A program made the position numbers and the translations under genes. A model generated the notes under the pieces. The model was not told where the DNA came from. It searched no databases and saw only the letters and a list, made by a program, of their open reading frames with translations. A stretch of 64,000 nt of DNA from a virus (taxonomy: Duplodnaviria; Caudoviricetes), in IMG/VR virus record IMGVR_UViG_3300027804_000001, positions 160,001-224,000 of that record; one strand, given 5' to 3'. Below, piece by piece: positions 1-64,000 of this stretch; position 1 is the first letter of the stretch, and each line of letters opens with the position of its first letter.

Positions 1-57
1 TATTAATCCACCGAATATACTATCCATAATTCAAATATAATAAATTATTTTGAATAT

Positions 58-705
58 TCAAAATCCGGCATTGTGTATAAACAATGTATCATTATATTGT
101 AAATTATTATCTTTCATTGAATAATAACCATACTTTTCTGTTAATATTTTAAGAACATCTTCTTCTTCGTGTCGATACCATGCACTTTCATAAAGTATAA
201 TTGGTCTATTTCCCGTTGTTTCTAACCATTCATACATACCCATTATTATGTTCGTATCGTGTCCTTCAGCATCTATTTTAATAAAATCTACTTTTGGGAT
301 ATTTTTATCTTTAATCCAATTACTAAATGTGTCACATTTAATTGTTATTTTATCATGTGGATGAATCTCCATTCCCTCCTTATAGATTTTATTATAACCA
401 TAATTTAAATGAGAAGCAAATAATGTTTTATTCAGATTATCATCACTTAAACCCAAATTTTCAATTATAAATCTTTTATCATCACCAAACTTATTTACAC
501 ATTCATTATAATATTTTTCTATTGGTTCAAAGAGTATTATTTTATCCAAATCAAAATCAATCCTACTTAGTACTTCTTTAGTGAATATACCAGTATTCGC
601 ACCAATATCTACATAAACATCATTCTTTTTAAGATACTTACAAACTAAATTAATATCATGATTAACCCAATCAACCAGTTCTTTTTCCCATTCTTCTATT
701 GTCAT
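58..705 (-). CDS. FkbM family SAM-dependent methyltransferase
   Basis: VYVDIGANTG SAM motif, ILFEP, VDFIKIDAEGHD. Confidence 0.9.
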   Translation of the reverse strand: MTIEEWEKELVDWVNHDINLVCKYLKKNDVYVDIGANTGIFTKEVLSRIDFDLDKIILFEPIEKYYNECVNKFGDDKRFIIENLGLSDDNLNKTLFASHLNYGYNKIYKEGMEIHPHDKITIKCDTFSNWIKDKNIPKVDFIKIDAEGHDTNIIMGMYEWLETTGNRPIILYESAWYRHEEEDVLKILTEKYGYYSMKDNNLQYNDTLFIHNAGF

Positions 706-1847
706 ATTACGGTTGTTGATTTTTCAAATTTAAATCCTGTTATTTCTTCGTATAGTTTTTCACCATCGGATAAAGTTTTCAAATTATACTTTGGGTACAT
801 TTTTTTATAATGATTGTGGACTCTATACAACCATTCTTCCCCAAAATGTTTATGTATATAACCAATACAAATGCATTGAAATAATTTAGACCATTTATTA
901 TACGTTAAATGTTGTATCCCATAGAAATCAAAGTCAAACATTTCTTTTACAAAATCTATTGATGGGATTGAAAGTTCTCTTGTTTCAAATGTGATGATTT
1001 TTGAGTCAATGTTCTCCCCAAATTTATAATCATTTTTAGGATTGTTTTTAGGTAAACTCATTTTAAATCTAATTGGGAAAGTATAGTCATTCATATTGAA
1101 CGGTTCACCATTTCTTTCCTGCATTATGAACATGAATTCATTATTAGATAAAAAATTTCCACCATATTTCATCGAATTTCTATATTCTTTACTAATCTCC
1201 ATTAAATTTAGATGAATCATTAATTGTTCAATATAACAAGCACCATAACCCATTTCGTCAATCAACTCCCTATTTTTTTCATAGTGTTCTAACGAGTACT
1301 TTGTTGCTAAATTAAATGTTTCAAAATCTTTAACATAAACAACGGACATGTTTGGTATTTCACAAATTTTGAAATTATCTATTTTAAATTTGCTGTGTTG
1401 TTTTTCTAAAATAAAAAATAAACCAGAATAACTCTTTGTAAGTAATTTTAAATGTTCTTCATTAATAATTTTAGTTGATGGTTGATCGGGGTGTGCAAAA
1501 AGAAAATCACCACCGATATTTTTAAAATCAAAATGTTTAAATAAAATAGTATCGGTGTCTATATGTAAAAATTCTTCTTTGACATTTTCAAAAACTTTTA
1601 ATTTATAATAACTAAATGTTTTACTTTTTTCATTCTTTAATAACTCAGTATCAACAATATCATAAGGCATTCCAATGTCCTCAATTTGTTTTTTAACAAC
1701 TTCATTTGTATAAATTGAAATGTTATTATATATTTTTTTTGCTGTTAAGGTGCTCAAAAGTTGTGGGTACATTTGTTCCTTCCATATAATATTTTCAATA
1801 TTATTATCTGATATTGGTGGTATAAAACTATGTAATATTTTCAACAT
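702..1847 (-). CDS. Putative GT-A/nucleotide-diphospho-sugar transferase-like protein (DUF6734-like)
   Basis: YKLKVF...FLHIDTDTILF DxD motif; IEQ motif later; glycan context. Confidence 0.5.
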   Translation of the reverse strand: MLKILHSFIPPISDNNIENIIWKEQMYPQLLSTLTAKKIYNNISIYTNEVVKKQIEDIGMPYDIVDTELLKNEKSKTFSYYKLKVFENVKEEFLHIDTDTILFKHFDFKNIGGDFLFAHPDQPSTKIINEEHLKLLTKSYSGLFFILEKQHSKFKIDNFKICEIPNMSVVYVKDFETFNLATKYSLEHYEKNRELIDEMGYGACYIEQLMIHLNLMEISKEYRNSMKYGGNFLSNNEFMFIMQERNGEPFNMNDYTFPIRFKMSLPKNNPKNDYKFGENIDSKIITFETRELSIPSIDFVKEMFDFDFYGIQHLTYNKWSKLFQCICIGYIHKHFGEEWLYRVHNHYKKMYPKYNLKTLSDGEKLYEEITGFKFEKSTTVI

Positions 1848-2631
1848 GATATATCTTTTCGTAGTGTTCTTTTAATATTGCAATTTTTTTATACTGATGA
1901 ATGACATAATATTCTTCACCAATATCATTATAAACTTTTGAACCTATTATTGTGGGTAGTTTTTCGGTGAAAAAATATGGTTCTTTGTATTTGTCCTTTA
2001 ATGTTAAATGACAAACAAACCCTTCTTGTTGTTTTATAAACTGTGTATTATATTTTGAATCATACACTTGAATATTAAATGTTATCTGGTCAAAAGGGTA
2101 ATTATTTTTATTTATTCCTATACCCATAAAAAACATTGAATTAAGCAGATTAGATACAACCAACCTTTCTCCAACAATTACACCACAATTTTGAATTTCA
2201 TTATCCTTTATCCAATCCCATTCATTTGGAAAAAAAGAACCGATAAATGTAGACCAATCATCATCCTTAAATTTCAATGATTCTGATGTGGATAAGACTC
2301 CACCTTTAAAATTTTTTTCAATCCATTCGATAGGATTCTTGTTAAAAACAATATCAAAAACATCTAAAAACAAGACGATATCGGTATCAATATTTTTCAC
2401 TATCTTACTTGCATCAATTAATCTTTGATTATAAATCACTGTGGAATTATAAAAAATCCTTTGTTCTATTTCCCAACCATATTTTTTTAAAATGGTTTCT
2501 ATATTTTTATCGTTCTCATACACAATCATGATTTTACGTCCAATAAACCCACTTTCTTCTATGGATTTTATAAACGGAAGGATATCATTTACTTGATAAC
2601 CATGAATAGTACCTATAATTGTGTAGTTCAT
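1828..2631 (-). CDS. Putative GT-A fold glycosyltransferase (motif pattern like the PLOD GT domain)
   Basis: VLFLDVFDIVFNKNP, NCGVIVG, DQITFN, IHQY. Confidence 0.55.
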   Translation of the reverse strand: MNYTIIGTIHGYQVNDILPFIKSIEESGFIGRKIMIVYENDKNIETILKKYGWEIEQRIFYNSTVIYNQRLIDASKIVKNIDTDIVLFLDVFDIVFNKNPIEWIEKNFKGGVLSTSESLKFKDDDWSTFIGSFFPNEWDWIKDNEIQNCGVIVGERLVVSNLLNSMFFMGIGINKNNYPFDQITFNIQVYDSKYNTQFIKQQEGFVCHLTLKDKYKEPYFFTEKLPTIIGSKVYNDIGEEYYVIHQYKKIAILKEHYEKIYHVENIT

Positions 2632-2659
2632 TGAAATAATATACGAAAATTATTATTAT
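2631..2659 (+). promoter_or_regulatory. sigma70-like promoter for DUF192 gene
   Basis: TTGAAA-N17-TATTAT, 20 nt before ATG at 2680. Confidence 0.45.
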
Positions 2660-2666
2660 TTTTCAA
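2638..2666 (-). promoter_or_regulatory. sigma70-like promoter, probably leaderless
   Basis: TTGAAA-N17-TATATT on minus strand, 6 nt before ATG at 2631. Confidence 0.6.
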
Positions 2667-2679
2667 ATAATTATATATA

Positions 2680-3042
2680 ATGGTAAGAATTGGAGACAAA
2701 TCGTTTAATGCTGAATACCTATCAAATCCTGATGAAATTCAAAGAGGGATGATGGGTAGAGAATCCCTTGATGGGTGTATGGTTTTCAAAATGGGTATGG
2801 GACACCATTCTTTTTGGATGAAGAATTGTCTTATTCCTCTTGATATTGTATTCATAAACAAGGGAATTATATCAAGAATCCATCATAATTGTCCTCCAGT
2901 ACAATCCGGTGTTTTAAATCCACCAAAATATACTGGAATTGGCGACCACGTTGTTGAGTTTCCTGGTGGAACCTGTTCAAAGTTTAAAGTGGGCGATAGG
3001 GTTAACCTATATCTTGGGACACCTCAAAATCCTGTGGCATAA
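2680..3042 (+). CDS. DUF192 family protein
   Basis: RGMMGRE, GCMVF, FWMKNCLIPLDIVFI, VVEFPGG pattern. Confidence 0.85.
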   Translation: MVRIGDKSFNAEYLSNPDEIQRGMMGRESLDGCMVFKMGMGHHSFWMKNCLIPLDIVFINKGIISRIHHNCPPVQSGVLNPPKYTGIGDHVVEFPGGTCSKFKVGDRVNLYLGTPQNPVA

Positions 3043-3691
3043 AGTCATATACTACTTTAGGTTTTACTTTCTCAAATACCCAAAAATACGAATGATATTT
3101 CCTTGCGTGATATTGTTTACTCCATTTTGTACCATTGAAGGCATTTACTCTCACATTTGAAGTAAGTACAAACATATCTCTCGGATAGAACCCAATTTTA
3201 TATGCCATATTCATAACCATAACATGACTAAAATGTTGTTTACCACCCGAAACAGTATCTTGACACTTCATAACAAGAAATCCACCTTTATCCAATAAAC
3301 GATACATTTCCTTTAAAGTGTGGTAATAATTTGATTTCAAATCTTCATATGTACCATAACCCTCAAACCTTTTTGCTATAATTGAACTTCCTTCTTTGTT
3401 GTTTCTATGACCCATACCACTTCCAACAATAACAAACGGTGGATCATACATTATACTTTTCATTGAATTATCATCAAAGGGTAGACTTTCAGAACTAGCC
3501 TCAATAACGGTATCATTTACAGGATAAATGTCACTCTTATATTTTGGTTGTGGTAAGTCCTTCCAAAAATTTCCTTTCGAATATGTACAATCCAAATCGA
3601 ATTGCTCAATTTCATATAAGTGCATTATGTTTTTAATTGCATCAAAATTTGAATTATAAACACTTTTTACCATTTTGAAGTCCTTGTCCAT
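3002..3691 (-). CDS. Putative DNA amino-methyltransferase (N6A/N4C type)
   Basis: DLDCTYSKG SAM motif, IMYDPPF catalytic motif; convergent 41-nt overlap with DUF192 gene. Confidence 0.7.
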   Translation of the reverse strand: MDKDFKMVKSVYNSNFDAIKNIMHLYEIEQFDLDCTYSKGNFWKDLPQPKYKSDIYPVNDTVIEASSESLPFDDNSMKSIMYDPPFVIVGSGMGHRNNKEGSSIIAKRFEGYGTYEDLKSNYYHTLKEMYRLLDKGGFLVMKCQDTVSGGKQHFSHVMVMNMAYKIGFYPRDMFVLTSNVRVNAFNGTKWSKQYHARKYHSYFWVFEKVKPKVVYDFMPQDFEVSQDIG

Positions 3692-3719
3692 TGATTTTCT
3701 TTTAAATAAATTTTATATT
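3691..3719 (+). promoter_or_regulatory. sigma70-like promoter
   Basis: TTGATT-N17-TATATT, 33 nt upstream of ATG 3753. Confidence 0.65.
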
Positions 3720-3752
3720 TTAAAATATAGAATAAAAAAATCATAAAAAAAA

Positions 3753-5015
3753 ATGATTAAAGATTTTTCCGATTATAAGTTTGTTATTTCATCCGGCTGT
3801 AGTTACGGTAGGCTTGCGGACTATACATTTAAACCTTTTAGATATCTTGATTATCCTGGTTTATATGAACAATATGGTAAAGACCATTTAGAAACGGGTA
3901 ATAGTAAGGTTATATCTTTGAATTTATCATTAGGTAGTCAAGGTTCAAATTGGCAAGCGGATTCTCTAATATACGTTGTTGATAAAATACTTGAGTTAGG
4001 TATCAAAAAAGAAAACATATACTGTTTAGTTGAATGGTCTCAATGGCATCGTTTTTCATTACATCCGTTGCACCATTATGGATTGGATTTAGATTTATTT
4101 GATTTTCAACAAAATAAAATTACTCACTCAGAAAATTTCATTTATGAAATTGTTGAGCCTATGAACATGAAAAATAGGGATAATGATGATTTATTATTTT
4201 TTTCTGATTATTTAAAAGTTTTCACTTCAAAAAAGATTTATAACATACCAAAGTTAGAAGAAAGAATTTATATATGTCCACAACATACTAATCCTGAAAT
4301 TTATAAACAAATGGGTGTGAACTATAAATTATTTTATGATGATTCTGTTTTATTAGAACACACATACCCACTAGAAAATAAATTAAAAACATATTTTGAT
4401 AATATTTTAAGGACACAATATTTTTTAGAAAAACATGAATTAAAATATAATTTTCTATTTATGCAATCAACCTTATCCGAATGGAGTAAAGATTATGATA
4501 GTATAATAAGACATCCACTTTTCAATATGGGTACTCGTGTTTGGAATATTGAACCGGAAGATAAGGCGGTTTATAATAAAGATTATAATCCAAAAAATGA
4601 CATTAATTCAGACATCGAAAATATAATGCCCGAACTTAAAACAACAATTAATAAAATTAATTTTGATAATTTTTGGTTGTATGATAATGAAAAGTATAGA
4701 AAAGGTGGAATTGATGAATGGGCTATTGATAATTTAAAAGAAACGGGTTATATTACTGTAAATGAAGCACATTTAAAACGTGGTTACACTGTTGGTAATG
4801 TTTTATCAACATATAACCAACACCCAAACATGATAGCGTATATAATGTTATGGAATAAGGTAACCACAAATTGTGACTTTGTAAAAATAAAACCAGATTT
4901 TGAACAATTCATTTGGGACAAATATTGGGAGGATTATAATTATGATGGAGTAACAAAAAATAACATTACACTATCTAAAAAAGAGTGGAATAGAATAACC
5001 AAATTTAACACATAA
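3753..5015 (+). CDS. SGNH-hydrolase-like protein
   Basis: N-terminal SSGCSYG, GSQGSN, C-terminal QHPN. Confidence 0.55.
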   Translation: MIKDFSDYKFVISSGCSYGRLADYTFKPFRYLDYPGLYEQYGKDHLETGNSKVISLNLSLGSQGSNWQADSLIYVVDKILELGIKKENIYCLVEWSQWHRFSLHPLHHYGLDLDLFDFQQNKITHSENFIYEIVEPMNMKNRDNDDLLFFSDYLKVFTSKKIYNIPKLEERIYICPQHTNPEIYKQMGVNYKLFYDDSVLLEHTYPLENKLKTYFDNILRTQYFLEKHELKYNFLFMQSTLSEWSKDYDSIIRHPLFNMGTRVWNIEPEDKAVYNKDYNPKNDINSDIENIMPELKTTINKINFDNFWLYDNEKYRKGGIDEWAIDNLKETGYITVNEAHLKRGYTVGNVLSTYNQHPNMIAYIMLWNKVTTNCDFVKIKPDFEQFIWDKYWEDYNYDGVTKNNITLSKKEWNRITKFNT

Positions 5016-5041
5016 ACTATATTTATATTAAAAGCACTATT

Positions 5042-5212
5042 ATGGGATGCGGATGTAAAAAGAAACAAGAACAGTCACAACCAACTGTGACACCTCAAGC
5101 AATCAATATCAGTTTTGCTGAACAAACAAGTACAAATCTAACTAAAACACAGGAAAATTTAGTTAATCAAATTGTAGAAAACCTAAATAAAATAGGGGAA
5201 AAATCAGAATAA
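5042..5212 (+). CDS. Small hypothetical protein (56 aa, MGCGCKKK start), not in ORF track
   Basis: Translated by hand: MGCGCKKKQEQSQPTVTPQAINISFAEQTSTNLTKTQENLVNQIVENLNKIGEKSE; fills intergenic gap and is followed by a hairpin. Confidence 0.7.
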   Translation: MGCGCKKKQEQSQPTVTPQAINISFAEQTSTNLTKTQENLVNQIVENLNKIGEKSE

Positions 5213-5247
5213 TTTAACGGAAAAAATAATATTTCCGTTAAATTTTT
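5211..5247 (+). terminator. Intrinsic terminator-like hairpin
   Basis: 13-bp stem AATTTAACGGAAA/TTTCCGTTAAATT, 8-nt loop, T-run after. Confidence 0.65.
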
Positions 5248-5280
5248 ATAAAAAAAATATATAAGAATATATATACTAAT

Positions 5281-5478
5281 ATGAAAGCAGAAACAAAATT
5301 AACGAGCGTAAACATTATAGATGATGTTTACAAAAAATTCAAAATAAGATCAATTGAAGGTTCGATAAACCTACAAAAATTGGTTAATAGGTCATTAGAT
5401 TTATATAACAAGGATGAGAAATTTAGAGATGTGATTAATAATCATAATGGTTTAGCTTCAAGTGGTTCTAAGTTTTAA
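5281..5478 (+). CDS. Small protein, possible ribbon-helix-helix DNA-binding
   Basis: TSVNI strand followed by two amphipathic helices (DDVYKKFK / LQKLVNRSLDLY). Confidence 0.45.
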   Translation: MKAETKLTSVNIIDDVYKKFKIRSIEGSINLQKLVNRSLDLYNKDEKFRDVINNHNGLASSGSKF

Positions 5479-6836
5479 TGAAAAAGAAAATACTATTACT
5501 TTCAGATGATTTAAGAATGACATCTGGTATATCCACAATGTCTAAAGAAATTGTTTTAGGAACTGTTCATAAGTATGATTGGGTTCAATTAGGTGCAGCA
5601 ATTAAACATCCTGAGTTAGGTAAAATTGTTGATGTAAATGATGATACTCGTAAAAGAACGGGGGTTCAAGATGCAAATTTAAAAATCATACCAAACAATG
5701 GTTATGGTGATATTAACATTTTACGTAAGTTAATAAATGATGAGAAACCTGATGCAATTTTACATTTTACTGATCCTCATTATTGGCAGTGGTTATATGA
5801 TAATGAACATGAAATAAGACAACAAGTTCCTATATTATATTATCACATATGGGATAATCTTCCTGACCCATTATATAATAGAAATTATTATGAATCATGT
5901 GATTGGTTAGGTTGTATATCAAAGTTAACATATGGTATTGTTAATAGAGTTGGTAAATTAACCACACAATCCACTTGGAAACCATTAGAGGATTGGCAGA
6001 TTAGTTATGTTCCACACGGTGTAAATGAAAATACATTTAAACCAATTGATTCAGTTGGTTCAGATATTCGTGATATGATACACGGAAATAAAAAATATGA
6101 ATTTGTTTTATTTTATAATAGTAGAAACATAAGAAGAAAACAAACATCAGATGTAATTCTTTCATATAGATTATTTTGTGATATGTTACCAAAAGAAGAG
6201 TCTGATAAATGTTTATTACTAATGCACACAACATCTGTAGATCAAAATGGTACAGATTTACGGGCGGTTATAGAAAGTGTTTGTTCTGACTATGATGTCA
6301 AGATTACAGATAAAAAATTAGAACAAGAAAAATTAAATGAAATATATAACTCCGTTGATTGTACAATCAATATTGCAAATAACGAAGGATTTGGTCTAAC
6401 TACTGCAGAAAGTCTTATGGCTGGAACACCAATAATAGTAAATGTTACCGGTGGTCTACAAGACCAATGTGGTTTTGACTTTACTGAAAAAGATTATATT
6501 GATATTAAATCTTTACATAATAAAAGTGAAAGGTCTCAAACAAAACATGGAGAATGGGTTATACCTGTTTGGTCGTCTGTTAATAGTATAAATGGTTCCC
6601 CAGCAACACCGTATATTTTTGATGATAGAGTTAATAATACGGATGTTGCAGAGGCAATTTATAAGATGTATAAAATGGGTGAAACCGAAAGAAAGAGAAT
6701 TGGGTTACTTGGTAGGGATTATGTAAAAGAAAACTTCTCAAGTAAAGTTATGTGTAATAAAATGATTGAAGGAATTGAAACATTATTTTCAAATTGGAAA
6801 CCCAAAAATCGATTCTCTTTAAATAAAATTGTATAA
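5478..6836 (+). CDS. Glycosyltransferase family 4 (GT-B)
   Basis: KILLLSDD, RNIRRKQ, NEGFGLTTAESLMAGTPII. Confidence 0.9.
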   Translation: MKKKILLLSDDLRMTSGISTMSKEIVLGTVHKYDWVQLGAAIKHPELGKIVDVNDDTRKRTGVQDANLKIIPNNGYGDINILRKLINDEKPDAILHFTDPHYWQWLYDNEHEIRQQVPILYYHIWDNLPDPLYNRNYYESCDWLGCISKLTYGIVNRVGKLTTQSTWKPLEDWQISYVPHGVNENTFKPIDSVGSDIRDMIHGNKKYEFVLFYNSRNIRRKQTSDVILSYRLFCDMLPKEESDKCLLLMHTTSVDQNGTDLRAVIESVCSDYDVKITDKKLEQEKLNEIYNSVDCTINIANNEGFGLTTAESLMAGTPIIVNVTGGLQDQCGFDFTEKDYIDIKSLHNKSERSQTKHGEWVIPVWSSVNSINGSPATPYIFDDRVNNTDVAEAIYKMYKMGETERKRIGLLGRDYVKENFSSKVMCNKMIEGIETLFSNWKPKNRFSLNKIV

Positions 6837-7584
6837 TGAAATGATAAATAGAATTTTCATCATAGGTGATAGTTTTTGTGATGGAATATTACACCCTAAA
6901 TCAAAGAATTTACCAATTGAAAATATGCATTGGGTAAATTATGTAGATTATCATTACGAAGATACTGAAATAATCAATGATGCTCTTGGTAGTAGGGATA
7001 TACAATCAATAATAGATTATTGGATTAAATTGTTACCTCTTTTAACTGAAAATGATAGACTAATAATTGGTTTTCCTTATCTATCAAGACAAAGAATTCC
7101 AATAGAAAATGAAAAAAATTATAGATTAATACCTTGGAGTGGGGGTGTTTGTAGAAACATGTTTCTAACAAGACAATGGTGGACAGCGTTTAATGTTTTT
7201 AAAACAACCGCAGCCCACAATTATTCAGATAGAACACAAAAAATATGGACAGAAGAAAAAATTGATGATATAATCGAATTTTTAGAAATAATGAATTCAA
7301 CTACAACTGTTGCAATAAATTATAAAGAGGTGATAGAATCATTACACAAGATTACACCATGTAAATCATATCTATTTAGTTGGTTTGACTATTCATTACA
7401 TAACATACCAAAAGCAAACCAAATAGAAGATAAAAACGATATAACCAATAACATTGGTATTTGGACCACAAACGAAATGTTATATGAAGAAACAAATGGT
7501 GAAAAAGGAAATAAAAATGACTTTCATTGGGACTACAGAACAATGAAAGAATTCGGAAATTATGTAATTAACAAAATAAAATGA
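6829..7584 (+). CDS. SGNH-hydrolase-like protein
   Basis: IIGDSFC; C-terminal NDFHW. Confidence 0.55.
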   Translation: MYNEMINRIFIIGDSFCDGILHPKSKNLPIENMHWVNYVDYHYEDTEIINDALGSRDIQSIIDYWIKLLPLLTENDRLIIGFPYLSRQRIPIENEKNYRLIPWSGGVCRNMFLTRQWWTAFNVFKTTAAHNYSDRTQKIWTEEKIDDIIEFLEIMNSTTTVAINYKEVIESLHKITPCKSYLFSWFDYSLHNIPKANQIEDKNDITNNIGIWTTNEMLYEETNGEKGNKNDFHWDYRTMKEFGNYVINKIK

Positions 7585-8831
7585 ATAAACCTACATTATT
7601 ATTTAGAGGACCAGTAGAAACAAGAAGTGGATATGGTGGTCATTCAAGAGATTTATTAGAGTCATTATATCAAATGGATTTATTTGATATTAAAATCGAT
7701 AGTTGTGCTTGGGGATACACTCCTAGAACCGCTTTAGGTGACAATAAATTTCACAATTGGATTAAACAAAACATAGTAAATTCATTTAATGGTGTACCTG
7801 ATTTTTATATTCAAGTAACTGTACCGAATGAATTTCAAAGACTTGGTAAATTTAATATTGGGATTACTGCAGGAATAGAAACCACAATCGCACCAAAAAA
7901 TTGGGTTGATGGTTGTAACAGAATGGATTTAATAATAACAACATCAAATTTTTCAAGAGATGTTTTGATTCAAACTGTTTATAATGAAACAGAAAAGTTA
8001 ACAGGTAAGATTGTTAAACAACACAAAATTGAAAAACCAATAGAGGTTTTATTTGAGGGTGTTAATACCGATATTTTTAATAACAAAGAGGGGGATTTAG
8101 AATTGGACATTAAAGAAGACTTTGCTTATCTATTTGTTGGTCATTGGTTAAAAGGTGAATTAGGACGCGATAGAAAAGATGTAGGTATGCTGATAAGGTG
8201 TTTCTTAGAGGCGTTTAACAATGCCGATGATAAACCCGCATTAATACTTAAAACGTCAAGTGCCACATTCTCAGTAAAAGAAAGAGAATCATTAAGAAGT
8301 AAAATTGAAGAAATTAGTATGGGTTTTGGTAATCCACCATCTATATACCTATTATTTGGGGATTTAACTGATAATGAAATGAATTCTTTATATAACCATC
8401 CTAAAGTAAAATCAATGGTGTCAATTACTAAAGGGGAGGGTTTTGGTAGACCGCTATTAGAATTTTCTATGACAGGTAAACCAATAATAGCTTCTAATTG
8501 GTCGGGACACAAAGATTTTTTACCAATGAATAGGGCCATTATGATTGGTGGTAAATTAGTCGAAGTTCATGATAGTGTAATAGATGATTTTATCATTAAA
8601 GGTTCTAAATGGTTTAATGCAAATTATAATGAATTTATTGAAGTATTGAAAATAGTAAAAAAAGATTACGATACATTCAAAACAAATTCTGAAGATTTGG
8701 GAAAAGAAAATAGTGAAAAATTTAGTTTATCTAAAATGACCGAAAAGTTTAAACAAATCATATCTCCTTATTTAATTGAAAAACCGAAAGAACATAAATT
8801 AGTTTTACCAAAATTGACAAGAGTTAAATAA
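7581..8831 (+). CDS. Glycosyltransferase family 4 (GT-B)
   Basis: SGYGGHSR, RKDVGMLI, KGEGFGRPLLEFSMTGKPIIASNWSGH. Confidence 0.9.
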   Translation: MNKPTLLFRGPVETRSGYGGHSRDLLESLYQMDLFDIKIDSCAWGYTPRTALGDNKFHNWIKQNIVNSFNGVPDFYIQVTVPNEFQRLGKFNIGITAGIETTIAPKNWVDGCNRMDLIITTSNFSRDVLIQTVYNETEKLTGKIVKQHKIEKPIEVLFEGVNTDIFNNKEGDLELDIKEDFAYLFVGHWLKGELGRDRKDVGMLIRCFLEAFNNADDKPALILKTSSATFSVKERESLRSKIEEISMGFGNPPSIYLLFGDLTDNEMNSLYNHPKVKSMVSITKGEGFGRPLLEFSMTGKPIIASNWSGHKDFLPMNRAIMIGGKLVEVHDSVIDDFIIKGSKWFNANYNEFIEVLKIVKKDYDTFKTNSEDLGKENSEKFSLSKMTEKFKQIISPYLIEKPKEHKLVLPKLTRVK

Positions 8832-9064
8832 TGAATTTTAAATTTTTAAGAGGTGGTGAAGAATCTATGGGTAATATATTAACATTTCATCAACCAAGAT
8901 TCCAAAATAATGTTGAGTTTTGTTTTCAATTTGATGACGGAGAACCTACAGTATTTGGTAATGGTCCGAATGATTTACACATCCATATAACACCAAATGG
9001 AAACATTACTTTCACGAGTAATAATGGTCAAACATTTAAAATATTTGCAAGAGAAAGACAATGA
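8831..9064 (+). CDS. Hypothetical protein (77 aa)
   Basis: ORF coupled on both sides (TAATG, ATGA overlaps). Confidence 0.7.
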   Translation: MNFKFLRGGEESMGNILTFHQPRFQNNVEFCFQFDDGEPTVFGNGPNDLHIHITPNGNITFTSNNGQTFKIFARERQ

Positions 9065-9681
9065 AAATAAGTTTTGCAATTACAGTTTGTAATGAATTAA
9101 ATGAAATAAAGAAATTAATTCCATTCTTATTAGAACATAAAAGAATTGAAGACGAAATTGTTATTTTATATGATGAAAAAAATGGTAGTGAAGATGTTTT
9201 AAATTTTTTATTGGAGTATAATAAATTACCTAATGTGCAAGTGTGGAGAAGTTTTGAATGGAAAAATGATTTTGCTGAATGGAAGAATAAATTGAATCAA
9301 TATTGTACGGGTGATTATATTTTTCAACTAGATGCTGATGAAATGATTAGTGAGTACATGATTAAAAACACTTCTGTTATATTGGAAATGAATCCAAATG
9401 TAGATTTGATTTTTGTTCCAAGAATTAATACTGTAGATGGTATAACAGAAGAACACATAAAAGTTTGGAATTGGAGAATAGACGAAAATCAACGAATAAA
9501 CTTTCCCGATTTTCAAGGTAGAATTTATAAGAAAAACATGTCTTGGTATGGTAGAGTTCACGAAAGAATCGTAGGTGGTAAATATTTTTCATCGTTACCT
9601 ACGGAAGAAACATACTGTCTATTACACCATAAAACAATAAAAAGACAAGAAAATCAAAACGATTTTTATAGTAAAATTTAA
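9061..9681 (+). CDS. Glycosyltransferase family 2
   Basis: ISFAITVCNE, IFQLDADE, PDFQGRI, VHERI. Confidence 0.88.
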   Translation: MKISFAITVCNELNEIKKLIPFLLEHKRIEDEIVILYDEKNGSEDVLNFLLEYNKLPNVQVWRSFEWKNDFAEWKNKLNQYCTGDYIFQLDADEMISEYMIKNTSVILEMNPNVDLIFVPRINTVDGITEEHIKVWNWRIDENQRINFPDFQGRIYKKNMSWYGRVHERIVGGKYFSSLPTEETYCLLHHKTIKRQENQNDFYSKI

Positions 9682-9682
9682 T

Positions 9683-10225
9683 ATGAATAACTTAAACGAA
9701 ATTTATAAAAAATATCAATCAAATGAGGGTCACGGTGACAAAGGTACCTCCCATAGTTACATAGATGAATATGATAGAATATTAAATCCTTATAGGTATA
9801 ACTCAACAATTTTAGAAATTGGTTTATGTATGGGTGAATCTTTAAGAATGTGGGAAGAATATTTTATAGATTCTGAAGTGATTGGTATCGATATAAATCA
9901 ACATTTATTAAAAGATTTAATTGATGAAAACACACATAATATAATAATTGGGGACGCAACAAAAGAGGAAATATTAGAATCGTTTCCAAATAAAATGTTT
10001 GATGTTTTAATTGATGATGGTAGTCACAGACTAATTGATCAAATAAAAACGTTTGATATTTTTAAAAAAAGAATTAATAATGGTGGGATATACATAATTG
10101 AGGACGTATTAAATATTGATGGAGTAAAAGATATTTTTTTACAATTACATAATAACATTCAAATAATAGACAATAGACATATCAAAAATAGACACGATGA
10201 TGTCTTAATTATTTATAAATTTTAA
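9683..10225 (+). CDS. Class I SAM methyltransferase (MycE/OleY-like sugar O-methyltransferase pattern)
   Basis: GDKGTSHSY, ILEIG, IGIDIN, LIDDGSH, IIEDV. Confidence 0.8.
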   Translation: MNNLNEIYKKYQSNEGHGDKGTSHSYIDEYDRILNPYRYNSTILEIGLCMGESLRMWEEYFIDSEVIGIDINQHLLKDLIDENTHNIIIGDATKEEILESFPNKMFDVLIDDGSHRLIDQIKTFDIFKKRINNGGIYIIEDVLNIDGVKDIFLQLHNNIQIIDNRHIKNRHDDVLIIYKF

Positions 10226-10228
10226 AAT

Positions 10229-11221
10229 ATGAAAATTTTAATAACAGGTGTAGCGGGTCTACTTGGATCGAGATTGGCTGATTATATAATAGAAAATCAT
10301 CCTGATATGTACGTTGTTGGTATGGATGATTTGAGTGGTGGTTATAGAGAAAATGTACATCCAAAGGTTGAGTTTTGGCAAATGAATTTGGTTACTCATC
10401 CAATTGAAAATTGTTTTGAAGTACATAAATTTGATTATGTTTATCATTTTGCAGCATACGCCGCTGAAGGTTTATCACCATTTATTAGACAATACAATTA
10501 TGAAAATAATCTTGTTGCAACTGCAAGAATAATTAATCAATGTATTAAGAATGATGTAAAACGTTTAGTGTTTACATCAACGATGGCCGTTTATGGACAC
10601 GGTAATGGTAATATTTTTGATGAATCACAGATACCGTGTCCTGTAGATCCATATGGTATTGCAAAATATGCTTGTGAGATGGATATTAAAGTTGCAGGTG
10701 AACAACATGATTTAGATTGGTGTATTATTCGTCCACACAATGTATATGGAATCAAACAAAACATATGGGACAAATATAGAAATGTTTTAGGTATTTGGAT
10801 GTATCAATATATGAATAATGAACCTATGACAATCTTTGGTGATGGTGAACAAAAAAGGGCATTTAGTTTTATTGATGATTGTTTAGAACCACTATGGAAA
10901 GCATCTCAACAAGAAAATTGTTCAAAAGAAATTATAAATCTAGGAGGTACTAAACATTACACAATTAATGAAGCAAATAATATTTTAAGAGAGGTTATTA
11001 AAGATGGTCAAACCGTTTATAAAGAACAAAGACACGAAGTAAAAATTGCTGTTCCTACTTGGCAAAAATCAGTTGAGTTATTGGGATATGAGGATAAAAC
11101 ATCCTTATATGATGGATTATCACAAATGTGGGAATGGTCACAGAAACAACCCAACAGAGAAAGATTTATGTGGGATAACTACGAATTAGATAAAGGAATT
11201 TATAGTTTTTGGAAAAAATAA
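10229..11221 (+). CDS. NAD-dependent epimerase/dehydratase
   Basis: GVAGLLG, HFAA, YGIAK (YxxxK), RPHNVYG. Confidence 0.92.
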   Translation: MKILITGVAGLLGSRLADYIIENHPDMYVVGMDDLSGGYRENVHPKVEFWQMNLVTHPIENCFEVHKFDYVYHFAAYAAEGLSPFIRQYNYENNLVATARIINQCIKNDVKRLVFTSTMAVYGHGNGNIFDESQIPCPVDPYGIAKYACEMDIKVAGEQHDLDWCIIRPHNVYGIKQNIWDKYRNVLGIWMYQYMNNEPMTIFGDGEQKRAFSFIDDCLEPLWKASQQENCSKEIINLGGTKHYTINEANNILREVIKDGQTVYKEQRHEVKIAVPTWQKSVELLGYEDKTSLYDGLSQMWEWSQKQPNRERFMWDNYELDKGIYSFWKK

Positions 11222-11224
11222 AAT

Positions 11225-11806
11225 ATGAAAAAGATTGAATTTATAATACCAACTTATAATAGACCTGATAAATTAATGGTTATATTAATGTCAATAAAAG
11301 TACAGACAGTTAATAAATGGAAAGTACATGTTGTTGCAGATGCACCATATGAAGGGTATGAAGAAGTGAAATCGTATTTTAAAAATGATGATAGATTTAG
11401 ATTTTCCGAATTAAATGGTCCACATAAAGATTGGGGTCACACTGCAAGAAACTATGGTTTAGAAAATTTAGAAGAAGAGTGGGTTGTAATGTCTGGTGAT
11501 GATAATTATTATGTTCCTGTTTTTGTTGAGACATTTTTAGACTCAATTAATTTTAGAAATGATGCCAATTTTGTACATTGTAATTTGATACATAATTGGG
11601 TTAATAGTGATTACATACCTTTAATATCTGTACCAAGAGTTAATCGAATTGACATTGGTAATTTTATGACAAAATCAGAATATGCAAAACAAATAAGATT
11701 AGATGTGACTAAAGGAAACGCTGATGGATTGTTTGTTGAAGAATACATTAATAAATTTAAAGGGAATATTGTACACATAGAAAAGTTTTTATATGTCCAT
11801 AACTAA
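11225..11806 (+). CDS. Glycosyltransferase family 2
   Basis: FIIPTYNRP, ARNYGL, SGDDNY. Confidence 0.85.
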   Translation: MKKIEFIIPTYNRPDKLMVILMSIKVQTVNKWKVHVVADAPYEGYEEVKSYFKNDDRFRFSELNGPHKDWGHTARNYGLENLEEEWVVMSGDDNYYVPVFVETFLDSINFRNDANFVHCNLIHNWVNSDYIPLISVPRVNRIDIGNFMTKSEYAKQIRLDVTKGNADGLFVEEYINKFKGNIVHIEKFLYVHN

Positions 11807-12914
11807 TATAACGTTTGTACTAGCTGTATATAATAAATTAGATTTAACAAAAAATTGTTATGATAGGATTAGAAATATCTACCCCGAAGCACCATTAATT
11901 ATTAGCAGTGGTGGTTCAAACGATGGTACAAAAGAATGGTTGGAAGAAATTTCAAATATAGATGATTATTTATCGATATTTCATGATGACGATAGATTAA
12001 CATTTTCTGATACATATAACACAGGTATTAAATTAGTTGATACGGATAAATTAGTTTTGATTCACAATGATATGGTAATAGGTGAGGGTTTTTTAGAGGC
12101 AATAGAAAGAATTTTAACACCCGATACATTATTATCATACACAACAATTGAACCTCCTATATTCAAAGGACATCAAAGACCCGGTAAGGTTATATTAGAT
12201 TTGGGTTCGGGGTTCCACGACTTCAATTATCAACAATTCAATAACTACGTTCAACAATGGAAAGATAGTGATAATGTATACGATGGTGCCGTTTTCTTTA
12301 TGAGTGGATATAAAGACATGTTCGTTGATGTTGGTGGTTTCGATGGATTTAGTTTTAATCCATGTTTTTGTGAAGATGATGATTTTCTTATTCGTGCGAA
12401 ACTAAAAGGATATAAATTAAAAACTTGTGATTCAGCAATAACCTATCATTTTGTTTCGCAGACATCAAGATTTAGTGATGAGATGAAAAATGATAGACAA
12501 AAAATTGAAATATGTTCAAATAGAAACTTTGTAAGAAAATGGGGTATTCCAATTTATGCATTTAATGAACTTAGATATTGGGAAGATAATGTCTTTACAT
12601 TTAATACATTCTCTATGGGTTTAATTACGAGAAATAAGAATAGACTATTTGAAATTGAACCATTCTTCGATAAAATAGATTTAGGTGAAATTCCTAATGA
12701 TTATATTGACAATGAACAGAAGAATACTCAATATGATTTAAGATCTAAATTTGCTCTCACAGATACGGTAGATGTTGTTATAATAGAAGTAGAACCTTTT
12801 ACAAATGAAGATATAATAAATCTTCAGAAGCTTCGTTTGTCTATTCCCTATTATGAACCTGGTGAATATCATATCGGTAACATGTTAATAGAAATAAAAA
12901 AGGGACTTAATTAA
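11793..12914 (+). CDS. Glycosyltransferase family 2
   Basis: VLAVYNK, SNDGT, IHNDMV, VGGFD, CEDDDF. Confidence 0.88.
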   Translation: MSITNITFVLAVYNKLDLTKNCYDRIRNIYPEAPLIISSGGSNDGTKEWLEEISNIDDYLSIFHDDDRLTFSDTYNTGIKLVDTDKLVLIHNDMVIGEGFLEAIERILTPDTLLSYTTIEPPIFKGHQRPGKVILDLGSGFHDFNYQQFNNYVQQWKDSDNVYDGAVFFMSGYKDMFVDVGGFDGFSFNPCFCEDDDFLIRAKLKGYKLKTCDSAITYHFVSQTSRFSDEMKNDRQKIEICSNRNFVRKWGIPIYAFNELRYWEDNVFTFNTFSMGLITRNKNRLFEIEPFFDKIDLGEIPNDYIDNEQKNTQYDLRSKFALTDTVDVVIIEVEPFTNEDIINLQKLRLSIPYYEPGEYHIGNMLIEIKKGLN

Positions 12915-12923
12915 GTCCCTTTT
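12898..12923. terminator. Bidirectional terminator between convergent operons
   Basis: Perfect 26-bp palindrome AAAAGGGACTTAATTAAGTCCCTTTT at the convergent gene ends. Confidence 0.8.
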
Positions 12924-12926
12924 ATT

Positions 12927-15900
12927 TTATTGTAATTTAGATTTTATTTCGTCTATTTGTTTTTGTTGTTCTTTTATTGCTTCGATTAATACTGCAATCA
13001 TCTTTTCGTATTTAACAGCCATATAACCGTTGTCTCGAGTTGTTACTATTTCAGGTAACACCTTTTGAACTTCTTGTGCAATCACACCGATGTCGTGACC
13101 TGAATTATCATGTATACCTTCCATTGGAATCCAATCAAACTCATAACCACCTATTGACATTATTTTATCTAATGAACCAACAATCGGTTCGATGTTAGTT
13201 TTTAATCTTTCATCAGAACTTGCGAATGCAATGATATCATTTGACGCCCTAATTAAACCGACAGTTGTTGATGTGGTCGCTCCACCCACAATCAATGCAC
13301 CTGTTACAGCGGTTGTTGATGAGTTCAATGTTGTACCACCATTAATAGTTAATCCTCCAAACGTTGGTGTTGCAGTTGTGTGAATATTTTGAGGAGTTGA
13401 TAACGTTACGCCACCTGTGTTAGCACTTACTGATACTTGGTTTGTTGTACCAGATATTGATGTTACACCCGCGTTGGTTAATGTTACTGAACTACCTAAT
13501 GCTACCGCACCTCCACCACTCATACCTGTTCCGGCTGTTACAGTTACAGATGAATTTGTTAATGAAGAATTACCAATGTTAGTTATTGTATTAGACGCTC
13601 CACTAATAGTTTTATTAGTTAATGTTTGAGCTGCACTAATTAAACCAATTTCAATCTCACTACCTAAAGGTCCTGCTATCCATCTGTCAGTTGTGGTATT
13701 CCATAATAACGAACCTGATACTAACGTTGATGCTGTCGCATCTCTTACAACCAAACCTGCGTTTGTTGCACCTGTACCATTAAGTTGTATAATGTTGTCA
13801 GCAATATTAACAGTTGTTGAGTTTACGGTTGTTTGTGTACCTGATACCACCAAGTTACCACCGATAGTTACTGTTGTACCATCATCGGTTATTGTTGAGT
13901 TACCTACTGTTGTTGCAGATGTGAATTTAACTAAAGTATTGTTTGTTCCTGATACTGAAACTGATGTACCTGATGTACCCGCGGTTCCACTACTACCTGA
14001 AGTTCCTGAACTACCAGAAGAACCTGAACTACCTGATGTTCCAGATGAACCACTAGAACCTGAACTACCAGAAGAACCTGAACTACCTGAAGTACCAGAT
14101 GTTCCTGAAGAACCGTTACTTCCTGATGAACCACTTGTTCCTGAACTACCAGAAGAACCTGAACTACCTGACGTTCCTGAACTACCAGAAGAACCTGAAC
14201 TACCTGAGGTACCCGAAGAACCGTTACTTCCTGATGAACCACTTGTTCCTGAACTACCAGAAGAACCTGAACTACCTGATGTTCCAGATGAACCGTTTGA
14301 ACCTGAACTACCTGATGTTCCAGATGAACCGTTTGAACCTGAACTACCTGATGTTCCAGATGAACCGCTAGAACCTGAACTACCTGAGGTACCAGATGAA
14401 CCACTAGAACCTGAACTACCTGAGGTACCACTTGATCCATTTGAACCTGAAGTACCACTTGATCCACTTGAACCCGATGTTCCTGAAGAACCGCTAGAAC
14501 CAGATGTACCACTAGTTCCTGATGAACCATTACTACCACTTGTTCCTGATGAACCCGATGAACCAGATGTTCCTGAAGAACCGGATGTTCCTGAAGAACC
14601 AGAGCTACCTGAGGTACCTGAAGTACCTGAACTACCAGATGTTCCTGAAGAACCCGATGAACCCGAACTACCAGATGAACCACTAGAACCCGATGTACCA
14701 GATGTTCCTGAAGAACCTGAAGTTCCTGAAGAACCTGAAGTTCCTGATGTACCACTACTACCATTTAAACCCGAAGTACCAGATGTACCCGATGAACCAG
14801 ATGGTGTAGATGCAATTATTAATAATATATTTTGATTATTCGAAAAACTTGAAGATCCACCATTACTTAATAACGTAACAGGTAATGTCCAATATGTTGT
14901 GTTATCAACCGGTGTACCAATTCTCCATCTTTGATAGTTAGTGTGACTTGTTTTGTCTTGTATAATAATTGTTGAACCTGATTGTAGAAATCCAACCAAT
15001 GAATCAATATTGTTATTTAAACCATCAATATCACTAACGTTAATTGAGGTTGATCCTGATTGTGTTACGTTATTCCATGAAATAAATCCACTACCTGGGT
15101 CACTACCATTTTGTGCGTTAGTCTTGGCTTGATAATTGAAGAATGAGTTTGATTGTCCTGAAGTACCACTAGAACCTGATGAACCAGAACTTCCTGAACT
15201 TCCTGATGTACCAGAACTACCTGATGTACCTGCGGTGCCACTAGAACCTGAGGTACCAGAAGTTCCACTACTTCCTGACGAACCTGATGTCCCCGAACTT
15301 CCTGAACTTCCTGATGTACCAGAACTACCTGATGTACCTGAAGTACCTGATGTTCCACTTGTACCTGAGGAACCAGACGTTCCTGATGATCCACTTGTAC
15401 CGGCCGTTCCTGATGTACCAGACGAACCAGAACTTCCCGATGAACCCGAAGTACCAGATGTACCGGATGATCCGCTCGAACCTGAAGTTCCTGAACTTCC
15501 CGATGAACCTGATGTACCAGATGTACCACTAGAACCCGATGTACCAGATGAACCACTTGAACCAGATGAACCACTTGAACCTGATGAACCACTTGAACCT
15601 GATGAACCTGATGTACCAGAAGTTCCTGATGAACCTGATGTACCAGAAGTTCCTGATGAACCTGATGTACCCGAACTACCACTTGTACCGGAAGTACCTG
15701 AACTACCTGAAGTACCAGATGTACCAGAAGTGGCGGCACTATATGAAGTACCATTTATTATTAAACTACCTGTAATATCAACAGAACCACTTACTTGTTG
15801 ATTTCCCCTAAAAAGGTTACTACCAGTAATTGCAAATTCAGTTGAATCTTTGCCGTCTAATAAATTCGAATTATCCGCGAATGATGCCGTTACTGCTCTT

Positions 15901-16034
15901 GATGCACTGACCGCGTTCGATGTTGTACCACTAATCGTTGCATTTATGGTTCCTAATACGGTAAGATCCTGTCTTACCTCCATTGAGCCGGATACTGACA
16001 GGGATCCCGTTATAAATGGTTCAAATATTTTCAT
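12927..16034 (-). CDS. Tail-fibre/spike-like protein with Gly-Ser/Thr collagen-like repeats and C-terminal peptidase S74 intramolecular chaperone
   Basis: SSDERLKTNI...IGVIAQEV...YMAVKYEKMIAVLIEAIKEQQ coiled-coil tail; two long G-X-S triplet tracts. Confidence 0.88.
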   Translation of the reverse strand: MKIFEPFITGSLSVSGSMEVRQDLTVLGTINATISGTTSNAVSASRAVTASFADNSNLLDGKDSTEFAITGSNLFRGNQQVSGSVDITGSLIINGTSYSAATSGTSGTSGSSGTSGTSGSSGTSGSSGTSGTSGSSGTSGTSGSSGSSGSSGSSGSSGSSGSSGTSGSSGTSGTSGSSGSSGTSGSSGSSGTSGTSGSSGSSGSSGTSGTAGTSGSSGTSGSSGTSGTSGTSGTSGSSGTSGSSGSSGTSGSSGSSGTSGTSGSSGTAGTSGSSGTSGSSGSSGSSGSSGTSGQSNSFFNYQAKTNAQNGSDPGSGFISWNNVTQSGSTSINVSDIDGLNNNIDSLVGFLQSGSTIIIQDKTSHTNYQRWRIGTPVDNTTYWTLPVTLLSNGGSSSFSNNQNILLIIASTPSGSSGTSGTSGLNGSSGTSGTSGSSGTSGSSGTSGTSGSSGSSGSSGSSGSSGTSGSSGTSGTSGSSGSSGTSGSSGTSGSSGSSGTSGSNGSSGTSGTSGSSGSSGTSGSSGSSGTSGSNGSSGTSGSSGSSGSSGTSGSSGSSGSSGTSGSSGSNGSSGTSGSSGSNGSSGTSGSSGSSGSSGTSGSSGSNGSSGTSGSSGSSGSSGTSGSSGSSGSSGTSGSSGSNGSSGTSGTSGSSGSSGSSGSSGSSGTSGSSGSSGSSGTSGSSGTAGTSGTSVSVSGTNNTLVKFTSATTVGNSTITDDGTTVTIGGNLVVSGTQTTVNSTTVNIADNIIQLNGTGATNAGLVVRDATASTLVSGSLLWNTTTDRWIAGPLGSEIEIGLISAAQTLTNKTISGASNTITNIGNSSLTNSSVTVTAGTGMSGGGAVALGSSVTLTNAGVTSISGTTNQVSVSANTGGVTLSTPQNIHTTATPTFGGLTINGGTTLNSSTTAVTGALIVGGATTSTTVGLIRASNDIIAFASSDERLKTNIEPIVGSLDKIMSIGGYEFDWIPMEGIHDNSGHDIGVIAQEVQKVLPEIVTTRDNGYMAVKYEKMIAVLIEAIKEQQKQIDEIKSKLQ
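13962..14801 (-). repeat. Coding (G-S/T-S)n triplet tract 2, about 280 codons
   Basis: Degenerate 9-nt periodic repeat such as GAACTACCA/GATGTACCT on plus strand. Confidence 0.95.
15156..15731 (-). repeat. Coding (G-S/T-S)n triplet tract 1, about 192 codons
   Basis: Degenerate 9-nt periodic repeat; translation TSGTSGSSG... Confidence 0.95.
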
Positions 16035-16060
16035 CTAGATAAATTATTTTATATCTAATA

Positions 16061-16087
16061 AATACTTGCTATTTGTATTCAAGTATT
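16061..16087. other. Inverted repeat (terminator or operator) upstream of fibre gene
   Basis: AATACTTG-N11-CAAGTATT. Confidence 0.35.
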
Positions 16088-16101
16088 AAATATTTGAAAC
16101 T

Positions 16102-18219
16102 TTAGAATAAATTTTCTATTTCATCTATAACTTGTTCGGGTGTAATCTCTTTTGAACATTCAAATTGTCTATCAGTATTCTCATGAATTGGACACCAATT
16201 CCAATTACCGGGATCAAATTTATGATTGTGCCAACAACCATTACATACATCTTTATTTATAATTCTTTGAATGTTTTTAAATGGTTCTAAATAAACATCA
16301 GTAAAACCTGATATTAAAACAACAGGAATACCCGAAGACCACGCTAACCAACTCAAACCACTACTAATTCCGATAAAGAATTGGGATTCTTGTAAAACTT
16401 TTAAAATTTCTTTTGTACTACTTGGTGGTTGTTTCTTTACACCTTTAGGATGTTTGTTTCCCATGTATCCATCTTCCTCACTTGAAAGTAGTCTTACTTC
16501 ATATCCTTTTGATTTTATGTAATCGACAACTTTTTGCCATCCTTCAGGATTGTTCCAGTACTTACATTGAGAGGTTGAGTGAATAGCAATACAAACTCTT
16601 TTCTTTTTGTGTCCACCCAATGAAGGTACTTTTGGTAAAATTTCTTTGTAGTCTAACCCCAAAATATCCGATGCGATTTTCTGTAACGGTTCTTTTAGTG
16701 GATTATATGGGTGTTTATCATAGTCAACTTCGTTACCATTATAAAATAAACCTAATCTATATAGACCCAATATACCATTTACAGATGAACCAGGAGTAAC
16801 AAATTCAATATCGGGATATTGTTCTTTTAATAAATCATTGTGAAATGTTGAACAAATAACATTACACTTTTTCTGAATCCTAAATTCTTCAACATAAGGA
16901 ATAAACGCCAAGGTGTCCCCCAACGATTTTGATTCGAAACAAATGTAGAACTTGTTATTTTGTGGGTTAAATTCATGGTAACTATCGTAGTCATTATCTA
17001 CACCCTTAATTCGAATCAACCAATCAACATAGTATTTTGTTGAGGGTTTACACCACTGATTATTACTCAATATAGTTTGATAAACAATCTGATTATTTTT
17101 CTTATTTATAAATTGGATATTATATTTGTATGGAACGGTATCCAATATCTCAACAAATGGACCATCGACAAAGTGAATATTAAATTTTCTATTAGATTCT
17201 TTATTCTTCCAATCTAATATATTCTTTCTTTTAAACTCAGATAACTCCTCTTTTAATAGTTGGGTGAATACCTCAATTCCTTGGTAAAAAACTCTAACGG
17301 TTTCATTTTTAACATAGTCACCCAATAATTCTAAATGATATTCACCCCTTTTTACTGTATAAAAGAATTTTCTATCTCCATAGTTTACTTCACATAGATA
17401 ATCCTTGTCAGCGGGTTTTTCAGAAAACCCCGATACGAAATGAATATATAGTTTATTGTTATGGTCTACAGCCAAATAAGTTTGGAAAATTGCACCGTTT
17501 TTAAGAATACCATTTCTATTCCATGCTGCATATATATTTAATTCATTATCATTAGGAATATACTTACTTACAAAAACACTATTTGTAATTTTTCTTAATG
17601 TTTGATAGAATACTCTTTCTAACTGCCAACCATTTGGTCTGTTCTTAAAATATTCTTCTTTTGAATTAACTTGATTGATGACAGATAATGCAACATCGGT
17701 TTTTATGGAGAATATAAAAGTTGATGAATATGGTGGGTTTTCATTTGTTGAATTTTTTTGGTATTCGTATACAACCGCATCATGACTTCTGACATATTCC
17801 ATAAACGCTTGTCTATATTGTACCTCATCAGGAATATTATCATATTCTAAAAAGTGAATATATTTCTTGTTAAGTTGTTTTGCCAAATTAAAAGCGTTCT
17901 TCATCGTCAACCAAATGGCATAGTCATGGTGAAAGTCTAGTTTATTGAATACTTTATAGTCATTCATTATGGTCCACCTATCACTTACGACACCATATTC
18001 TTCAAAATCTTTTTCTAACAATAAATCATTATTCTTATCGAAAATAAAATAATCTACTTGTTTTTGTATTTCAGGTTTTACGGGATAGTGTCCACACAGA
18101 ATTATTGGAACATTAAATGTTTTTATTCTTTCTAATAAATTAAGTAATGTTCTTTCTTTTTCTTCGGTATCTAACCAACAGTCAACTACAAATATATCTT
18201 CATTAAAACTATAACCCAT
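16102..18219 (-). CDS. Autotransporter O-heptosyltransferase-like (Aah/TibC, GT-B) with long N-terminal extension
   Basis: FESKSLGDTLAFIPYVEEFR, AIHSTSQCKYWNNPEGW, FFIGISSGLSWLAW, VLISGFT, Cys cluster VCNGCW...WCP...FECSKEI. Confidence 0.8.
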   Translation of the reverse strand: MGYSFNEDIFVVDCWLDTEEKERTLLNLLERIKTFNVPIILCGHYPVKPEIQKQVDYFIFDKNNDLLLEKDFEEYGVVSDRWTIMNDYKVFNKLDFHHDYAIWLTMKNAFNLAKQLNKKYIHFLEYDNIPDEVQYRQAFMEYVRSHDAVVYEYQKNSTNENPPYSSTFIFSIKTDVALSVINQVNSKEEYFKNRPNGWQLERVFYQTLRKITNSVFVSKYIPNDNELNIYAAWNRNGILKNGAIFQTYLAVDHNNKLYIHFVSGFSEKPADKDYLCEVNYGDRKFFYTVKRGEYHLELLGDYVKNETVRVFYQGIEVFTQLLKEELSEFKRKNILDWKNKESNRKFNIHFVDGPFVEILDTVPYKYNIQFINKKNNQIVYQTILSNNQWCKPSTKYYVDWLIRIKGVDNDYDSYHEFNPQNNKFYICFESKSLGDTLAFIPYVEEFRIQKKCNVICSTFHNDLLKEQYPDIEFVTPGSSVNGILGLYRLGLFYNGNEVDYDKHPYNPLKEPLQKIASDILGLDYKEILPKVPSLGGHKKKRVCIAIHSTSQCKYWNNPEGWQKVVDYIKSKGYEVRLLSSEEDGYMGNKHPKGVKKQPPSSTKEILKVLQESQFFIGISSGLSWLAWSSGIPVVLISGFTDVYLEPFKNIQRIINKDVCNGCWHNHKFDPGNWNWCPIHENTDRQFECSKEITPEQVIDEIENLF

Positions 18220-18878
18220 TATCTTTTTGTTAATATAATAATTCCATTTAGGAAGTTTATTGATTCAATGTCTACTAAACATCCTGGTTGTGTTTTCATC
18301 GATAAAGATGTTAACCAATCCTCTCTTCTGGCATGTACATTAGGTGCCTCAAAATTCATTAATCCTCTAAAATTAACATCATCAACCAAGGATTTGAATG
18401 TTTCGATGCTTGTAGTTGGTTTTAAATAACCACCTTCGTAATCCTCCCAATACGCAGTACCACAATCTTCAATGATATAAACTCCACCAGGTTTTACGTT
18501 ATTCCACAAATATTGGAAGGAATAAACAACATGTGAATTCATATGTGACCCATCATCCAAAATCATATCAAATGGTCCATATTTTAATTTAATTTCTTTT
18601 AAAAATTCACTATCTGCTTGTGATCCGATTTCAACTGAAACTCTTTCTTCCACATATTGTTTACAATCAGGATTGATGTCGATTCCTATTATTTTGGAAC
18701 GGTAAAAATATTCTTTCCACGATTTTAACGATTTACCATTAAGAACTCCAATTTCTAAAATGTTTAATTCATCATATCTATTAAATGGTAGATATTTTTC
18801 ATACTTAACACAATAATTGTGTATATCGGAACTTTTATCTGTTCCGTGTGATTGTGCAATTTTATTTAGTGTACTCAT
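18219..18878 (-). CDS. Class I SAM methyltransferase (MycE/OleY-like pattern)
   Basis: GTDKSSDIHNY, ILEIGV, ILDDGSH, YIIED; paralog of 9683..10225. Confidence 0.8.
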   Translation of the reverse strand: MSTLNKIAQSHGTDKSSDIHNYCVKYEKYLPFNRYDELNILEIGVLNGKSLKSWKEYFYRSKIIGIDINPDCKQYVEERVSVEIGSQADSEFLKEIKLKYGPFDMILDDGSHMNSHVVYSFQYLWNNVKPGGVYIIEDCGTAYWEDYEGGYLKPTTSIETFKSLVDDVNFRGLMNFEAPNVHARREDWLTSLSMKTQPGCLVDIESINFLNGIIILTKR

Positions 18879-21601
18879 CTTGTAAAATATATCATTTGTA
18901 AAGCATTATTTGAACCCATAAACATAAGATATGAATTGAATCCAAGTATAGTCATTCTGTTTATTAATTTCTGTCTTAAATTATCATCATAATTGAAATG
19001 TGAATGATGGTATTCCATTGATATGGTTTTAACTTTCATTAAATTTTCATCACTAATACCTGCAAGTGCATGATGTTCGGCACCTTCAATGTCAACTTTA
19101 AGAAAATCAATCCTATCTATTAAACCCGTTTCAAATAGATAATTTAATGTATATGTTCTTACATTATATGTTTTTGCATTTTCTTGTGTACCAAATAAAT
19201 TTGATCCACCTAAATGTGTACTTTCATATAATGTCATTTCACCAATTTCATTACTTGCTGCACCGTTAAATAAAATAGAACGTGGATCCGCGTTTAATGA
19301 AAGTAATTTAAAATATCTTCTATCAGGTTCAAATGAAATTACTTTACTTGCACCTTGATTATATGCCCATCTATTAAACACACCGATATTCCCACCTAAA
19401 TCCACAACAATATCTCCCTCATTAATTCTTTTTTCTCTTTCTTTATAATAATCTCTTAAGTTAAAAATTTCATGAAATATCGCGGGTGCCCATCCAAATT
19501 TTTCAGCTACTTGAATGGTGCTAGCTTCGTATTCAAATAAATTCTCAAAGTTTTCTAATTTATAAACATCCGTATAAAAACACATTGATTTATAAAATGA
19601 TTTGTCTCTTTGCATTTTAATGAATTCAATCATTCTATCTGATATCTCCGCATTTTTGTTTCCGTGAAAATAAATTATGTCAGATTTATCTTTAGGGATA
19701 TATTGATACCCGAATATTCTATTAAAATTTTGTGGACCTTCTTCATTCCAAAATTTATAAAACTGATGTAAAGTTCTGTCGATAAATCCTTCATCCCCAT
19801 CATAAGAAGATGTGTCAAAGTTTGAAAGTGGTAAATGATTGGTATAACCGTACTTCCATCTCATTGCATTATCAATACCTTCATCATTCCACAAATAAAG
19901 TCTTTTATAATCTTTGGGGTTATTTTTCATTATTGTTTCATAATGATTTATAATTTCTTCGAACCAAGATTTGGAGTTATTGTTATAAATGTAAAAACAA
20001 ACGTGTGCGTATGGATTACCTTTTTTGATTTCCCACTCATTACTTAATTGTTCATTAAATAATTGTGATTTGTTACCATTATCATACATTCCAAAAAATT
20101 CTTCTTGTACGTGAATATCAGATAATGGATAATGACCGACTTTATTAAAATATTTTCTAACAGTATCAATATTATGATTAACAACAACATCACCATCAAT
20201 CCATATAAAGTATTCAAAATCTTCTTTCAAAGATTCAGTACAAGCATGTTGTTTCCAATACCATTTATCGTGTTCAGATATTTTTGGTGGATTTATGGTT
20301 CTCTTTATAATATTCGGATAATCAAATGGAACGTCACAATCCACACCATACACAATAATTTTTTGTTCTGAAAACTCTAATAATGATTGAACTAACTTTT
20401 CAATTACCGGCATATACCCAAGATTACCCGTTGTTACAAAGGCAAATGGTTTCTTATTTCTTGTTAATATATCAGATGCACCTTTTGCAATGGTGTCCCA
20501 ATTAAAGTTTTTATGTATATCTTTTGCGTCACTAACTGATTTAACCCACATTGCGGTATTATAATCATATGACTGTCTCATCTTAAATTTTAAATCCTCC
20601 CAATCTGGCTCACAATACTCACCAGGCCATTCCTTATGTTCAATATTTGCGGGTCTTAATCCTTTAATTGCAACTGGTACACCCTTACCTTCCGCAAATT
20701 GTAATTGTCCCCCCCAATCTGAATATATTGACGGTGTTCCACACGCCATTGCCTCAATTAAAGGTAAATTCCATCCTTCACTTCTTGCGCACGATACGAA
20801 TACATGTGCGGTTTGTAAATAATTTACATATTGTTCTCTCGACGGAAAATTTAAAAACTTAATATTCTTAGTGTCAATACCATAATGTTTAACTCTTTCT
20901 TCCGTTGAATTCATACCGTCATATGGATATGGATTTTCAACAGATGCTAAAAGTTCAACATCGTCAACATCTTTAAATTCTTCCGCAAAGGCTTGTAAAA
21001 TTTCAGTAGTACCTTTTCTATAATCCCATCTACCAAAATGAACAAACCTAACCTTTTCTCTTTTTGGAAATTTTTTAATTGGTTTAAATACATCAACATC
21101 AACACCTTCGGGTACAATAAAAATTCTTTCTTTTGGATACCCTTGTTCCACCAAACAATCAAATTGCCATTGAGTAGGAACCCATACCTCATCAAAGTAA
21201 AAAAGTCTCTTAAAAAATTCATCAGGATATCTAGTTGATTCCCAAACATTATATGCAATCTTATATCCAACATAATCTTCATAGAAATAATGATTATTAG
21301 TTTCCATTAAAACTATGTGTACATCCGGAACAAAATCACCTTTGTAATCATACATCGGTTCATCTACTCTTCCATTACCATCGGATCTATGTAATGTTTG
21401 TAGAATTAACATGTCCTCCATATCTTTGGTAAAATATGATTCACCATCGTGAGGACGATTATTCATTCCCTTCCAACTATTTCCAATTGTAAGGTTTCGT
21501 ATTTTTACTGTATGGTACTTATTGAGAGCACGGAAAAATGATCTTGAATGATTCGCATATCCCGTTGTACCTATAAATGGGGCGTGTCCTAATATCTTCA
21601 T
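18875..21601 (-). CDS. Trifunctional fusion: GT4 + GT-A-like domain + FkbM methyltransferase
   Basis: RSEGWNLPLIEAMACG (GT4); IWIDGDVVV (DxD); VVDLGGNIG...FLKVDIEGAE (FkbM). Confidence 0.82.
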   Translation of the reverse strand: MKILGHAPFIGTTGYANHSRSFFRALNKYHTVKIRNLTIGNSWKGMNNRPHDGESYFTKDMEDMLILQTLHRSDGNGRVDEPMYDYKGDFVPDVHIVLMETNNHYFYEDYVGYKIAYNVWESTRYPDEFFKRLFYFDEVWVPTQWQFDCLVEQGYPKERIFIVPEGVDVDVFKPIKKFPKREKVRFVHFGRWDYRKGTTEILQAFAEEFKDVDDVELLASVENPYPYDGMNSTEERVKHYGIDTKNIKFLNFPSREQYVNYLQTAHVFVSCARSEGWNLPLIEAMACGTPSIYSDWGGQLQFAEGKGVPVAIKGLRPANIEHKEWPGEYCEPDWEDLKFKMRQSYDYNTAMWVKSVSDAKDIHKNFNWDTIAKGASDILTRNKKPFAFVTTGNLGYMPVIEKLVQSLLEFSEQKIIVYGVDCDVPFDYPNIIKRTINPPKISEHDKWYWKQHACTESLKEDFEYFIWIDGDVVVNHNIDTVRKYFNKVGHYPLSDIHVQEEFFGMYDNGNKSQLFNEQLSNEWEIKKGNPYAHVCFYIYNNNSKSWFEEIINHYETIMKNNPKDYKRLYLWNDEGIDNAMRWKYGYTNHLPLSNFDTSSYDGDEGFIDRTLHQFYKFWNEEGPQNFNRIFGYQYIPKDKSDIIYFHGNKNAEISDRMIEFIKMQRDKSFYKSMCFYTDVYKLENFENLFEYEASTIQVAEKFGWAPAIFHEIFNLRDYYKEREKRINEGDIVVDLGGNIGVFNRWAYNQGASKVISFEPDRRYFKLLSLNADPRSILFNGAASNEIGEMTLYESTHLGGSNLFGTQENAKTYNVRTYTLNYLFETGLIDRIDFLKVDIEGAEHHALAGISDENLMKVKTISMEYHHSHFNYDDNLRQKLINRMTILGFNSYLMFMGSNNALQMIYFTR

Positions 21602-21609
21602 TAAAACAT

Positions 21610-21638
21610 AATATAATGAAAAATACTATGAAAATCAA
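21610..21638 (-). promoter_or_regulatory. sigma70-like promoter, near-leaderless
   Basis: TTGATT-N17-TATATT, 8 nt before ATG 21601. Confidence 0.65.
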
Positions 21639-22207
21639 ATCAATTTCTTATCTTTTGTGAAATATTTTGAACCATATGGAAAGGGGATATCACTTTGCAA
21701 TTCGAATATATTCTTCAATTTCTCTATTCCATTTTCATAATACAAATGTTCATATGAAATGGTTGGCAAATCGTTTTGATTTGCAAAATCAATGAGGGTC
21801 TTTTTATTAAATTCTACCTCCTCTTTGAATTTATCATAATCTTCCTTAACAAACACTCTGTCCACATCTTTTTGTGTATAGTTATGATGATATCGATTCT
21901 CTTTACTTGAATACATGTGTGAGATGGTTTGTTCGTGTGTGTTTTCCCTATAAAGACAAAGAATCTTTGTACTTAATTTTAAAATCATACTGTAATTTTG
22001 TTCGGGATACCATAACTCTTTAATGAAATATTTTTTGTTTTCTAACCAGTCAAAGTCCTGTAAGGTTGTATCATTTGTGTAAATGTTAAAATCTGAATTA
22101 AATGGTTCATGAATTACAATGAATTCATTATTAAGTGATTGTTTTATCCAGTTCATTAGATTTTGACCACCAGTTCTATATTGTGCTATAATGGTATATA
22201 ATGTCAT
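21635..22207 (-). CDS. Sulfotransferase-like protein (Stf0-like)
   Basis: IIAQYRTGGQNL PAPS-loop, HEPFN, LYREN, ISYE. Confidence 0.6.
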   Translation of the reverse strand: MTLYTIIAQYRTGGQNLMNWIKQSLNNEFIVIHEPFNSDFNIYTNDTTLQDFDWLENKKYFIKELWYPEQNYSMILKLSTKILCLYRENTHEQTISHMYSSKENRYHHNYTQKDVDRVFVKEDYDKFKEEVEFNKKTLIDFANQNDLPTISYEHLYYENGIEKLKNIFELQSDIPFPYGSKYFTKDKKLI

Positions 22208-23274
22208 TATATCATAGTTTTTTTCATATCTAAAAACTCGTGTAGATTATGAAACACAAATGGGTCCTTGGCAACTTTATTAAATTCAATAAGAAAATCA
22301 TTATGATTAGGATGATTAACATCCCATACTTTTAAAAACTCAAATTGTTCATGTGTAAAAGTGCCCCAATTATTTATCTTACCATAAAAAACTTTTGTTT
22401 TCATACCAAAGATACTTTTCATTTGTTCTAAAAAAATACCCATTTCTTTATAGTTAGATTGTTGAACCACAAATGATGTTTTAACTTTTTTCATTTTAGG
22501 TATTGTGGCAATAAATTTAAGATTGGAAATTAAATTTTCCCATTCCCCATTTAATCTAGTTACATTCTCATATGTTTCTTTTGTACCCGCATCTATACTG
22601 ATTTCACATGTTAACACATAAGGATGAATATTTATCATTGATTCCCACATTTCTTTATTCCATAAACTTGCATTAGTATGTAGGTGTATATTTTTAAGTT
22701 TTGGGTACTTCTTAGGATTAAAGTTTCTAAGATAGTTTCTGTATGATACCGATGCAAATGGATCCGCGGTACCCGAACAATAAATTGTTTCTATTGAATT
22801 TGAGAAGGCTTCCTCCATTTCTTCGATTGTGGAATTAATTCTATTAATACCTTCCGAATTTGCAACAATCATTTTAACTCTACAAGATGGACATTTATAA
22901 TTACAAGTTCTATCAAAAGACATTTGTAATATTGTGGGACCATGTTCCATATGTGATTCCTTTTTTTCATAATGTTCTTTAATATAATCAGGTAAATTTT
23001 CAATTTTTTGTATGGGACCTGATGAGTCCATGTTGTAATTTAATAATTGAGCCAAAAATGGACATTGGGTTTTATCACAAAATCTATAGGAACCATCCAT
23101 CACCGATTCTCTAATTTCTATTGCCTCTTTACTATTCCATAAGTCTTTCAATGGAATTTTGTTTGGTAATTCCTTAGTCAACCAACTTGCACAACACATA
23201 AAATTTTTATTTTCATGTATTTCAACTGCTTGAAATGGAACAGTACAAACGTAATTCTTTAAATCAATATCCAT
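22207..23274 (-). CDS. Radical SAM protein with N-terminal SPASM/twitch-like Cys domain
   Basis: CNYKCPSC (CxxxCxxC), GTADPF, SIDAG; N-terminal CTVPF...MCC...C. Confidence 0.88.
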   Translation of the reverse strand: MDIDLKNYVCTVPFQAVEIHENKNFMCCASWLTKELPNKIPLKDLWNSKEAIEIRESVMDGSYRFCDKTQCPFLAQLLNYNMDSSGPIQKIENLPDYIKEHYEKKESHMEHGPTILQMSFDRTCNYKCPSCRVKMIVANSEGINRINSTIEEMEEAFSNSIETIYCSGTADPFASVSYRNYLRNFNPKKYPKLKNIHLHTNASLWNKEMWESMINIHPYVLTCEISIDAGTKETYENVTRLNGEWENLISNLKFIATIPKMKKVKTSFVVQQSNYKEMGIFLEQMKSIFGMKTKVFYGKINNWGTFTHEQFEFLKVWDVNHPNHNDFLIEFNKVAKDPFVFHNLHEFLDMKKTMI

Positions 23275-23277
23275 ATT

Positions 23278-23766
23278 TTATAATATAGTTCTTTTTTTAT
23301 TTAATCTCAATCTATTTTCTCCTTTGGGATTAAACAAATCTTCATAATATGTTATAGATATTCCTGTAATATTAGACAATTCTCTTAATTGTATGTCCCA
23401 ATTGATAATATCATTTTTACATTCTTCAAAAACGTTTATTGGGACTTCTTCATATACATATGGATTATTTGAATTGTATTTTTTTGTTTTAGAATAAAAA
23501 GTTTGATATGAGTGTGACTCTATACATTCCCCAATATTTTTTCTTGTTAAAAGAATTACCTCATCAAAATTTTTTAATAATTCTAAATTGTTTGGGTGGT
23601 GGGATACTATTGTTTTTACTACAATATTATCTTCGTCCTTTTTATATTGGATTCTATTTGTACCATCAAAGGGTTCAAACAAAGGTTTTAGATTTTTTTC
23701 CTTCGAAATTTTTTTTAGTAATGACGTAGATCCCGTTCTTGGTAAAGAAATTATGAGGATTCTCAT
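23278..23766 (-). CDS. Sulfotransferase-like protein (short)
   Basis: IISLPRTGSTSL, FEPF, LLTRKN, YYEDL. Confidence 0.65.
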   Translation of the reverse strand: MRILIISLPRTGSTSLLKKISKEKNLKPLFEPFDGTNRIQYKKDEDNIVVKTIVSHHPNNLELLKNFDEVILLTRKNIGECIESHSYQTFYSKTKKYNSNNPYVYEEVPINVFEECKNDIINWDIQLRELSNITGISITYYEDLFNPKGENRLRLNKKRTIL

Positions 23767-24317
23767 AATAATTTTTTCGTTTTATCTATTTTATAATATA
23801 CAAAGTTAGTATCATTCATCCATATGTTTAAAGCACATCTTAATCCAAAATTAACAGGCATAACACCATGATAAGTTTTGTTACCTTCGAAAGTTATACC
23901 CTCACCAATATTTAAATGTTGAATAACTTCTGAATCCTTTAGATTCACAAATTTGGGGGACAAACAAAAATCCCCATCCTCATAACCATCAGTCAACGAA
24001 ATAACAGTAGTATAGTTCGATGTTGAGTCTAAATGTAAATCCAAAAACCTACCCTCATAGTATCTTGTTAAACTAACATTTATGTTTGTTAAATTAAAAG
24101 AATTAAAATCAAACCAAAAGGAAATTGAACCCTGTTTATATAAACTATTTATATTATTTAATATCTTTTTTTTGAAGTCCTCATCATAAATCCTTCTACA
24201 ATCCCATGTTGTTTGTTCAAAATCATAATATGAAAAAGTTTCACCTTTTTCCATTGCAAAATCTATTATTGATTTACATTCTTCACGAGTAAAAAATTTA
24301 TTTATGGAATAATTCAT
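23763..24317 (-). CDS. 2OG-Fe(II) oxygenase (prolyl-4-hydroxylase-like)
   Basis: HLD, YEDGDF, YHGV, R-x-A-L-N. Confidence 0.85.
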   Translation of the reverse strand: MNYSINKFFTREECKSIIDFAMEKGETFSYYDFEQTTWDCRRIYDEDFKKKILNNINSLYKQGSISFWFDFNSFNLTNINVSLTRYYEGRFLDLHLDSTSNYTTVISLTDGYEDGDFCLSPKFVNLKDSEVIQHLNIGEGITFEGNKTYHGVMPVNFGLRCALNIWMNDTNFVYYKIDKTKKLL

Positions 24318-25135
24318 AATAATAATGAATAAGGTTCTTTTAAATTATAACCCAATAAATTGTTTTTTTGAATAAAATCGTAAATTTCTTCTGCAATTAA
24401 TTTATAACCATTTTTATTAGGATGTTTACCTAATTGAGATTCTGTAAAATGTGAGTTATCTTCCCATACATTTTTTCTGTTCGTTTCAATTAATAAATCT
24501 CTAAATGTTCTATTCTCAAATCCCCAATAATGTTTTCTATTTATTAGATTTGTTTTATCTATTTCTTGATTGATTGGATTTTTTATTAATGAATCAAAAG
24601 CATCACAAAACATATACCTTATTCCCATCTCATTGAACATATGTTGTAGGTAAAAAATATAATTTTGATTTATAATATTGTAATATGTGTCACAATAAAG
24701 ATTTGTTAGGTAGAATTCTTTGTAACTTAAACTCGCCCTATCAAATATTACGTTATTTTCTATTGTTTTATTAAAAATTGGTGTATAAATGTGTTTCTTA
24801 CTTTTATATCTTTCTCCCCAAAAATGCCACTCCCCCTTTGGGAAAAATGGAACATCATCCCTTAAAAAGGATGTCCACATTATTACAATAAAATCTCCTC
24901 GATTTATTTGATTGGATTTTAAACAATGTGAAACGGTCTCAAATATAATGTTATTTGATGCTCCTCCAATACCATTGTTAATGAATTCAACATTTAAAAT
25001 TTCTGAAAGATATCTTGGCCAACAAAACTCTTGTCTTATTTTAGTTCTTTCTTCTGGTGTATCATATTCGAGTTCTTTATTTGAATCCCCGCCAACACCT
25101 TCAGTCCAACTATCTCCAAATGTAAATAATCTCAT
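24314..25135 (-). CDS. SGNH-hydrolase-like protein
   Basis: TFGDSWTEG, GGASN, KHPNKNGY. Confidence 0.65.
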   Translation of the reverse strand: MRLFTFGDSWTEGVGGDSNKELEYDTPEERTKIRQEFCWPRYLSEILNVEFINNGIGGASNNIIFETVSHCLKSNQINRGDFIVIMWTSFLRDDVPFFPKGEWHFWGERYKSKKHIYTPIFNKTIENNVIFDRASLSYKEFYLTNLYCDTYYNIINQNYIFYLQHMFNEMGIRYMFCDAFDSLIKNPINQEIDKTNLINRKHYWGFENRTFRDLLIETNRKNVWEDNSHFTESQLGKHPNKNGYKLIAEEIYDFIQKNNLLGYNLKEPYSLLL

Positions 25136-25141
25136 TATGCA

Positions 25142-25279
25142 TTATTGCAAGTGTTTTGCTTTTATTGCATTAATTACCGATTGTACCGCAGTTGATATTT
25201 TTGTTTTAACACCATTTGAAATTGGTGCAATTGTTGGTTTTATAACTTGAGCGGGTCTTTCTGTTCTGATTGTTGACAT
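25142..25279 (-). CDS. Small hypothetical protein (45 aa), not in ORF track
   Basis: Translated by hand: MSTIRTERPAQVIKPTIAPISNGVKTKISTAVQSVINAIKAKHLQ; fills the gap, same strand as neighbours. Confidence 0.65.
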   Translation of the reverse strand: MSTIRTERPAQVIKPTIAPISNGVKTKISTAVQSVINAIKAKHLQ

Positions 25280-25306
25280 AACTTAAATATTTTTATAATT
25301 TTGATT

Positions 25307-26800
25307 TTATAATTTTGGTGGTAAACCTTGGTTACAACCCGAACAGCTGCTATCATAACAATAGTATCCACATGAATACCATGGACACCAACAACTATTA
25401 TGCATTACACTAAAAATACCATCACCTAAATCAACAAGAAATAAATCCGATGGCTCAAAGTCTAATCCATAAATCATCATACTTGAATGTTCCATTTCTA
25501 AATTGGTTATTTCAATAGTGGTTAACTCTTGTGTATTAGAGTCTGTTACTACTAATTTATCACCAATGTACATGTTATTTAATTTTTCAAATCTTGTCGA
25601 TAGTGATCCTGATTCTTCAATATAATACACACATGATGGAGAATCAACCCAAGTTTTACCATCTGAAGTAGTAATCCTAATAAAAATAGTATCAATTGAT
25701 GATGAAACAATCCCTTCTAATGAGGATGACATTTGTGTTAACGTTTCGTTACTTTGTGCTAAACTACCACTCCATCCCAACACGTCTAACTTACCTTGCT
25801 CAAAATAAGCAGCATGATTATCATTATAATCGATAAAGTCAATTGTTCTAATTAAACTTCCTAATTGTATGTTTGAAACATTTACTAATGACCCCGTATA
25901 ATCAATGATATTTGAATCAATATCAGTGTGGTAACTGTCCATTTTTTGGTTTATACCAACCTCTTTTGTGATATATTTTTGTCTAGTTTTTTGTGTTAAT
26001 TTTGTTGTATCATTTACAAATTCATTAAGACCAAAATTTAAAGGTACGACGGTTGATTGTCTGTATCCACCCAAATTTATAACGTCTAAATTACTACCAT
26101 AAACAATATCAATACTTCTAATTATTGAATATTTTCCATCCACCAAATTGTCTGTTGAAAATAAAAACTCCTGTAATAGGTAATTTTCAGATAAATTACC
26201 CTTCAACGAAGTTAATTGGGTTGCATCGTTTAATATATGTAATTCAGGGTATAGTGCTGTGTCATAATTAGGTATACGAGCTTTAATAACTATATTCGGG
26301 TTACTGAGATTTGAAAAGTCAACAGAATCTAAAGTGTCCATACCTAAATTATTTGAAACAAAGTAGGTCTTTGGAACGTAGGTACTACCACTCATTAAAT
26401 TAAAAAATCCAAATTTATCGGCACAGTATGAATCATCAATTAAGGCCGTTGTGTCAAAAGATTGTCTTAATATAAACTTATTAGGTGCGTCTTCAATATA
26501 AGGTACCGTTATAGAATTAGTTGGTACGGTATATTCAGAAAATTGTATGTTATTTTCTGAACATTTTTGTTGTAATTTTTGTTTAAAAACATAGGGTGAG
26601 TTTGAGGGAGAGTGTGAGTCATTCTCGGTGAAAATAAAATGAAATTCACTTATATTATTGTCCACTAACATCCCAAATAACGAATCGTAATCTAATAACT
26701 CTGCACCACTATTGTATATGGTTGTATTGGTATTTGTTTCTAATATTTTTACATCATCATTGTGTTCTAACAAATCAGTACCAAGAATAATTCCTTTCAT
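25307..26800 (-). CDS. Permuted ATP-grasp-like domain + Hint domain + Cys-rich C-terminal peptide
   Basis: GTDL...ILETNT, ADK...VPKT, VIKAR, LLQEF (ATP-grasp); IIDYTGSLVNVSNIQLGSLIRTID, MYIGDKL, IYGLDFEPSDLFLV...VMHN/S (Hint). Confidence 0.72.
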   Translation of the reverse strand: MKGIILGTDLLEHNDDVKILETNTNTTIYNSGAELLDYDSLFGMLVDNNISEFHFIFTENDSHSPSNSPYVFKQKLQQKCSENNIQFSEYTVPTNSITVPYIEDAPNKFILRQSFDTTALIDDSYCADKFGFFNLMSGSTYVPKTYFVSNNLGMDTLDSVDFSNLSNPNIVIKARIPNYDTALYPELHILNDATQLTSLKGNLSENYLLQEFLFSTDNLVDGKYSIIRSIDIVYGSNLDVINLGGYRQSTVVPLNFGLNEFVNDTTKLTQKTRQKYITKEVGINQKMDSYHTDIDSNIIDYTGSLVNVSNIQLGSLIRTIDFIDYNDNHAAYFEQGKLDVLGWSGSLAQSNETLTQMSSSLEGIVSSSIDTIFIRITTSDGKTWVDSPSCVYYIEESGSLSTRFEKLNNMYIGDKLVVTDSNTQELTTIEITNLEMEHSSMMIYGLDFEPSDLFLVDLGDGIFSVMHNSCWCPWYSCGYYCYDSSCSGCNQGLPPKL

Positions 26801-26827
26801 TTTTTTGTGTTAAGTTTTATATTAATA

Positions 26828-26856
26828 AATATACAATTTATTAAAAAGATAATCAA
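26828..26856 (-). promoter_or_regulatory. sigma70-like promoter for the ATP-grasp/Hint gene
   Basis: TTGATT-N17-TATATT, 27 nt upstream of ATG 26800; -35 flanked by AAGATAA/TTATCTT inverted repeat. Confidence 0.65.
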
Positions 26857-26896
26857 TGTTTATCTTAAAATAATATATATACGTATATACGTATGT

Positions 26897-27202
26897 TTAA
26901 ATTATTGTTTTATTATTTTTTTCAATTTGGGGTTCTAAAAGACCGTTGTCAGAATCGCCCCATTTTTTAAGTGGACAGGAATTGTAAATGTTAGAAAATA
27001 TTTTTTTATTTAATGGACACCCACATCTTAAACAAATTTCTGACCACCTATTATTTTTAATTAATGGTTTCTTATACTCACATGTTGAACAAATTGAATA
27101 CCTTTTTTCTGCTAGTTCTTTTTGTTCCTTAGTAGGATTTTTGGCACTTAACCAAGAGTTAAAGATTTCCTTATAGTTATATTCTATTCCGTTAATTTTC
27201 AT
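26897..27202 (-). CDS. Small Cys-rich (probable metal-binding) protein
   Basis: CSTC, CLRCGC, SCPLKKW (DUF6171-like pattern). Confidence 0.6.
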   Translation of the reverse strand: MKINGIEYNYKEIFNSWLSAKNPTKEQKELAEKRYSICSTCEYKKPLIKNNRWSEICLRCGCPLNKKIFSNIYNSCPLKKWGDSDNGLLEPQIEKNNKTII

Positions 27203-27990
27203 AATAAAGTCTTTGTTTCTTTAACAATATCGTAATAATCATAAATACCATCATAGGTATTTTTAAACTCTTCATTTAATTTTATGAAACAGTCCACATT
27301 TTTACTAGAATTGGTTTTTTCCAATTTAAAAGGTTTATTTATTTTAATACTAACCCATTTTTCTAATTCTTTTATATTGTCAAAATCAAACCAAATTATA
27401 TCTTTATTATGATGATGATAATTCGAGGTCGGCGTTAATAATATTTCAAAAATATTAAGAATATAGGAATCTATTTTTTTTTCTTTATCAAAAATAGATT
27501 CACCCACATCTATTCTCGTATCATTTAGTTGAACTCTTTTTTTTATAAAATTGTTTTTAATTAAAAAATCGTTTATCACATTTACTCTGCTTTCCTTACT
27601 CATTAAATCGTCGGTTGAGAAAAAAAATAATTCTTTTATATCGATATTTTTTAAATGTTCACTTACATAATGTGCTCCAATTCTTTGGGTATCGAAAATA
27701 ATTTGTTTAAATAATGAAAAAAACCTATCGTATTTATTTCTTTTTACACATAAAATTGGATAATTGTCCCCAAATTTTTTTTGTAAATCAAATAAACTTT
27801 CGTGTCCATGTTTTATTAAATCCATTAAGTTACTCTTTTCTATATTTTTTAAATCAATTTTATTATTGTTTTCATTTATAGAATTAGTTACAAATTTAAC
27901 ATTTAAATTATTTAATATACATGAATAATGAAAAGATGTGGATGCACATCTAGGTATTGATATATAAAAAAATTTATTGTCTACTAACAT
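27199..27990 (-). CDS. Sulfotransferase family 2-like protein
   Basis: FFYISIPRCASTS, KHGH, VKRNKYDRFFS, KTNSS. Confidence 0.65.
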   Translation of the reverse strand: MLVDNKFFYISIPRCASTSFHYSCILNNLNVKFVTNSINENNNKIDLKNIEKSNLMDLIKHGHESLFDLQKKFGDNYPILCVKRNKYDRFFSLFKQIIFDTQRIGAHYVSEHLKNIDIKELFFFSTDDLMSKESRVNVINDFLIKNNFIKKRVQLNDTRIDVGESIFDKEKKIDSYILNIFEILLTPTSNYHHHNKDIIWFDFDNIKELEKWVSIKINKPFKLEKTNSSKNVDCFIKLNEEFKNTYDGIYDYYDIVKETKTLL

Positions 27991-28610
27991 TATAGTAAAT
28001 TTTTGGGGCTTTTACTTTTGGCTGCAAAGTTGAAATTTATGATAAACCTATCACCATCCAATGGATAATTGGCGTGATGAGCTAGTCTACCGTCAAAAAC
28101 AAAACATCTTCCCATTTTTGGGGACACTCTTTTTAGTAGAGAATAAGAATCATAATTAACGTTATTAAAGTTTTCTTGGAAGGATTGAACGTTATCTCCA
28201 TTTACGTTTGTATAAAGACAGGTGTCACCTGTCGAATCGTTAACATAATAGACCACCGCAATGTGTTCATTTATCCTATCGTAATGTAATAAATGCATCG
28301 GATTGTGTTCAAAACTAATAGGTTGGGTCCAGTTAATTTTCCATCTATAATTTTGAACAAATTCTAAGTTTATTTTTTCCGAAATTCTAATTTGGAAATC
28401 ACTGATTAAATCTTTAATCTTATCATCCTTACAGTTATTTTGAGGGTGGACTTTGGCGGGGAATTTATGTGTACTTAATTTACCACCATAATATCCCGTA
28501 ACATTTTCCATGAATTCCCATTTTATGTTTTGATTTTTAACATATTCATATAAAATCTCTTGATTTTCTTTTGAAATTATATCGTCAAATATGTAATAAT
28601 TTTTAATCAT
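27990..28610 (-). CDS. 2OG-Fe(II) oxygenase-like protein
   Basis: HYD, VYYVNDSTGDT, PKMGRCFVFDG, HHA, RFIINFN. Confidence 0.8.
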   Translation of the reverse strand: MIKNYYIFDDIISKENQEILYEYVKNQNIKWEFMENVTGYYGGKLSTHKFPAKVHPQNNCKDDKIKDLISDFQIRISEKINLEFVQNYRWKINWTQPISFEHNPMHLLHYDRINEHIAVVYYVNDSTGDTCLYTNVNGDNVQSFQENFNNVNYDSYSLLKRVSPKMGRCFVFDGRLAHHANYPLDGDRFIINFNFAAKSKSPKNLL

Positions 28611-29260
28611 AATAAACTTTTCTCTTTTTTAATATAATCAAACCCAACATTACCGGCCACAACAATTCTATCAATAGTTGAATTCGGAGCATTATTTGGT
28701 GAGTGTGGCATATCGGCCTCCATTATTATTAAATCATCATTCTCAGGTCTAATCCAATATTCTTTTTTATTTTTTCCTCTAAAATATAACACACCATCTT
28801 CTCCATTCATTACATCCGGCATTTGAATGTAATAGACATAAGTATAATGAGGGGTAAATGATTTCATTTCTTTATTTATATCAGTATGAACGTGAAATTT
28901 GTCAACCCCTTTTAACTCTTCATGTTTGAATTGAATTTGAACCGGATTCGTTGATCTCACAACATTAACCCAAACCTCCGTATTGATTTTATTATACGTG
29001 GTATTTGTTTCTTCGTAAAGTTTTTTACAAGAATCTATCCCAATTTGTATTATTTCATCTAATTTTGTTTCAATTTTAACCTCACCTAAATAATTCAAAT
29101 TTTTATTCCATTCTTTTTTATACCCAAATCCATCTGTTTTAGTATCTGGTTGTGATTCAATAACGGAGTTTGCCAATTTTAATAATTCGGATTTGTCAGA
29201 TACTCGGTTTAATTTAGTTTTCCAAATATATGTGGTCTCGTCAAAATATAATTTTTCCAT
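28607..29260 (-). CDS. 2OG-Fe(II) oxygenase-like protein
   Basis: FHVH, YVYY, GVLYF, PHSP, RIVVAGN. Confidence 0.7.
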   Translation of the reverse strand: MEKLYFDETTYIWKTKLNRVSDKSELLKLANSVIESQPDTKTDGFGYKKEWNKNLNYLGEVKIETKLDEIIQIGIDSCKKLYEETNTTYNKINTEVWVNVVRSTNPVQIQFKHEELKGVDKFHVHTDINKEMKSFTPHYTYVYYIQMPDVMNGEDGVLYFRGKNKKEYWIRPENDDLIIMEADMPHSPNNAPNSTIDRIVVAGNVGFDYIKKEKSLL

Positions 29261-30510
29261 TAAATTATGTTTTTAAACTTACCTTTTTTATTTTTTTTGT
29301 AGACCATATCATAATTGTAAATCAGAAATGGTAATTTGTCTTCTGTCCAATATTCAAATTCAAAAGATTTCAATAAATCAGTGTCGTTTTTTAACGTTAA
29401 TTTATTATCATTATCCAAGATGGATTTAAGTTTTGTTGGTATGGGGGCATTATACGCATCTTTCCAAAATTCGGTATCTAATCTTTCATTAAGATAATGA
29501 TACCTAACAAACATCATATTTTGTTCATTTGTTTCGGCACAAATTTTATTAAACATGTCTCTATAGGAAGTATCAAATTCGAAATCAATTAGTCTTTTTA
29601 ATTGTATAATAGTAGACATTAATGATGTTGCTTCCAACGGTTCTAAAAAACCATAAGACAATCCGATTGAAATACTATTACCTATCCAACTCCTTTTAAA
29701 TGTACCAGCTTTGAAGTCAAAAACTTTTTGTATTGTTATTTCATGTCCTAAATGTTCTTCTACTTCTTTTTTTGCGTCCTCAACGGAGACGTATTTATCA
29801 TTAAATGCATATCCACACCCCAATCTATGTTGTAGTGGTATTTGAAACATCCATCCACAATTCATTGCACACAAGTATGTGTGAGTCAAATCTTTGTAAG
29901 AAATGGATTTCATCTGAGGTAAAAAGAAACCAAATGCTTTATTAACTAAAAGATATTCTGAATAATCAATCCAACTTTCTTTATGGACACCACTAATAAT
30001 CAATCTAGCAAAACCACTACAATCGAATACAAAATCTAAATTAATAATTTCTCCGTTTGAAAGTTCAATATTATTTATGATTTCATTTGTATTATTTATT
30101 TTAATAACTTCTCCGTCTATCCAATTTACTCCCCTTCCTAATGCAATATTTTTAAAATATTCTGAGACTTTCCTAGCATCAAAGTGAAATGCAGAATAAC
30201 TTCTTACATCGTTTGTTTGTTTATTGTTTTGATGAAATAAGTGTTCTGATTCACTTCCTTTGTGTGTCCAATTAATTAATTGAAGTCCATTTTTGGTTGT
30301 TGATCCCGTTTTTTCTAAAAATTCTTTTACGTTTATATCTAATAATTTAAGAAATAAACCGAAATTAGATGTACCACCTTCACCAGCACCTAATATCCCA
30401 ATTTTAGAACTTTCAATTAGAGTAACTTTTGTGTCTTTCCAAAACTTTTGTACACTTAACGCAGTTGCCCATCCCGCAGTCCCTCCTCCAATTATCACAA
30501 CATTTTTCAT
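29260..30510 (-). CDS. Flavin-dependent tryptophan-halogenase family protein
   Basis: GGGTAG, ILGAGEG, TKNGLQLINW, FDCSGF, GWMFQIPL, GFLEPLEATS. Confidence 0.88.
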   Translation of the reverse strand: MKNVVIIGGGTAGWATALSVQKFWKDTKVTLIESSKIGILGAGEGGTSNFGLFLKLLDINVKEFLEKTGSTTKNGLQLINWTHKGSESEHLFHQNNKQTNDVRSYSAFHFDARKVSEYFKNIALGRGVNWIDGEVIKINNTNEIINNIELSNGEIINLDFVFDCSGFARLIISGVHKESWIDYSEYLLVNKAFGFFLPQMKSISYKDLTHTYLCAMNCGWMFQIPLQHRLGCGYAFNDKYVSVEDAKKEVEEHLGHEITIQKVFDFKAGTFKRSWIGNSISIGLSYGFLEPLEATSLMSTIIQLKRLIDFEFDTSYRDMFNKICAETNEQNMMFVRYHYLNERLDTEFWKDAYNAPIPTKLKSILDNDNKLTLKNDTDLLKSFEFEYWTEDKLPFLIYNYDMVYKKNKKGKFKNII

Positions 30511-31076
30511 AATAAATTAATTTTTTTTATTGACGAAGGCCACACATTTATTGAATATCTTTTACCACTTACAATTGGTTCTACCGAATGTGTAATGTTG
30601 GATTCAAATATAAAAACACTTCCTTTTATTTTTGGTACGTTATATTCGGTTCCATCTAATATATATTTCACAAAACCACCATCATATTCGTCATTTAATT
30701 GAATAATAAAAGTTAATGTGGCACCATTTATTATCTCATGATTATCTTCGTGCCACTCTAAAAAATCATCTTTGTTATAACGATTAAATGAATATTTTAA
30801 AACTTTGACATATTCAATAGAATTAAGTGGTTTTAATCTATTACATGTGTTTATTATTTTTTTTGTTTGGTGTTCTAATATTGGGTCTAATAAAACCTCA
30901 TTGACAAAATAACAACCCATTCTTTTATTACCTTTATATTCCAAATTAGAATCGATTAGTTTACCTTTTACTATTTTAGATGACTTCATTTCTTTCAATG
31001 ACATCGACTCACCCAAATTTATTAGATAATCACACTCATCGTTGGTTAAAAAATTCTCAATCAATTTAGTGTACAT
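30507..31076 (-). CDS. 2OG-Fe(II) oxygenase (P4H-like)
   Basis: WHED, LNDEYDGG, THSV, GKRYS. Confidence 0.88.
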   Translation of the reverse strand: MYTKLIENFLTNDECDYLINLGESMSLKEMKSSKIVKGKLIDSNLEYKGNKRMGCYFVNEVLLDPILEHQTKKIINTCNRLKPLNSIEYVKVLKYSFNRYNKDDFLEWHEDNHEIINGATLTFIIQLNDEYDGGFVKYILDGTEYNVPKIKGSVFIFESNITHSVEPIVSGKRYSINVWPSSIKKINLL

Positions 31077-31078
31077 AA

Positions 31079-31627
31079 TTAGATTAAACTTTTAATTTTA
31101 TTTTCAATTTTTTGCAATCCAACCCAATTAACTATTGAATATCTGGTACCACTAATTATAGGTGTTATTCTATGTAATTTGTTTGATGGGAATAAAAATA
31201 AATTTCCAGCACCCTCTTCTAATTTTAAGTTTTCTTTATCTCCAACAATTTCAAAATTTCCACCGGTGTATTCGTCGTTTAATTGGATGACGGCTGAGTA
31301 GAACCTTTCGGGTCGGATTTCAATTGTTGAATCAACATGCCAATCATAATAACCACCAATTTCATATTGAGTGAATTGAAATTTACTTAAGTTGGTTACT
31401 GTATGTCCATTTATGGGCAATTTATCTCTAAGAACTTCTTTTAATTTTTCGTTTAAAAAACCTAAATTATCAATTCCTGCCACATTAGATTTTCTACCGT
31501 CTTTTGAATCTCCATAAACATCTGCCGGTTTTAATTCCAATTCGACTAAACATTTATTTAGAATGAAATTACATTCTTCTTTTGATAAAAAATTTTTTAT
31601 GGTAAAAATATTATTCATTTTTTCCAA
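31079..31627 (-). CDS. 2OG-Fe(II) oxygenase (PKHD/P4H-like)
   Basis: WHVD, LNDEYTGGNF, FPS, LHRI, GTRYS. Confidence 0.9.
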   Translation of the reverse strand: MEKMNNIFTIKNFLSKEECNFILNKCLVELELKPADVYGDSKDGRKSNVAGIDNLGFLNEKLKEVLRDKLPINGHTVTNLSKFQFTQYEIGGYYDWHVDSTIEIRPERFYSAVIQLNDEYTGGNFEIVGDKENLKLEEGAGNLFLFPSNKLHRITPIISGTRYSIVNWVGLQKIENKIKSLI

Positions 31628-31823
31628 TTCCGTATTTACTAAATTTATACCACACCCTTTCGTGTAGAAAATAAATAATTGGTTTTAAAATTATTTCACC
31701 TAAACCGACCATACTAGCCCATTTAAGTGGTAAACCAGCTGAAACTGTTAATAAAATTGTTGTAATAGTACCAACAATTCTGTAGGTTATACTTTTTGCA
31801 ATGTGTCTTTTAATTAGTGGCAT
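31611..31823 (-). CDS. DUF2061 family small membrane protein
   Basis: AKSITYRI, YFLHERVW. Confidence 0.85.
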   Translation of the reverse strand: MPLIKRHIAKSITYRIVGTITTILLTVSAGLPLKWASMVGLGEIILKPIIYFLHERVWYKFSKYGIGKNE

Positions 31824-32032
31824 TATATCAACGTTAACTCTTTTTTCTTACCTATTTCAAAAAACATTATTAAACTAAATCTTACTCCTTTTATTACAGG
31901 TAAGACTCTGTGTGGTAATTTATTGTTAGATATTATAGATAAGTTATTTTTTGGTTTTATTTTTATTTTTTCTTTCTTTTCGTCTATGTATTCAAATTCC
32001 CCACCATCGAAATTTTCATTTATCCATATCAT
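31823..32032 (-). pseudogene. C-terminal half of a 2OG-Fe(II) oxygenase (lacks HxD)
   Basis: INENFDGGEF, PHRV, GVRFS present; N-terminal half absent. Confidence 0.55.
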
Positions 32033-32050
32033 AATGAACGACTGATTTTC

Positions 32051-32413
32051 TTATAAATTTGTGGTACCGTCTGACTTTATCTCTCCTTTTCTAATTTTAG
32101 TACCACTTATTTCTGCAATTTCTGTTGGTGGTTCGTGATAAACGACATCATAACCAACTCCCCTACCATAATTTACCGATTCAATATCGGGTATAATACT
32201 GATAAAAATTTTATTAGAGTTTTCAACAAAAAAGGGTTCCTGTGATAATTCCATTAAAATGTCATGTGCCTTCTTAGGGTTATTCTCATCTTGTGGTACA
32301 TCTCTAATTGCCACCCACACATTTTTTCCTTTATCCAATTGTTGGCGGATTAACCATTCGTGGCCTTTATGCCAATTTTGCCATCTTCCGATGTATAATG
32401 CGTATTTTTTCAT
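32051..32413 (-). CDS. Minimal HIGH-family nucleotidyltransferase (cytidyltransferase-like; possible ATP sulfurylase)
   Basis: GRWQNWHKGH, ISGTKIR; coupled to APS kinase. Confidence 0.75.
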   Translation of the reverse strand: MKKYALYIGRWQNWHKGHEWLIRQQLDKGKNVWVAIRDVPQDENNPKKAHDILMELSQEPFFVENSNKIFISIIPDIESVNYGRGVGYDVVYHEPPTEIAEISGTKIRKGEIKSDGTTNL

Positions 32414-32847
32414 ATATCTATAAATTTAATTAAATCGATGAAGGATTCGTCATCGCGTTTGTTAGTGGTATTAATATCTACAAAATTTTCTGTGGGGGGG
32501 TCGTAATTTGTCACATGAAAGTTTTCTCTTCCTCTAATTTCTGTTGTGTGAACATAAATCTCAATTACGTCATTCATTTTTTTGAACTCGTCTCTTTGAT
32601 CTTTATATGGAGAAACCAAGGATACTACAACCGAATAACCCTTTTCATTCATAAAACGAGCAATATCTTGTGCCCTTTCTATGTTTCGTCTTCTACCTGT
32701 TTCTGAATAATCTTTATTTTGAAAGATGTCTCTTAGGTCGTCACCATCAATATGAATAACCTTCTCTGTGTTACTCAAATATGACAATAAATGTTTTGCT
32801 AATGTCGTTTTACCCGCTGCGGGTTGTCCTGTAAACCAATAAATCAT
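32410..32847 (-). CDS. cysC: Adenylyl-sulfate kinase
   Basis: WFTGQPAAGKTT P-loop, IDGDDLR, VSPYKDQR, YDPP. Confidence 0.9.
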   Translation of the reverse strand: MIYWFTGQPAAGKTTLAKHLLSYLSNTEKVIHIDGDDLRDIFQNKDYSETGRRRNIERAQDIARFMNEKGYSVVVSLVSPYKDQRDEFKKMNDVIEIYVHTTEIRGRENFHVTNYDPPTENFVDINTTNKRDDESFIDLIKFIDI

Positions 32848-32854
32848 ATATCAT

Positions 32855-32883
32855 AATATAATGATTTTTTTTCTAAAAATCAA
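32855..32883 (-). promoter_or_regulatory. sigma70-like promoter, leaderless
   Basis: TTGATT-N17-TATATT, 7 nt before ATG 32847. Confidence 0.7.
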
Positions 32884-33557
32884 ATGAATTTTAGTGGTTC
32901 ATTTAGAGTTTTATTGAACAGTTTGGGGGTTATTCCTAATAAATTAAAAATGTATGATAATGCAATTCCTTCAGAACTACCATAACAACTAAATCCCGAT
33001 TGTTCAACCACACTCATATAATCAAAAATTGGTTTTATTTTTTCCATTTCATATATGATTCTTGTGGTATTATCGTCATATGGAAAATACATATAACACT
33101 CTCTGATTGTTGTTAATTCATTATAATCGAAATTTATTTTTTTGAAGTACAAATAAATTGGTAAGTAGTACACGCTAAAATAATCACCGAACTTATCCCA
33201 TGGAACGTATTTTTTATTGGTTTCGTCCCATTTTTGCCACTTCTCAAAAAAAACATAGTCTTTTGTTTCTTTGAAATTTTTAAAAAAATTATCGGTAAGG
33301 TTCTCACCAAAATCATGGTCTATGTAGAGAACATTTTGTTGAGTTTTTTCTGCAATTCTTAGTGAGAATAAAAGTTTATCAAAATATGAGAATATTTTAT
33401 TTTGATAATATTCGGTTTTAGTATTGGGAAATAATTCTGGTTTGTCTGTTAAGACGTAAACATCCCAACCCCGATTTTTAAAACGTTCAATTTGTTTAAT
33501 TGATTCATCAGGATTACTGGTGTAGTTTTCACCAACCAAAACTAAAGTTAAAATCAT
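32880..33557 (-). CDS. Hypothetical protein, possible GT-A-like
   Basis: FSYFDKL, LYIDHD DxD-like motif, SEGIALS. Confidence 0.45.
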   Translation of the reverse strand: MILTLVLVGENYTSNPDESIKQIERFKNRGWDVYVLTDKPELFPNTKTEYYQNKIFSYFDKLLFSLRIAEKTQQNVLYIDHDFGENLTDNFFKNFKETKDYVFFEKWQKWDETNKKYVPWDKFGDYFSVYYLPIYLYFKKINFDYNELTTIRECYMYFPYDDNTTRIIYEMEKIKPIFDYMSVVEQSGFSCYGSSEGIALSYIFNLLGITPKLFNKTLNEPLKFI

Positions 33558-33558
33558 A

Positions 33559-33678
33559 TTAATGATTATAGATAAACGGATCTCTCTTTCTGAGTTCCTC
33601 TAACTTTTTCTTTATTTCCTTTTTCTTTTTTCTTTCTTGGATTTTATTCTTAACCCATTTAATTAATTTCATTATCAT
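33559..33678 (-). CDS. Small basic protein (39 aa), not in ORF track
   Basis: Translated by hand: MIMKLIKWVKNKIQERKRKKEIKKKLEELRKRDPFIYNH; tightly packed between neighbours. Confidence 0.7.
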   Translation of the reverse strand: MIMKLIKWVKNKIQERKKKKEIKKKLEELRKRDPFIYNH

Positions 33679-33685
33679 AAAAAAA

Positions 33686-35350
33686 TCATTTATATATTAC
33701 ATAATTACCTATAACCAAAATATCCATCTCGGTATCATAGAAAGTATCAATCGCATCTTTTGGTGTTAACACCATTGTTTTGTCTTTCACATTGAATGAA
33801 GTATTAAGAAGGATTGGATATCCGGTTAGTTGTTCAAAAACAGTTAAGAGATTGTGTATTTTAGTGTGTTTATATACTGTTTGTACTCTAGCAGTTCCGT
33901 CAACATGTGTAACCGCTTTTAATATATCCACATATTCGTCCTTTACTTTAACAACTTGATTCATATAAGGAACATCCTCAACCATTTCAAAAAAATCAAA
34001 TTGTCTTTCTTTTGTAACCATTGGTGCAAATGGTCTAAAACCCTCTCTCTTTTTAATCACTTTATTTATTTTATCTTTCATTCCGTCTATTGTTGGATTG
34101 GCTAAAATTGATCTATTACCTAACGCCCTTGCACCGAATTCACACCTTCCTTGAAACCATCCGACAACCTTTCCCTTTTTTAAATTTAGGGCAACATGTT
34201 CCAACAATCTATTTTCTAAAGTAAACTTGAATATTTTTTCTTTCTTAATGTCCTTTAAAAATTTATCGTATTCATATCTTGGACCAATAAAAGGATTTTT
34301 TTGAATTCTATTTTTTAAGAGGTCGTTCTTTACCAAATAATGAACACACGCACCAATACATGAACCAGCATCTGATGGTGCCGGTGGTATCCATAAACTT
34401 TTAACATGTGTCTTTCTTATAATCTTTCCATTTGCGGTTCCGTTATATGCACAACCACCACTTAAACAAAGATTTGTATTTTGTGAAAATTTCTTTGTAT
34501 AGTTAATAATTTTAAATAATATCTCCTCATATACTTTTTGTACAGACGCAGCTAAATTTTTGTGTATAATTTCAATACTTTCCTCTGGTAATCTTTGTTC
34601 AATTCTTAAAACATTATATAGGTTTTCATTGAACATTAGTGTATCTGATCTATCCCAACAAAACACATCCATATCGCATTTTAGTTCTCCATTTTTGAAT
34701 GATATCAATTTTCTTACTCTATCAATTAATGGTCTATAATCACCATAAGACGCCAATCCCATCATTTTATATTCACCTTCATTTGGTTTAAATCCGAGGT
34801 AAGATGTCATTGCAGAATAGAATAGACCTAATGAATGTGGATATTTTGATAATGTTTTATATTCAATTCCTTTTGAATTTGCCAATCCAAAAGATAATGT
34901 ATCTATTTCACCGACACCATCAACAGATAAACAATTAGATTCTTTATAATCTGACATAAAAAAAGAATAATATTGATGTGCTAAATGATGTTCAGAATAA
35001 AAAATATTATCAGAATAGTTCGATAACATTTTTTTCACATTTTTAATATTATTTTTAATTTTAAAATAACTCTTTAAAGAGAATATTGGGTTTTTAAATA
35101 GTTTTGTTTTTACATTTTCTTTTACACGTTTAAGTTTTAATTGTGGGTTTTCATAATAACAAATAACAGAAATGTCTTTCTTTGTTAAATTATATTGTTT
35201 GAATATATAGTCAAGTGTTTTTACAGGAAACGATGAATCATGTTTTATACCTGTAAATTTTTCTTCCTCACAGGCAAACAATAATTCTCCGTTCTTGAAT
35301 AAACAAGCTGAAGAATCGTGATAGTATGCCGAAACACCAATTACGTACAT
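33686..35350 (-). CDS. Carbamoyltransferase (NodU/CmcH/TobZ family)
   Basis: YYHDSSA, EHHLAH, DGVGE, GEYKMMGLASYG, FGARALGNRS, KKREGFRPFAP, LLNTSFN. Confidence 0.95.
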   Translation of the reverse strand: MYVIGVSAYYHDSSACLFKNGELLFACEEEKFTGIKHDSSFPVKTLDYIFKQYNLTKKDISVICYYENPQLKLKRVKENVKTKLFKNPIFSLKSYFKIKNNIKNVKKMLSNYSDNIFYSEHHLAHQYYSFFMSDYKESNCLSVDGVGEIDTLSFGLANSKGIEYKTLSKYPHSLGLFYSAMTSYLGFKPNEGEYKMMGLASYGDYRPLIDRVRKLISFKNGELKCDMDVFCWDRSDTLMFNENLYNVLRIEQRLPEESIEIIHKNLAASVQKVYEEILFKIINYTKKFSQNTNLCLSGGCAYNGTANGKIIRKTHVKSLWIPPAPSDAGSCIGACVHYLVKNDLLKNRIQKNPFIGPRYEYDKFLKDIKKEKIFKFTLENRLLEHVALNLKKGKVVGWFQGRCEFGARALGNRSILANPTIDGMKDKINKVIKKREGFRPFAPMVTKERQFDFFEMVEDVPYMNQVVKVKDEYVDILKAVTHVDGTARVQTVYKHTKIHNLLTVFEQLTGYPILLNTSFNVKDKTMVLTPKDAIDTFYDTEMDILVIGNYVIYK

Positions 35351-35354
35351 TATT

Positions 35355-37088
35355 TTATAAATTTATTAAACTTTGAAAAAAGTTATAATCTGTCTTATCT
35401 TCATACAAACTAGCAACTATTTCTCTATTATGTTTGAATCTTTTTTTAGATTCTAAATAAAAACCAGATAATTGATTTTTAATTTTATTAAGACGAACAA
35501 TTTCATCGATAATCATTTTCATTCTTTTTTGTGGATTTGGTTCGTTGTCATAACTTGTATCCACAAAGTCTTCAAATAAATCAAACCCATATTTTTCTTT
35601 TGTTCTTTTAACATGTTGATATGTACCGACAAGTAACGGGATTTGGGAATAATACAATGGAATTAAAGTTTTCTCTGTAATGTGAATTACTTCATCTCTA
35701 GAGAATTGTGATTCATTTACGATATTAATATATGAATGTTTATATGGATTATTTTCAAACATATAATCCCAATTTTGTCCGCCACCTGGTGTATCTATGT
35801 CATACGTTTCAAATTCACTTTTTTTGTTTTCTGCATCTTTGAAATAATTAAAACTTTCTCTCATTTCATTTATCATTTCATCATCAAAAACATCTCTTAA
35901 TATGTTCATATCGATGTTACCATCTGGTAATCTATAATCAGCAAGTCTAGTTGCTCTTAAAAATGACCAATCGGTATCTTCTAATAAATTGTGGTGTTTA
36001 AGTGCTGTTAAAATACCAACCCTATGGCTTGTATAATTTCTATTATAACACATAAACAATCTTTCTTTTTTTGGTTGGAAGTGGTATCCATCGCAAAAGT
36101 TTAGTATGTTTCTTGTTACAACTAAAGGTAATCTATTTGAAACATGTACGTTTATATCAGAATTTGCTTCTTTTTTTAAATCAGGAAGTAGTTCATTTCC
36201 ATTAATTATAAAAATTTGATTTGTTGGTATTCCTTCCATTTTTGCAAAGTAATCTGAGAACTTTACTACGTTACCTAAATCACATTCGTGCTCTGTTATA
36301 AACAGAACTTTAAAATTTTCATTTTCAATTAGTAGTTTTTTGATTTCGTCTGATATCGGAAACTTTTTATTTTCGGATAAATAATGTGTTAAATAATATG
36401 GTACATGTACTAAATGATAAAAATTTTCCTCTTTTCTTTGAGTTATTTCTTCTTTGTTACAGATTTTATAATTTTTAACATCATACCAACCATTACCAAT
36501 AAAATCCAGTGTCATTGTTTCACTGGTGTTATGATTAAAATCGTCACAAATAAGATTTAATATTGTTTTATTGTTATATAATTCTGGATACTCGTTTATA
36601 ATATAAACACCCACTACACTTGTTGCTCGGTCATAATTTAGTCTAATGTCTTCGATTGTTTTACAATCAAGTATGGTAACATTTTTACACATACTTTTAA
36701 ATTCTTCAATATAATTTGCTTTGTGTTGATGTCCTGGGTCTAATGGTTTATCCGAACCTTTACCAACTCGTATAATCATGTGAACCTTTTCACCTGACAT
36801 TGATTCATATTTGTCAACATGATTTATTAATTGATTTGCTGCGGAAATTAAAAAATCCCATCTAGGGTAAAATGTAATTACTCTTTTACCTGTCATTGCT
36901 AATCCTAAACTCATACCCATCTGAGTTTCCTCCATTACAGGAACCTCAATCATTTTTTCTTTAGGTACTTCATCAAGTGTTGTACTCATTGGGTTACCTC
37001 TATATACAATTTGTTGTCCAATAAAAACATAATCATCATCTTTTGATAATTTAGTCATTATTTCAGAAAGTGTTTCTTTATATGTCAT
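35355..37088 (-). CDS. Fusion: TPP enzyme E1-beta/transketolase pyrimidine-binding domain + unnamed GT-like domain
   Basis: EVPVMEETQMGMSLGLA, GHQH; C-terminal INIVNES...ITEKT...YGFDLF...SYDNE. Confidence 0.75.
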   Translation of the reverse strand: MTYKETLSEIMTKLSKDDDYVFIGQQIVYRGNPMSTTLDEVPKEKMIEVPVMEETQMGMSLGLAMTGKRVITFYPRWDFLISAANQLINHVDKYESMSGEKVHMIIRVGKGSDKPLDPGHQHKANYIEEFKSMCKNVTILDCKTIEDIRLNYDRATSVVGVYIINEYPELYNNKTILNLICDDFNHNTSETMTLDFIGNGWYDVKNYKICNKEEITQRKEENFYHLVHVPYYLTHYLSENKKFPISDEIKKLLIENENFKVLFITEHECDLGNVVKFSDYFAKMEGIPTNQIFIINGNELLPDLKKEANSDINVHVSNRLPLVVTRNILNFCDGYHFQPKKERLFMCYNRNYTSHRVGILTALKHHNLLEDTDWSFLRATRLADYRLPDGNIDMNILRDVFDDEMINEMRESFNYFKDAENKKSEFETYDIDTPGGGQNWDYMFENNPYKHSYINIVNESQFSRDEVIHITEKTLIPLYYSQIPLLVGTYQHVKRTKEKYGFDLFEDFVDTSYDNEPNPQKRMKMIIDEIVRLNKIKNQLSGFYLESKKRFKHNREIVASLYEDKTDYNFFQSLINL

Positions 37089-37098
37089 ATTCTTTAAT

Positions 37099-37731
37099 TT
37101 AAAATGCTACCCATTTTCCACTTCCATAGTGTGGATATTTTGATTTATACTGATACCAAATTATATCATTAGGTACATCTCTTTTTATGTTATTCCAAGT
37201 TACCTCTGTTGGTGTATATGTTGATACTCCATTATCCTCCACAACAAAATATAATGGTAAATCGAAGTTTCTAGCGTATTTGTGTGTTTCATAAAACAAC
37301 CCACTTTCAAAACTCATATCACCTACAAATACCCAAACTTTTTCGTCACCACCACTTCTTTTAATTCCCATTGCAACACCTAAAGCAATTGATAATGTTC
37401 CACCAACAATTGCAGAAGCATAAAATTTGTCTTTTGGATTACAAACCGTAATTGATTTACCTTTTAATATTTGATCCTCTAACCATGCAGGGCAAATACC
37501 TTTTACCAAAGCATGATAATGTGATCTCCATGTTGAGAAAATCCAATCTGTTGTTTTTATTCTTTTGGATATTTCAATTAACTGTTCCTCATTACCATTT
37601 GATAAATGAACAGGTCCTCTAATTTTACCACCTTCCCAGTGATTTACAATTAAATCTTCAAATTTTATTAAATCTTCTGGTGTTAAATTTTGTTCTCTAA
37701 CTATTGGGTATTGTTCTAAATTTTTAATCAT
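37099..37731 (-). CDS. TPP-dependent E1-alpha-like subunit
   Basis: STWRSHYHAL, IVGG, GDMSFESG...VVEDN TPP motif. Confidence 0.88.
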   Translation of the reverse strand: MIKNLEQYPIVREQNLTPEDLIKFEDLIVNHWEGGKIRGPVHLSNGNEEQLIEISKRIKTTDWIFSTWRSHYHALVKGICPAWLEDQILKGKSITVCNPKDKFYASAIVGGTLSIALGVAMGIKRSGGDEKVWVFVGDMSFESGLFYETHKYARNFDLPLYFVVEDNGVSTYTPTEVTWNNIKRDVPNDIIWYQYKSKYPHYGSGKWVAF

Positions 37732-38285
37732 TTGTCTTTCATTTGAAGTATTGGGTTATTTGTTGGCCATTCTATGTTCCATTTTGGGTCGTTCCATTTT
37801 GCCACTCCGTGATTTATAGAATCTACATATTCACCTTTATAAAACATATTATAATGAAAAACACAATCAGTTAATGCGTAGTGACCATTTGCAAATCCTG
37901 GTGGAACCAATACTTGATTTCTATTTTTTTCTGAGATTAAAAACCAATCCCATTTACCGTATGTTGGTGAATTTTCTCTAACATCTAAAACTACAAGATA
38001 TATGTCACCAACTAATGCTTGTACCAACTTCCATGTTTTATCATCATAATGTAGACCTCTTAAAACATTTTTATATGACTTTGAAAATCTACCGTGAAAA
38101 CTAATTTCATTTTTATCATAATGAATATGTCTCATAACCGGATGTTCTTCACTATGAAATGTTGTAAAAATTTCACCTCTAAATTCTCTAAAGACTGAGG
38201 GTGTGAATATAGGAACCTCACATCCAAAAACTTTAGATGGGTTTTCTTCAAAATCACTCCATTTTTTTTCACTCATATTCCCCAA
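37728..38285 (-). CDS. rmlC: dTDP-4-dehydrorhamnose 3,5-epimerase family
   Basis: RGEIF, NVLRGLH, LDVRENSPTYGKW, VPPGFANGH, WNDP. Confidence 0.9.
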   Translation of the reverse strand: MGNMSEKKWSDFEENPSKVFGCEVPIFTPSVFREFRGEIFTTFHSEEHPVMRHIHYDKNEISFHGRFSKSYKNVLRGLHYDDKTWKLVQALVGDIYLVVLDVRENSPTYGKWDWFLISEKNRNQVLVPPGFANGHYALTDCVFHYNMFYKGEYVDSINHGVAKWNDPKWNIEWPTNNPILQMKDK

Positions 38286-39016
38286 AATTTTTTTCTAATT
38301 TCGTACACATCAAAAGGTTCTCTTTTCATTTGACCACCTTCTCTGATTGGTGCACTTTTTGTTTTATAACTAAGAACAATTGACCTTCTAAATCTGTCAC
38401 TTTTATTATCTTCCGAACCATGCACTAAATGGTCATGTGCAAATAACACATCACCAACTTTACAAACGTGGTTCACTTTATTAAAATGATGATTTTCAGG
38501 CATAACGCAAGCCCTACCTCTTTCATTTCTCCAAAACGATGGATTTGTTTTTGCTCTTTCCTCGTCTATTTCGATTGGTAGTATTGGTAAAAAATGTGAA
38601 CATTCATATGAATATAAACAACCATTTGTTTCATTCATAGAGTCCAAAGATATAATAACATTTATTGACCCACCCCAACCAGATTGAGTATAAAATCCAT
38701 CTTGATGAATATCTCTCCCTAACTCATTTGGGGGTTTGAAATATGCCAAACTTTGTATCCCCTCAATTTCATCTCCCATGATTTTTTCCAGTGTGTCAAT
38801 AATTTGAGGGTGACCGAATAGTTTTAGTATTAATTCAGAATCTTTTTGTGGGTGTGAGTACATGTCATATTCACCCCAAGAAAAATCTTTAGAATTTCTG
38901 ATAACTCTTAACCTATCTAATTCAAATTTTATATCTAAACATTCATACTCCGAAAAAATAGGGAGTATAATAAATCCACGATATTTCCAATTATATAATT
39001 CTTGTTCGTTTAACAT
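38273..39016 (-). CDS. Phytanoyl-CoA dioxygenase (PhyH) family 2OG-Fe(II) enzyme
   Basis: YFKPP, HQD, GDVLF, LVHGS, N-x-S-x-x-x-R. Confidence 0.88.
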   Translation of the reverse strand: MLNEQELYNWKYRGFIILPIFSEYECLDIKFELDRLRVIRNSKDFSWGEYDMYSHPQKDSELILKLFGHPQIIDTLEKIMGDEIEGIQSLAYFKPPNELGRDIHQDGFYTQSGWGGSINVIISLDSMNETNGCLYSYECSHFLPILPIEIDEERAKTNPSFWRNERGRACVMPENHHFNKVNHVCKVGDVLFAHDHLVHGSEDNKSDRFRRSIVLSYKTKSAPIREGGQMKREPFDVYEIRKKFWGI

Positions 39017-39026
39017 AATTGTATTT

Positions 39027-39437
39027 TTATTCCCAACTAATTCCCCAATCTTTAAATTCTGAAGCTAAACAGTCTGTTTTATAATCTTTCCTACCGCCAA
39101 CAATTTCTTGTATTTTATTTTTAGCAGTATTTCTAACACCGTTTAAACCATGTGTTAATTCTAAATTGGTATTTTCAGTTTTACCATACTTTCTGTAGTT
39201 AGATTCATTGTGCCAAATATGTAAATTAGTTTGTGCTAACACAACAATTGCCCTTACGGTATCAGCACTGATTAATTCATCAGTATTTTTTAGAATCAAA
39301 TCTATATCGTGTTTGATATCTCTTATTTCTTGTGCGTATTCCTCTTTATGTTCAGGTATAAACTGTTCTTTTAATTGAGAAATACTTAATCTGTCAACTA
39401 ATTCTGCTAATGTTGGTAGATACTTACGTTCTGACAT
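39027..39437 (-). CDS. Hypothetical helical protein
   Basis: TLAELVDRLSI, IWHNE, NGVRN pattern; inside NDP-sugar operon. Confidence 0.7.
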   Translation of the reverse strand: MSERKYLPTLAELVDRLSISQLKEQFIPEHKEEYAQEIRDIKHDIDLILKNTDELISADTVRAIVVLAQTNLHIWHNESNYRKYGKTENTNLELTHGLNGVRNTAKNKIQEIVGGRKDYKTDCLASEFKDWGISWE

Positions 39438-39440
39438 TTT

Positions 39441-40448
39441 TTATCTGTTTAAAAATTTACGACCTTTATTTATTCTATCTCTCCAATAATCCAAAAGGTC
39501 GTCCATTGTCTTATTGAATGGTATTAACGGTCTCCATCCCGTTAATTCACTAAATTTAGTTATATCTGGTATTTGTAAATCCGCATCAATTGGTCTTAGT
39601 CTACTTACATCTGTTACTATTTCAATATCTTTAACTGTTGACTTAGATAAAAAATAATTCAAGGTATCACCAACCTTACAGGTGTATGTGCCACCTATGT
39701 TATAATATTCACCAGGTATTGGGTTAATATTTAACAACATCCAATATGCTCTCACGGCGTCTCTAACATCTGCGTAAGTTCTTAATGAATCTAAATTACC
39801 AACCAATATTTTAGGTTCTTGTAAACCATTTTCAATCATTGCAATTTGTTTTGCAAATGTTGATTCGTGGAAAACATCTCCTCTTCTTGGTCCTGTGTGG
39901 GTAAACATTCTTGTTGTCATTACCTTCATCTTATAAGCCTCACCATAGTAACGACCAATTAAATCGGTACCTACTTTTGATATTGCATATGGTGATGCAG
40001 GGTGTAAAGAACATTCTTCATTAATTGGTAATTTATCCTTTGTAACTCTACCAAAAATCTCACTTGACGCACAAACATGTATCCTTGCATTTTTATAAGG
40101 AGATTTTCTAAGAGCCTCTAATAAATTTGCGGTACCTAATATATTTGTTTGTAATGTTTCTAAAGGTGAATCAAAACTTGTTTGTGGGTAAGATTGTGCA
40201 CCTAAATGAAACACAAAATCGGGTTTTGAGATTTCAATTGCATTAACAATAGATGCATAGTCATTTAAGTCACCATAAATTAATTCTACTCGTTCCTTTT
40301 TGTTTATGATGTCAGTTAAATGTTCTATGTTGTCCATAGATTCATTCCATCTACAGAAACCATAAATTTTAATGGACGGTTTTTCTAATAAGAAATCCAA
40401 CATATGTGAACCAACCATTCCTAAAACACCTGTTATCAATATGTTCAT
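39441..40448 (-). CDS. gmd: GDP-mannose 4,6-dehydratase
   Basis: FHLGAQSY, ASSEIFG, SPYAISK, GNLDSLRTYADVRD, LRPID. Confidence 0.85.
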   Translation of the reverse strand: MNILITGVLGMVGSHMLDFLLEKPSIKIYGFCRWNESMDNIEHLTDIINKKERVELIYGDLNDYASIVNAIEISKPDFVFHLGAQSYPQTSFDSPLETLQTNILGTANLLEALRKSPYKNARIHVCASSEIFGRVTKDKLPINEECSLHPASPYAISKVGTDLIGRYYGEAYKMKVMTTRMFTHTGPRRGDVFHESTFAKQIAMIENGLQEPKILVGNLDSLRTYADVRDAVRAYWMLLNINPIPGEYYNIGGTYTCKVGDTLNYFLSKSTVKDIEIVTDVSRLRPIDADLQIPDITKFSELTGWRPLIPFNKTMDDLLDYWRDRINKGRKFLNR

Positions 40449-41464
40449 TTATAATAAAATTTTTTTAACTTATCGTTTTCAAAAGCCCAATCAAAATCCT
40501 CTTTGTATTTTTCATATAATACGTAAAATTCTTGAGGAATGGTAGTGTTTTCTTCAATAATTTTTATTGCAGTGGAAATATTCTTTTCTAATTTATCCTT
40601 AACTTTAAGGTATAAATCATAATAGTTCATATCTTTTATTCTAATTAAGTTTGACATAATCCCATCCAATCTTTTATCTAAAGATTCTTCATTATCAAAA
40701 TCGTAGTCAAAAATCTCATCATATAATTCAAAACCATATTTTTTAAGGTTGGAGTGGAATCCCTTAATACTGACAACCAAAAAAATTTGTCCTAGTAATA
40801 ATGGTTTTGCCGTTTTTTCCGTCAGAAAAAAATAAATGTTATGGTTATTACATATAGTTTCGGTTACCAAATTTACCAGTGGGTTTCCATTATTCATTGA
40901 TAACCAATGTTGATTGGCTCCACTATCATATTCATGTGTATCATCTATTTTTACAATTTTTTGTTCCCAACATTTAAAATCATAAAGATGGTCGTCTTTA
41001 ATTAACCAAGATATCACTCCATAATCCAACAAATTGGATTTACATAGTTTATCAATTGTCATTGATCTATGTGGTTTTATGTGGTTATTTAAACAAATGA
41101 ATAATTTCTCGTAAACTCTTTTATCAATGTCCTCTTTAATTAATTTATATGTATCAAGTTGTGTATGGTATATACTGTTGAAAAAATATTGGGGGATGAA
41201 TATAAATTTAAACTTATTATATTTTCCATATTTTTCAAACACAATATCCTGCTTTTCAATACCTAAGAAAACATATAAGTCAATATTTTTACTATCTAAG
41301 AAATTATTAAAATCATTTAAAATTTCATTAAAAAATATGTCATATTCTCTAATGTAATCCCACACAATTATTTCCGGATTAAGTGTATTAATGTCATCCA
41401 AAATTTTTGAATAATCTTGGTGATTACTGCACCCACCAAACTTTATGAAATAAACTTTATTCAT
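40445..41464 (-). CDS. Unnamed GT-like family member (copy 2 of 5)
   Basis: FICLNN...HR, VNLVTET, LTEKTAKP, YGFELY...FDNE. Confidence 0.55.
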   Translation of the reverse strand: MNKVYFIKFGGCSNHQDYSKILDDINTLNPEIIVWDYIREYDIFFNEILNDFNNFLDSKNIDLYVFLGIEKQDIVFEKYGKYNKFKFIFIPQYFFNSIYHTQLDTYKLIKEDIDKRVYEKLFICLNNHIKPHRSMTIDKLCKSNLLDYGVISWLIKDDHLYDFKCWEQKIVKIDDTHEYDSGANQHWLSMNNGNPLVNLVTETICNNHNIYFFLTEKTAKPLLLGQIFLVVSIKGFHSNLKKYGFELYDEIFDYDFDNEESLDKRLDGIMSNLIRIKDMNYYDLYLKVKDKLEKNISTAIKIIEENTTIPQEFYVLYEKYKEDFDWAFENDKLKKFYYK

Positions 41465-42161
41465 TTGAAAATTTTATGTACAAATATTCAGAAAACAATC
41501 TATTCATTTTGAAACTCCAATGTGTATCAAAATCGGATCCATGTTTACCATTAGTTTGTATATAAACATCTTTATGTGTTTCCCACATACCAATATTCTT
41601 TGTTAAAATTTCTCTGTCTTCAATAATCTGAGATTTGAAATCCATTGTGTCCCAAGAAAATATATATTTTTTTCCTTTAGTTAAATTATAAAGAGATTCA
41701 ATAACTTCAATTGAATTCAATTGATTTGCCATAGAGGCGTTGATTATTTCTTGTGTTTTTAAATCATTCTCATATTTTTTCCAATCATACTGATTACCAA
41801 AGGTTTCAATATCACTATAAAGATTATTGTATGATGGGGTACCAATAAATCTATTTACGTATTTAACAACACTATTTTCAAAAACCTGATAATTTTTTTC
41901 TGATAATGGTAATCTTGTTCTTTTGAAATATGGAATACAAATAACCAAATAATCGTTTGGGGTGACTAATGATATTATTTTAATCCAATTGTCGATTATT
42001 GTTTGAACATCTCTACTTGGTTCTCCGTCACATATAAGATTGACATCTAACCTTTTAGATAAGTCACCAGCCCAAAAACACCTATTTTCATTTAAAGTCG
42101 GTTTTATGTATGTACATTCTCTACAAAAACTATCACCAATTACAAATAAATTATTTTTCAT
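41457..42161 (-). CDS. SGNH-hydrolase-like protein
   Basis: VIGDSFC, DTHWS; paralog of 6829..7584. Confidence 0.55.
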   Translation of the reverse strand: MKNNLFVIGDSFCRECTYIKPTLNENRCFWAGDLSKRLDVNLICDGEPSRDVQTIIDNWIKIISLVTPNDYLVICIPYFKRTRLPLSEKNYQVFENSVVKYVNRFIGTPSYNNLYSDIETFGNQYDWKKYENDLKTQEIINASMANQLNSIEVIESLYNLTKGKKYIFSWDTMDFKSQIIEDREILTKNIGMWETHKDVYIQTNGKHGSDFDTHWSFKMNRLFSEYLYIKFSNE

Positions 42162-43107
42162 TATTCATATACCATTCAATGGTTTCTTTTATTCCTTCTT
42201 CAAAACTATATTTTGGTACAAAACCTAACTCATTCTTTATTCTATCGGTACTAACCGCTCTAAATGGAATTGTGGTGGGTTTAGTATCATCCCAAATAAC
42301 TTCAGGTGTTTTACCTGTTATTTTTAAAATTGTGTCTAATATTTCACCAATTGTAATTCCATCACCATAACCTAAGTTATATGGTTTCATTGATTCACCT
42401 TTTTCTAAAATCAATAACGCACCTTCAACAACATCTTTAACATACAAAAAATCTCTAACAACATCGGGTGAACCCCAAGCAGTAAATGGATTTTCATCGT
42501 CAAGTATTCGTTTGATTAATGCAGGAACTACGTGACAATTTTTTAAATTAAAGTTATCGTGTGGACCAAATATTGCTGTACATCTTGCAAGTGCAATTTC
42601 TAAACCAGAAAATTTAGAGACATGTTCCATTAATTTTTCTCTATATCTCCTCATCCATCCGTAACCAAAATAAGATTGGTATGGTTCACCATCCCAATAC
42701 TCTTCTTCTGTTATTGGTCTTCTTATATCGGGATATCCAGTTGAGCTATTTAAATCTAAAAATCTTTTTACTTTATTTTTTGCAGAAGCCTCTAACACAT
42801 TACCAATTAAATTAAGTTGTTTTAATGATATCTGTACATCAGTTGGTACTGATGATGGATGTGCAATCTCACCTGCACAATGAATAACGTAATCTGCACC
42901 CTCAGTTAATTTTACACAATCCTCTAATTTCATTAAATCGATATCATGAAATACTTGTATGTGATTGTGTTCAAATTTTAATTCTTTCTTGTGTATGGAT
43001 GTCCTAATGTAAGCACCAGTCTCAACCAGTTCTTTTAAGAAATGTGTACCTATAAAACCAGAACCGCCAGTCACCACCACTTTTTTACCTTTAAGAAAAT
43101 TATTCAT
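42151..43107 (-). CDS. NAD-dependent epimerase/reductase (GDP-fucose/colitose synthase-like)
   Basis: GGSGFIG, HCAG, YGWMR, FGPHDNF, HVVPALI, RDFLYVKD. Confidence 0.85.
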   Translation of the reverse strand: MNNFLKGKKVVVTGGSGFIGTHFLKELVETGAYIRTSIHKKELKFEHNHIQVFHDIDLMKLEDCVKLTEGADYVIHCAGEIAHPSSVPTDVQISLKQLNLIGNVLEASAKNKVKRFLDLNSSTGYPDIRRPITEEEYWDGEPYQSYFGYGWMRRYREKLMEHVSKFSGLEIALARCTAIFGPHDNFNLKNCHVVPALIKRILDDENPFTAWGSPDVVRDFLYVKDVVEGALLILEKGESMKPYNLGYGDGITIGEILDTILKITGKTPEVIWDDTKPTTIPFRAVSTDRIKNELGFVPKYSFEEGIKETIEWYMNNEK

Positions 43108-43780
43108 AATATCTTTTTAAATTTTTTATCGAACTATTTTTGAATTTATTAAATAACTCGTAAATTGGCCTTCTATAATCATAATTTGAATTATACGTGT
43201 AATCCCCAAACAATGATTTAGATTTAAAATATTTTTTTACTTTAGATAACTCTACTCCCTCATTAGGAACAAAATCAAGGTTCCCCGTTAAATTCCATAT
43301 ATCAAAATTCATTATAAAATCTAACATATCCTCCATTAAAATATAATGAAAAAATGATTTATCTGATAATGTAATAATCTCATTGTTTTTAATTTTTTCA
43401 ATATGATTTTTTTTCATCGTTGGTCCAATCAAAGTTGGGCATCTAAGAATTAAATCTCTTTTGTCCATCATTGATTCAGAAAGTTTTTTAAATAAAGAAT
43501 AGGTTGTGTGATTTTCTTGGTAAACATCAACAGATGAAATATATATGAACTTTTGACACTTTAAATTTTTTAATTTTTGTGTCAAAAATATGTTATCGTC
43601 AATATATTTTTTATAGTCGGTTATATCGTTTTCCTTATTGAATGCACAATGAACAATAACATCATATTGGTTGTCTTTAATAGAATCAAAATTGTTTCTA
43701 TCTAAACCAAAAGAGTTGGGTATTCTTTCATGTAAAAATTTACCCAACCCACTGTTAACACCTGTTATTAAAATTTTCAT
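43100..43780 (-). CDS. Short NAD-dependent epimerase/SDR
   Basis: GVNSGLG, YISSVDVY, YSLFK. Confidence 0.78.
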   Translation of the reverse strand: MKILITGVNSGLGKFLHERIPNSFGLDRNNFDSIKDNQYDVIVHCAFNKENDITDYKKYIDDNIFLTQKLKNLKCQKFIYISSVDVYQENHTTYSLFKKLSESMMDKRDLILRCPTLIGPTMKKNHIEKIKNNEIITLSDKSFFHYILMEDMLDFIMNFDIWNLTGNLDFVPNEGVELSKVKKYFKSKSLFGDYTYNSNYDYRRPIYELFNKFKNSSIKNLKRYYE

Positions 43781-44751
43781 TAGTGATGTACAAAAGGATT
43801 ATATCTCTTATCAATTATTTCCTTATTATTTAAAAACCATTCAGTAGTTAATTTAATACCTTCATCCAGACTAACATGATTTCCCAATCCATGTTTTTCC
43901 ATTCTTTCCGTACTCATTAATCTTTTTGCATCTCCACTTGGCATATCACTTAACCATTTAACCTCTATGTTACGACCTGAATATTTTAAAATAATATCCA
44001 CTAAATTTTTAATCGAGTGTCCACCGCCAGAACCTAAATTAATAGGTTCTGTAATTTTATTTTCAACTACTTTCAACATTCCTTTTGCAACATCATCCGC
44101 ATAAATAAAGTCGCGAATAGGTGTTCCATCACCAAAGACTTCAAGCACATCACTTTCCTGTGCTTTTCTTATAAGTGATGGTATCACCATCGCGTTTTGA
44201 GGATTGAAATTATCATATGGACCATAAACATTAGCAGGTCTTACAATTGAAATTCTATCCCACCCATATTGTTTACTGTATGTTTCAGTTTGTAATTCAC
44301 CAATCCTTTTTGCCCAACCAGCATATTTGTCATTTGGTGATGGAAAAGTACTCCAAACAGATTCTTCATAAAAAACTTCCGCAGGTGAATAGACACCAAC
44401 AGAGCTGGTGTATAGATACCACTTAACATTTGATTCAAATGCCGCTTGTGTCATGTTTGTATTAAATTGTAACATAGGAACCATAAAGTCTACCGGTTGT
44501 TCAATACACATTTTAGGTGAACCCTTTACCCCCGCCAAATGAAATACATAATCTTTTCCTTTACATATGTCCAAACAATTGTCAAAGAATCTTAAATCAA
44601 CTTGGGTGAATTCAACACTTTCAGGTAAATCTACAGGTTTAGTTAAATCGGCAATAGTTACTATTGCACCTCTTTGTAATAAAAGATTTACAAGTGATCT
44701 ACCAATCATTCCTGATCCACCCGTTACTAATACTTTCTGATTCTCAAACAT
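43780..44751 (-). CDS. NAD-dependent epimerase/reductase (GDP-fucose synthase / GDP-Man epimerase-like)
   Basis: GGSGMIG, HLAG, YAGWAKR, NVYGPYDNF, VIPSLI, RDFIYADD. Confidence 0.87.
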   Translation of the reverse strand: MFENQKVLVTGGSGMIGRSLVNLLLQRGAIVTIADLTKPVDLPESVEFTQVDLRFFDNCLDICKGKDYVFHLAGVKGSPKMCIEQPVDFMVPMLQFNTNMTQAAFESNVKWYLYTSSVGVYSPAEVFYEESVWSTFPSPNDKYAGWAKRIGELQTETYSKQYGWDRISIVRPANVYGPYDNFNPQNAMVIPSLIRKAQESDVLEVFGDGTPIRDFIYADDVAKGMLKVVENKITEPINLGSGGGHSIKNLVDIILKYSGRNIEVKWLSDMPSGDAKRLMSTERMEKHGLGNHVSLDEGIKLTTEWFLNNKEIIDKRYNPFVHH

Positions 44752-45925
44752 TGTTTAATTTTTTTGTTAAGTTTATAATTTGTTCATCTGTTAAATCCGT
44801 ATGATTTCCAATATAAAGTGAATAGTTGTGTACATAATTAACATTTTTTAATTCACCAACAATTCTATGTTCACATTTTTCTAAATAAGGTTGTAATACT
44901 TGATTTCCTCCTCCAGATGTACCTAATCTATATTCTACACCCTCGAAAAATAAAATATCACATACACTACTATAATCATCATTAACTTTAAAACTATCTA
45001 TGTAATTTGGTTTCATTATTAATGGTAACGCAAAATTACTATTACCCTCTAAATCAAATTCGGTGATAAATTTATTACCATCCAAATTATTTAACCAAAC
45101 ATCAAGATTATGTTTTCTTTTTTCAACATTGTAATCAATCCTTTTCATTTGTTCGATACCCAAAACGGCATTCATTTCTGTACTTCTCATATTAAATCCA
45201 GGAACAACAAAAGTAAAAAGTGGATTTAAATTTGGATATTCTCTTTGGTAATATTGTTGTGTCTGTTGTGAGACTTCTCTTGTCATACCATGTGATCTGA
45301 AAAGTCTCGCCAATTCATTAATTTTTTCGTTGTTTGTTGAAATCATACCACCTTCTACAGTTGTTATGTGGTGACCAAAGAAAAATGAGAAAATTGACAT
45401 ATCACCAAATGTACCAACTTTTTGTCCTTTATGACAAGCACCGTGTGATTCACAACAATCTTCAATTAATAAGATATTTTTTTCTTTTGCAATTTGAATT
45501 AATTCGTCATCTATAGCATTAAAACCTAAACAATGAACAATAACAATTGCTTTTGTTTCATCGGTAATTGCTTTTTTAATATTTTCAGTTGTAATTGATA
45601 AATTACTTAGAGAAATATCCACAAAAACCGGTTTCATTCCGAGTTGAACAATTGATGATACATCTGAAACCCAACCCAATGGTGGTACTATTACTTCACC
45701 AATACCTAATAATTCTTTTACTATTGCAATAGAAATATAGTTTCCTGATGAACCCGAATTTATCATTGTTGAGTTTTTTACACCCAACCATTTAGACCAT
45801 ATACTTTCAAATTCTTTAACTTTCTCACCATTAGTTAATCTTTGGTTTGATAATAAAAACTCACTAAGTGCCACTCTGTCCGTGTTTGAAATATTGTCAT
45901 TTATAAGGGGCCATTTAAAATTCAT
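44744..45925 (-). CDS. DegT-fold PLP enzyme with His in place of catalytic Lys (ColD-type NDP-4-keto-6-deoxysugar 3-dehydratase-like)
   Basis: NSGSSGN, EDCCESHG, SFFFGHHITTVEGG, PGFNMR. Confidence 0.82.
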   Translation of the reverse strand: MNFKWPLINDNISNTDRVALSEFLLSNQRLTNGEKVKEFESIWSKWLGVKNSTMINSGSSGNYISIAIVKELLGIGEVIVPPLGWVSDVSSIVQLGMKPVFVDISLSNLSITTENIKKAITDETKAIVIVHCLGFNAIDDELIQIAKEKNILLIEDCCESHGACHKGQKVGTFGDMSIFSFFFGHHITTVEGGMISTNNEKINELARLFRSHGMTREVSQQTQQYYQREYPNLNPLFTFVVPGFNMRSTEMNAVLGIEQMKRIDYNVEKRKHNLDVWLNNLDGNKFITEFDLEGNSNFALPLIMKPNYIDSFKVNDDYSSVCDILFFEGVEYRLGTSGGGNQVLQPYLEKCEHRIVGELKNVNYVHNYSLYIGNHTDLTDEQIINLTKKLNNV

Positions 45926-45931
45926 ATTTAA

Positions 45932-45959
45932 AATATATTAAAAAAAGAGGAAAAATCAA
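45932..45959 (-). promoter_or_regulatory. sigma70-like promoter, leaderless
   Basis: TTGATT-N16-TATATT, 6 nt before ATG 45925. Confidence 0.55.
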
Positions 45960-46687
45960 AGATTGTCCAATGAATTATTCAAAATTGACTCTAAAAGATA
46001 TGGTGAGATGTTTATTGGATTATGTACACCCAATGGGTTTGGATAAAAAATGTTCTCAACACTAAATTTCATTGCAGTTTCTATATCAGGTAAATTATAC
46101 CCATCTAACCATTTGACAAAAAAGATATCCTCCCATCTGGGTTCATAATCTTTATGGTTTTTAGATATTTCCAACATAACATCTTTAGTCCTTAGAGATA
46201 AACCACCATTACCTATAAATTTATTTTCTTTAGGTTTTGTCCAAGGTGCACCGATATAATCATATTCTAAAAATTGTTCTACTCCGAATCTCAAAAGCAA
46301 TGTGTCTAACTGAAATGTTAAAACTTTTTTTCCTTTAACAAGACTCCAAAATTCATTTGATTTCATGTATTGATTATATTCTATTTTGGTGAAATCTTTA
46401 ACCCCGATGTTTATGAATTCTACATTTTTAATATCTTTTAAAATATCATACATAAAATCTTGGTTATCAATACCATGAAAAACCTGTAATCCCCATTTAA
46501 TGTTTGAATTATTCTCATTTAAAAAATATAAATGATTTTTTATTATAGATAACGTTTTTGTATCAATTCTAGGTTCAACATAAACAGCATAATAATCTGT
46601 TTCACTTGGTAAAACTGGTGAATAATTCTCCGTTTTTTTTGTGAAACTTTTTAAATATTTTTCAATTAAAAATTCTTGTGATGTCAT
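45956..46687 (-). CDS. DUF5672-like putative glycosyltransferase
   Basis: FQLD, YDYIGAPW, GNGGLSLR, EDIFF, FSVE, GVH. Confidence 0.8.
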   Translation of the reverse strand: MTSQEFLIEKYLKSFTKKTENYSPVLPSETDYYAVYVEPRIDTKTLSIIKNHLYFLNENNSNIKWGLQVFHGIDNQDFMYDILKDIKNVEFINIGVKDFTKIEYNQYMKSNEFWSLVKGKKVLTFQLDTLLLRFGVEQFLEYDYIGAPWTKPKENKFIGNGGLSLRTKDVMLEISKNHKDYEPRWEDIFFVKWLDGYNLPDIETAMKFSVENIFYPNPLGVHNPINISPYLLESILNNSLDNL

Positions 46688-47304
46688 ATCTTATCAATAA
46701 TACTATTATATATGTAATCACCTATAATTTTATATCCTAATAGATTTGGATGGTAATCTCCTTCCCAAAATTTTCTACCGTCGTTCCAAACACTTCTACT
46801 ACCATATTCCCAAACCGAAACGTTATTTTTAATTTCATATTCTTTTAGAATATCTGAAACACAACCATCAGGGTTTATGAATGATTTTGGTAATAGTGAC
46901 GTGTCAAAATTTTCTTCTTTAAACGTTGGGTAAAATGAGTTAAAATAAAAATGTTTATAATTTTTTAATAATTTTTCAAATTCCCAAAATAATTTTATTA
47001 AATCATAGTTATCTTTTGCATAACGATATGGATAAGAAAACATAACAATTATAATATCGTCTTCTTCCAAGAAGTTACTCTTAATCGTATCCTTTAAGTC
47101 ATTTGAGATAAAAACATTACCATAACCACAGACACCCATATTGACATATTCTATATCCAATTTTTCAGCAGCCCATCTTGGCCAAGAATTTTGATTTCTT
47201 AGTTTTTCAATGAATTTAGGTGCTTGTGCAATTTCTTTGTATTTTACTAAAGTTTCAACTCCGTGACCTGCGGTCCAACTATCTCCATAACACACTAATC
47301 TCAT
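46684..47304 (-). CDS. SGNH-hydrolase-like protein
   Basis: CYGDSWTAG, NMGVCGYGN, DYHPNLLGY. Confidence 0.7.
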   Translation of the reverse strand: MRLVCYGDSWTAGHGVETLVKYKEIAQAPKFIEKLRNQNSWPRWAAEKLDIEYVNMGVCGYGNVFISNDLKDTIKSNFLEEDDIIIVMFSYPYRYAKDNYDLIKLFWEFEKLLKNYKHFYFNSFYPTFKEENFDTSLLPKSFINPDGCVSDILKEYEIKNNVSVWEYGSRSVWNDGRKFWEGDYHPNLLGYKIIGDYIYNSIIDKI

Positions 47305-48614
47305 GACATCAATGATTGAAATAATTTATAATCATCATTATTATTTTTTATTTCATTAATGATTTTACGATTGTTTTCTAATCTTTTAGTGTTTTCTTTA
47401 TAAAACTTAATGATTTCTTCTTTGTTTTCTTTAATTCTAACAACCTCATTAATTAATTTTAATAATCTAATTTGAATTGTTGGTTCATTATCATAACTGT
47501 GGTCAATAATATCATCAAAAAAATCAAAACCATATTTGTTCTTCATATATTTCACATGATGTTGGGTTGCAACTATGATTGGTAAGTTATAATACGCAAA
47601 AGGTCTGAATGATTTTTCACTAACATGAATAACATTAAAATCATCTCTCCATTGTGATTCTGTTACAATATTAACATACGATTTCATATATGAAAAACTA
47701 TCTTCGGGTATTAATAAACCTCCGGATTCCATTGCGGCTTCACCTAACGGGGGGAATTTAGTTTTATCAAATATTATTTCTCCATTCTCACTAAAATATT
47801 GTCTGTCTATTTCATAATCACTTTCTTTTACTTTTATTGAAAGTAGTTTTTTTATTTCCTGTTCACAATTATAAACCACACCATCAGGTAAAACCTCCCT
47901 CAACCAAATAAAGTCTTCTGGTGGTCTACTTTGACCACTTACAAATGACCAATTCACATCATCAATTAAACCTTTTTTGTCTAATAATGCCAAAGTTGCA
48001 TATCTATGTGGTTTTGGTGATTTATTATGACAAATAAAAAACTTACCTGTCTTATCCGTAATTAAATTAGGTGTTAAATCAGAAAAAATACTTGTACATG
48101 TTATTGGTATTAATTGTAATTGGGTAAATTGTATATTTCTGTTATGTTTTCTATTGTAGTCTTCAAAATTACCGTTGTTATTTAACAACATAAATTGTGC
48201 ATCATTAAGACCATTATTTGTTATGTAATTTATTAGTTCTATATAACCCATTTCATCATCACTTTCGTGTTCAGTTAGAAATACAATTGTAAAATTTGGA
48301 CATTCTTTTAAACAATTTCTAATTTCTTCAGAAAAAGATAAGTTCCTGTCTTTAAACATTTGTTCTATTGACATTGCCGTTTTAATAAAAAAATAATATT
48401 TTAAATTAGGATTTTCATATACGTCTTTAATTTTATTAAAAGTTCTTGATAGTGAGTGTCTATCGTAGTTTAATTGTGCACGATAATATCTTTCATAGAA
48501 ATCAAAAAATCCGTCTTCATATCTAAATCCATCAGATCCAAAAAATTCTGAACAATTAGGTAATGGTTTATCTCCATCCCATTTCTCGAAAACAAGTCTT
48601 ATATTCTTATCCAT
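47301..48614 (-). CDS. Unnamed GT-like family member (copy 3 of 5)
   Basis: FICHNK...HR, VNIVTES, VSEKSFRP, YGFDFFDD...SYDNE. Confidence 0.55.
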   Translation of the reverse strand: MDKNIRLVFEKWDGDKPLPNCSEFFGSDGFRYEDGFFDFYERYYRAQLNYDRHSLSRTFNKIKDVYENPNLKYYFFIKTAMSIEQMFKDRNLSFSEEIRNCLKECPNFTIVFLTEHESDDEMGYIELINYITNNGLNDAQFMLLNNNGNFEDYNRKHNRNIQFTQLQLIPITCTSIFSDLTPNLITDKTGKFFICHNKSPKPHRYATLALLDKKGLIDDVNWSFVSGQSRPPEDFIWLREVLPDGVVYNCEQEIKKLLSIKVKESDYEIDRQYFSENGEIIFDKTKFPPLGEAAMESGGLLIPEDSFSYMKSYVNIVTESQWRDDFNVIHVSEKSFRPFAYYNLPIIVATQHHVKYMKNKYGFDFFDDIIDHSYDNEPTIQIRLLKLINEVVRIKENKEEIIKFYKENTKRLENNRKIINEIKNNNDDYKLFQSLMS

Positions 48615-49833
48615 TTGTTATTTTTTTATAGAATAAACTATCATCTTTCATATTTGAAATTTCCAATAGTTTAATTTTATTATTTTCCATTCTTTCTTTT
48701 AGAGATGGGTATATTTTGATTATTTCGTCTTTTTTATTGTTCAATTCAATTATCTGTTCGATAATTTTTTTCATTCTTTTTATATTATCCTTCTCATAAT
48801 CATAATCATGATTAACAATATCATCAAACATATCAAATCCATATTTTTTTCTTAAGACATCAACATGTAAATAAGATGCACAGAACAAAGGTATTTGATA
48901 ATATAAAAAGGGTTTCATTGATTTTTCAGATATGTGAATCAAGTCCTCTTCAAAAAAATTTGATTCAGATACTATATTAATGTATGAGTTTTCTTGGTCT
49001 TTTTTTATTTCAGGCATGTGAACATACAATGGAACATCCCGTATTCCTTCAAAATCGGGTTTTTTTTCCTTAATAGAATAAAAATACTCAATTTCTTCTT
49101 TTAATAACAATGTAGTTTCATCGTCTAAAAATCTTTTAATATCTTCAAATTGTGCAAATTTATTATATTCATCCTCATCGTCCCCAAATGACCAATTCAC
49201 ATTTTTTATTAAATCATATTTTTTTAAAAAAGATAACAATAGATGTCTATGTATCTTTCTCATATTATTCAAACAAATAAAAAATTTACCTTCTTTATTT
49301 TTTATAAAATTAGTCTCAAGATTTCTTACAGATGTCGAATACCACATTGGTACGTGCATAGTTGAGAGGTAATTAATTTTTAAATTCTTTTTTTCTATCT
49401 GTATTTGGTTTAATGCGTTGTTGTTAATTATGTATATTTTTTCGTCGGGTATATTATTATCACGTATAAACTTTTTAAGATATAAAAAATCTTTGTTTTG
49501 ATAACTTTCGTGACTACTTATAAAAAGAAGATTTAGATTATCATTTTTTTTAACCATATCTACAATCTTCTCAGTTATAACTTTCTTATCCATAAGTAGA
49601 CAATTCAAACTACAAGACAGGTGTTCAACCAAATAAAAAAATTTGGTTTTGTCATTTCTGAACACATCTTCAGGTTTGAAATACTCAACACTAATATCAT
49701 AAGTGTCAGATATAAAATCTGCTCTACTCAACGAACACTCAGGAAAAATTTTACTTCCATTTGGTTTTGGTACATCTTGATCCCAATCATCAAATACAAG
49801 ATTTAATTTATTTCTTGATTCTTGTATTTCCAT
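48607..49833 (-). CDS. Unnamed GT-like family member (copy 4 of 5)
   Basis: FICLNN...HR, INIVSES, ISEKSMKP, YGFDMFDD...YDYE. Confidence 0.55.
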   Translation of the reverse strand: MEIQESRNKLNLVFDDWDQDVPKPNGSKIFPECSLSRADFISDTYDISVEYFKPEDVFRNDKTKFFYLVEHLSCSLNCLLMDKKVITEKIVDMVKKNDNLNLLFISSHESYQNKDFLYLKKFIRDNNIPDEKIYIINNNALNQIQIEKKNLKINYLSTMHVPMWYSTSVRNLETNFIKNKEGKFFICLNNMRKIHRHLLLSFLKKYDLIKNVNWSFGDDEDEYNKFAQFEDIKRFLDDETTLLLKEEIEYFYSIKEKKPDFEGIRDVPLYVHMPEIKKDQENSYINIVSESNFFEEDLIHISEKSMKPFLYYQIPLFCASYLHVDVLRKKYGFDMFDDIVNHDYDYEKDNIKRMKKIIEQIIELNNKKDEIIKIYPSLKERMENNKIKLLEISNMKDDSLFYKKITNG

Positions 49834-50974
49834 AATATTCTACTCTTATTTCTTCTGATTTATATTCTCTCCATGGATCTAATACAATTGAGTTTTTAGT
49901 AAATTTATAATCACGATGTTTTCCATAATGACCCAATAGATAAACAGCATCAATTGGAGTATTCAAATCATATTCAACCTTAATTCCTTCTTTCTCAACA
50001 TAGTAACCTACTAATATGGATGATGAACCGTCAACATATTCAACATCTGGTTTATAAGCCTTTCCCAAAATAACAATAGGTAAATTATTTTCTCTAGAAA
50101 GACTAACTAATTTTAATGCAATGTTTTCTGCTTGTTTTTCTCTTGCTGTCATAATTGCATCAAACAAATCATAACCCAAATTCAAATTTTCAGCCAAAAA
50201 TCTTAAAGCTATATTATCTCTTGGATGACATCCTCCACCATCACCCATACCTGCTTTCATATATGATGGTCCCATTATTCTTTTAGTACTTCTTTCAAGT
50301 GCACCTGTTACAACATCAACATTCATGTTACCAATTTTTTCTGCAACATCTTGTATCATATTAACCAATGCAACTTTGGTTGAAATGAATGTGTTATAGA
50401 AGATTTTAATACCTTCTGATTCATCCCACGTCCCAATTTCAAAACGAGTATTTTCTTTTACGATTGTTTTATAAAAGTCGGATAATAATTTAGCGTCTCC
50501 TGTAATAGAACCGTCTTCAGTACCAATAATAACCATTTCAGGATTTACCATGTCCCACTTAACGGTACCCATTGCAATCAAATAAGGGTTATAAATAAAT
50601 CTAAAATTAGTACATAGTGGAATAAATTCTCTTCTTATAGTACCAGGTAATACTGTTGAAATTAGCACAACTAATTGTTCTTTAGTTGTATGTTTATTAA
50701 CTTCTGTCAATACCTGTTTAACGATACTATAATTAAAATCCTTATTTTCTAAATGTGATGTTGGGTATCTACCATCATAATCAGGATGATGGGGAGTTGG
50801 TACTGCAATAAAGATTAAATCTCTATTTTTACATACCTCTTCTATTGTATCAACCATATTGAAATTTAATGGTGATACTTTATTTACATCATATCCAATT
50901 ACTTCATATTTTTCTGCCATAACTTCGGCGGCGTCTTTTCCTAATTTACCTATACCGATAAATCCTATTTTCAT
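49808..50974 (-). CDS. ugd: UDP-glucose/GDP-mannose 6-dehydrogenase family
   Basis: GIGKLG, AVPTP, KIFYNTF, GGGCHPRD catalytic Cys, AYKPD. Confidence 0.88.
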   Translation of the reverse strand: MKIGFIGIGKLGKDAAEVMAEKYEVIGYDVNKVSPLNFNMVDTIEEVCKNRDLIFIAVPTPHHPDYDGRYPTSHLENKDFNYSIVKQVLTEVNKHTTKEQLVVLISTVLPGTIRREFIPLCTNFRFIYNPYLIAMGTVKWDMVNPEMVIIGTEDGSITGDAKLLSDFYKTIVKENTRFEIGTWDESEGIKIFYNTFISTKVALVNMIQDVAEKIGNMNVDVVTGALERSTKRIMGPSYMKAGMGDGGGCHPRDNIALRFLAENLNLGYDLFDAIMTAREKQAENIALKLVSLSRENNLPIVILGKAYKPDVEYVDGSSSILVGYYVEKEGIKVEYDLNTPIDAVYLLGHYGKHRDYKFTKNSIVLDPWREYKSEEIRVEYYGNTRIKK

Positions 50975-53130
50975 ACTATATCTAATTTTATTTGATTTAT
51001 TATTGATAAAATTTCTTTATAATGATTCATACTATCTCCATCAAAACTATACTTTGATGTTACAATTTCAATATATTTTTTTCTGTTAAACTCACAAACT
51101 TCTAACATTTCATTTCTAATTGATTTCAACTCATCAATTGTTTTATCTTTGAATTTTTCAATTTCATTAACTATCATATCAGATCTAACACCCATTTCTT
51201 CTTCATTATCATAACTTTCATCAAACCATCTATCAAATGTTTTGAATCCGAATTCTTTTAATTTTTTAAGAGTTCCTTTATTACCTAAAACCATAAATGG
51301 ATGACCACATGATATTGGTTTCCATATTTTTTCGGAAAGGAATAAAGTATATTTGTCTGTTAAACTTTCCGTTACTATTGATATAAAAGTATCTTGGTAA
51401 TCTTGAAACGCAATTTCGTTTGCCCAATTATAATCCAATCCCCTATCAATTTCTATTGGTGCCTTTTTTTGTAATTGATTTGTTGGGTGGTCATCTGGTA
51501 TGTTTTCTACATAAGGAAAACTATTTAAACTTACTTTACCTAAATCTAATAGATTTTTTGATAACATGTTAGACAAGAAATGTATTCTATGGTGTCTAAT
51601 GTTTCTATTGTATGATAGATATAGATATTTGTTATCCCTTGGTTCAAACAATATGGAACCTGTTCTTTCTTTCATCATATGATAATTAATCCAATTATCA
51701 AAAATTGAAATCGGGATACATTTAAACTCTATTCCTTTATTTTTTGCAATCTCATCAATAATCAAATTACCACTTAACAAATAAACTGATTTCGGGGGTA
51801 TTTCAAAATCTTTAATCCATTTATCTAATATTTCTAAATCATCGTTATTTTCACAACCAATGTAACCCTCAAGACCATTTACTAAAACCAATTTACATAA
51901 ACCTGATTTAATATCATTTATGTATTTTTCTGATATACACCTAAATCCAATTTTTTCATTTCTAATAAAAAAATTAGGGTCAAATACATTTATAAGGTAT
52001 ATGTGTTTTTCGTCTTTTATCTTTTCTTTTTGTCTAAAATCAACAAAATCATCATAAAAATTTGGTGCGACTTGGTCTTTATATGTTCCATATCCAAAAA
52101 GTTTATAATTACTGTTAACATCCATTAGATTCCAAATTCCCCACATTTTTGGTATATCTAGACCACCCTCCTCTTCAAGATACCATGTTCTACTTGCACC
52201 ATTTGGTCTTGGGCAACCCAAAATTGAATCGTACTCTTCTAAACCAAAGACAACTTTTTCAGATAAAAATATTTCATATATCCCCCTCTCAAATGATTTT
52301 GGTATGAAATTGTGTACATATTTTTGAATCTTATCAAAATTCACATAATAAGACCTAAATTCAAGTCCATCATCAAAATACTCAACATTAATCTTTTTAT
52401 TAATCGACGCTTCTACTTTTTCAATTAATTGAATTTTAGTTATATTAAAATCATTAAATCCAACATTTAAGATTTTTTCTTCCGTATTTTGTGATGACAA
52501 CCTAAAAAGAATTTCTGCACAATCTTTAACATTTAGATTTGGTCTATATGCCTCTGCTTCGTATATCCTAATTTGTTTATTTTGTTTTACGTCATTAACT
52601 ACATTATTAATTAACAAATCGTTTCTATCTATCTCACCAATTCCATATAATGTTGCTAATCTCACAATTAAAAAATTATCATACCCACCATTTAAAATTT
52701 GTTTTTCTCCTTCAATTTTTAATTTTGAATATAGTGTTGTTGGTACTAATTCGGTGTTTTCATCTACAACTTGGTTGGTGTTACCATAAACACTACAACT
52801 ACTTAAGAAAATAAGTTTGAATGATGGTGACACTTTTTTTACACATCTAATTGCATGTTCCATTAATAATATTTCTGATGTAATATGCAAGTCATCTTTA
52901 ACCTCACTAAATCTAGGAGATGCCATGTATAAAACACAATTAATATTTGACAACTTGTCTAAATGTGATGTTATGTTTGTTAGATTATCTTTAATATATG
53001 GACAACCTAAATTATCAGGATTCGAATATTCAAATTTATCATATACGATAACCTCTTGATTTCTATCGATAATCAGTTTAGCCAAAACAGAACCCAAATA
53101 TCCACCACCACCTAATAGTAAAAATTTCAT
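50971..53130 (-). CDS. Fusion: NAD-dependent epimerase + unnamed GT-like domain (copy 5 of 5)
   Basis: GGGGYLG, SSCSVYG, YSKLK; C-terminal SYNR...HHR, SIVTES, LSEKIWKP, GFKTFD...SYDNE. Confidence 0.78.
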   Translation of the reverse strand: MKFLLLGGGGYLGSVLAKLIIDRNQEVIVYDKFEYSNPDNLGCPYIKDNLTNITSHLDKLSNINCVLYMASPRFSEVKDDLHITSEILLMEHAIRCVKKVSPSFKLIFLSSCSVYGNTNQVVDENTELVPTTLYSKLKIEGEKQILNGGYDNFLIVRLATLYGIGEIDRNDLLINNVVNDVKQNKQIRIYEAEAYRPNLNVKDCAEILFRLSSQNTEEKILNVGFNDFNITKIQLIEKVEASINKKINVEYFDDGLEFRSYYVNFDKIQKYVHNFIPKSFERGIYEIFLSEKVVFGLEEYDSILGCPRPNGASRTWYLEEEGGLDIPKMWGIWNLMDVNSNYKLFGYGTYKDQVAPNFYDDFVDFRQKEKIKDEKHIYLINVFDPNFFIRNEKIGFRCISEKYINDIKSGLCKLVLVNGLEGYIGCENNDDLEILDKWIKDFEIPPKSVYLLSGNLIIDEIAKNKGIEFKCIPISIFDNWINYHMMKERTGSILFEPRDNKYLYLSYNRNIRHHRIHFLSNMLSKNLLDLGKVSLNSFPYVENIPDDHPTNQLQKKAPIEIDRGLDYNWANEIAFQDYQDTFISIVTESLTDKYTLFLSEKIWKPISCGHPFMVLGNKGTLKKLKEFGFKTFDRWFDESYDNEEEMGVRSDMIVNEIEKFKDKTIDELKSIRNEMLEVCEFNRKKYIEIVTSKYSFDGDSMNHYKEILSIINQIKLDIV

Positions 53131-53131
53131 A

Positions 53132-54142
53132 TCAGTCTCTTAACATTTCAGTTGTAACACAATGGAATGACCCACCCAAAGTTCTTGAGTGTCTTATTTT
53201 ACAATCCAATGTGTCTATATTATATTTTTTTAATTCTTTTATTAATTCAGTTTGTCTATTATCTACAATCACAGTATTTTCATCAATAGATAATAAATTC
53301 ACACCAATCCAAACAGATGCCCTAATTGTTTTATGATAACCAATATCTACCATAGGTGGACACCATATCTTATCCCAAGACTTTAAAAAGTCAGGCATGT
53401 TATTTTCATTTACTCTTTCAGGATTTAATAAACATAAACCTTCTCGAAGTACCGCAATTGTTGAATCAATATGAATATATGAATACACGTTTTCTATTGT
53501 GTGTACTCTGTATTCTTTACCTAAAAAATTTTGTAACCATTTTGCACCTTTTAAATTACCCGTGTTAGAAACCAAGTACAAAATATCATTATTACATCTT
53601 AAGATATTCGCAGCATCAAATACCGGTTCGTCATTGTTCAATGTTATCTTTGATAAGTCATCTCTTTGATACATTGAATCCAACAATCTTGGTTTTGGTG
53701 CCGCAACCCAATTAGCACCTTCTTCCATTTTCTCAATGAAAATTTTTTTAAAACAATCTGTTTCAAGTTGTCTAGAACGAAGGGACATTGGTGATTCGAG
53801 TATATTATTACCAATTACAGTAACGGTATCTCTTGGACAAAACGTATAGTATTGCGTTGTTTCCCAATAACCATTGGATATTGTTTTTGTTGTATCTATT
53901 GGAGTTGGTCTATAAACTTTAACACCTATATTGGTTAGTAAATTAGAAAGGTTTTCTAAATCTTCGTATGTTTCTTCATATACTTTTGGGTCCCAAAATC
54001 CTATTTCATCTTTTGGTATTTCATCATCAGTTGCATAGTTTATACAATGTAAATCTTTACCATGTGTTGGCATATTTGCATTGTCTACTGTTCCAACAAT
54101 AATTTCTCTAAGTTTACCCCATTCATTATTAACTAACACCAT
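53132..54142 (-). CDS. Amidinotransferase (glycine/inosamine-phosphate amidinotransferase family)
   Basis: NEWGKLREIIVG, CPRD, FDAAN, HIDST, GGSFHCVT. Confidence 0.92.
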   Translation of the reverse strand: MVLVNNEWGKLREIIVGTVDNANMPTHGKDLHCINYATDDEIPKDEIGFWDPKVYEETYEDLENLSNLLTNIGVKVYRPTPIDTTKTISNGYWETTQYYTFCPRDTVTVIGNNILESPMSLRSRQLETDCFKKIFIEKMEEGANWVAAPKPRLLDSMYQRDDLSKITLNNDEPVFDAANILRCNNDILYLVSNTGNLKGAKWLQNFLGKEYRVHTIENVYSYIHIDSTIAVLREGLCLLNPERVNENNMPDFLKSWDKIWCPPMVDIGYHKTIRASVWIGVNLLSIDENTVIVDNRQTELIKELKKYNIDTLDCKIRHSRTLGGSFHCVTTEMLRD

Positions 54143-54983
54143 TATTTAATTTTTTTAAAACATAATCTAAAACGAGATTTTGTGATAAATGTCCGTGATG
54201 TGATAAATCTCTAGCCTTCACTTCACCATGTTCATCAACAATTTCATCCACAATAAAATCATCTGATAGGAAATTTGGTGTGTCTTTATAAAACCCACAA
54301 CGAAAAGTCCAATTTAAAACTTTCACGTCTTTAGATTTCCATATGATATTTGATAATTTTATGTATAAATCTCTTTGTTTAATTAATTCTCCTTTATTTT
54401 CTAAGAATCCATGTAGATACCATTGTCCGTACAATTTTGAATTTGCGGGATACATCTCCGTAGGGAATGCTCCACAGAACAATTCAAAACCAAGTGATGT
54501 TCCTTCTTTTGAATAATCAGAAACAAAAGAAAATGTTGTTCGATACTGAAATGGCCATTGATATATAACGAGTTTAGGTAGTTTATTTATTTTCAATAGA
54601 TGTTCAAAAAGTAACATTGTGTTATAATATTGAAAATCTATTGATGTTGATCCCATACCCATATTAAGAACCTCCAAACCCAATTCTTTTCCAACCTTTG
54701 TTGACCACATATCTTCTTCATATAATCCAATACCTTCAGTATATGAACAACCAAACACAATCATAAAGTCACCCTTAATTTCATCTAATTCTTTTGATCT
54801 ATAACCCCAAGAATTATATTTGTATTCTATTGGCTTTTCATAATAATACCAATCATTACCCATTACTTCTTTATTTTTGGTAAATAGCCCTTCAGAATCA
54901 GTCGATGCAAACAAAAATGTTTCATTTTTCTGACCAATGTTTTGAATAATAGGTAAATTGTTATTTAGAATTAGATATGACAT
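54129..54983 (-). CDS. SGNH-hydrolase-like protein
   Basis: YNSWGYRS, FGCSYTEGIG, NMGMGSTS, DLSHHG. Confidence 0.65.
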   Translation of the reverse strand: MSYLILNNNLPIIQNIGQKNETFLFASTDSEGLFTKNKEVMGNDWYYYEKPIEYKYNSWGYRSKELDEIKGDFMIVFGCSYTEGIGLYEEDMWSTKVGKELGLEVLNMGMGSTSIDFQYYNTMLLFEHLLKINKLPKLVIYQWPFQYRTTFSFVSDYSKEGTSLGFELFCGAFPTEMYPANSKLYGQWYLHGFLENKGELIKQRDLYIKLSNIIWKSKDVKVLNWTFRCGFYKDTPNFLSDDFIVDEIVDEHGEVKARDLSHHGHLSQNLVLDYVLKKLNNGVS

Positions 54984-55014
54984 TATTTAACCAATATAAC
55001 CTTTTTTCATTAAT

Positions 55015-55701
55015 TTATAAACCCTTGAAGGTTGAGTTCAATCTTAAATCTTTATAGTTTTTTGAACCGTGTGTATCATCATTTATTTCAGATATTTTAC
55101 TCATTAAAATTAATCCCCTTGCTGCATCTTCTGGTGTCATGTACATATGCCAACCACAAAATTCAATATCATCATCCAAATAATTTTTACTTAAGTCTCG
55201 ACCATCATAACAAGCCCTTTTAAACCATTTATAAGCCTCATAATCGTCACATAAAATCATACCTCCTCTACCTATTGGTAATCTTTTTTTCATTTGAAAT
55301 GACAACGCTTGGAACCCTCCTTGGTACATATCCTTAGTCCATCTACCGGCCCCATCCCATACATCCAAAGGCTCTAGTTTATAAACACCGGACCATTCTT
55401 TCTCAATAAATTCAAACTCATAACCGGCATGTAAAATTTGCATCGGTACAGATGCATATGTGAAATAAGGAATCTTAATTTTTTGTGGTTTATTGATATA
55501 TTTTAGAATAAGAAATAACGCATTACTACAACAATCTACAGCAATTGCATATTTTGAACCAGAAAACTCCGCAACTTTATTTTCAAATATATCTATGATT
55601 TCATTTGGGTTATTCCATACATAACCCATATTAGACAAGGTAGATAACTCAGGTCTCTGTAATTCTTCTGGTATTTGTCCTAATGGCCATTCTTTATACA
55701 T
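55015..55701 (-). CDS. Short DegT/DnrJ/EryC1/StrS family PLP aminotransferase
   Basis: AVDCCSNAL, DGA, SFQMKKRLPIGRGGMIL (Lys retained). Confidence 0.85.
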   Translation of the reverse strand: MYKEWPLGQIPEELQRPELSTLSNMGYVWNNPNEIIDIFENKVAEFSGSKYAIAVDCCSNALFLILKYINKPQKIKIPYFTYASVPMQILHAGYEFEFIEKEWSGVYKLEPLDVWDGAGRWTKDMYQGGFQALSFQMKKRLPIGRGGMILCDDYEAYKWFKRACYDGRDLSKNYLDDDIEFCGWHMYMTPEDAARGLILMSKISEINDDTHGSKNYKDLRLNSTFKGL

Positions 55702-55702
55702 T

Positions 55703-56740
55703 TTAAAGTATTTTAAGATGATTTATATATTTTGCTTTAATCATCTCCAAATCATCTGTAACATATACCGCATCTTTTTTTACATAACACTCCGCAAAAG
55801 TTGACCACGTGGATGTTGGGGACTTAATTAAAAATGGGCAGTATGATAAAGAAAACAAATCGACCAAATTTTCTACTACATTTCCGTGTTGGAATTCAGA
55901 TTTTTTTGTACCTCCTGTTAAAAGGTAATCATAAGCAACATTAATAAGGAATTTCTTATTTACTATGTTATTTTTATATCTTTCATAAAAATAATACATA
56001 ATGTTATCAGGCATATCCGTACTAATATAAAAATTTTGATCGGGATTAATTTTTAACATTTGATCCATTATATCAAAATATAACTTATCTTGATGAAATT
56101 CATAAAAAACATGTGATTGAATTGTTGCCGTTCTTTTTATTAAATCATAATCATGTCTAACGTCTTCGGGTAATGTGTCTAAATCTTTTTGTGAATATGG
56201 TACACCATTACCTCTTCTTATATGAATACCAACCGCATCAGAAACTTCTTTTTTAATTGAGTCTTCCAAATATCTATGTTTAAGTCTAATTTCAGATAAT
56301 GGTCTTTTAGTTTTTTTTAAAACTTCGTAAGGATATAAATTATCCAATTCACGATAATTAAAATTACAATAATAATGATTGTCCTTTAATTTCATTAAAC
56401 CTGTCTCAAACATTCTTTCTACATCATCAGTATAAAGTGGTTTCGCAACATCTATTTTTTTATTTTCTACGTCATATATTGCAAGAAATTTCAATTTTTC
56501 AATATCATATTCATCACCTTCGATGTTAGATATTGTTTTTGAATCCGGTATATCTATGAGTTTAGTTTCTGGCCAATATTTTTCCTCAAGTAAAATGTTA
56601 TAATCATAGTCATTGTGTCTGTTTATTTCATATGCGACTTCCCAATGAAAAATTCTATTACATAATCCTGTATCTGATGTGTGTCCATTCCATCCTCCAA
56701 ATGGTTCTAACCATCTAAGTGTTCTTTTATATTGTGCCAT
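55703..56740 (-). CDS. Fucosyltransferase-like protein (GT11/GT23/NodZ-like)
   Basis: GLCNR, VGIHIRRG, FYISTD, DLFSLS, STWS. Confidence 0.7.
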   Translation of the reverse strand: MAQYKRTLRWLEPFGGWNGHTSDTGLCNRIFHWEVAYEINRHNDYDYNILLEEKYWPETKLIDIPDSKTISNIEGDEYDIEKLKFLAIYDVENKKIDVAKPLYTDDVERMFETGLMKLKDNHYYCNFNYRELDNLYPYEVLKKTKRPLSEIRLKHRYLEDSIKKEVSDAVGIHIRRGNGVPYSQKDLDTLPEDVRHDYDLIKRTATIQSHVFYEFHQDKLYFDIMDQMLKINPDQNFYISTDMPDNIMYYFYERYKNNIVNKKFLINVAYDYLLTGGTKKSEFQHGNVVENLVDLFSLSYCPFLIKSPTSTWSTFAECYVKKDAVYVTDDLEMIKAKYINHLKIL

Positions 56741-56743
56741 TAA

Positions 56744-58195
56744 TTATTTCTTATTATAATTGTGTTTATCTGAAACATATTCACCTGGTTCAAAGTGTGT
56801 AATTCTACCATCAGTCATTTTAACATCAGGTATTGTATTATCAATTTCTAACGAATTATACCATTCAGCTAATTCGGGGAACGTTTCTACAAAATTTTTA
56901 TTTCTTCTTATATCATATTGCATATAGAAACTTTTGAAATCATGATACTGAAGGGAATTATCCATCTCAGTTGTATTATGACCTCTATTAACAACTTCTA
57001 TATAATCAATTAATCTTTGAATTTGTGCCTTTTCACCAACAGTAAAATATTCACTATTCTTATGTTTCATAAACCATAATGAAAGTTTACCATGTAAACC
57101 ATATTTTACATCATCAGGTAATACCAATGGTGACATAAACGCCGGCCATCTTAAAATGTTTAAATCAACTATTGGTCTGTGTGTACCGTATTTCTTTTTA
57201 AGTTCTAACATATCGTCTAAGAACTCAGTGATACTAAACAAACAAAGACTATTGATTGTCATCATAATAACAACCTGTCTAAAGTTTGCACTCTCTATAA
57301 ACTTAACTAAATTAGAATGCCATAATTTATAGTTTAATCCATCTCTAATATATTCGGCATGTGCACCATATGCCTCACAACTTGTATACAAATCAAATTC
57401 TTTAACCTGTACTTCGTGTGTGACATTAATGAGTCTTTCTAATGTTTTTTGATTTAAACCTAAATTAGAATTAATTGCTAATCTAAGATTTGGTGATGGG
57501 TATTGTTTCATCAAATCAATAAATTGCCAAAAGTTTCTACTTTGTGATGGTTCTCCACCAGTTACTCTGATTTCCATTAATTTTTCTGACAACTCCGGCC
57601 ACCATTCTAAGAATGCCTTTACATATGGGTTATCTTCATTGTATTTTCCAAAGATTTCAGACCAAGACCCATCTGCATAATATGCACCCGCACTTGTTGT
57701 TTTAAATTTCTGATATGGCCCATTATCTCTAATATCCTTACCCCAAGTTGTTGAATAACCCGAATTACAATATGAACAAGCAAAATTACACGTTCTGTCA
57801 AATGACACCTCAATCGTTTTTGGTGTTATATCTTCAGTCCAATGTATATCTTTCAATTTGGCAATGTCTTGTTCATCGTAAATTATACTTTTGTAAACCC
57901 TATCTGCAATGTTATTTCTACCAATATCCTCTACCTTCCAACAGTAAGAACATTCGGCGGGTTTAACACCATCCAACATCATTTTTCTAATTCTTTTCTT
58001 AAAATCTGTGTTGTGTAGTGCAGATGGGTTTGTTTTAATTGCTTCCGCATCAATTGGGTGTGGTAGTGGTAGATGACAAGAGTTTGTGAATCCGTGACCT
58101 AAATGTAGACTAACATTATACCATTTTGCAGCACAAAAACTACAACTGACTTTATTTAAATGTTCATCTCTCCAACTTGCTAATTCTTCTGACAT
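56744..58195 (-). CDS. Twitch-domain radical SAM protein
   Basis: CAAKW...NSCH...CSYC; CNFACSYC; TGGEP. Confidence 0.9.
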   Translation of the reverse strand: MSEELASWRDEHLNKVSCSFCAAKWYNVSLHLGHGFTNSCHLPLPHPIDAEAIKTNPSALHNTDFKKRIRKMMLDGVKPAECSYCWKVEDIGRNNIADRVYKSIIYDEQDIAKLKDIHWTEDITPKTIEVSFDRTCNFACSYCNSGYSTTWGKDIRDNGPYQKFKTTSAGAYYADGSWSEIFGKYNEDNPYVKAFLEWWPELSEKLMEIRVTGGEPSQSRNFWQFIDLMKQYPSPNLRLAINSNLGLNQKTLERLINVTHEVQVKEFDLYTSCEAYGAHAEYIRDGLNYKLWHSNLVKFIESANFRQVVIMMTINSLCLFSITEFLDDMLELKKKYGTHRPIVDLNILRWPAFMSPLVLPDDVKYGLHGKLSLWFMKHKNSEYFTVGEKAQIQRLIDYIEVVNRGHNTTEMDNSLQYHDFKSFYMQYDIRRNKNFVETFPELAEWYNSLEIDNTIPDVKMTDGRITHFEPGEYVSDKHNYNKK

Positions 58196-58219
58196 ATTGT
58201 AAAATTTAATTTATTTTTT

Positions 58220-58960
58220 TTATAAAACAAAATCTTTAGGAACTCTTTCTAAAAAATTTGTATGTTTTGATTCGTCATATATGATACCTAAATTGTTCAC
58301 GGTCTTAAAATCGTAATAACAAAGTATATCATCATAACATTTTTTAAATGGTAGAACGTGTATTTCTGATTCTTTTAAGTAATCTTCAATTATTTCAATG
58401 TTTGAAGTTCTTAGTATAATTGAAAATAAAAATATATCCATTTCACAATAATATCGATGTCTGTCGGATGAACATTCCGGACTGGAACACCCAATAAACA
58501 AACTATTATCACAATAGTCAGAAATTAAATTACCGTTAAAAATTATTGTATTATTCTCTTTAAAATTTTTATATAACGCAAATTGATTATCTTTTCTTGC
58601 AACTGTAATTGTTACCCCATCTTCAATTTCTTTTTGTGTTGTATCTAACAATGGTAGAAAATAAAATTTATCTCCTTCTTCTTCATCGGTCCAAAATTCA
58701 AAAGCCATGGTTTGAGTTGTGTCGTTATAAGATAAACCTAAATTTTTACCCGGTTTACCAAAAACCATACTAATCTCATCTTTTTTATAATGTGGTTTTA
58801 TTTTGAAAGATAAAGTGATTGCATATTCACTTCTAAGTAAAAACTTAGTTAAATCACGATTTTCATACTTGTCATAATTTGTAACGTATTGATTATCGTG
58901 ATGTTCTTCAATTTCCCACTCAAACTTCGCCCAATAGGGTTCTTTATACTTTATTTTCAT
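58220..58960 (-). CDS. Standalone LamG/concanavalin-like domain protein
   Basis: GKPGKNLGLSY, FEFWT, LFIGC, YYDF; paralogous to N-terminus of next upstream gene. Confidence 0.55.
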   Translation of the reverse strand: MKIKYKEPYWAKFEWEIEEHHDNQYVTNYDKYENRDLTKFLLRSEYAITLSFKIKPHYKKDEISMVFGKPGKNLGLSYNDTTQTMAFEFWTDEEEGDKFYFLPLLDTTQKEIEDGVTITVARKDNQFALYKNFKENNTIIFNGNLISDYCDNSLFIGCSSPECSSDRHRYYCEMDIFLFSIILRTSNIEIIEDYLKESEIHVLPFKKCYDDILCYYDFKTVNNLGIIYDESKHTNFLERVPKDFVL

Positions 58961-61052
58961 TTTTAATTTTTTTAAAAAATTCTTTTAATTCGGGGAAGTA
59001 ACTGTTTACATCCAAATCTCTTCTTTTTTTATACTCATCTGTAAAGTCTAATAAATCTTTTTTGTCTTTATCAAAATCTTTATAGTTTGTGTCATAATCA
59101 GCAACAAAGATGTCACGTATTCTCATAATTTTTTCAATCTCTTGAGTTGAAAACCCAACATCCTCTAACTTTTGTGTCTTATGAAAATTTAAACTTCTAA
59201 ATGTTGAGTTGAATTTCATATACTTTATCCATCTTTCAAATACATCAACACTTATGTAGTCTTTCAATAACCTAAAACTCATAAATGGTGGGTGTCTCAA
59301 ATAGGATGTATCCAAGATTAATGCAGTATTCCAATATCTCATGTTATTAAAGTGTCTCATTTTCATTTTGTGAACTTTTTTAATTAAAAGTTCATATGAA
59401 AACACACTAAAAATATTGAAGGTTGACATAATAACGATAGTAACTCTTGGTAATTTGGTTAATATCTTATCAATGTTCTGAAATAATTTTTCAAAACTCA
59501 TTCCGAATCTTGTGTATTCTGATTGTTTTCCATATGCATCACAAGAAGTAAAAATAACTAATTCGTGTACTCTATTATCTTTAATGATTAAATCCAACTT
59601 GTCAATTAGTTTGTCGATTAAATCATCAGTTACACCAAGATTACTATTAATCGATAACTTAAGATTTTTATTGGGGTTTTCGGTTTCAATTATGTAATCT
59701 AAAACTTTCCATGTGTCTTTGTGTAATAATGGTTCTCCGCCGGTTATTCTAAAGGTATCTAAGCTACCATATAATTCAGGAAACCATTCCCAAAACGCAT
59801 TTACATAAGGATTGTCCTCTGTTTGTTTGTATGGTCTTGTACCTCTTTCATCCATTCTTCTCGTACCATTATATTCATATGAAAGATTATATGCTCCGTG
59901 TTGATTAATTTCCTCCATCCATTTAGATGAATATTCGGGACCACAATAAGCACATTTAAAATTACATGTATTTGCAAAACTTATCTCGGCATATTTGGGG
60001 TTATAATCATCCCTCCAATTTGATTGACTAATTTCTTCAAAATATGGTTCAGACCACGGTTCGGATGATTTAAAAACTCTATCTGAATAAGAACTTGAAT
60101 TATCTTCAACATTCCAACAATATTGACACTCCGAAGGTCTTCTATCCTCAAGCATTTCTTTTCTTGCTTGTTTTTTGATTTTGCTATTATGTAAGGCGGA
60201 AGGGTTTCTTGAAATTTCCTCTAAACCAATTTTATGTGGCTCGGGGTGGTGACAACTATGTGTTGTACCATTATGTAGGTGCATAGTAACTTGTGTCCAT
60301 TTAGCCAAACAAAACCCACAACCAACATCATCTAATTTTTCTTTTACTATTTCAAAACCAACACTAGACATTTTATTTTTTCTTTTCAAAAATGTCTTTT
60401 CTTTATATTGTTCAATAATTAAAAATTCTTCGGTAGAATTTTCTAAATCAAAAAATGCGTATAGTTTGTTATAATCTTTAATATTAATAATCTCAATCTC
60501 TTTTTTTAGAACTGATTCTAATGTTTTTATATTAACAACCGACTGAAAAACACTAAAATGATTAACATCCATCTCAGTTATACACTTATGTGCGGATGTA
60601 ATACTATCCATGTTATGACAACCAATGTATATTGGTTCATTTTTATAGTCATCAATTAATGGATTAGAGTTTTCGATGGTATCAAACAATTTAAAATCTT
60701 TGTACAAATAATATGTTGTTCCGTCAAATTGTACTGTGACATTTATAAAGTTTTGAAATACTTTCGGATCTATATTATCATATAAAAAATAATTGAACTT
60801 ATCGTATAAATCTCCGTCTTCATTTTTTTCTTTCGTCCAAAATTCAAATACAAAATAATTGACTTTGTAATCATAACTAATACCAAAGTTTTTACCGGGT
60901 ATACCCATAAATCCAATCTTATCGTCCTGTTTATAATCTCTTGAAACTCTAAAAGTTGTTGAGATGGTAAATGGACCATCAGTAATGATATTGGTTTGTG
61001 CCTCTGTTGATTTTGGTTTTAAAAACCAAGGTTTTAAATATTCTATTCTCAT
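58944..61052 (-). CDS. LamG-like domain fused to twitch-domain radical SAM
   Basis: GIPGKNFGISY, IYIGC; CLAKW...HSCH...CQYC; CNFKCAYC; TGGEP. Confidence 0.85.
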   Translation of the reverse strand: MRIEYLKPWFLKPKSTEAQTNIITDGPFTISTTFRVSRDYKQDDKIGFMGIPGKNFGISYDYKVNYFVFEFWTKEKNEDGDLYDKFNYFLYDNIDPKVFQNFINVTVQFDGTTYYLYKDFKLFDTIENSNPLIDDYKNEPIYIGCHNMDSITSAHKCITEMDVNHFSVFQSVVNIKTLESVLKKEIEIINIKDYNKLYAFFDLENSTEEFLIIEQYKEKTFLKRKNKMSSVGFEIVKEKLDDVGCGFCLAKWTQVTMHLHNGTTHSCHHPEPHKIGLEEISRNPSALHNSKIKKQARKEMLEDRRPSECQYCWNVEDNSSSYSDRVFKSSEPWSEPYFEEISQSNWRDDYNPKYAEISFANTCNFKCAYCGPEYSSKWMEEINQHGAYNLSYEYNGTRRMDERGTRPYKQTEDNPYVNAFWEWFPELYGSLDTFRITGGEPLLHKDTWKVLDYIIETENPNKNLKLSINSNLGVTDDLIDKLIDKLDLIIKDNRVHELVIFTSCDAYGKQSEYTRFGMSFEKLFQNIDKILTKLPRVTIVIMSTFNIFSVFSYELLIKKVHKMKMRHFNNMRYWNTALILDTSYLRHPPFMSFRLLKDYISVDVFERWIKYMKFNSTFRSLNFHKTQKLEDVGFSTQEIEKIMRIRDIFVADYDTNYKDFDKDKKDLLDFTDEYKKRRDLDVNSYFPELKEFFKKIKNENKV

Positions 61053-62476
61053 TTCATTTTGGTATTTATGAACATTGTATTTGGATATAATGTTTCATCT
61101 ATGTTAACAATTTCAGTTACGTCTAAAATCTTATTAAATCCTTCCTCTCTATAATTTATTTTTTGTTGTTGCATTTCGGTAACGAATCTTTTTTCATTTC
61201 TTGCAGTTGTTTCACCTTTCGCCCATTGACCGTTTACATAACCTTCATCCAAATGATGCATACAATCAAACGCACCCTCTCTTCTATATGGTAATATGTT
61301 TTCAATAACATTAATATCTTCTTGAGTATATGTTACATCGCGACTATCACATCCTAAATCTTGTACTAATTCTATTTGACCTTTTGTAAACTCATAATGT
61401 AACTTTAAATTTTGATTCTCGTCTTCATCAAAAATTTTAGTTGCGTCATCAAAAAATTTATTATAAATTTTCACCTCTGAAATTTTACCTTTATAATAAA
61501 CATTTTGATGGTTACAAAATCCCAATAAAAATACTTTAAGAGCGTCGTGTCTTTTTAATTGTCCTTTAATTGGAAATGGTGCATTTACTTTAATACCATT
61601 CATGTTACTTATCAATTCGTTATTCACAAAAAGATACTGTTTTCTTGTTGTGGAATCATAGGAAATAGTAACCCAAGTCCATAAGTTTTCAAATCTTTTT
61701 GCCCAATTATAATAGTGTTGGGTATCCTCGTCAAAACAAACCATTGTAACTGCTCTAGAATTATTAAATGATAATCCCCACGTCCAACTACCATCTTTTC
61801 TAATTAAAGGATATTCAATAAACTTTCTGTCTTTATCTCCAACCAACCATATGGGATTCTTATCATGTTGTTGTTCCGCTTTAAACAAAACCGAAACCGT
61901 ATGATCACCAATTAAAGAACCACTAATTTCTCTGGTTGTTTCTGATGCAAAAACTGATGAAGAACCATTAAAATTTGCAACAATTCTATTTTTATATTTT
62001 TTATATATTCTACCAGTAGTGTAACCTTCATAATAACATCTCCAAAACAAATCATCATCTTCTTGACCCCAATCCCAATAATCATTTGAATAACCATTGG
62101 TTTTTTCTACTTGTTCTTTGTTGAACAACACTACTCCACCAAAGTATTGGTCATAACCCAATCCGTAACTATATTTTGATAACATAGTTGCTATATGTAT
62201 TGGATTTTTGGTTGGATAGGAATAATCACAGGTATCGTCGTGAGGTATCATGTCCACATCGTGCCAAGCAATATAATCACATCCATCTTCAAATGCGTAA
62301 TGTGCTGCAATATTTTTCATTGATCCTCTATTAAAAAGTTTTTCATCTACTTGGTGACCAACATAGAACTTATGTGGAATACCCTGTTTATTTAAATGAT
62401 TTGTTAACTCGGGTATTAATTTTTCAATGTGTTCTTTTCTATTTCTGTATGGTATACAAATTCCTAATTTTTTCAT
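61049..62476 (-). CDS. GT7 (beta-1,4-galactosyltransferase-like) with inserted LamG-like domain
   Basis: IPYRNR, FNRG, WHDVD, YFGGV, NGYSNDYWDWGQEDDD; insert with KISEVKIYN; resumes RREGAFDCMHH. Confidence 0.85.
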   Translation of the reverse strand: MKKLGICIPYRNRKEHIEKLIPELTNHLNKQGIPHKFYVGHQVDEKLFNRGSMKNIAAHYAFEDGCDYIAWHDVDMIPHDDTCDYSYPTKNPIHIATMLSKYSYGLGYDQYFGGVVLFNKEQVEKTNGYSNDYWDWGQEDDDLFWRCYYEGYTTGRIYKKYKNRIVANFNGSSSVFASETTREISGSLIGDHTVSVLFKAEQQHDKNPIWLVGDKDRKFIEYPLIRKDGSWTWGLSFNNSRAVTMVCFDEDTQHYYNWAKRFENLWTWVTISYDSTTRKQYLFVNNELISNMNGIKVNAPFPIKGQLKRHDALKVFLLGFCNHQNVYYKGKISEVKIYNKFFDDATKIFDEDENQNLKLHYEFTKGQIELVQDLGCDSRDVTYTQEDINVIENILPYRREGAFDCMHHLDEGYVNGQWAKGETTARNEKRFVTEMQQQKINYREEGFNKILDVTEIVNIDETLYPNTMFINTKMK

Positions 62477-63894
62477 ATTCCAACAATTACGTGGGTTACA
62501 TTTTTATTTTTTACGTGAGAGTGTTCTATAAATTGACAATTGTTTAAACCGTCGTCTTTATAACTAACATTCCCTTTTTTTACTTCATTATAAAATCTTA
62601 ATTGATTGTATCTTGTTAATTTAGTTTTCCAACCATTTAACACATAACCATTTTCTTCGTGTGGAATTAATTGAAATGTTGAATTTCTTCTATATGGGAC
62701 ATCAATTTCTTTTGTTTCTTCATGTGAATAACCAACTATTTCACAATTATAAATTTGACCGTTATTTCCATTACCACTTAAATCCATTAATTTATAACCC
62801 TTAATAAATTTTGCATCGTAATTTAAAATCAATTTATGGTCAGAAACATAGTTACCAAAGTTTTGTGTTAAACCAAAATATTGATTATTTGAAATTTCTC
62901 TTATTTCGTCATCGGAAAGAATATCAGAATACACAGCAAAATTACTAATTGTACCCTTAAAGAATTTTTGGTCATTATTTCTATTTGGGTTTGAACACCC
63001 TAAATAAAATTTATTTTCTTTAGTTATATAATCTCTCAGTCTTTTAATTTTTTTATAGTCAACTACTAATCCATCTTGATAGAGTCTTATCTCTTTTTCG
63101 TATGTGTCAATTGTTATTGCAATGTTTGTTTTGTAATTTGTAACAATATTAGATTCTAAATGAATGATATCATTATTTTCATCGAAAATTTGAAATACAT
63201 ATCTTGAATATGAACTATAACCAATTAAAAAATCATAACCAGGTACACCAAAACAAGCATACATATCGTCATCTCTTTCATGATTCATTTCTATTTCATC
63301 GGGAAAGAAACTAATGAAAATTGTATTTTTATACTTGAAATCAAAAATGTTATTTGACTCTACATAAGAATTTACGCCATTGAATTTAAGGGTAGCAACA
63401 TTCCCACCTTTTTGTTGTATTTCCTTTGTGTTTAAGGGTATTTTCTCTTGTTGACATCTGAATAATAATTCAGTGTCTTCATATCCCCAACCCCAATATT
63501 TGTTTGAATACCCATTAACTTGTTCAAAATATTCAACAGGAAATAAAGTTACCCCACCAAAATATTCATCAAAAACGATTCTTTTGAATTTATATGTGGT
63601 AAGTAATTCTGTTGCCATATGTAAAGGAATGTCATAATAGGAATAGTCGACATCTATCGGTAACATATCAACGTCGTGAAAAACAACATAATCACACCTT
63701 AATTTTTTGGCGTATATGAATCCTATATTTAATAGTTTACCTCTATTAAACGCATTTCCGTTATCTTGTTCAACAACGATTAATTCATATTTAATGTTTT
63801 TATCAGATAGATAGTTTTTTAAATGTGTCTTAAACTGAATTAATTGTGGATATCTGTTTCGATATGGTACAATGATTCCAAGTTTATGAGACAT
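62473..63894 (-). CDS. GT7 (beta-1,4-galactosyltransferase-like) with inserted LamG domain
   Basis: VPYRNR, FNRGKLLN, FHDVD, YFGGV, WGWGYED; insert FYLG...FKGTISNFAVYSDILSDDEI; resumes RRNSTFQLIPH. Confidence 0.88.
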   Translation of the reverse strand: MSHKLGIIVPYRNRYPQLIQFKTHLKNYLSDKNIKYELIVVEQDNGNAFNRGKLLNIGFIYAKKLRCDYVVFHDVDMLPIDVDYSYYDIPLHMATELLTTYKFKRIVFDEYFGGVTLFPVEYFEQVNGYSNKYWGWGYEDTELLFRCQQEKIPLNTKEIQQKGGNVATLKFNGVNSYVESNNIFDFKYKNTIFISFFPDEIEMNHERDDDMYACFGVPGYDFLIGYSSYSRYVFQIFDENNDIIHLESNIVTNYKTNIAITIDTYEKEIRLYQDGLVVDYKKIKRLRDYITKENKFYLGCSNPNRNNDQKFFKGTISNFAVYSDILSDDEIREISNNQYFGLTQNFGNYVSDHKLILNYDAKFIKGYKLMDLSGNGNNGQIYNCEIVGYSHEETKEIDVPYRRNSTFQLIPHEENGYVLNGWKTKLTRYNQLRFYNEVKKGNVSYKDDGLNNCQFIEHSHVKNKNVTHVIVGI

Positions 63895-64000
63895 TATTTT
63901 CTACCTGTTTTTTTTGGTGCCGGAACATCTTCTTGGTTCTCGTCACTACCTTTTACGATTTTGTTGTGGAATTCGGCTAAATAATACTGAACACGATTGC
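63894..64000 (-). CDS. 3' end of a gene running off the window
   Basis: ...NRVQYYLAEFHNKIVKGSDENQEDVPAPKKTGRK*; TAATG overlap with next gene. Confidence 0.65.
   Translation of the reverse strand, partial: NRVQYYLAEFHNKIVKGSDENQEDVPAPKKTGRK

What the first reader, a model, noticed from the sequence alone, without database searches (positions are those of the whole stretch)
35355..45925. GDP-linked 3,6-dideoxy / branched-chain sugar pathway
Seen: one promoter drives a His-type DegT protein (SFFFGHH, not SxxxxK), three SDRs, Gmd, RmlC, a PhyH dioxygenase and a TPP E1 alpha/beta pair. Established: Gmd + ColD + ColC make GDP-colitose, and TPP enzymes such as YerE add a two-carbon branch to a 4-keto-3,6-dideoxy sugar (yersiniose, normally CDP-linked). 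Inference: a GDP-based branched dideoxysugar, possibly further hydroxylated and carbamoylated, which would be unusual for a virus.
Basis: partly seen in the sequence, partly recalled or inferred. Interest (0 to 1): 0.62.

Follow-up and report, generated by a model that had tools for sequence, protein, structure and literature searches.

The report
Phage dideoxy-heptose operon with mini thiamine enzyme
A very large uncultured water phage carries a tightly packed gene set that most likely turns a GDP-linked seven-carbon sugar (rather than GDP-mannose) into a 3,6-dideoxy-4-keto form. A stripped-down, untested two-part thiamine enzyme, common in phages and bacterial surface-sugar loci, then probably adds a carbon branch.

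Summary
The reading needs three corrections.

1. The "Gmd" and "RmlC" match the Campylobacter jejuni GDP-heptose 4,6-dehydratase and GDP-heptose epimerases far better than they match Gmd or RmlC. With the ColD-type (His-for-Lys) PLP enzyme and two fucose-synthase-like SDRs, this is the enzyme set of the known GDP-3,6-dideoxy-heptose route. The likely substrate is therefore GDP-heptose, not GDP-mannose.

2. The E1 pair is a distinct minimal family: alpha 210 aa, beta 175 aa, with no beta C-terminal domain and no E2/E3 partners. It is the conserved core of this phage group's glycan island (77 viral loci). It also occurs in about 30 cellular genomes (SAR11, CPR, Nitrospirales, Massilia and others), next to GmhA/HddA/HddC-like genes and, in seven loci, a His-type DegT.

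3. ColD and the 4,6-dehydratase form an accessory cassette: both present in 14 of 62 loci, both absent in 48.

The beta subunit is fused to a GT-B, fucosyltransferase-like domain in this sub-lineage only.

C-branching by the thiamine enzyme is inferred by analogy (AviB1/B2, Plm8/9, KbDH) and is untested. This scan has found the same cassette before on other DNA.

The parts
44744..45925 (-). ColD-type PLP/PMP sugar C3-dehydratase (393 aa). His replaces the Schiff-base Lys (SFFFGHH at residue 180).
   Evidence: Pfam DegT, E 9e-70. Best solved relatives are ColD 2gms (187.6 bits), then E1/RfbH-type 3bcx (151.9 bits), with His aligned to ColD's His. There is no CxC Fe-S motif; Cys residues are at 132, 157, 158, 164, 322 and 351. 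No NAD_binding_1 (E3-type) gene occurs in the phage genomes.
43780..44751 (-). Extended SDR (323 aa), GDP-fucose-synthase / GDP-mannose-3,5-epimerase-like. Candidate C4 or branch ketoreductase with a non-canonical catalytic motif.
   Evidence: Pfam Epimerase, E 6e-48. Best PDB match is GDP-fucose synthetase at 119 bits. No YxxxK; the family consensus is D-W-[FY]-P-x-W-x-K-R.
43100..43780 (-). Short SDR-like ORF (226 aa) with an N-terminal TGxxxGxG. Specific to this phage.
   Evidence: Weak Pfam Epimerase hit, 23 bits. No counterpart in any of 77 related loci.
42151..43107 (-). Extended SDR (318 aa), GDP-mannose-3,5-epimerase / GDP-fucose-synthase-like, with a non-canonical motif (YGWMR).
   Evidence: Pfam Epimerase, E 3e-43. 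Best PDB match is GDP-mannose 3,5-epimerase at 118 bits. Motif analysis.
41457..42161 (-). Unknown 234-aa protein. It has an N-terminal GDS motif only, so it is possibly SGNH-like.
   Evidence: No Pfam, NCBIfam or PHROG hit. Found in 6 related loci. Motif seen.
40445..41464 (-). 339-aa member of the local GT-B paralogue family. Probable glycosyltransferase.
   Evidence: BLASTP to the C-domain of the E1-beta fusion (E 2e-11) and to the C-terminal part of the 719-aa SDR fusion (E 1e-16).
39441..40448 (-). GDP-sugar 4,6-dehydratase (335 aa) of the C. jejuni GDP-heptose type.
   Evidence: [quoted passage not shown] Carries the S-S-E and YAISK motifs. Strictly co-occurs with ColD (14 of 14 loci).
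39027..39437 (-). Unknown, highly conserved phage-specific 136-aa helical protein.
   Evidence: 67-95% identity in 19 distinct related sequences and none in cellular loci. The AF2 model is a helical bundle with pLDDT 77. No informative fold match.
38273..39016 (-). PhyH-family Fe(II)/2-oxoglutarate oxygenase (247 aa). Candidate sugar hydroxylase.
   Evidence: Pfam PhyH, E 2e-14. H104-x-D106 plus a downstream His. Weak PDB hits include the sugar-acting SnoK and EvdO2. Present only in the nearest relatives (7 loci).
37728..38285 (-). Cupin C3/C5 epimerase of the GDP-heptose type (185 aa).
   Evidence: Best PDB matches are C. jejuni GDP-heptose 3- and 3,5-epimerases 7an4, 7m14 and 8dco (135-142 bits), against RmlC at 84 bits. 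Found in 55 of 77 loci at a median 71% identity.
37099..37731 (-). Mini E1-alpha (210 aa): the ThDP diphosphate-binding (PP) domain only.
   Evidence: Pfam E1_dh, E 1e-14. NCBIfam PDH_E1_alph_y scores 76 bits against a cut-off of 394. Aligns to residues 61-206 of the 365-aa chain of human E1-alpha. The GDM...EDN Mg/ThDP motif is conserved (G137, E165, D166 and N167 at 97% or more; D138 is invariant in the 12-sequence alignment and 90% or more conserved). 77 viral loci at 60-90% identity and 4721 clusters.
36564..37088 (-). Mini E1-beta domain (residues 1-175 of the 577-aa ORF): the ThDP pyrimidine-binding (Pyr) domain, without the beta C-terminal domain.
   Evidence: Pfam Transket_pyr. Aligns to the E1-beta N-domain, with the catalytic Glu (E53) conserved. 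Free-standing at 173-205 aa in 58 of 65 loci. Fused to alpha in phrog_34187 and in P0209.
35355..36563 (-). GT-B glycosyltransferase domain (residues 176-577), fucosyltransferase (GT10)-like, fused to mini E1-beta.
   Evidence: AF2 model with pLDDT 90.3 and pTM 0.90. Top VIA-align matches: FUT9 8d0o (Z 11.5), T4 BGT (Z 11.4), H. pylori FucT 5zoi (Z 11.1), FUT11 (Z 11.1). Foldseek hits are all GT-B. Invariant R181 and E297-K298.
33686..35350 (-). It is a conserved neighbour of the E1-beta gene in this class of loci.
   Evidence: Pfam Carbam_trans_N and Carbam_trans_C, E 8e-57 and 7e-66. Present in 13 of 14 ColD-containing loci.

Best explanation
The block is a phage-encoded nucleotide-sugar tailoring operon that works on a host-supplied GDP-sugar. 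[quoted passage not shown]

**Proposed route**
1. The 4,6-dehydratase makes the GDP-6-deoxy-4-keto sugar.
2. The ColD-type PLP enzyme removes the 3-OH, using glutamate and needing no Fe-S/E3 partner. This gives the GDP-3,6-dideoxy-4-keto sugar.
3. The cupin epimerase inverts C5.
4. The minimal ThDP enzyme (alpha 210 aa plus the beta Pyr domain) decarboxylates a 2-oxo acid, most simply pyruvate, and adds the acyl-anion equivalent to the C4 ketone. This creates a 4-C-acyl tertiary alcohol.
5. One of the two non-canonical fucose-synthase-like SDRs reduces the branch or the ring ketone.
6. The PhyH oxygenase and the carbamoyltransferase may decorate the product further.
7. The GT10-like GT-B domain fused to E1-beta, and its paralogues, transfer the sugar to an acceptor, probably a virion or fibre glycan.

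**Shown by sequence or structure comparison:** enzyme families, the His-for-Lys replacement, conservation of the ThDP and Mg motifs and the catalytic Glu, loss of the complex-forming domains, the GT-B fold, and gene co-occurrence.

**Inferred:** all substrates and products, the order of steps, the branching reaction, and the acceptor.
For: - **GDP-sugar relatives throughout:** ColD, GDP-heptose 4,6-dehydratase 7us5 at 358 bits, GDP-heptose epimerases, and GDP-fucose synthase / GDP-mannose epimerase.
- **Known pathway match:** the same four enzyme types make GDP-3,6-dideoxy-heptose in C. jejuni HS:5 (PMC10440746; PMC10680097).
- **ColD and the 4,6-dehydratase travel together:** both present in 14 of 62 loci, both absent in 48.
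- **Relatives lacking them have a different 4-keto-generating enzyme.** They carry instead an SDR that scores 359 bits to 6vo6, which I recall to be Cj1427, the GDP-heptose C4-dehydrogenase. So the entry enzyme appears to be swapped around a constant core of epimerase, mini-E1 and two SDRs.
- **The mini-E1 alpha and beta work as one enzyme:** they are adjacent in about 25 cellular genomes and fused in phrog_34187 and P0209.
- **Cellular context:** a His-type DegT follows E1-beta directly in seven cellular loci and lies about 1 kb downstream in an eighth. HddA-like kinases occur in 20 of 30 loci and HddC-like transferases in 15 of 30 (NCBIfam best hits). GmhA-like SIS genes lie inside at least two of the loci.
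- **A phage relative carries a heptose-type kinase:** one complete relative encodes an HddA-like kinase at 338 bits.
- **No dehydrogenase complex:** no E2, lipoyl or E3-type gene occurs in four phage genomes.
- **Published precedent:** E1 alpha/beta (alphaKADH2) enzymes add a pyruvate-derived acetyl branch to C3/C4 keto sugars (PMC4802897; PMC12247030).
Against: - **No enzyme here has been assayed.**
- **Missing activation genes:** no nucleotidyltransferase or SIS gene was found in this contig or in three complete relatives, and no GHMP-kinase domain in this contig. The phage must therefore use what the host makes, and GDP-mannose is commoner than GDP-heptose.
- **Sub-threshold family hits:** the HddA/HddC-like hits in cellular loci are far below NCBIfam cut-offs (142 of 600 and 143 of 300 bits).
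- **Distance from characterised enzymes:** the mini-E1 is only distantly related to full-length E1 (76 bits against a cut-off of 394). I could not compare it directly with AviB1, Plm8 or KbDH.
- **Separable modules:** the E1 pair occurs without ColD in most loci, so it need not act on the 3,6-dideoxy intermediate.
- **Uncertain SDR chemistry:** both SDR families lack the canonical YxxxK.
- **A hint of a different role:** E1-alpha is tightly associated with sugar kinases in cells, and one natural protein may fuse a kinase-like N-terminus to E1-alpha (P0221). This leaves room for a role before nucleotide activation.
Confidence: 0.5

Rival explanations
1. The pathway starts from GDP-mannose (Gmd, then ColD) and yields a colitose-like GDP-3,6-dideoxy-hexose, which the ThDP pair branches (a GDP-linked yersiniose analogue).
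For: ColD is the closest solved relative of the PLP enzyme. GDP-mannose is widely available, and the phage group mostly lacks heptose-activation genes. From my own knowledge, the C. jejuni heptose dehydratase also accepts GDP-mannose.
Against: The dehydratase scores 358 bits to the heptose enzyme against 142 bits to GMD. The cupin epimerase type is so far known only for GDP-heptoses (PMC10680097). Cellular cassettes carry GmhA/HddA/HddC-like genes. A related phage has an HddA-like kinase.
Confidence: 0.2
2. Two modules rather than one pathway. ColD, the 4,6-dehydratase, the epimerase and an SDR make a plain GDP-3,6-dideoxy-heptose, as in C. jejuni HS:5. The mini-E1 with its fixed SDR partners does something else: it branches a different 4-keto sugar, or it forms a C-C bond on a sugar phosphate before kinase and guanylyltransferase activation.
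For: 48 of 62 related loci keep E1-alpha/beta, the epimerase and both SDRs without ColD or the dehydratase. In cells E1-alpha is most constantly linked to an HddA-like kinase (20 of 30 loci). P0221 appears, by my reading of its motifs, to fuse a kinase-like N-terminus to E1-alpha. A SAR11 locus holds a separate split transketolase beside the pair.
Against: In this class of loci the genes form one uninterrupted string, with ColD upstream and the E1 pair downstream. In seven cellular loci a His-type DegT directly follows E1-beta. Most phages keep the E1 pair but have no kinase, isomerase or transferase to process a pre-activation product.
Confidence: 0.2
3. The E1 pair is an auxiliary metabolic enzyme (a 2-oxo-acid decarboxylase or dehydrogenase component) unrelated to sugars.
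For: Pfam and NCBIfam name it only as pyruvate dehydrogenase E1.
Against: It is half the normal length and lacks the beta C-terminal domain. No E2, lipoyl or E3 gene is present. In the phage and cellular loci examined it sits among nucleotide-sugar genes, wherever enough flanking DNA is held.
Confidence: 0.05

Closest known systems
Campylobacter jejuni HS:5/HS:11 GDP-3,6-dideoxy-heptose pathway (4,6-dehydratase, PLP C3-dehydratase, C5-epimerase, C4-reductase; Ghosh, Xiang & Raushel 2023, PMC10440746)
   Same: The same four enzyme types are present. The dehydratase and epimerase have these very enzymes as their best solved relatives. The PLP enzyme is His-type.
   Different: The phage PLP enzyme is a divergent His-type DegT (187 bits to ColD), whereas the C. 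jejuni enzyme is 62-67% identical to ColD. The SDRs lack YxxxK. There are no GmhA/HddA/HddC genes. The ThDP pair, PhyH, carbamoyltransferase and GT10-like domains are added. The context is a phage genome.
alphaKADH2-type (E1 alpha/beta) sugar C-branching ThDP enzymes of actinomycete antibiotics: AviB1/AviB2, Plm8/Plm9, aldgamycin and kosinostatin enzymes, KbDH-alpha/beta (PMC4802897; PMC12247030)
   Same: A two-subunit E1-type ThDP enzyme without E2/E3, encoded inside a deoxysugar operon next to enzymes that generate a 4-keto sugar.
   Different: The subunits are about half the usual size (210 and 175 aa) and beta has no C-terminal domain. The context is a GDP-sugar surface or virion glycan rather than a secondary metabolite (whose sugars, where named in the papers read, are dTDP/NDP-deoxyhexoses). 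Sequence relatedness to those enzymes was not tested here.
YerE / yersiniose A pathway (CDP-4-keto-3,6-dideoxyglucose plus pyruvate; Chen, Guo & Liu 1998, cited in PMC4802897 and PMC9306805)
   Same: The logic matches: a PMP/PLP 3-dehydrase makes a 3,6-dideoxy-4-keto sugar, which a ThDP enzyme then branches at C4. A His-type DegT sits adjacent to the ThDP genes.
   Different: YerE is a single-chain decarboxylase-superfamily enzyme acting on a CDP-hexose and needing E1/E3. Here the enzyme is of the E1/transketolase superfamily, the sugar is GDP-linked, and the dehydratase is ColD-type and E3-independent.
ColD (GDP-4-keto-6-deoxymannose 3-dehydratase, colitose pathway; PDB 2gms)
   Same: It is the best solved relative. 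His occupies the Lys position, and there is no Fe-S motif and no reductase partner.
   Different: The relationship is only moderate (187.6 bits). Gly precedes the His instead of Ser. No ColC-type partner was identified.

Membership tests
ColD-type PLP sugar C3-dehydratase | DegT/AAT type-I fold | tested here: met
   PF01041, E 9e-70, covering positions 12-357 of 360.
ColD-type PLP sugar C3-dehydratase | His replaces the internal-aldimine Lys | tested here: met
   SFFFGHH. The first His aligns with the ColD residue that differs between the 2gms and 3b8x chains, by my recollection His188.
ColD-type PLP sugar C3-dehydratase | No [2Fe-2S] Cys motif and no E3 reductase partner (distinguishes it from E1/RfbH) | tested here: met
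   No CxC motif; Cys positions listed. No PF00175 in four phage genomes. The E1 motif itself is quoted from my own knowledge.
ColD-type PLP sugar C3-dehydratase | Removes 3-OH from a GDP-4-keto-6-deoxy sugar | not testable with these tools
   Needs an enzyme assay.
[quoted passage not shown] | Extended SDR with the S/T-x-E dehydratase motif and YxxxK | tested here: met
   SSE at about residues 128-130 and YAISK at 154. PF16363 at 248 bits.
[quoted passage not shown] | Closer to the heptose enzyme than to GMD | tested here: met
   7us5 at 358 bits against 1db3 at 142 bits. TIGR01472 gmd scores 158 bits, below its cut-off of 415.
[quoted passage not shown] | Prefers GDP-heptose over GDP-mannose | not testable with these tools
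   Context is mixed. Cellular homologues of 52-58% identity lie next to HddA-like kinases. The phage itself lacks heptose-activation genes.
alphaKADH2 / E1 alpha-beta ThDP enzymes | ThDP-Mg motif (GDG...N) in alpha and catalytic Glu in beta | tested here: met
   GDM...EDN: G137, E165, D166 and N167 are conserved at 97% or more, and D138 is invariant and 90% or more conserved. E53 of beta is conserved. Alignments to human E1-alpha and BCKDH E1-beta.
alphaKADH2 / E1 alpha-beta ThDP enzymes | Full-length alpha (about 330-370 aa) and beta with a C-terminal transketolase-C domain | tested here: not met
   Alpha is 210 aa and matches only residues 61-206 of the 365-aa human E1-alpha chain. The beta domain is 175 aa with no C-domain. 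NCBIfam scores are far below cut-offs.
alphaKADH2 / E1 alpha-beta ThDP enzymes | Part of a 2-oxo-acid dehydrogenase complex (E2 and E3 present) | tested here: not met
   No PF00198, PF00364 or PF00175 in G000-G003.
alphaKADH2 / E1 alpha-beta ThDP enzymes | Carboligation of pyruvate onto an NDP-keto sugar | not testable with these tools
   Inferred only from gene context and published analogues.
YerE-like (decarboxylase superfamily) branching enzymes | Single chain with TPP_enzyme_N/M/C domains | tested here: not met
   The best Pfam hits are E1_dh and Transket_pyr on two separate polypeptides. There is only a weak, partial TPP_enzyme_C hit of 27 bits.
GT10-like fucosyltransferase (GT-B) | GT-B two-Rossmann fold | tested here: met
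   Model pLDDT 90. All top Foldseek and VIA-align matches are GT-B enzymes.
GT10-like fucosyltransferase (GT-B) | Specifically GT10 (alpha1,3-FucT motif, GDP-sugar donor) | tested here: inconclusive
   FUT9, H. pylori FucT and FUT11 are at the top (Z 11.1-11.5) but tied with T4 BGT (Z 11.4). The invariant R181 and TEK resemble the FucT motif as I recall it.

The most novel reading that the evidence does not exclude
The mini-E1 pair is a new and very widespread class of stand-alone ThDP carboligase. It builds C-branched, heptose-derived (nine-carbon or longer) sugars for the surfaces of SAR11, CPR and other uncultured bacteria and for the virions of large aquatic phages. That would be a type of monosaccharide and an enzyme architecture not yet described. 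In this phage the branching enzyme would be physically coupled to the transferase that uses its product.
Probability: 0.4. Interest if true: 0.75.

Novelty: new variant of a known kind. Interest (0 to 1): 0.6.

Why it matters
- **Phage biology:** if the reading holds, large aquatic phages make their own rare 3,6-dideoxy (and probably C-branched) heptose for a glycan coat. So far such sugars are known only from bacterial capsules.
- **Enzymology:** the minimal ThDP enzyme would be the smallest E1-type carboligase known. It would extend keto-sugar branching from actinomycete antibiotics (dTDP-sugars) to GDP-heptose surface glycans. The 2025 review PMC12247030 notes that no alphaKADH2 structure accepting ketones exists, and it explicitly expects new examples in viruses.
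- **Ecology:** the same cassette lies in surface-sugar regions of SAR11 and other abundant uncultured bacteria. It therefore bears on phage-host recognition in oceans and lakes.
- **Testability:** the hypothesis can be tested directly with a handful of recombinant proteins.

Tried and rejected
- **Phage database search:** megablast of the block against 50,697 phage records gave no match.
- **Rfam:** no hits in the window.
- **Promoter and terminator scan:** not informative, with matches below shuffle expectation.
Contexts of the distant E1-alpha representatives (P0209, P0221 and others) could not be read. The listing of cluster members gave no names.
- **Genome scan:** A 12-sequence alignment worked.
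- **The 136-aa protein:** no Pfam or PHROG hit. The Atlas gave only a weak DUF6165 lead. Neither Foldseek nor VIA-align gave a meaningful match for its helical model.
- **The 195-aa ORF** beside the HddA-like kinase of the relative G003 has no PDB relative.
- **6vo6 identity:** I could not confirm from a held paper that 6vo6 is Cj1427 (PMC7509852 is not held), so that identity rests on memory.
- **Phylogeny not done:** I could not obtain AviB1, Plm8, KbDH, ColD or RfbH sequences as references.
- **Rejected idea:** the E1 pair as part of a dehydrogenase complex.

Full report
**Setting**

The window is the reverse strand of bases 178-64177 of a 180.8-kb IMG/VR viral contig that CheckV rates 54% complete. 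G+C is about 29%. Minus-strand ORFs are packed with few gaps from about 63.9 kb down to 16.1 kb. Most of these genes are glycan-related:
- glycosyltransferases, methyltransferases and radical-SAM enzymes;
- a nucleotide-sugar dehydrogenase;
- a GT9 (heptosyltransferase-family) protein;
- a collagen-like fibre with a Peptidase_S74 end.

Earlier notes of this scan call it a jumbo phage of Bacteroidota, possibly a 'moraphage'. I did not test that. The moraphage paper mentions only core glycosyltransferases, not this pathway.

**Observation**

- The DegT protein carries SFFFGHH. In the alignment to ColD (2gms), its first His pairs with the residue that differs between the 2gms and 3b8x chains, which by my recollection is catalytic His188.
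- The third 'SDR' (226 aa) is weak and unique to this phage.
- 'One promoter' cannot be verified. Promoter-like matches are fewer than in shuffles, and the gene string continues on both sides of the block.

**What the sugar enzymes are**

| Gene | Best solved relative | Comparison |
|---|---|---|
| Cupin epimerase | eight C. jejuni GDP-heptose C3 or C3/C5 epimerase structures (135-142 bits) | RmlC 84 bits |
| Two 320-aa SDRs | GDP-fucose synthase and GDP-mannose 3,5-epimerase | |
| PLP enzyme | ColD (187.6 bits) | E1/RfbH-type dehydrase (151.9 bits) |

The PLP enzyme has no CxC iron-sulfur motif. No E3-type reductase domain is found in four genomes of the phage group.

So every recognisable enzyme has GDP-sugar relatives. 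The set of 4,6-dehydratase, PLP C3-dehydratase, cupin epimerase and Fcl-like SDR is exactly the set shown to make GDP-3,6-dideoxy-heptoses in C. jejuni HS:5/HS:11 (PMC10440746; PMC10680097).

**The thiamine enzyme**

- *Alpha.* The alpha gene encodes only 210 aa. It matches residues 61-206 of the 365-aa human E1-alpha chain and keeps the ThDP/Mg motif as GDM...EDN.
- *Beta.* The beta domain (175 aa) matches the N-terminal Pyr domain of E1-beta and keeps the catalytic Glu. It lacks the C-terminal domain.
- *Family scores.* NCBIfam scores are far below the PDH cut-offs.
- *Complex partners.* No E2 core, lipoyl domain or E3-type domain exists in this contig or in three complete relatives.
- *One enzyme.* phrog_34187 is a 405-position family covering alpha plus beta. 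The metagenomic protein P0209 (401 aa) is a natural alpha-beta fusion.
- *Abundance.* The family has 4721 clusters at 90% identity and 596 representatives at E <= 1e-10.

**Comparative context in phages**

E1-alpha was found in 77 IMG/VR loci at 60-90% identity. The beta domain is in 65 of them, free-standing (173-205 aa) in 58. It is fused to the 400-aa domain only in the seven closest relatives, plus the window itself.

Two locus types exist.
- *Type 1: 14 of the 62 loci with enough upstream DNA.* These have the window's order: DUF5672, ColD, SDR, SDR, (234-aa or 339-aa ORF), 4,6-dehydratase, 136-aa ORF, (PhyH), (epimerase), E1-alpha, E1-beta, carbamoyltransferase. ColD and the dehydratase are always both present.
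- *Type 2: 48 of the 62 loci.* These have neither. They keep the epimerase, E1-alpha, E1-beta and both SDR families. Upstream of the epimerase they carry an SDR that scores 359 bits to PDB 6vo6. I recall 6vo6 to be Cj1427, the GDP-heptose C4-dehydrogenase, but could not verify this.

The simplest reading is a constant core (epimerase, mini-E1 and two SDRs) that processes a GDP-4-keto sugar. The entry enzymes are exchangeable: a C4-dehydrogenase, or a 4,6-dehydratase plus C3-dehydratase. This parallels serotype variation in C. jejuni.

**Comparative context in cells**

A scan of one genome per species found full-length mini-E1-alpha at 41-59% identity in about 30 genomes. They include several Pelagibacteraceae single-cell genomes, Patescibacteria, Massilia sp. 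LXY-6, Nitrospirales, Verrucomicrobiota, Actinomycetota, Chloroflexota, Omnitrophota and a Woesearchaeote. Below that, identity drops to 36% or less, matching only part of the query and hence presumably ordinary E1-alpha genes.
- The mini-beta gene follows alpha directly in about 25 of the 30 loci and precedes it in one; the remaining four show no beta within the DNA held.
- In seven loci the next gene is a His-type DegT (SFYYAHH..EGG). An eighth has one about 1 kb downstream.
- A GHMP kinase whose best NCBIfam hit is HddA is in 20 of 30 loci. A nucleotidyltransferase whose best hit is HddC is in 15 of 30. Both are below the curated cut-offs.
- GmhA-like SIS genes lie inside the Nitrospirales and Actinomycetota loci, and probably the Massilia one.
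- The Nitrospirales locus also has Wzy-like, Wzm and Wzt genes, so it is an O-antigen-type cluster.
- Homologues of the phage dehydratase (52-58% identity) sit beside HddA-like kinases in SAR11 and Chloroflexota loci.
- None of these activation genes is in the 77 phage loci. One complete relative (G003) does encode an HddA-like kinase (338 bits) elsewhere in its genome.

Together this favours GDP-heptose as the substrate, at about two in three. The phage evidently relies on the host for the activated sugar, which keeps GDP-mannose possible.

**The fused domain**

The C-terminal 402 residues of the beta fusion belong to a family with five copies in the window and many more in related phages.
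- An AlphaFold model from 39 sequences is confident (pLDDT 90.3, pTM 0.90).
- The fold is GT-B. Foldseek returns only GT-B enzymes.
- The exhaustive VIA-align search is led by human FUT9 (Z 11.5), T4 beta-glucosyltransferase (Z 11.4), H. pylori alpha1,3-fucosyltransferase (Z 11.1) and plant FUT11 (Z 11.1).
- Invariant R181 and E297-K298 in 'TEK' resemble the alpha1,3-fucosyltransferase motif as I remember it. A GDP-sugar-using GT10-like transferase is therefore plausible but not established.
- The fusion to E1-beta suggests that the transferase uses the product of the ThDP step. It is recent and confined to one sub-lineage.

**Mechanism proposed**

1. Host GDP-heptose (or GDP-mannose) is converted to the 6-deoxy-4-keto sugar by the 4,6-dehydratase.
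2. The ColD-type enzyme, with PLP and glutamate, gives the 3,6-dideoxy-4-keto sugar.
3. The cupin epimerase acts at C5.
4. The mini-E1, with pyruvate or another 2-oxo acid, gives a 4-C-acyl tertiary alcohol.
5. An SDR reduces the branch or ring ketone.
6. Hydroxylation (PhyH) and O-carbamoylation may follow.
7. GT10-like enzymes transfer the product.

The precedent for step 4 is published. E1 alpha/beta (alphaKADH2) enzymes attach a pyruvate-derived two-carbon branch at C3 or C4 of keto sugars in paulomycin, avilamycin, aldgamycin, kosinostatin and kibdelomycin, and KbDH has been shown to do this in vitro. YerE-type enzymes do the same on CDP-3,6-dideoxy-4-keto-glucose.

Everything about substrates, products and order here is inference.

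**Caveats**

- The E1 pair is separable from the dideoxy cassette. However, the uninterrupted order here and the DegT adjacency in seven cellular loci argue that they cooperate when together.
- The constant link of E1-alpha with a sugar kinase in cells, and a possible kinase-like fusion (P0221), leave open a role before nucleotide activation.
- Both SDR families lack the canonical YxxxK, so their chemistry may not be simple ketoreduction.
- The conserved 136-aa helical protein is unexplained.

**Novelty**

- The 3,6-dideoxy-heptose logic is known from C. jejuni (2023), and E1-type sugar branching is known from antibiotics.
- The combination is new: a half-sized E1 pair, in GDP-heptose-type surface-glycan cassettes of phages and many uncultured bacteria. 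I found no paper that describes or tests it.
- This scan has reported the same cassette several times on other DNA. I reached the same reading from my own searches before seeing those notes.

Noticed in passing
window 43780-44751 and 42151-43107; homologues in L004-L110: Both fucose-synthase-like SDR families that always accompany the mini-E1 lack the canonical catalytic YxxxK. One has D-W-[FY]-P-x-W-x-K-R, with Pro or Ala at the Tyr position. The other has Y-x-x-V-G-x-M-K-R or YGWMR. This is conserved in phage and cellular copies, while the canonical Fcl-like sequences in the same alignment keep PYxxAK.
   Followed up: partly
window 39027-39437: A 136-aa phage-specific protein is more conserved (67-95% identity) than the enzymes around it. 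It follows the 4,6-dehydratase in every ColD-containing locus checked and occurs elsewhere in some loci without it. It is predicted to be a helical bundle with many invariant His, Glu and Asp residues. No family or fold match was found.
   Followed up: partly
L083:7265-9011 (Pelagibacteraceae AG-349-E10): A SAR11 surface-sugar locus carries a separate split transketolase (Transketolase_N 280 aa plus Transket_pyr 305 aa) just upstream of the mini-E1 pair. The locus also holds an HddA-like kinase and a heptose-type 4,6-dehydratase, so it has two ThDP enzymes in one sugar cluster.
   Followed up: no
P0221 (552 aa), P0135 (553 aa), P0146 (550 aa), metagenomic proteins: Longer natural proteins contain the mini-E1-alpha domain. 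By my reading, the N-terminal part of P0221 shows aminoglycoside-phosphotransferase-like kinase motifs (HNILVD, DFEYFG). This would be a kinase-E1-alpha fusion.
   Followed up: partly
L023:10632-12274 (related 238-kb phage): In loci without ColD, E1-alpha is followed by a 401-aa radical-SAM protein and a PNKP-type HAD phosphatase. B12-binding radical-SAM genes also sit beside the cassette in the Nitrospirales locus (L092:6279-7832).
   Followed up: no
L161:8300-9352 (G003:C1:37329-38348): A complete related phage encodes a full-length HddA-like GHMP kinase (338 bits to NF049969) next to an APS-kinase-like gene. It lies 125 kb from that phage's E1 locus, and no nucleotidyltransferase was detected in the genome.
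   Followed up: partly
window 55015-55701: A 228-aa ORF matches only two separated pieces of the DegT profile (positions 24-92 and 164-242). It is a shortened or degenerate DegT-like protein in the same gene string.
   Followed up: no
window 12927-18219: A collagen-repeat fibre with a Peptidase_S74 chaperone end lies in a patch of about 43% G+C. Directly upstream of it in the direction of transcription (at 16102-18219) is a 705-aa protein with a GT9 (heptosyltransferase-family) domain. This is a possible acceptor and transferase for heptose-type sugars.
   Followed up: no
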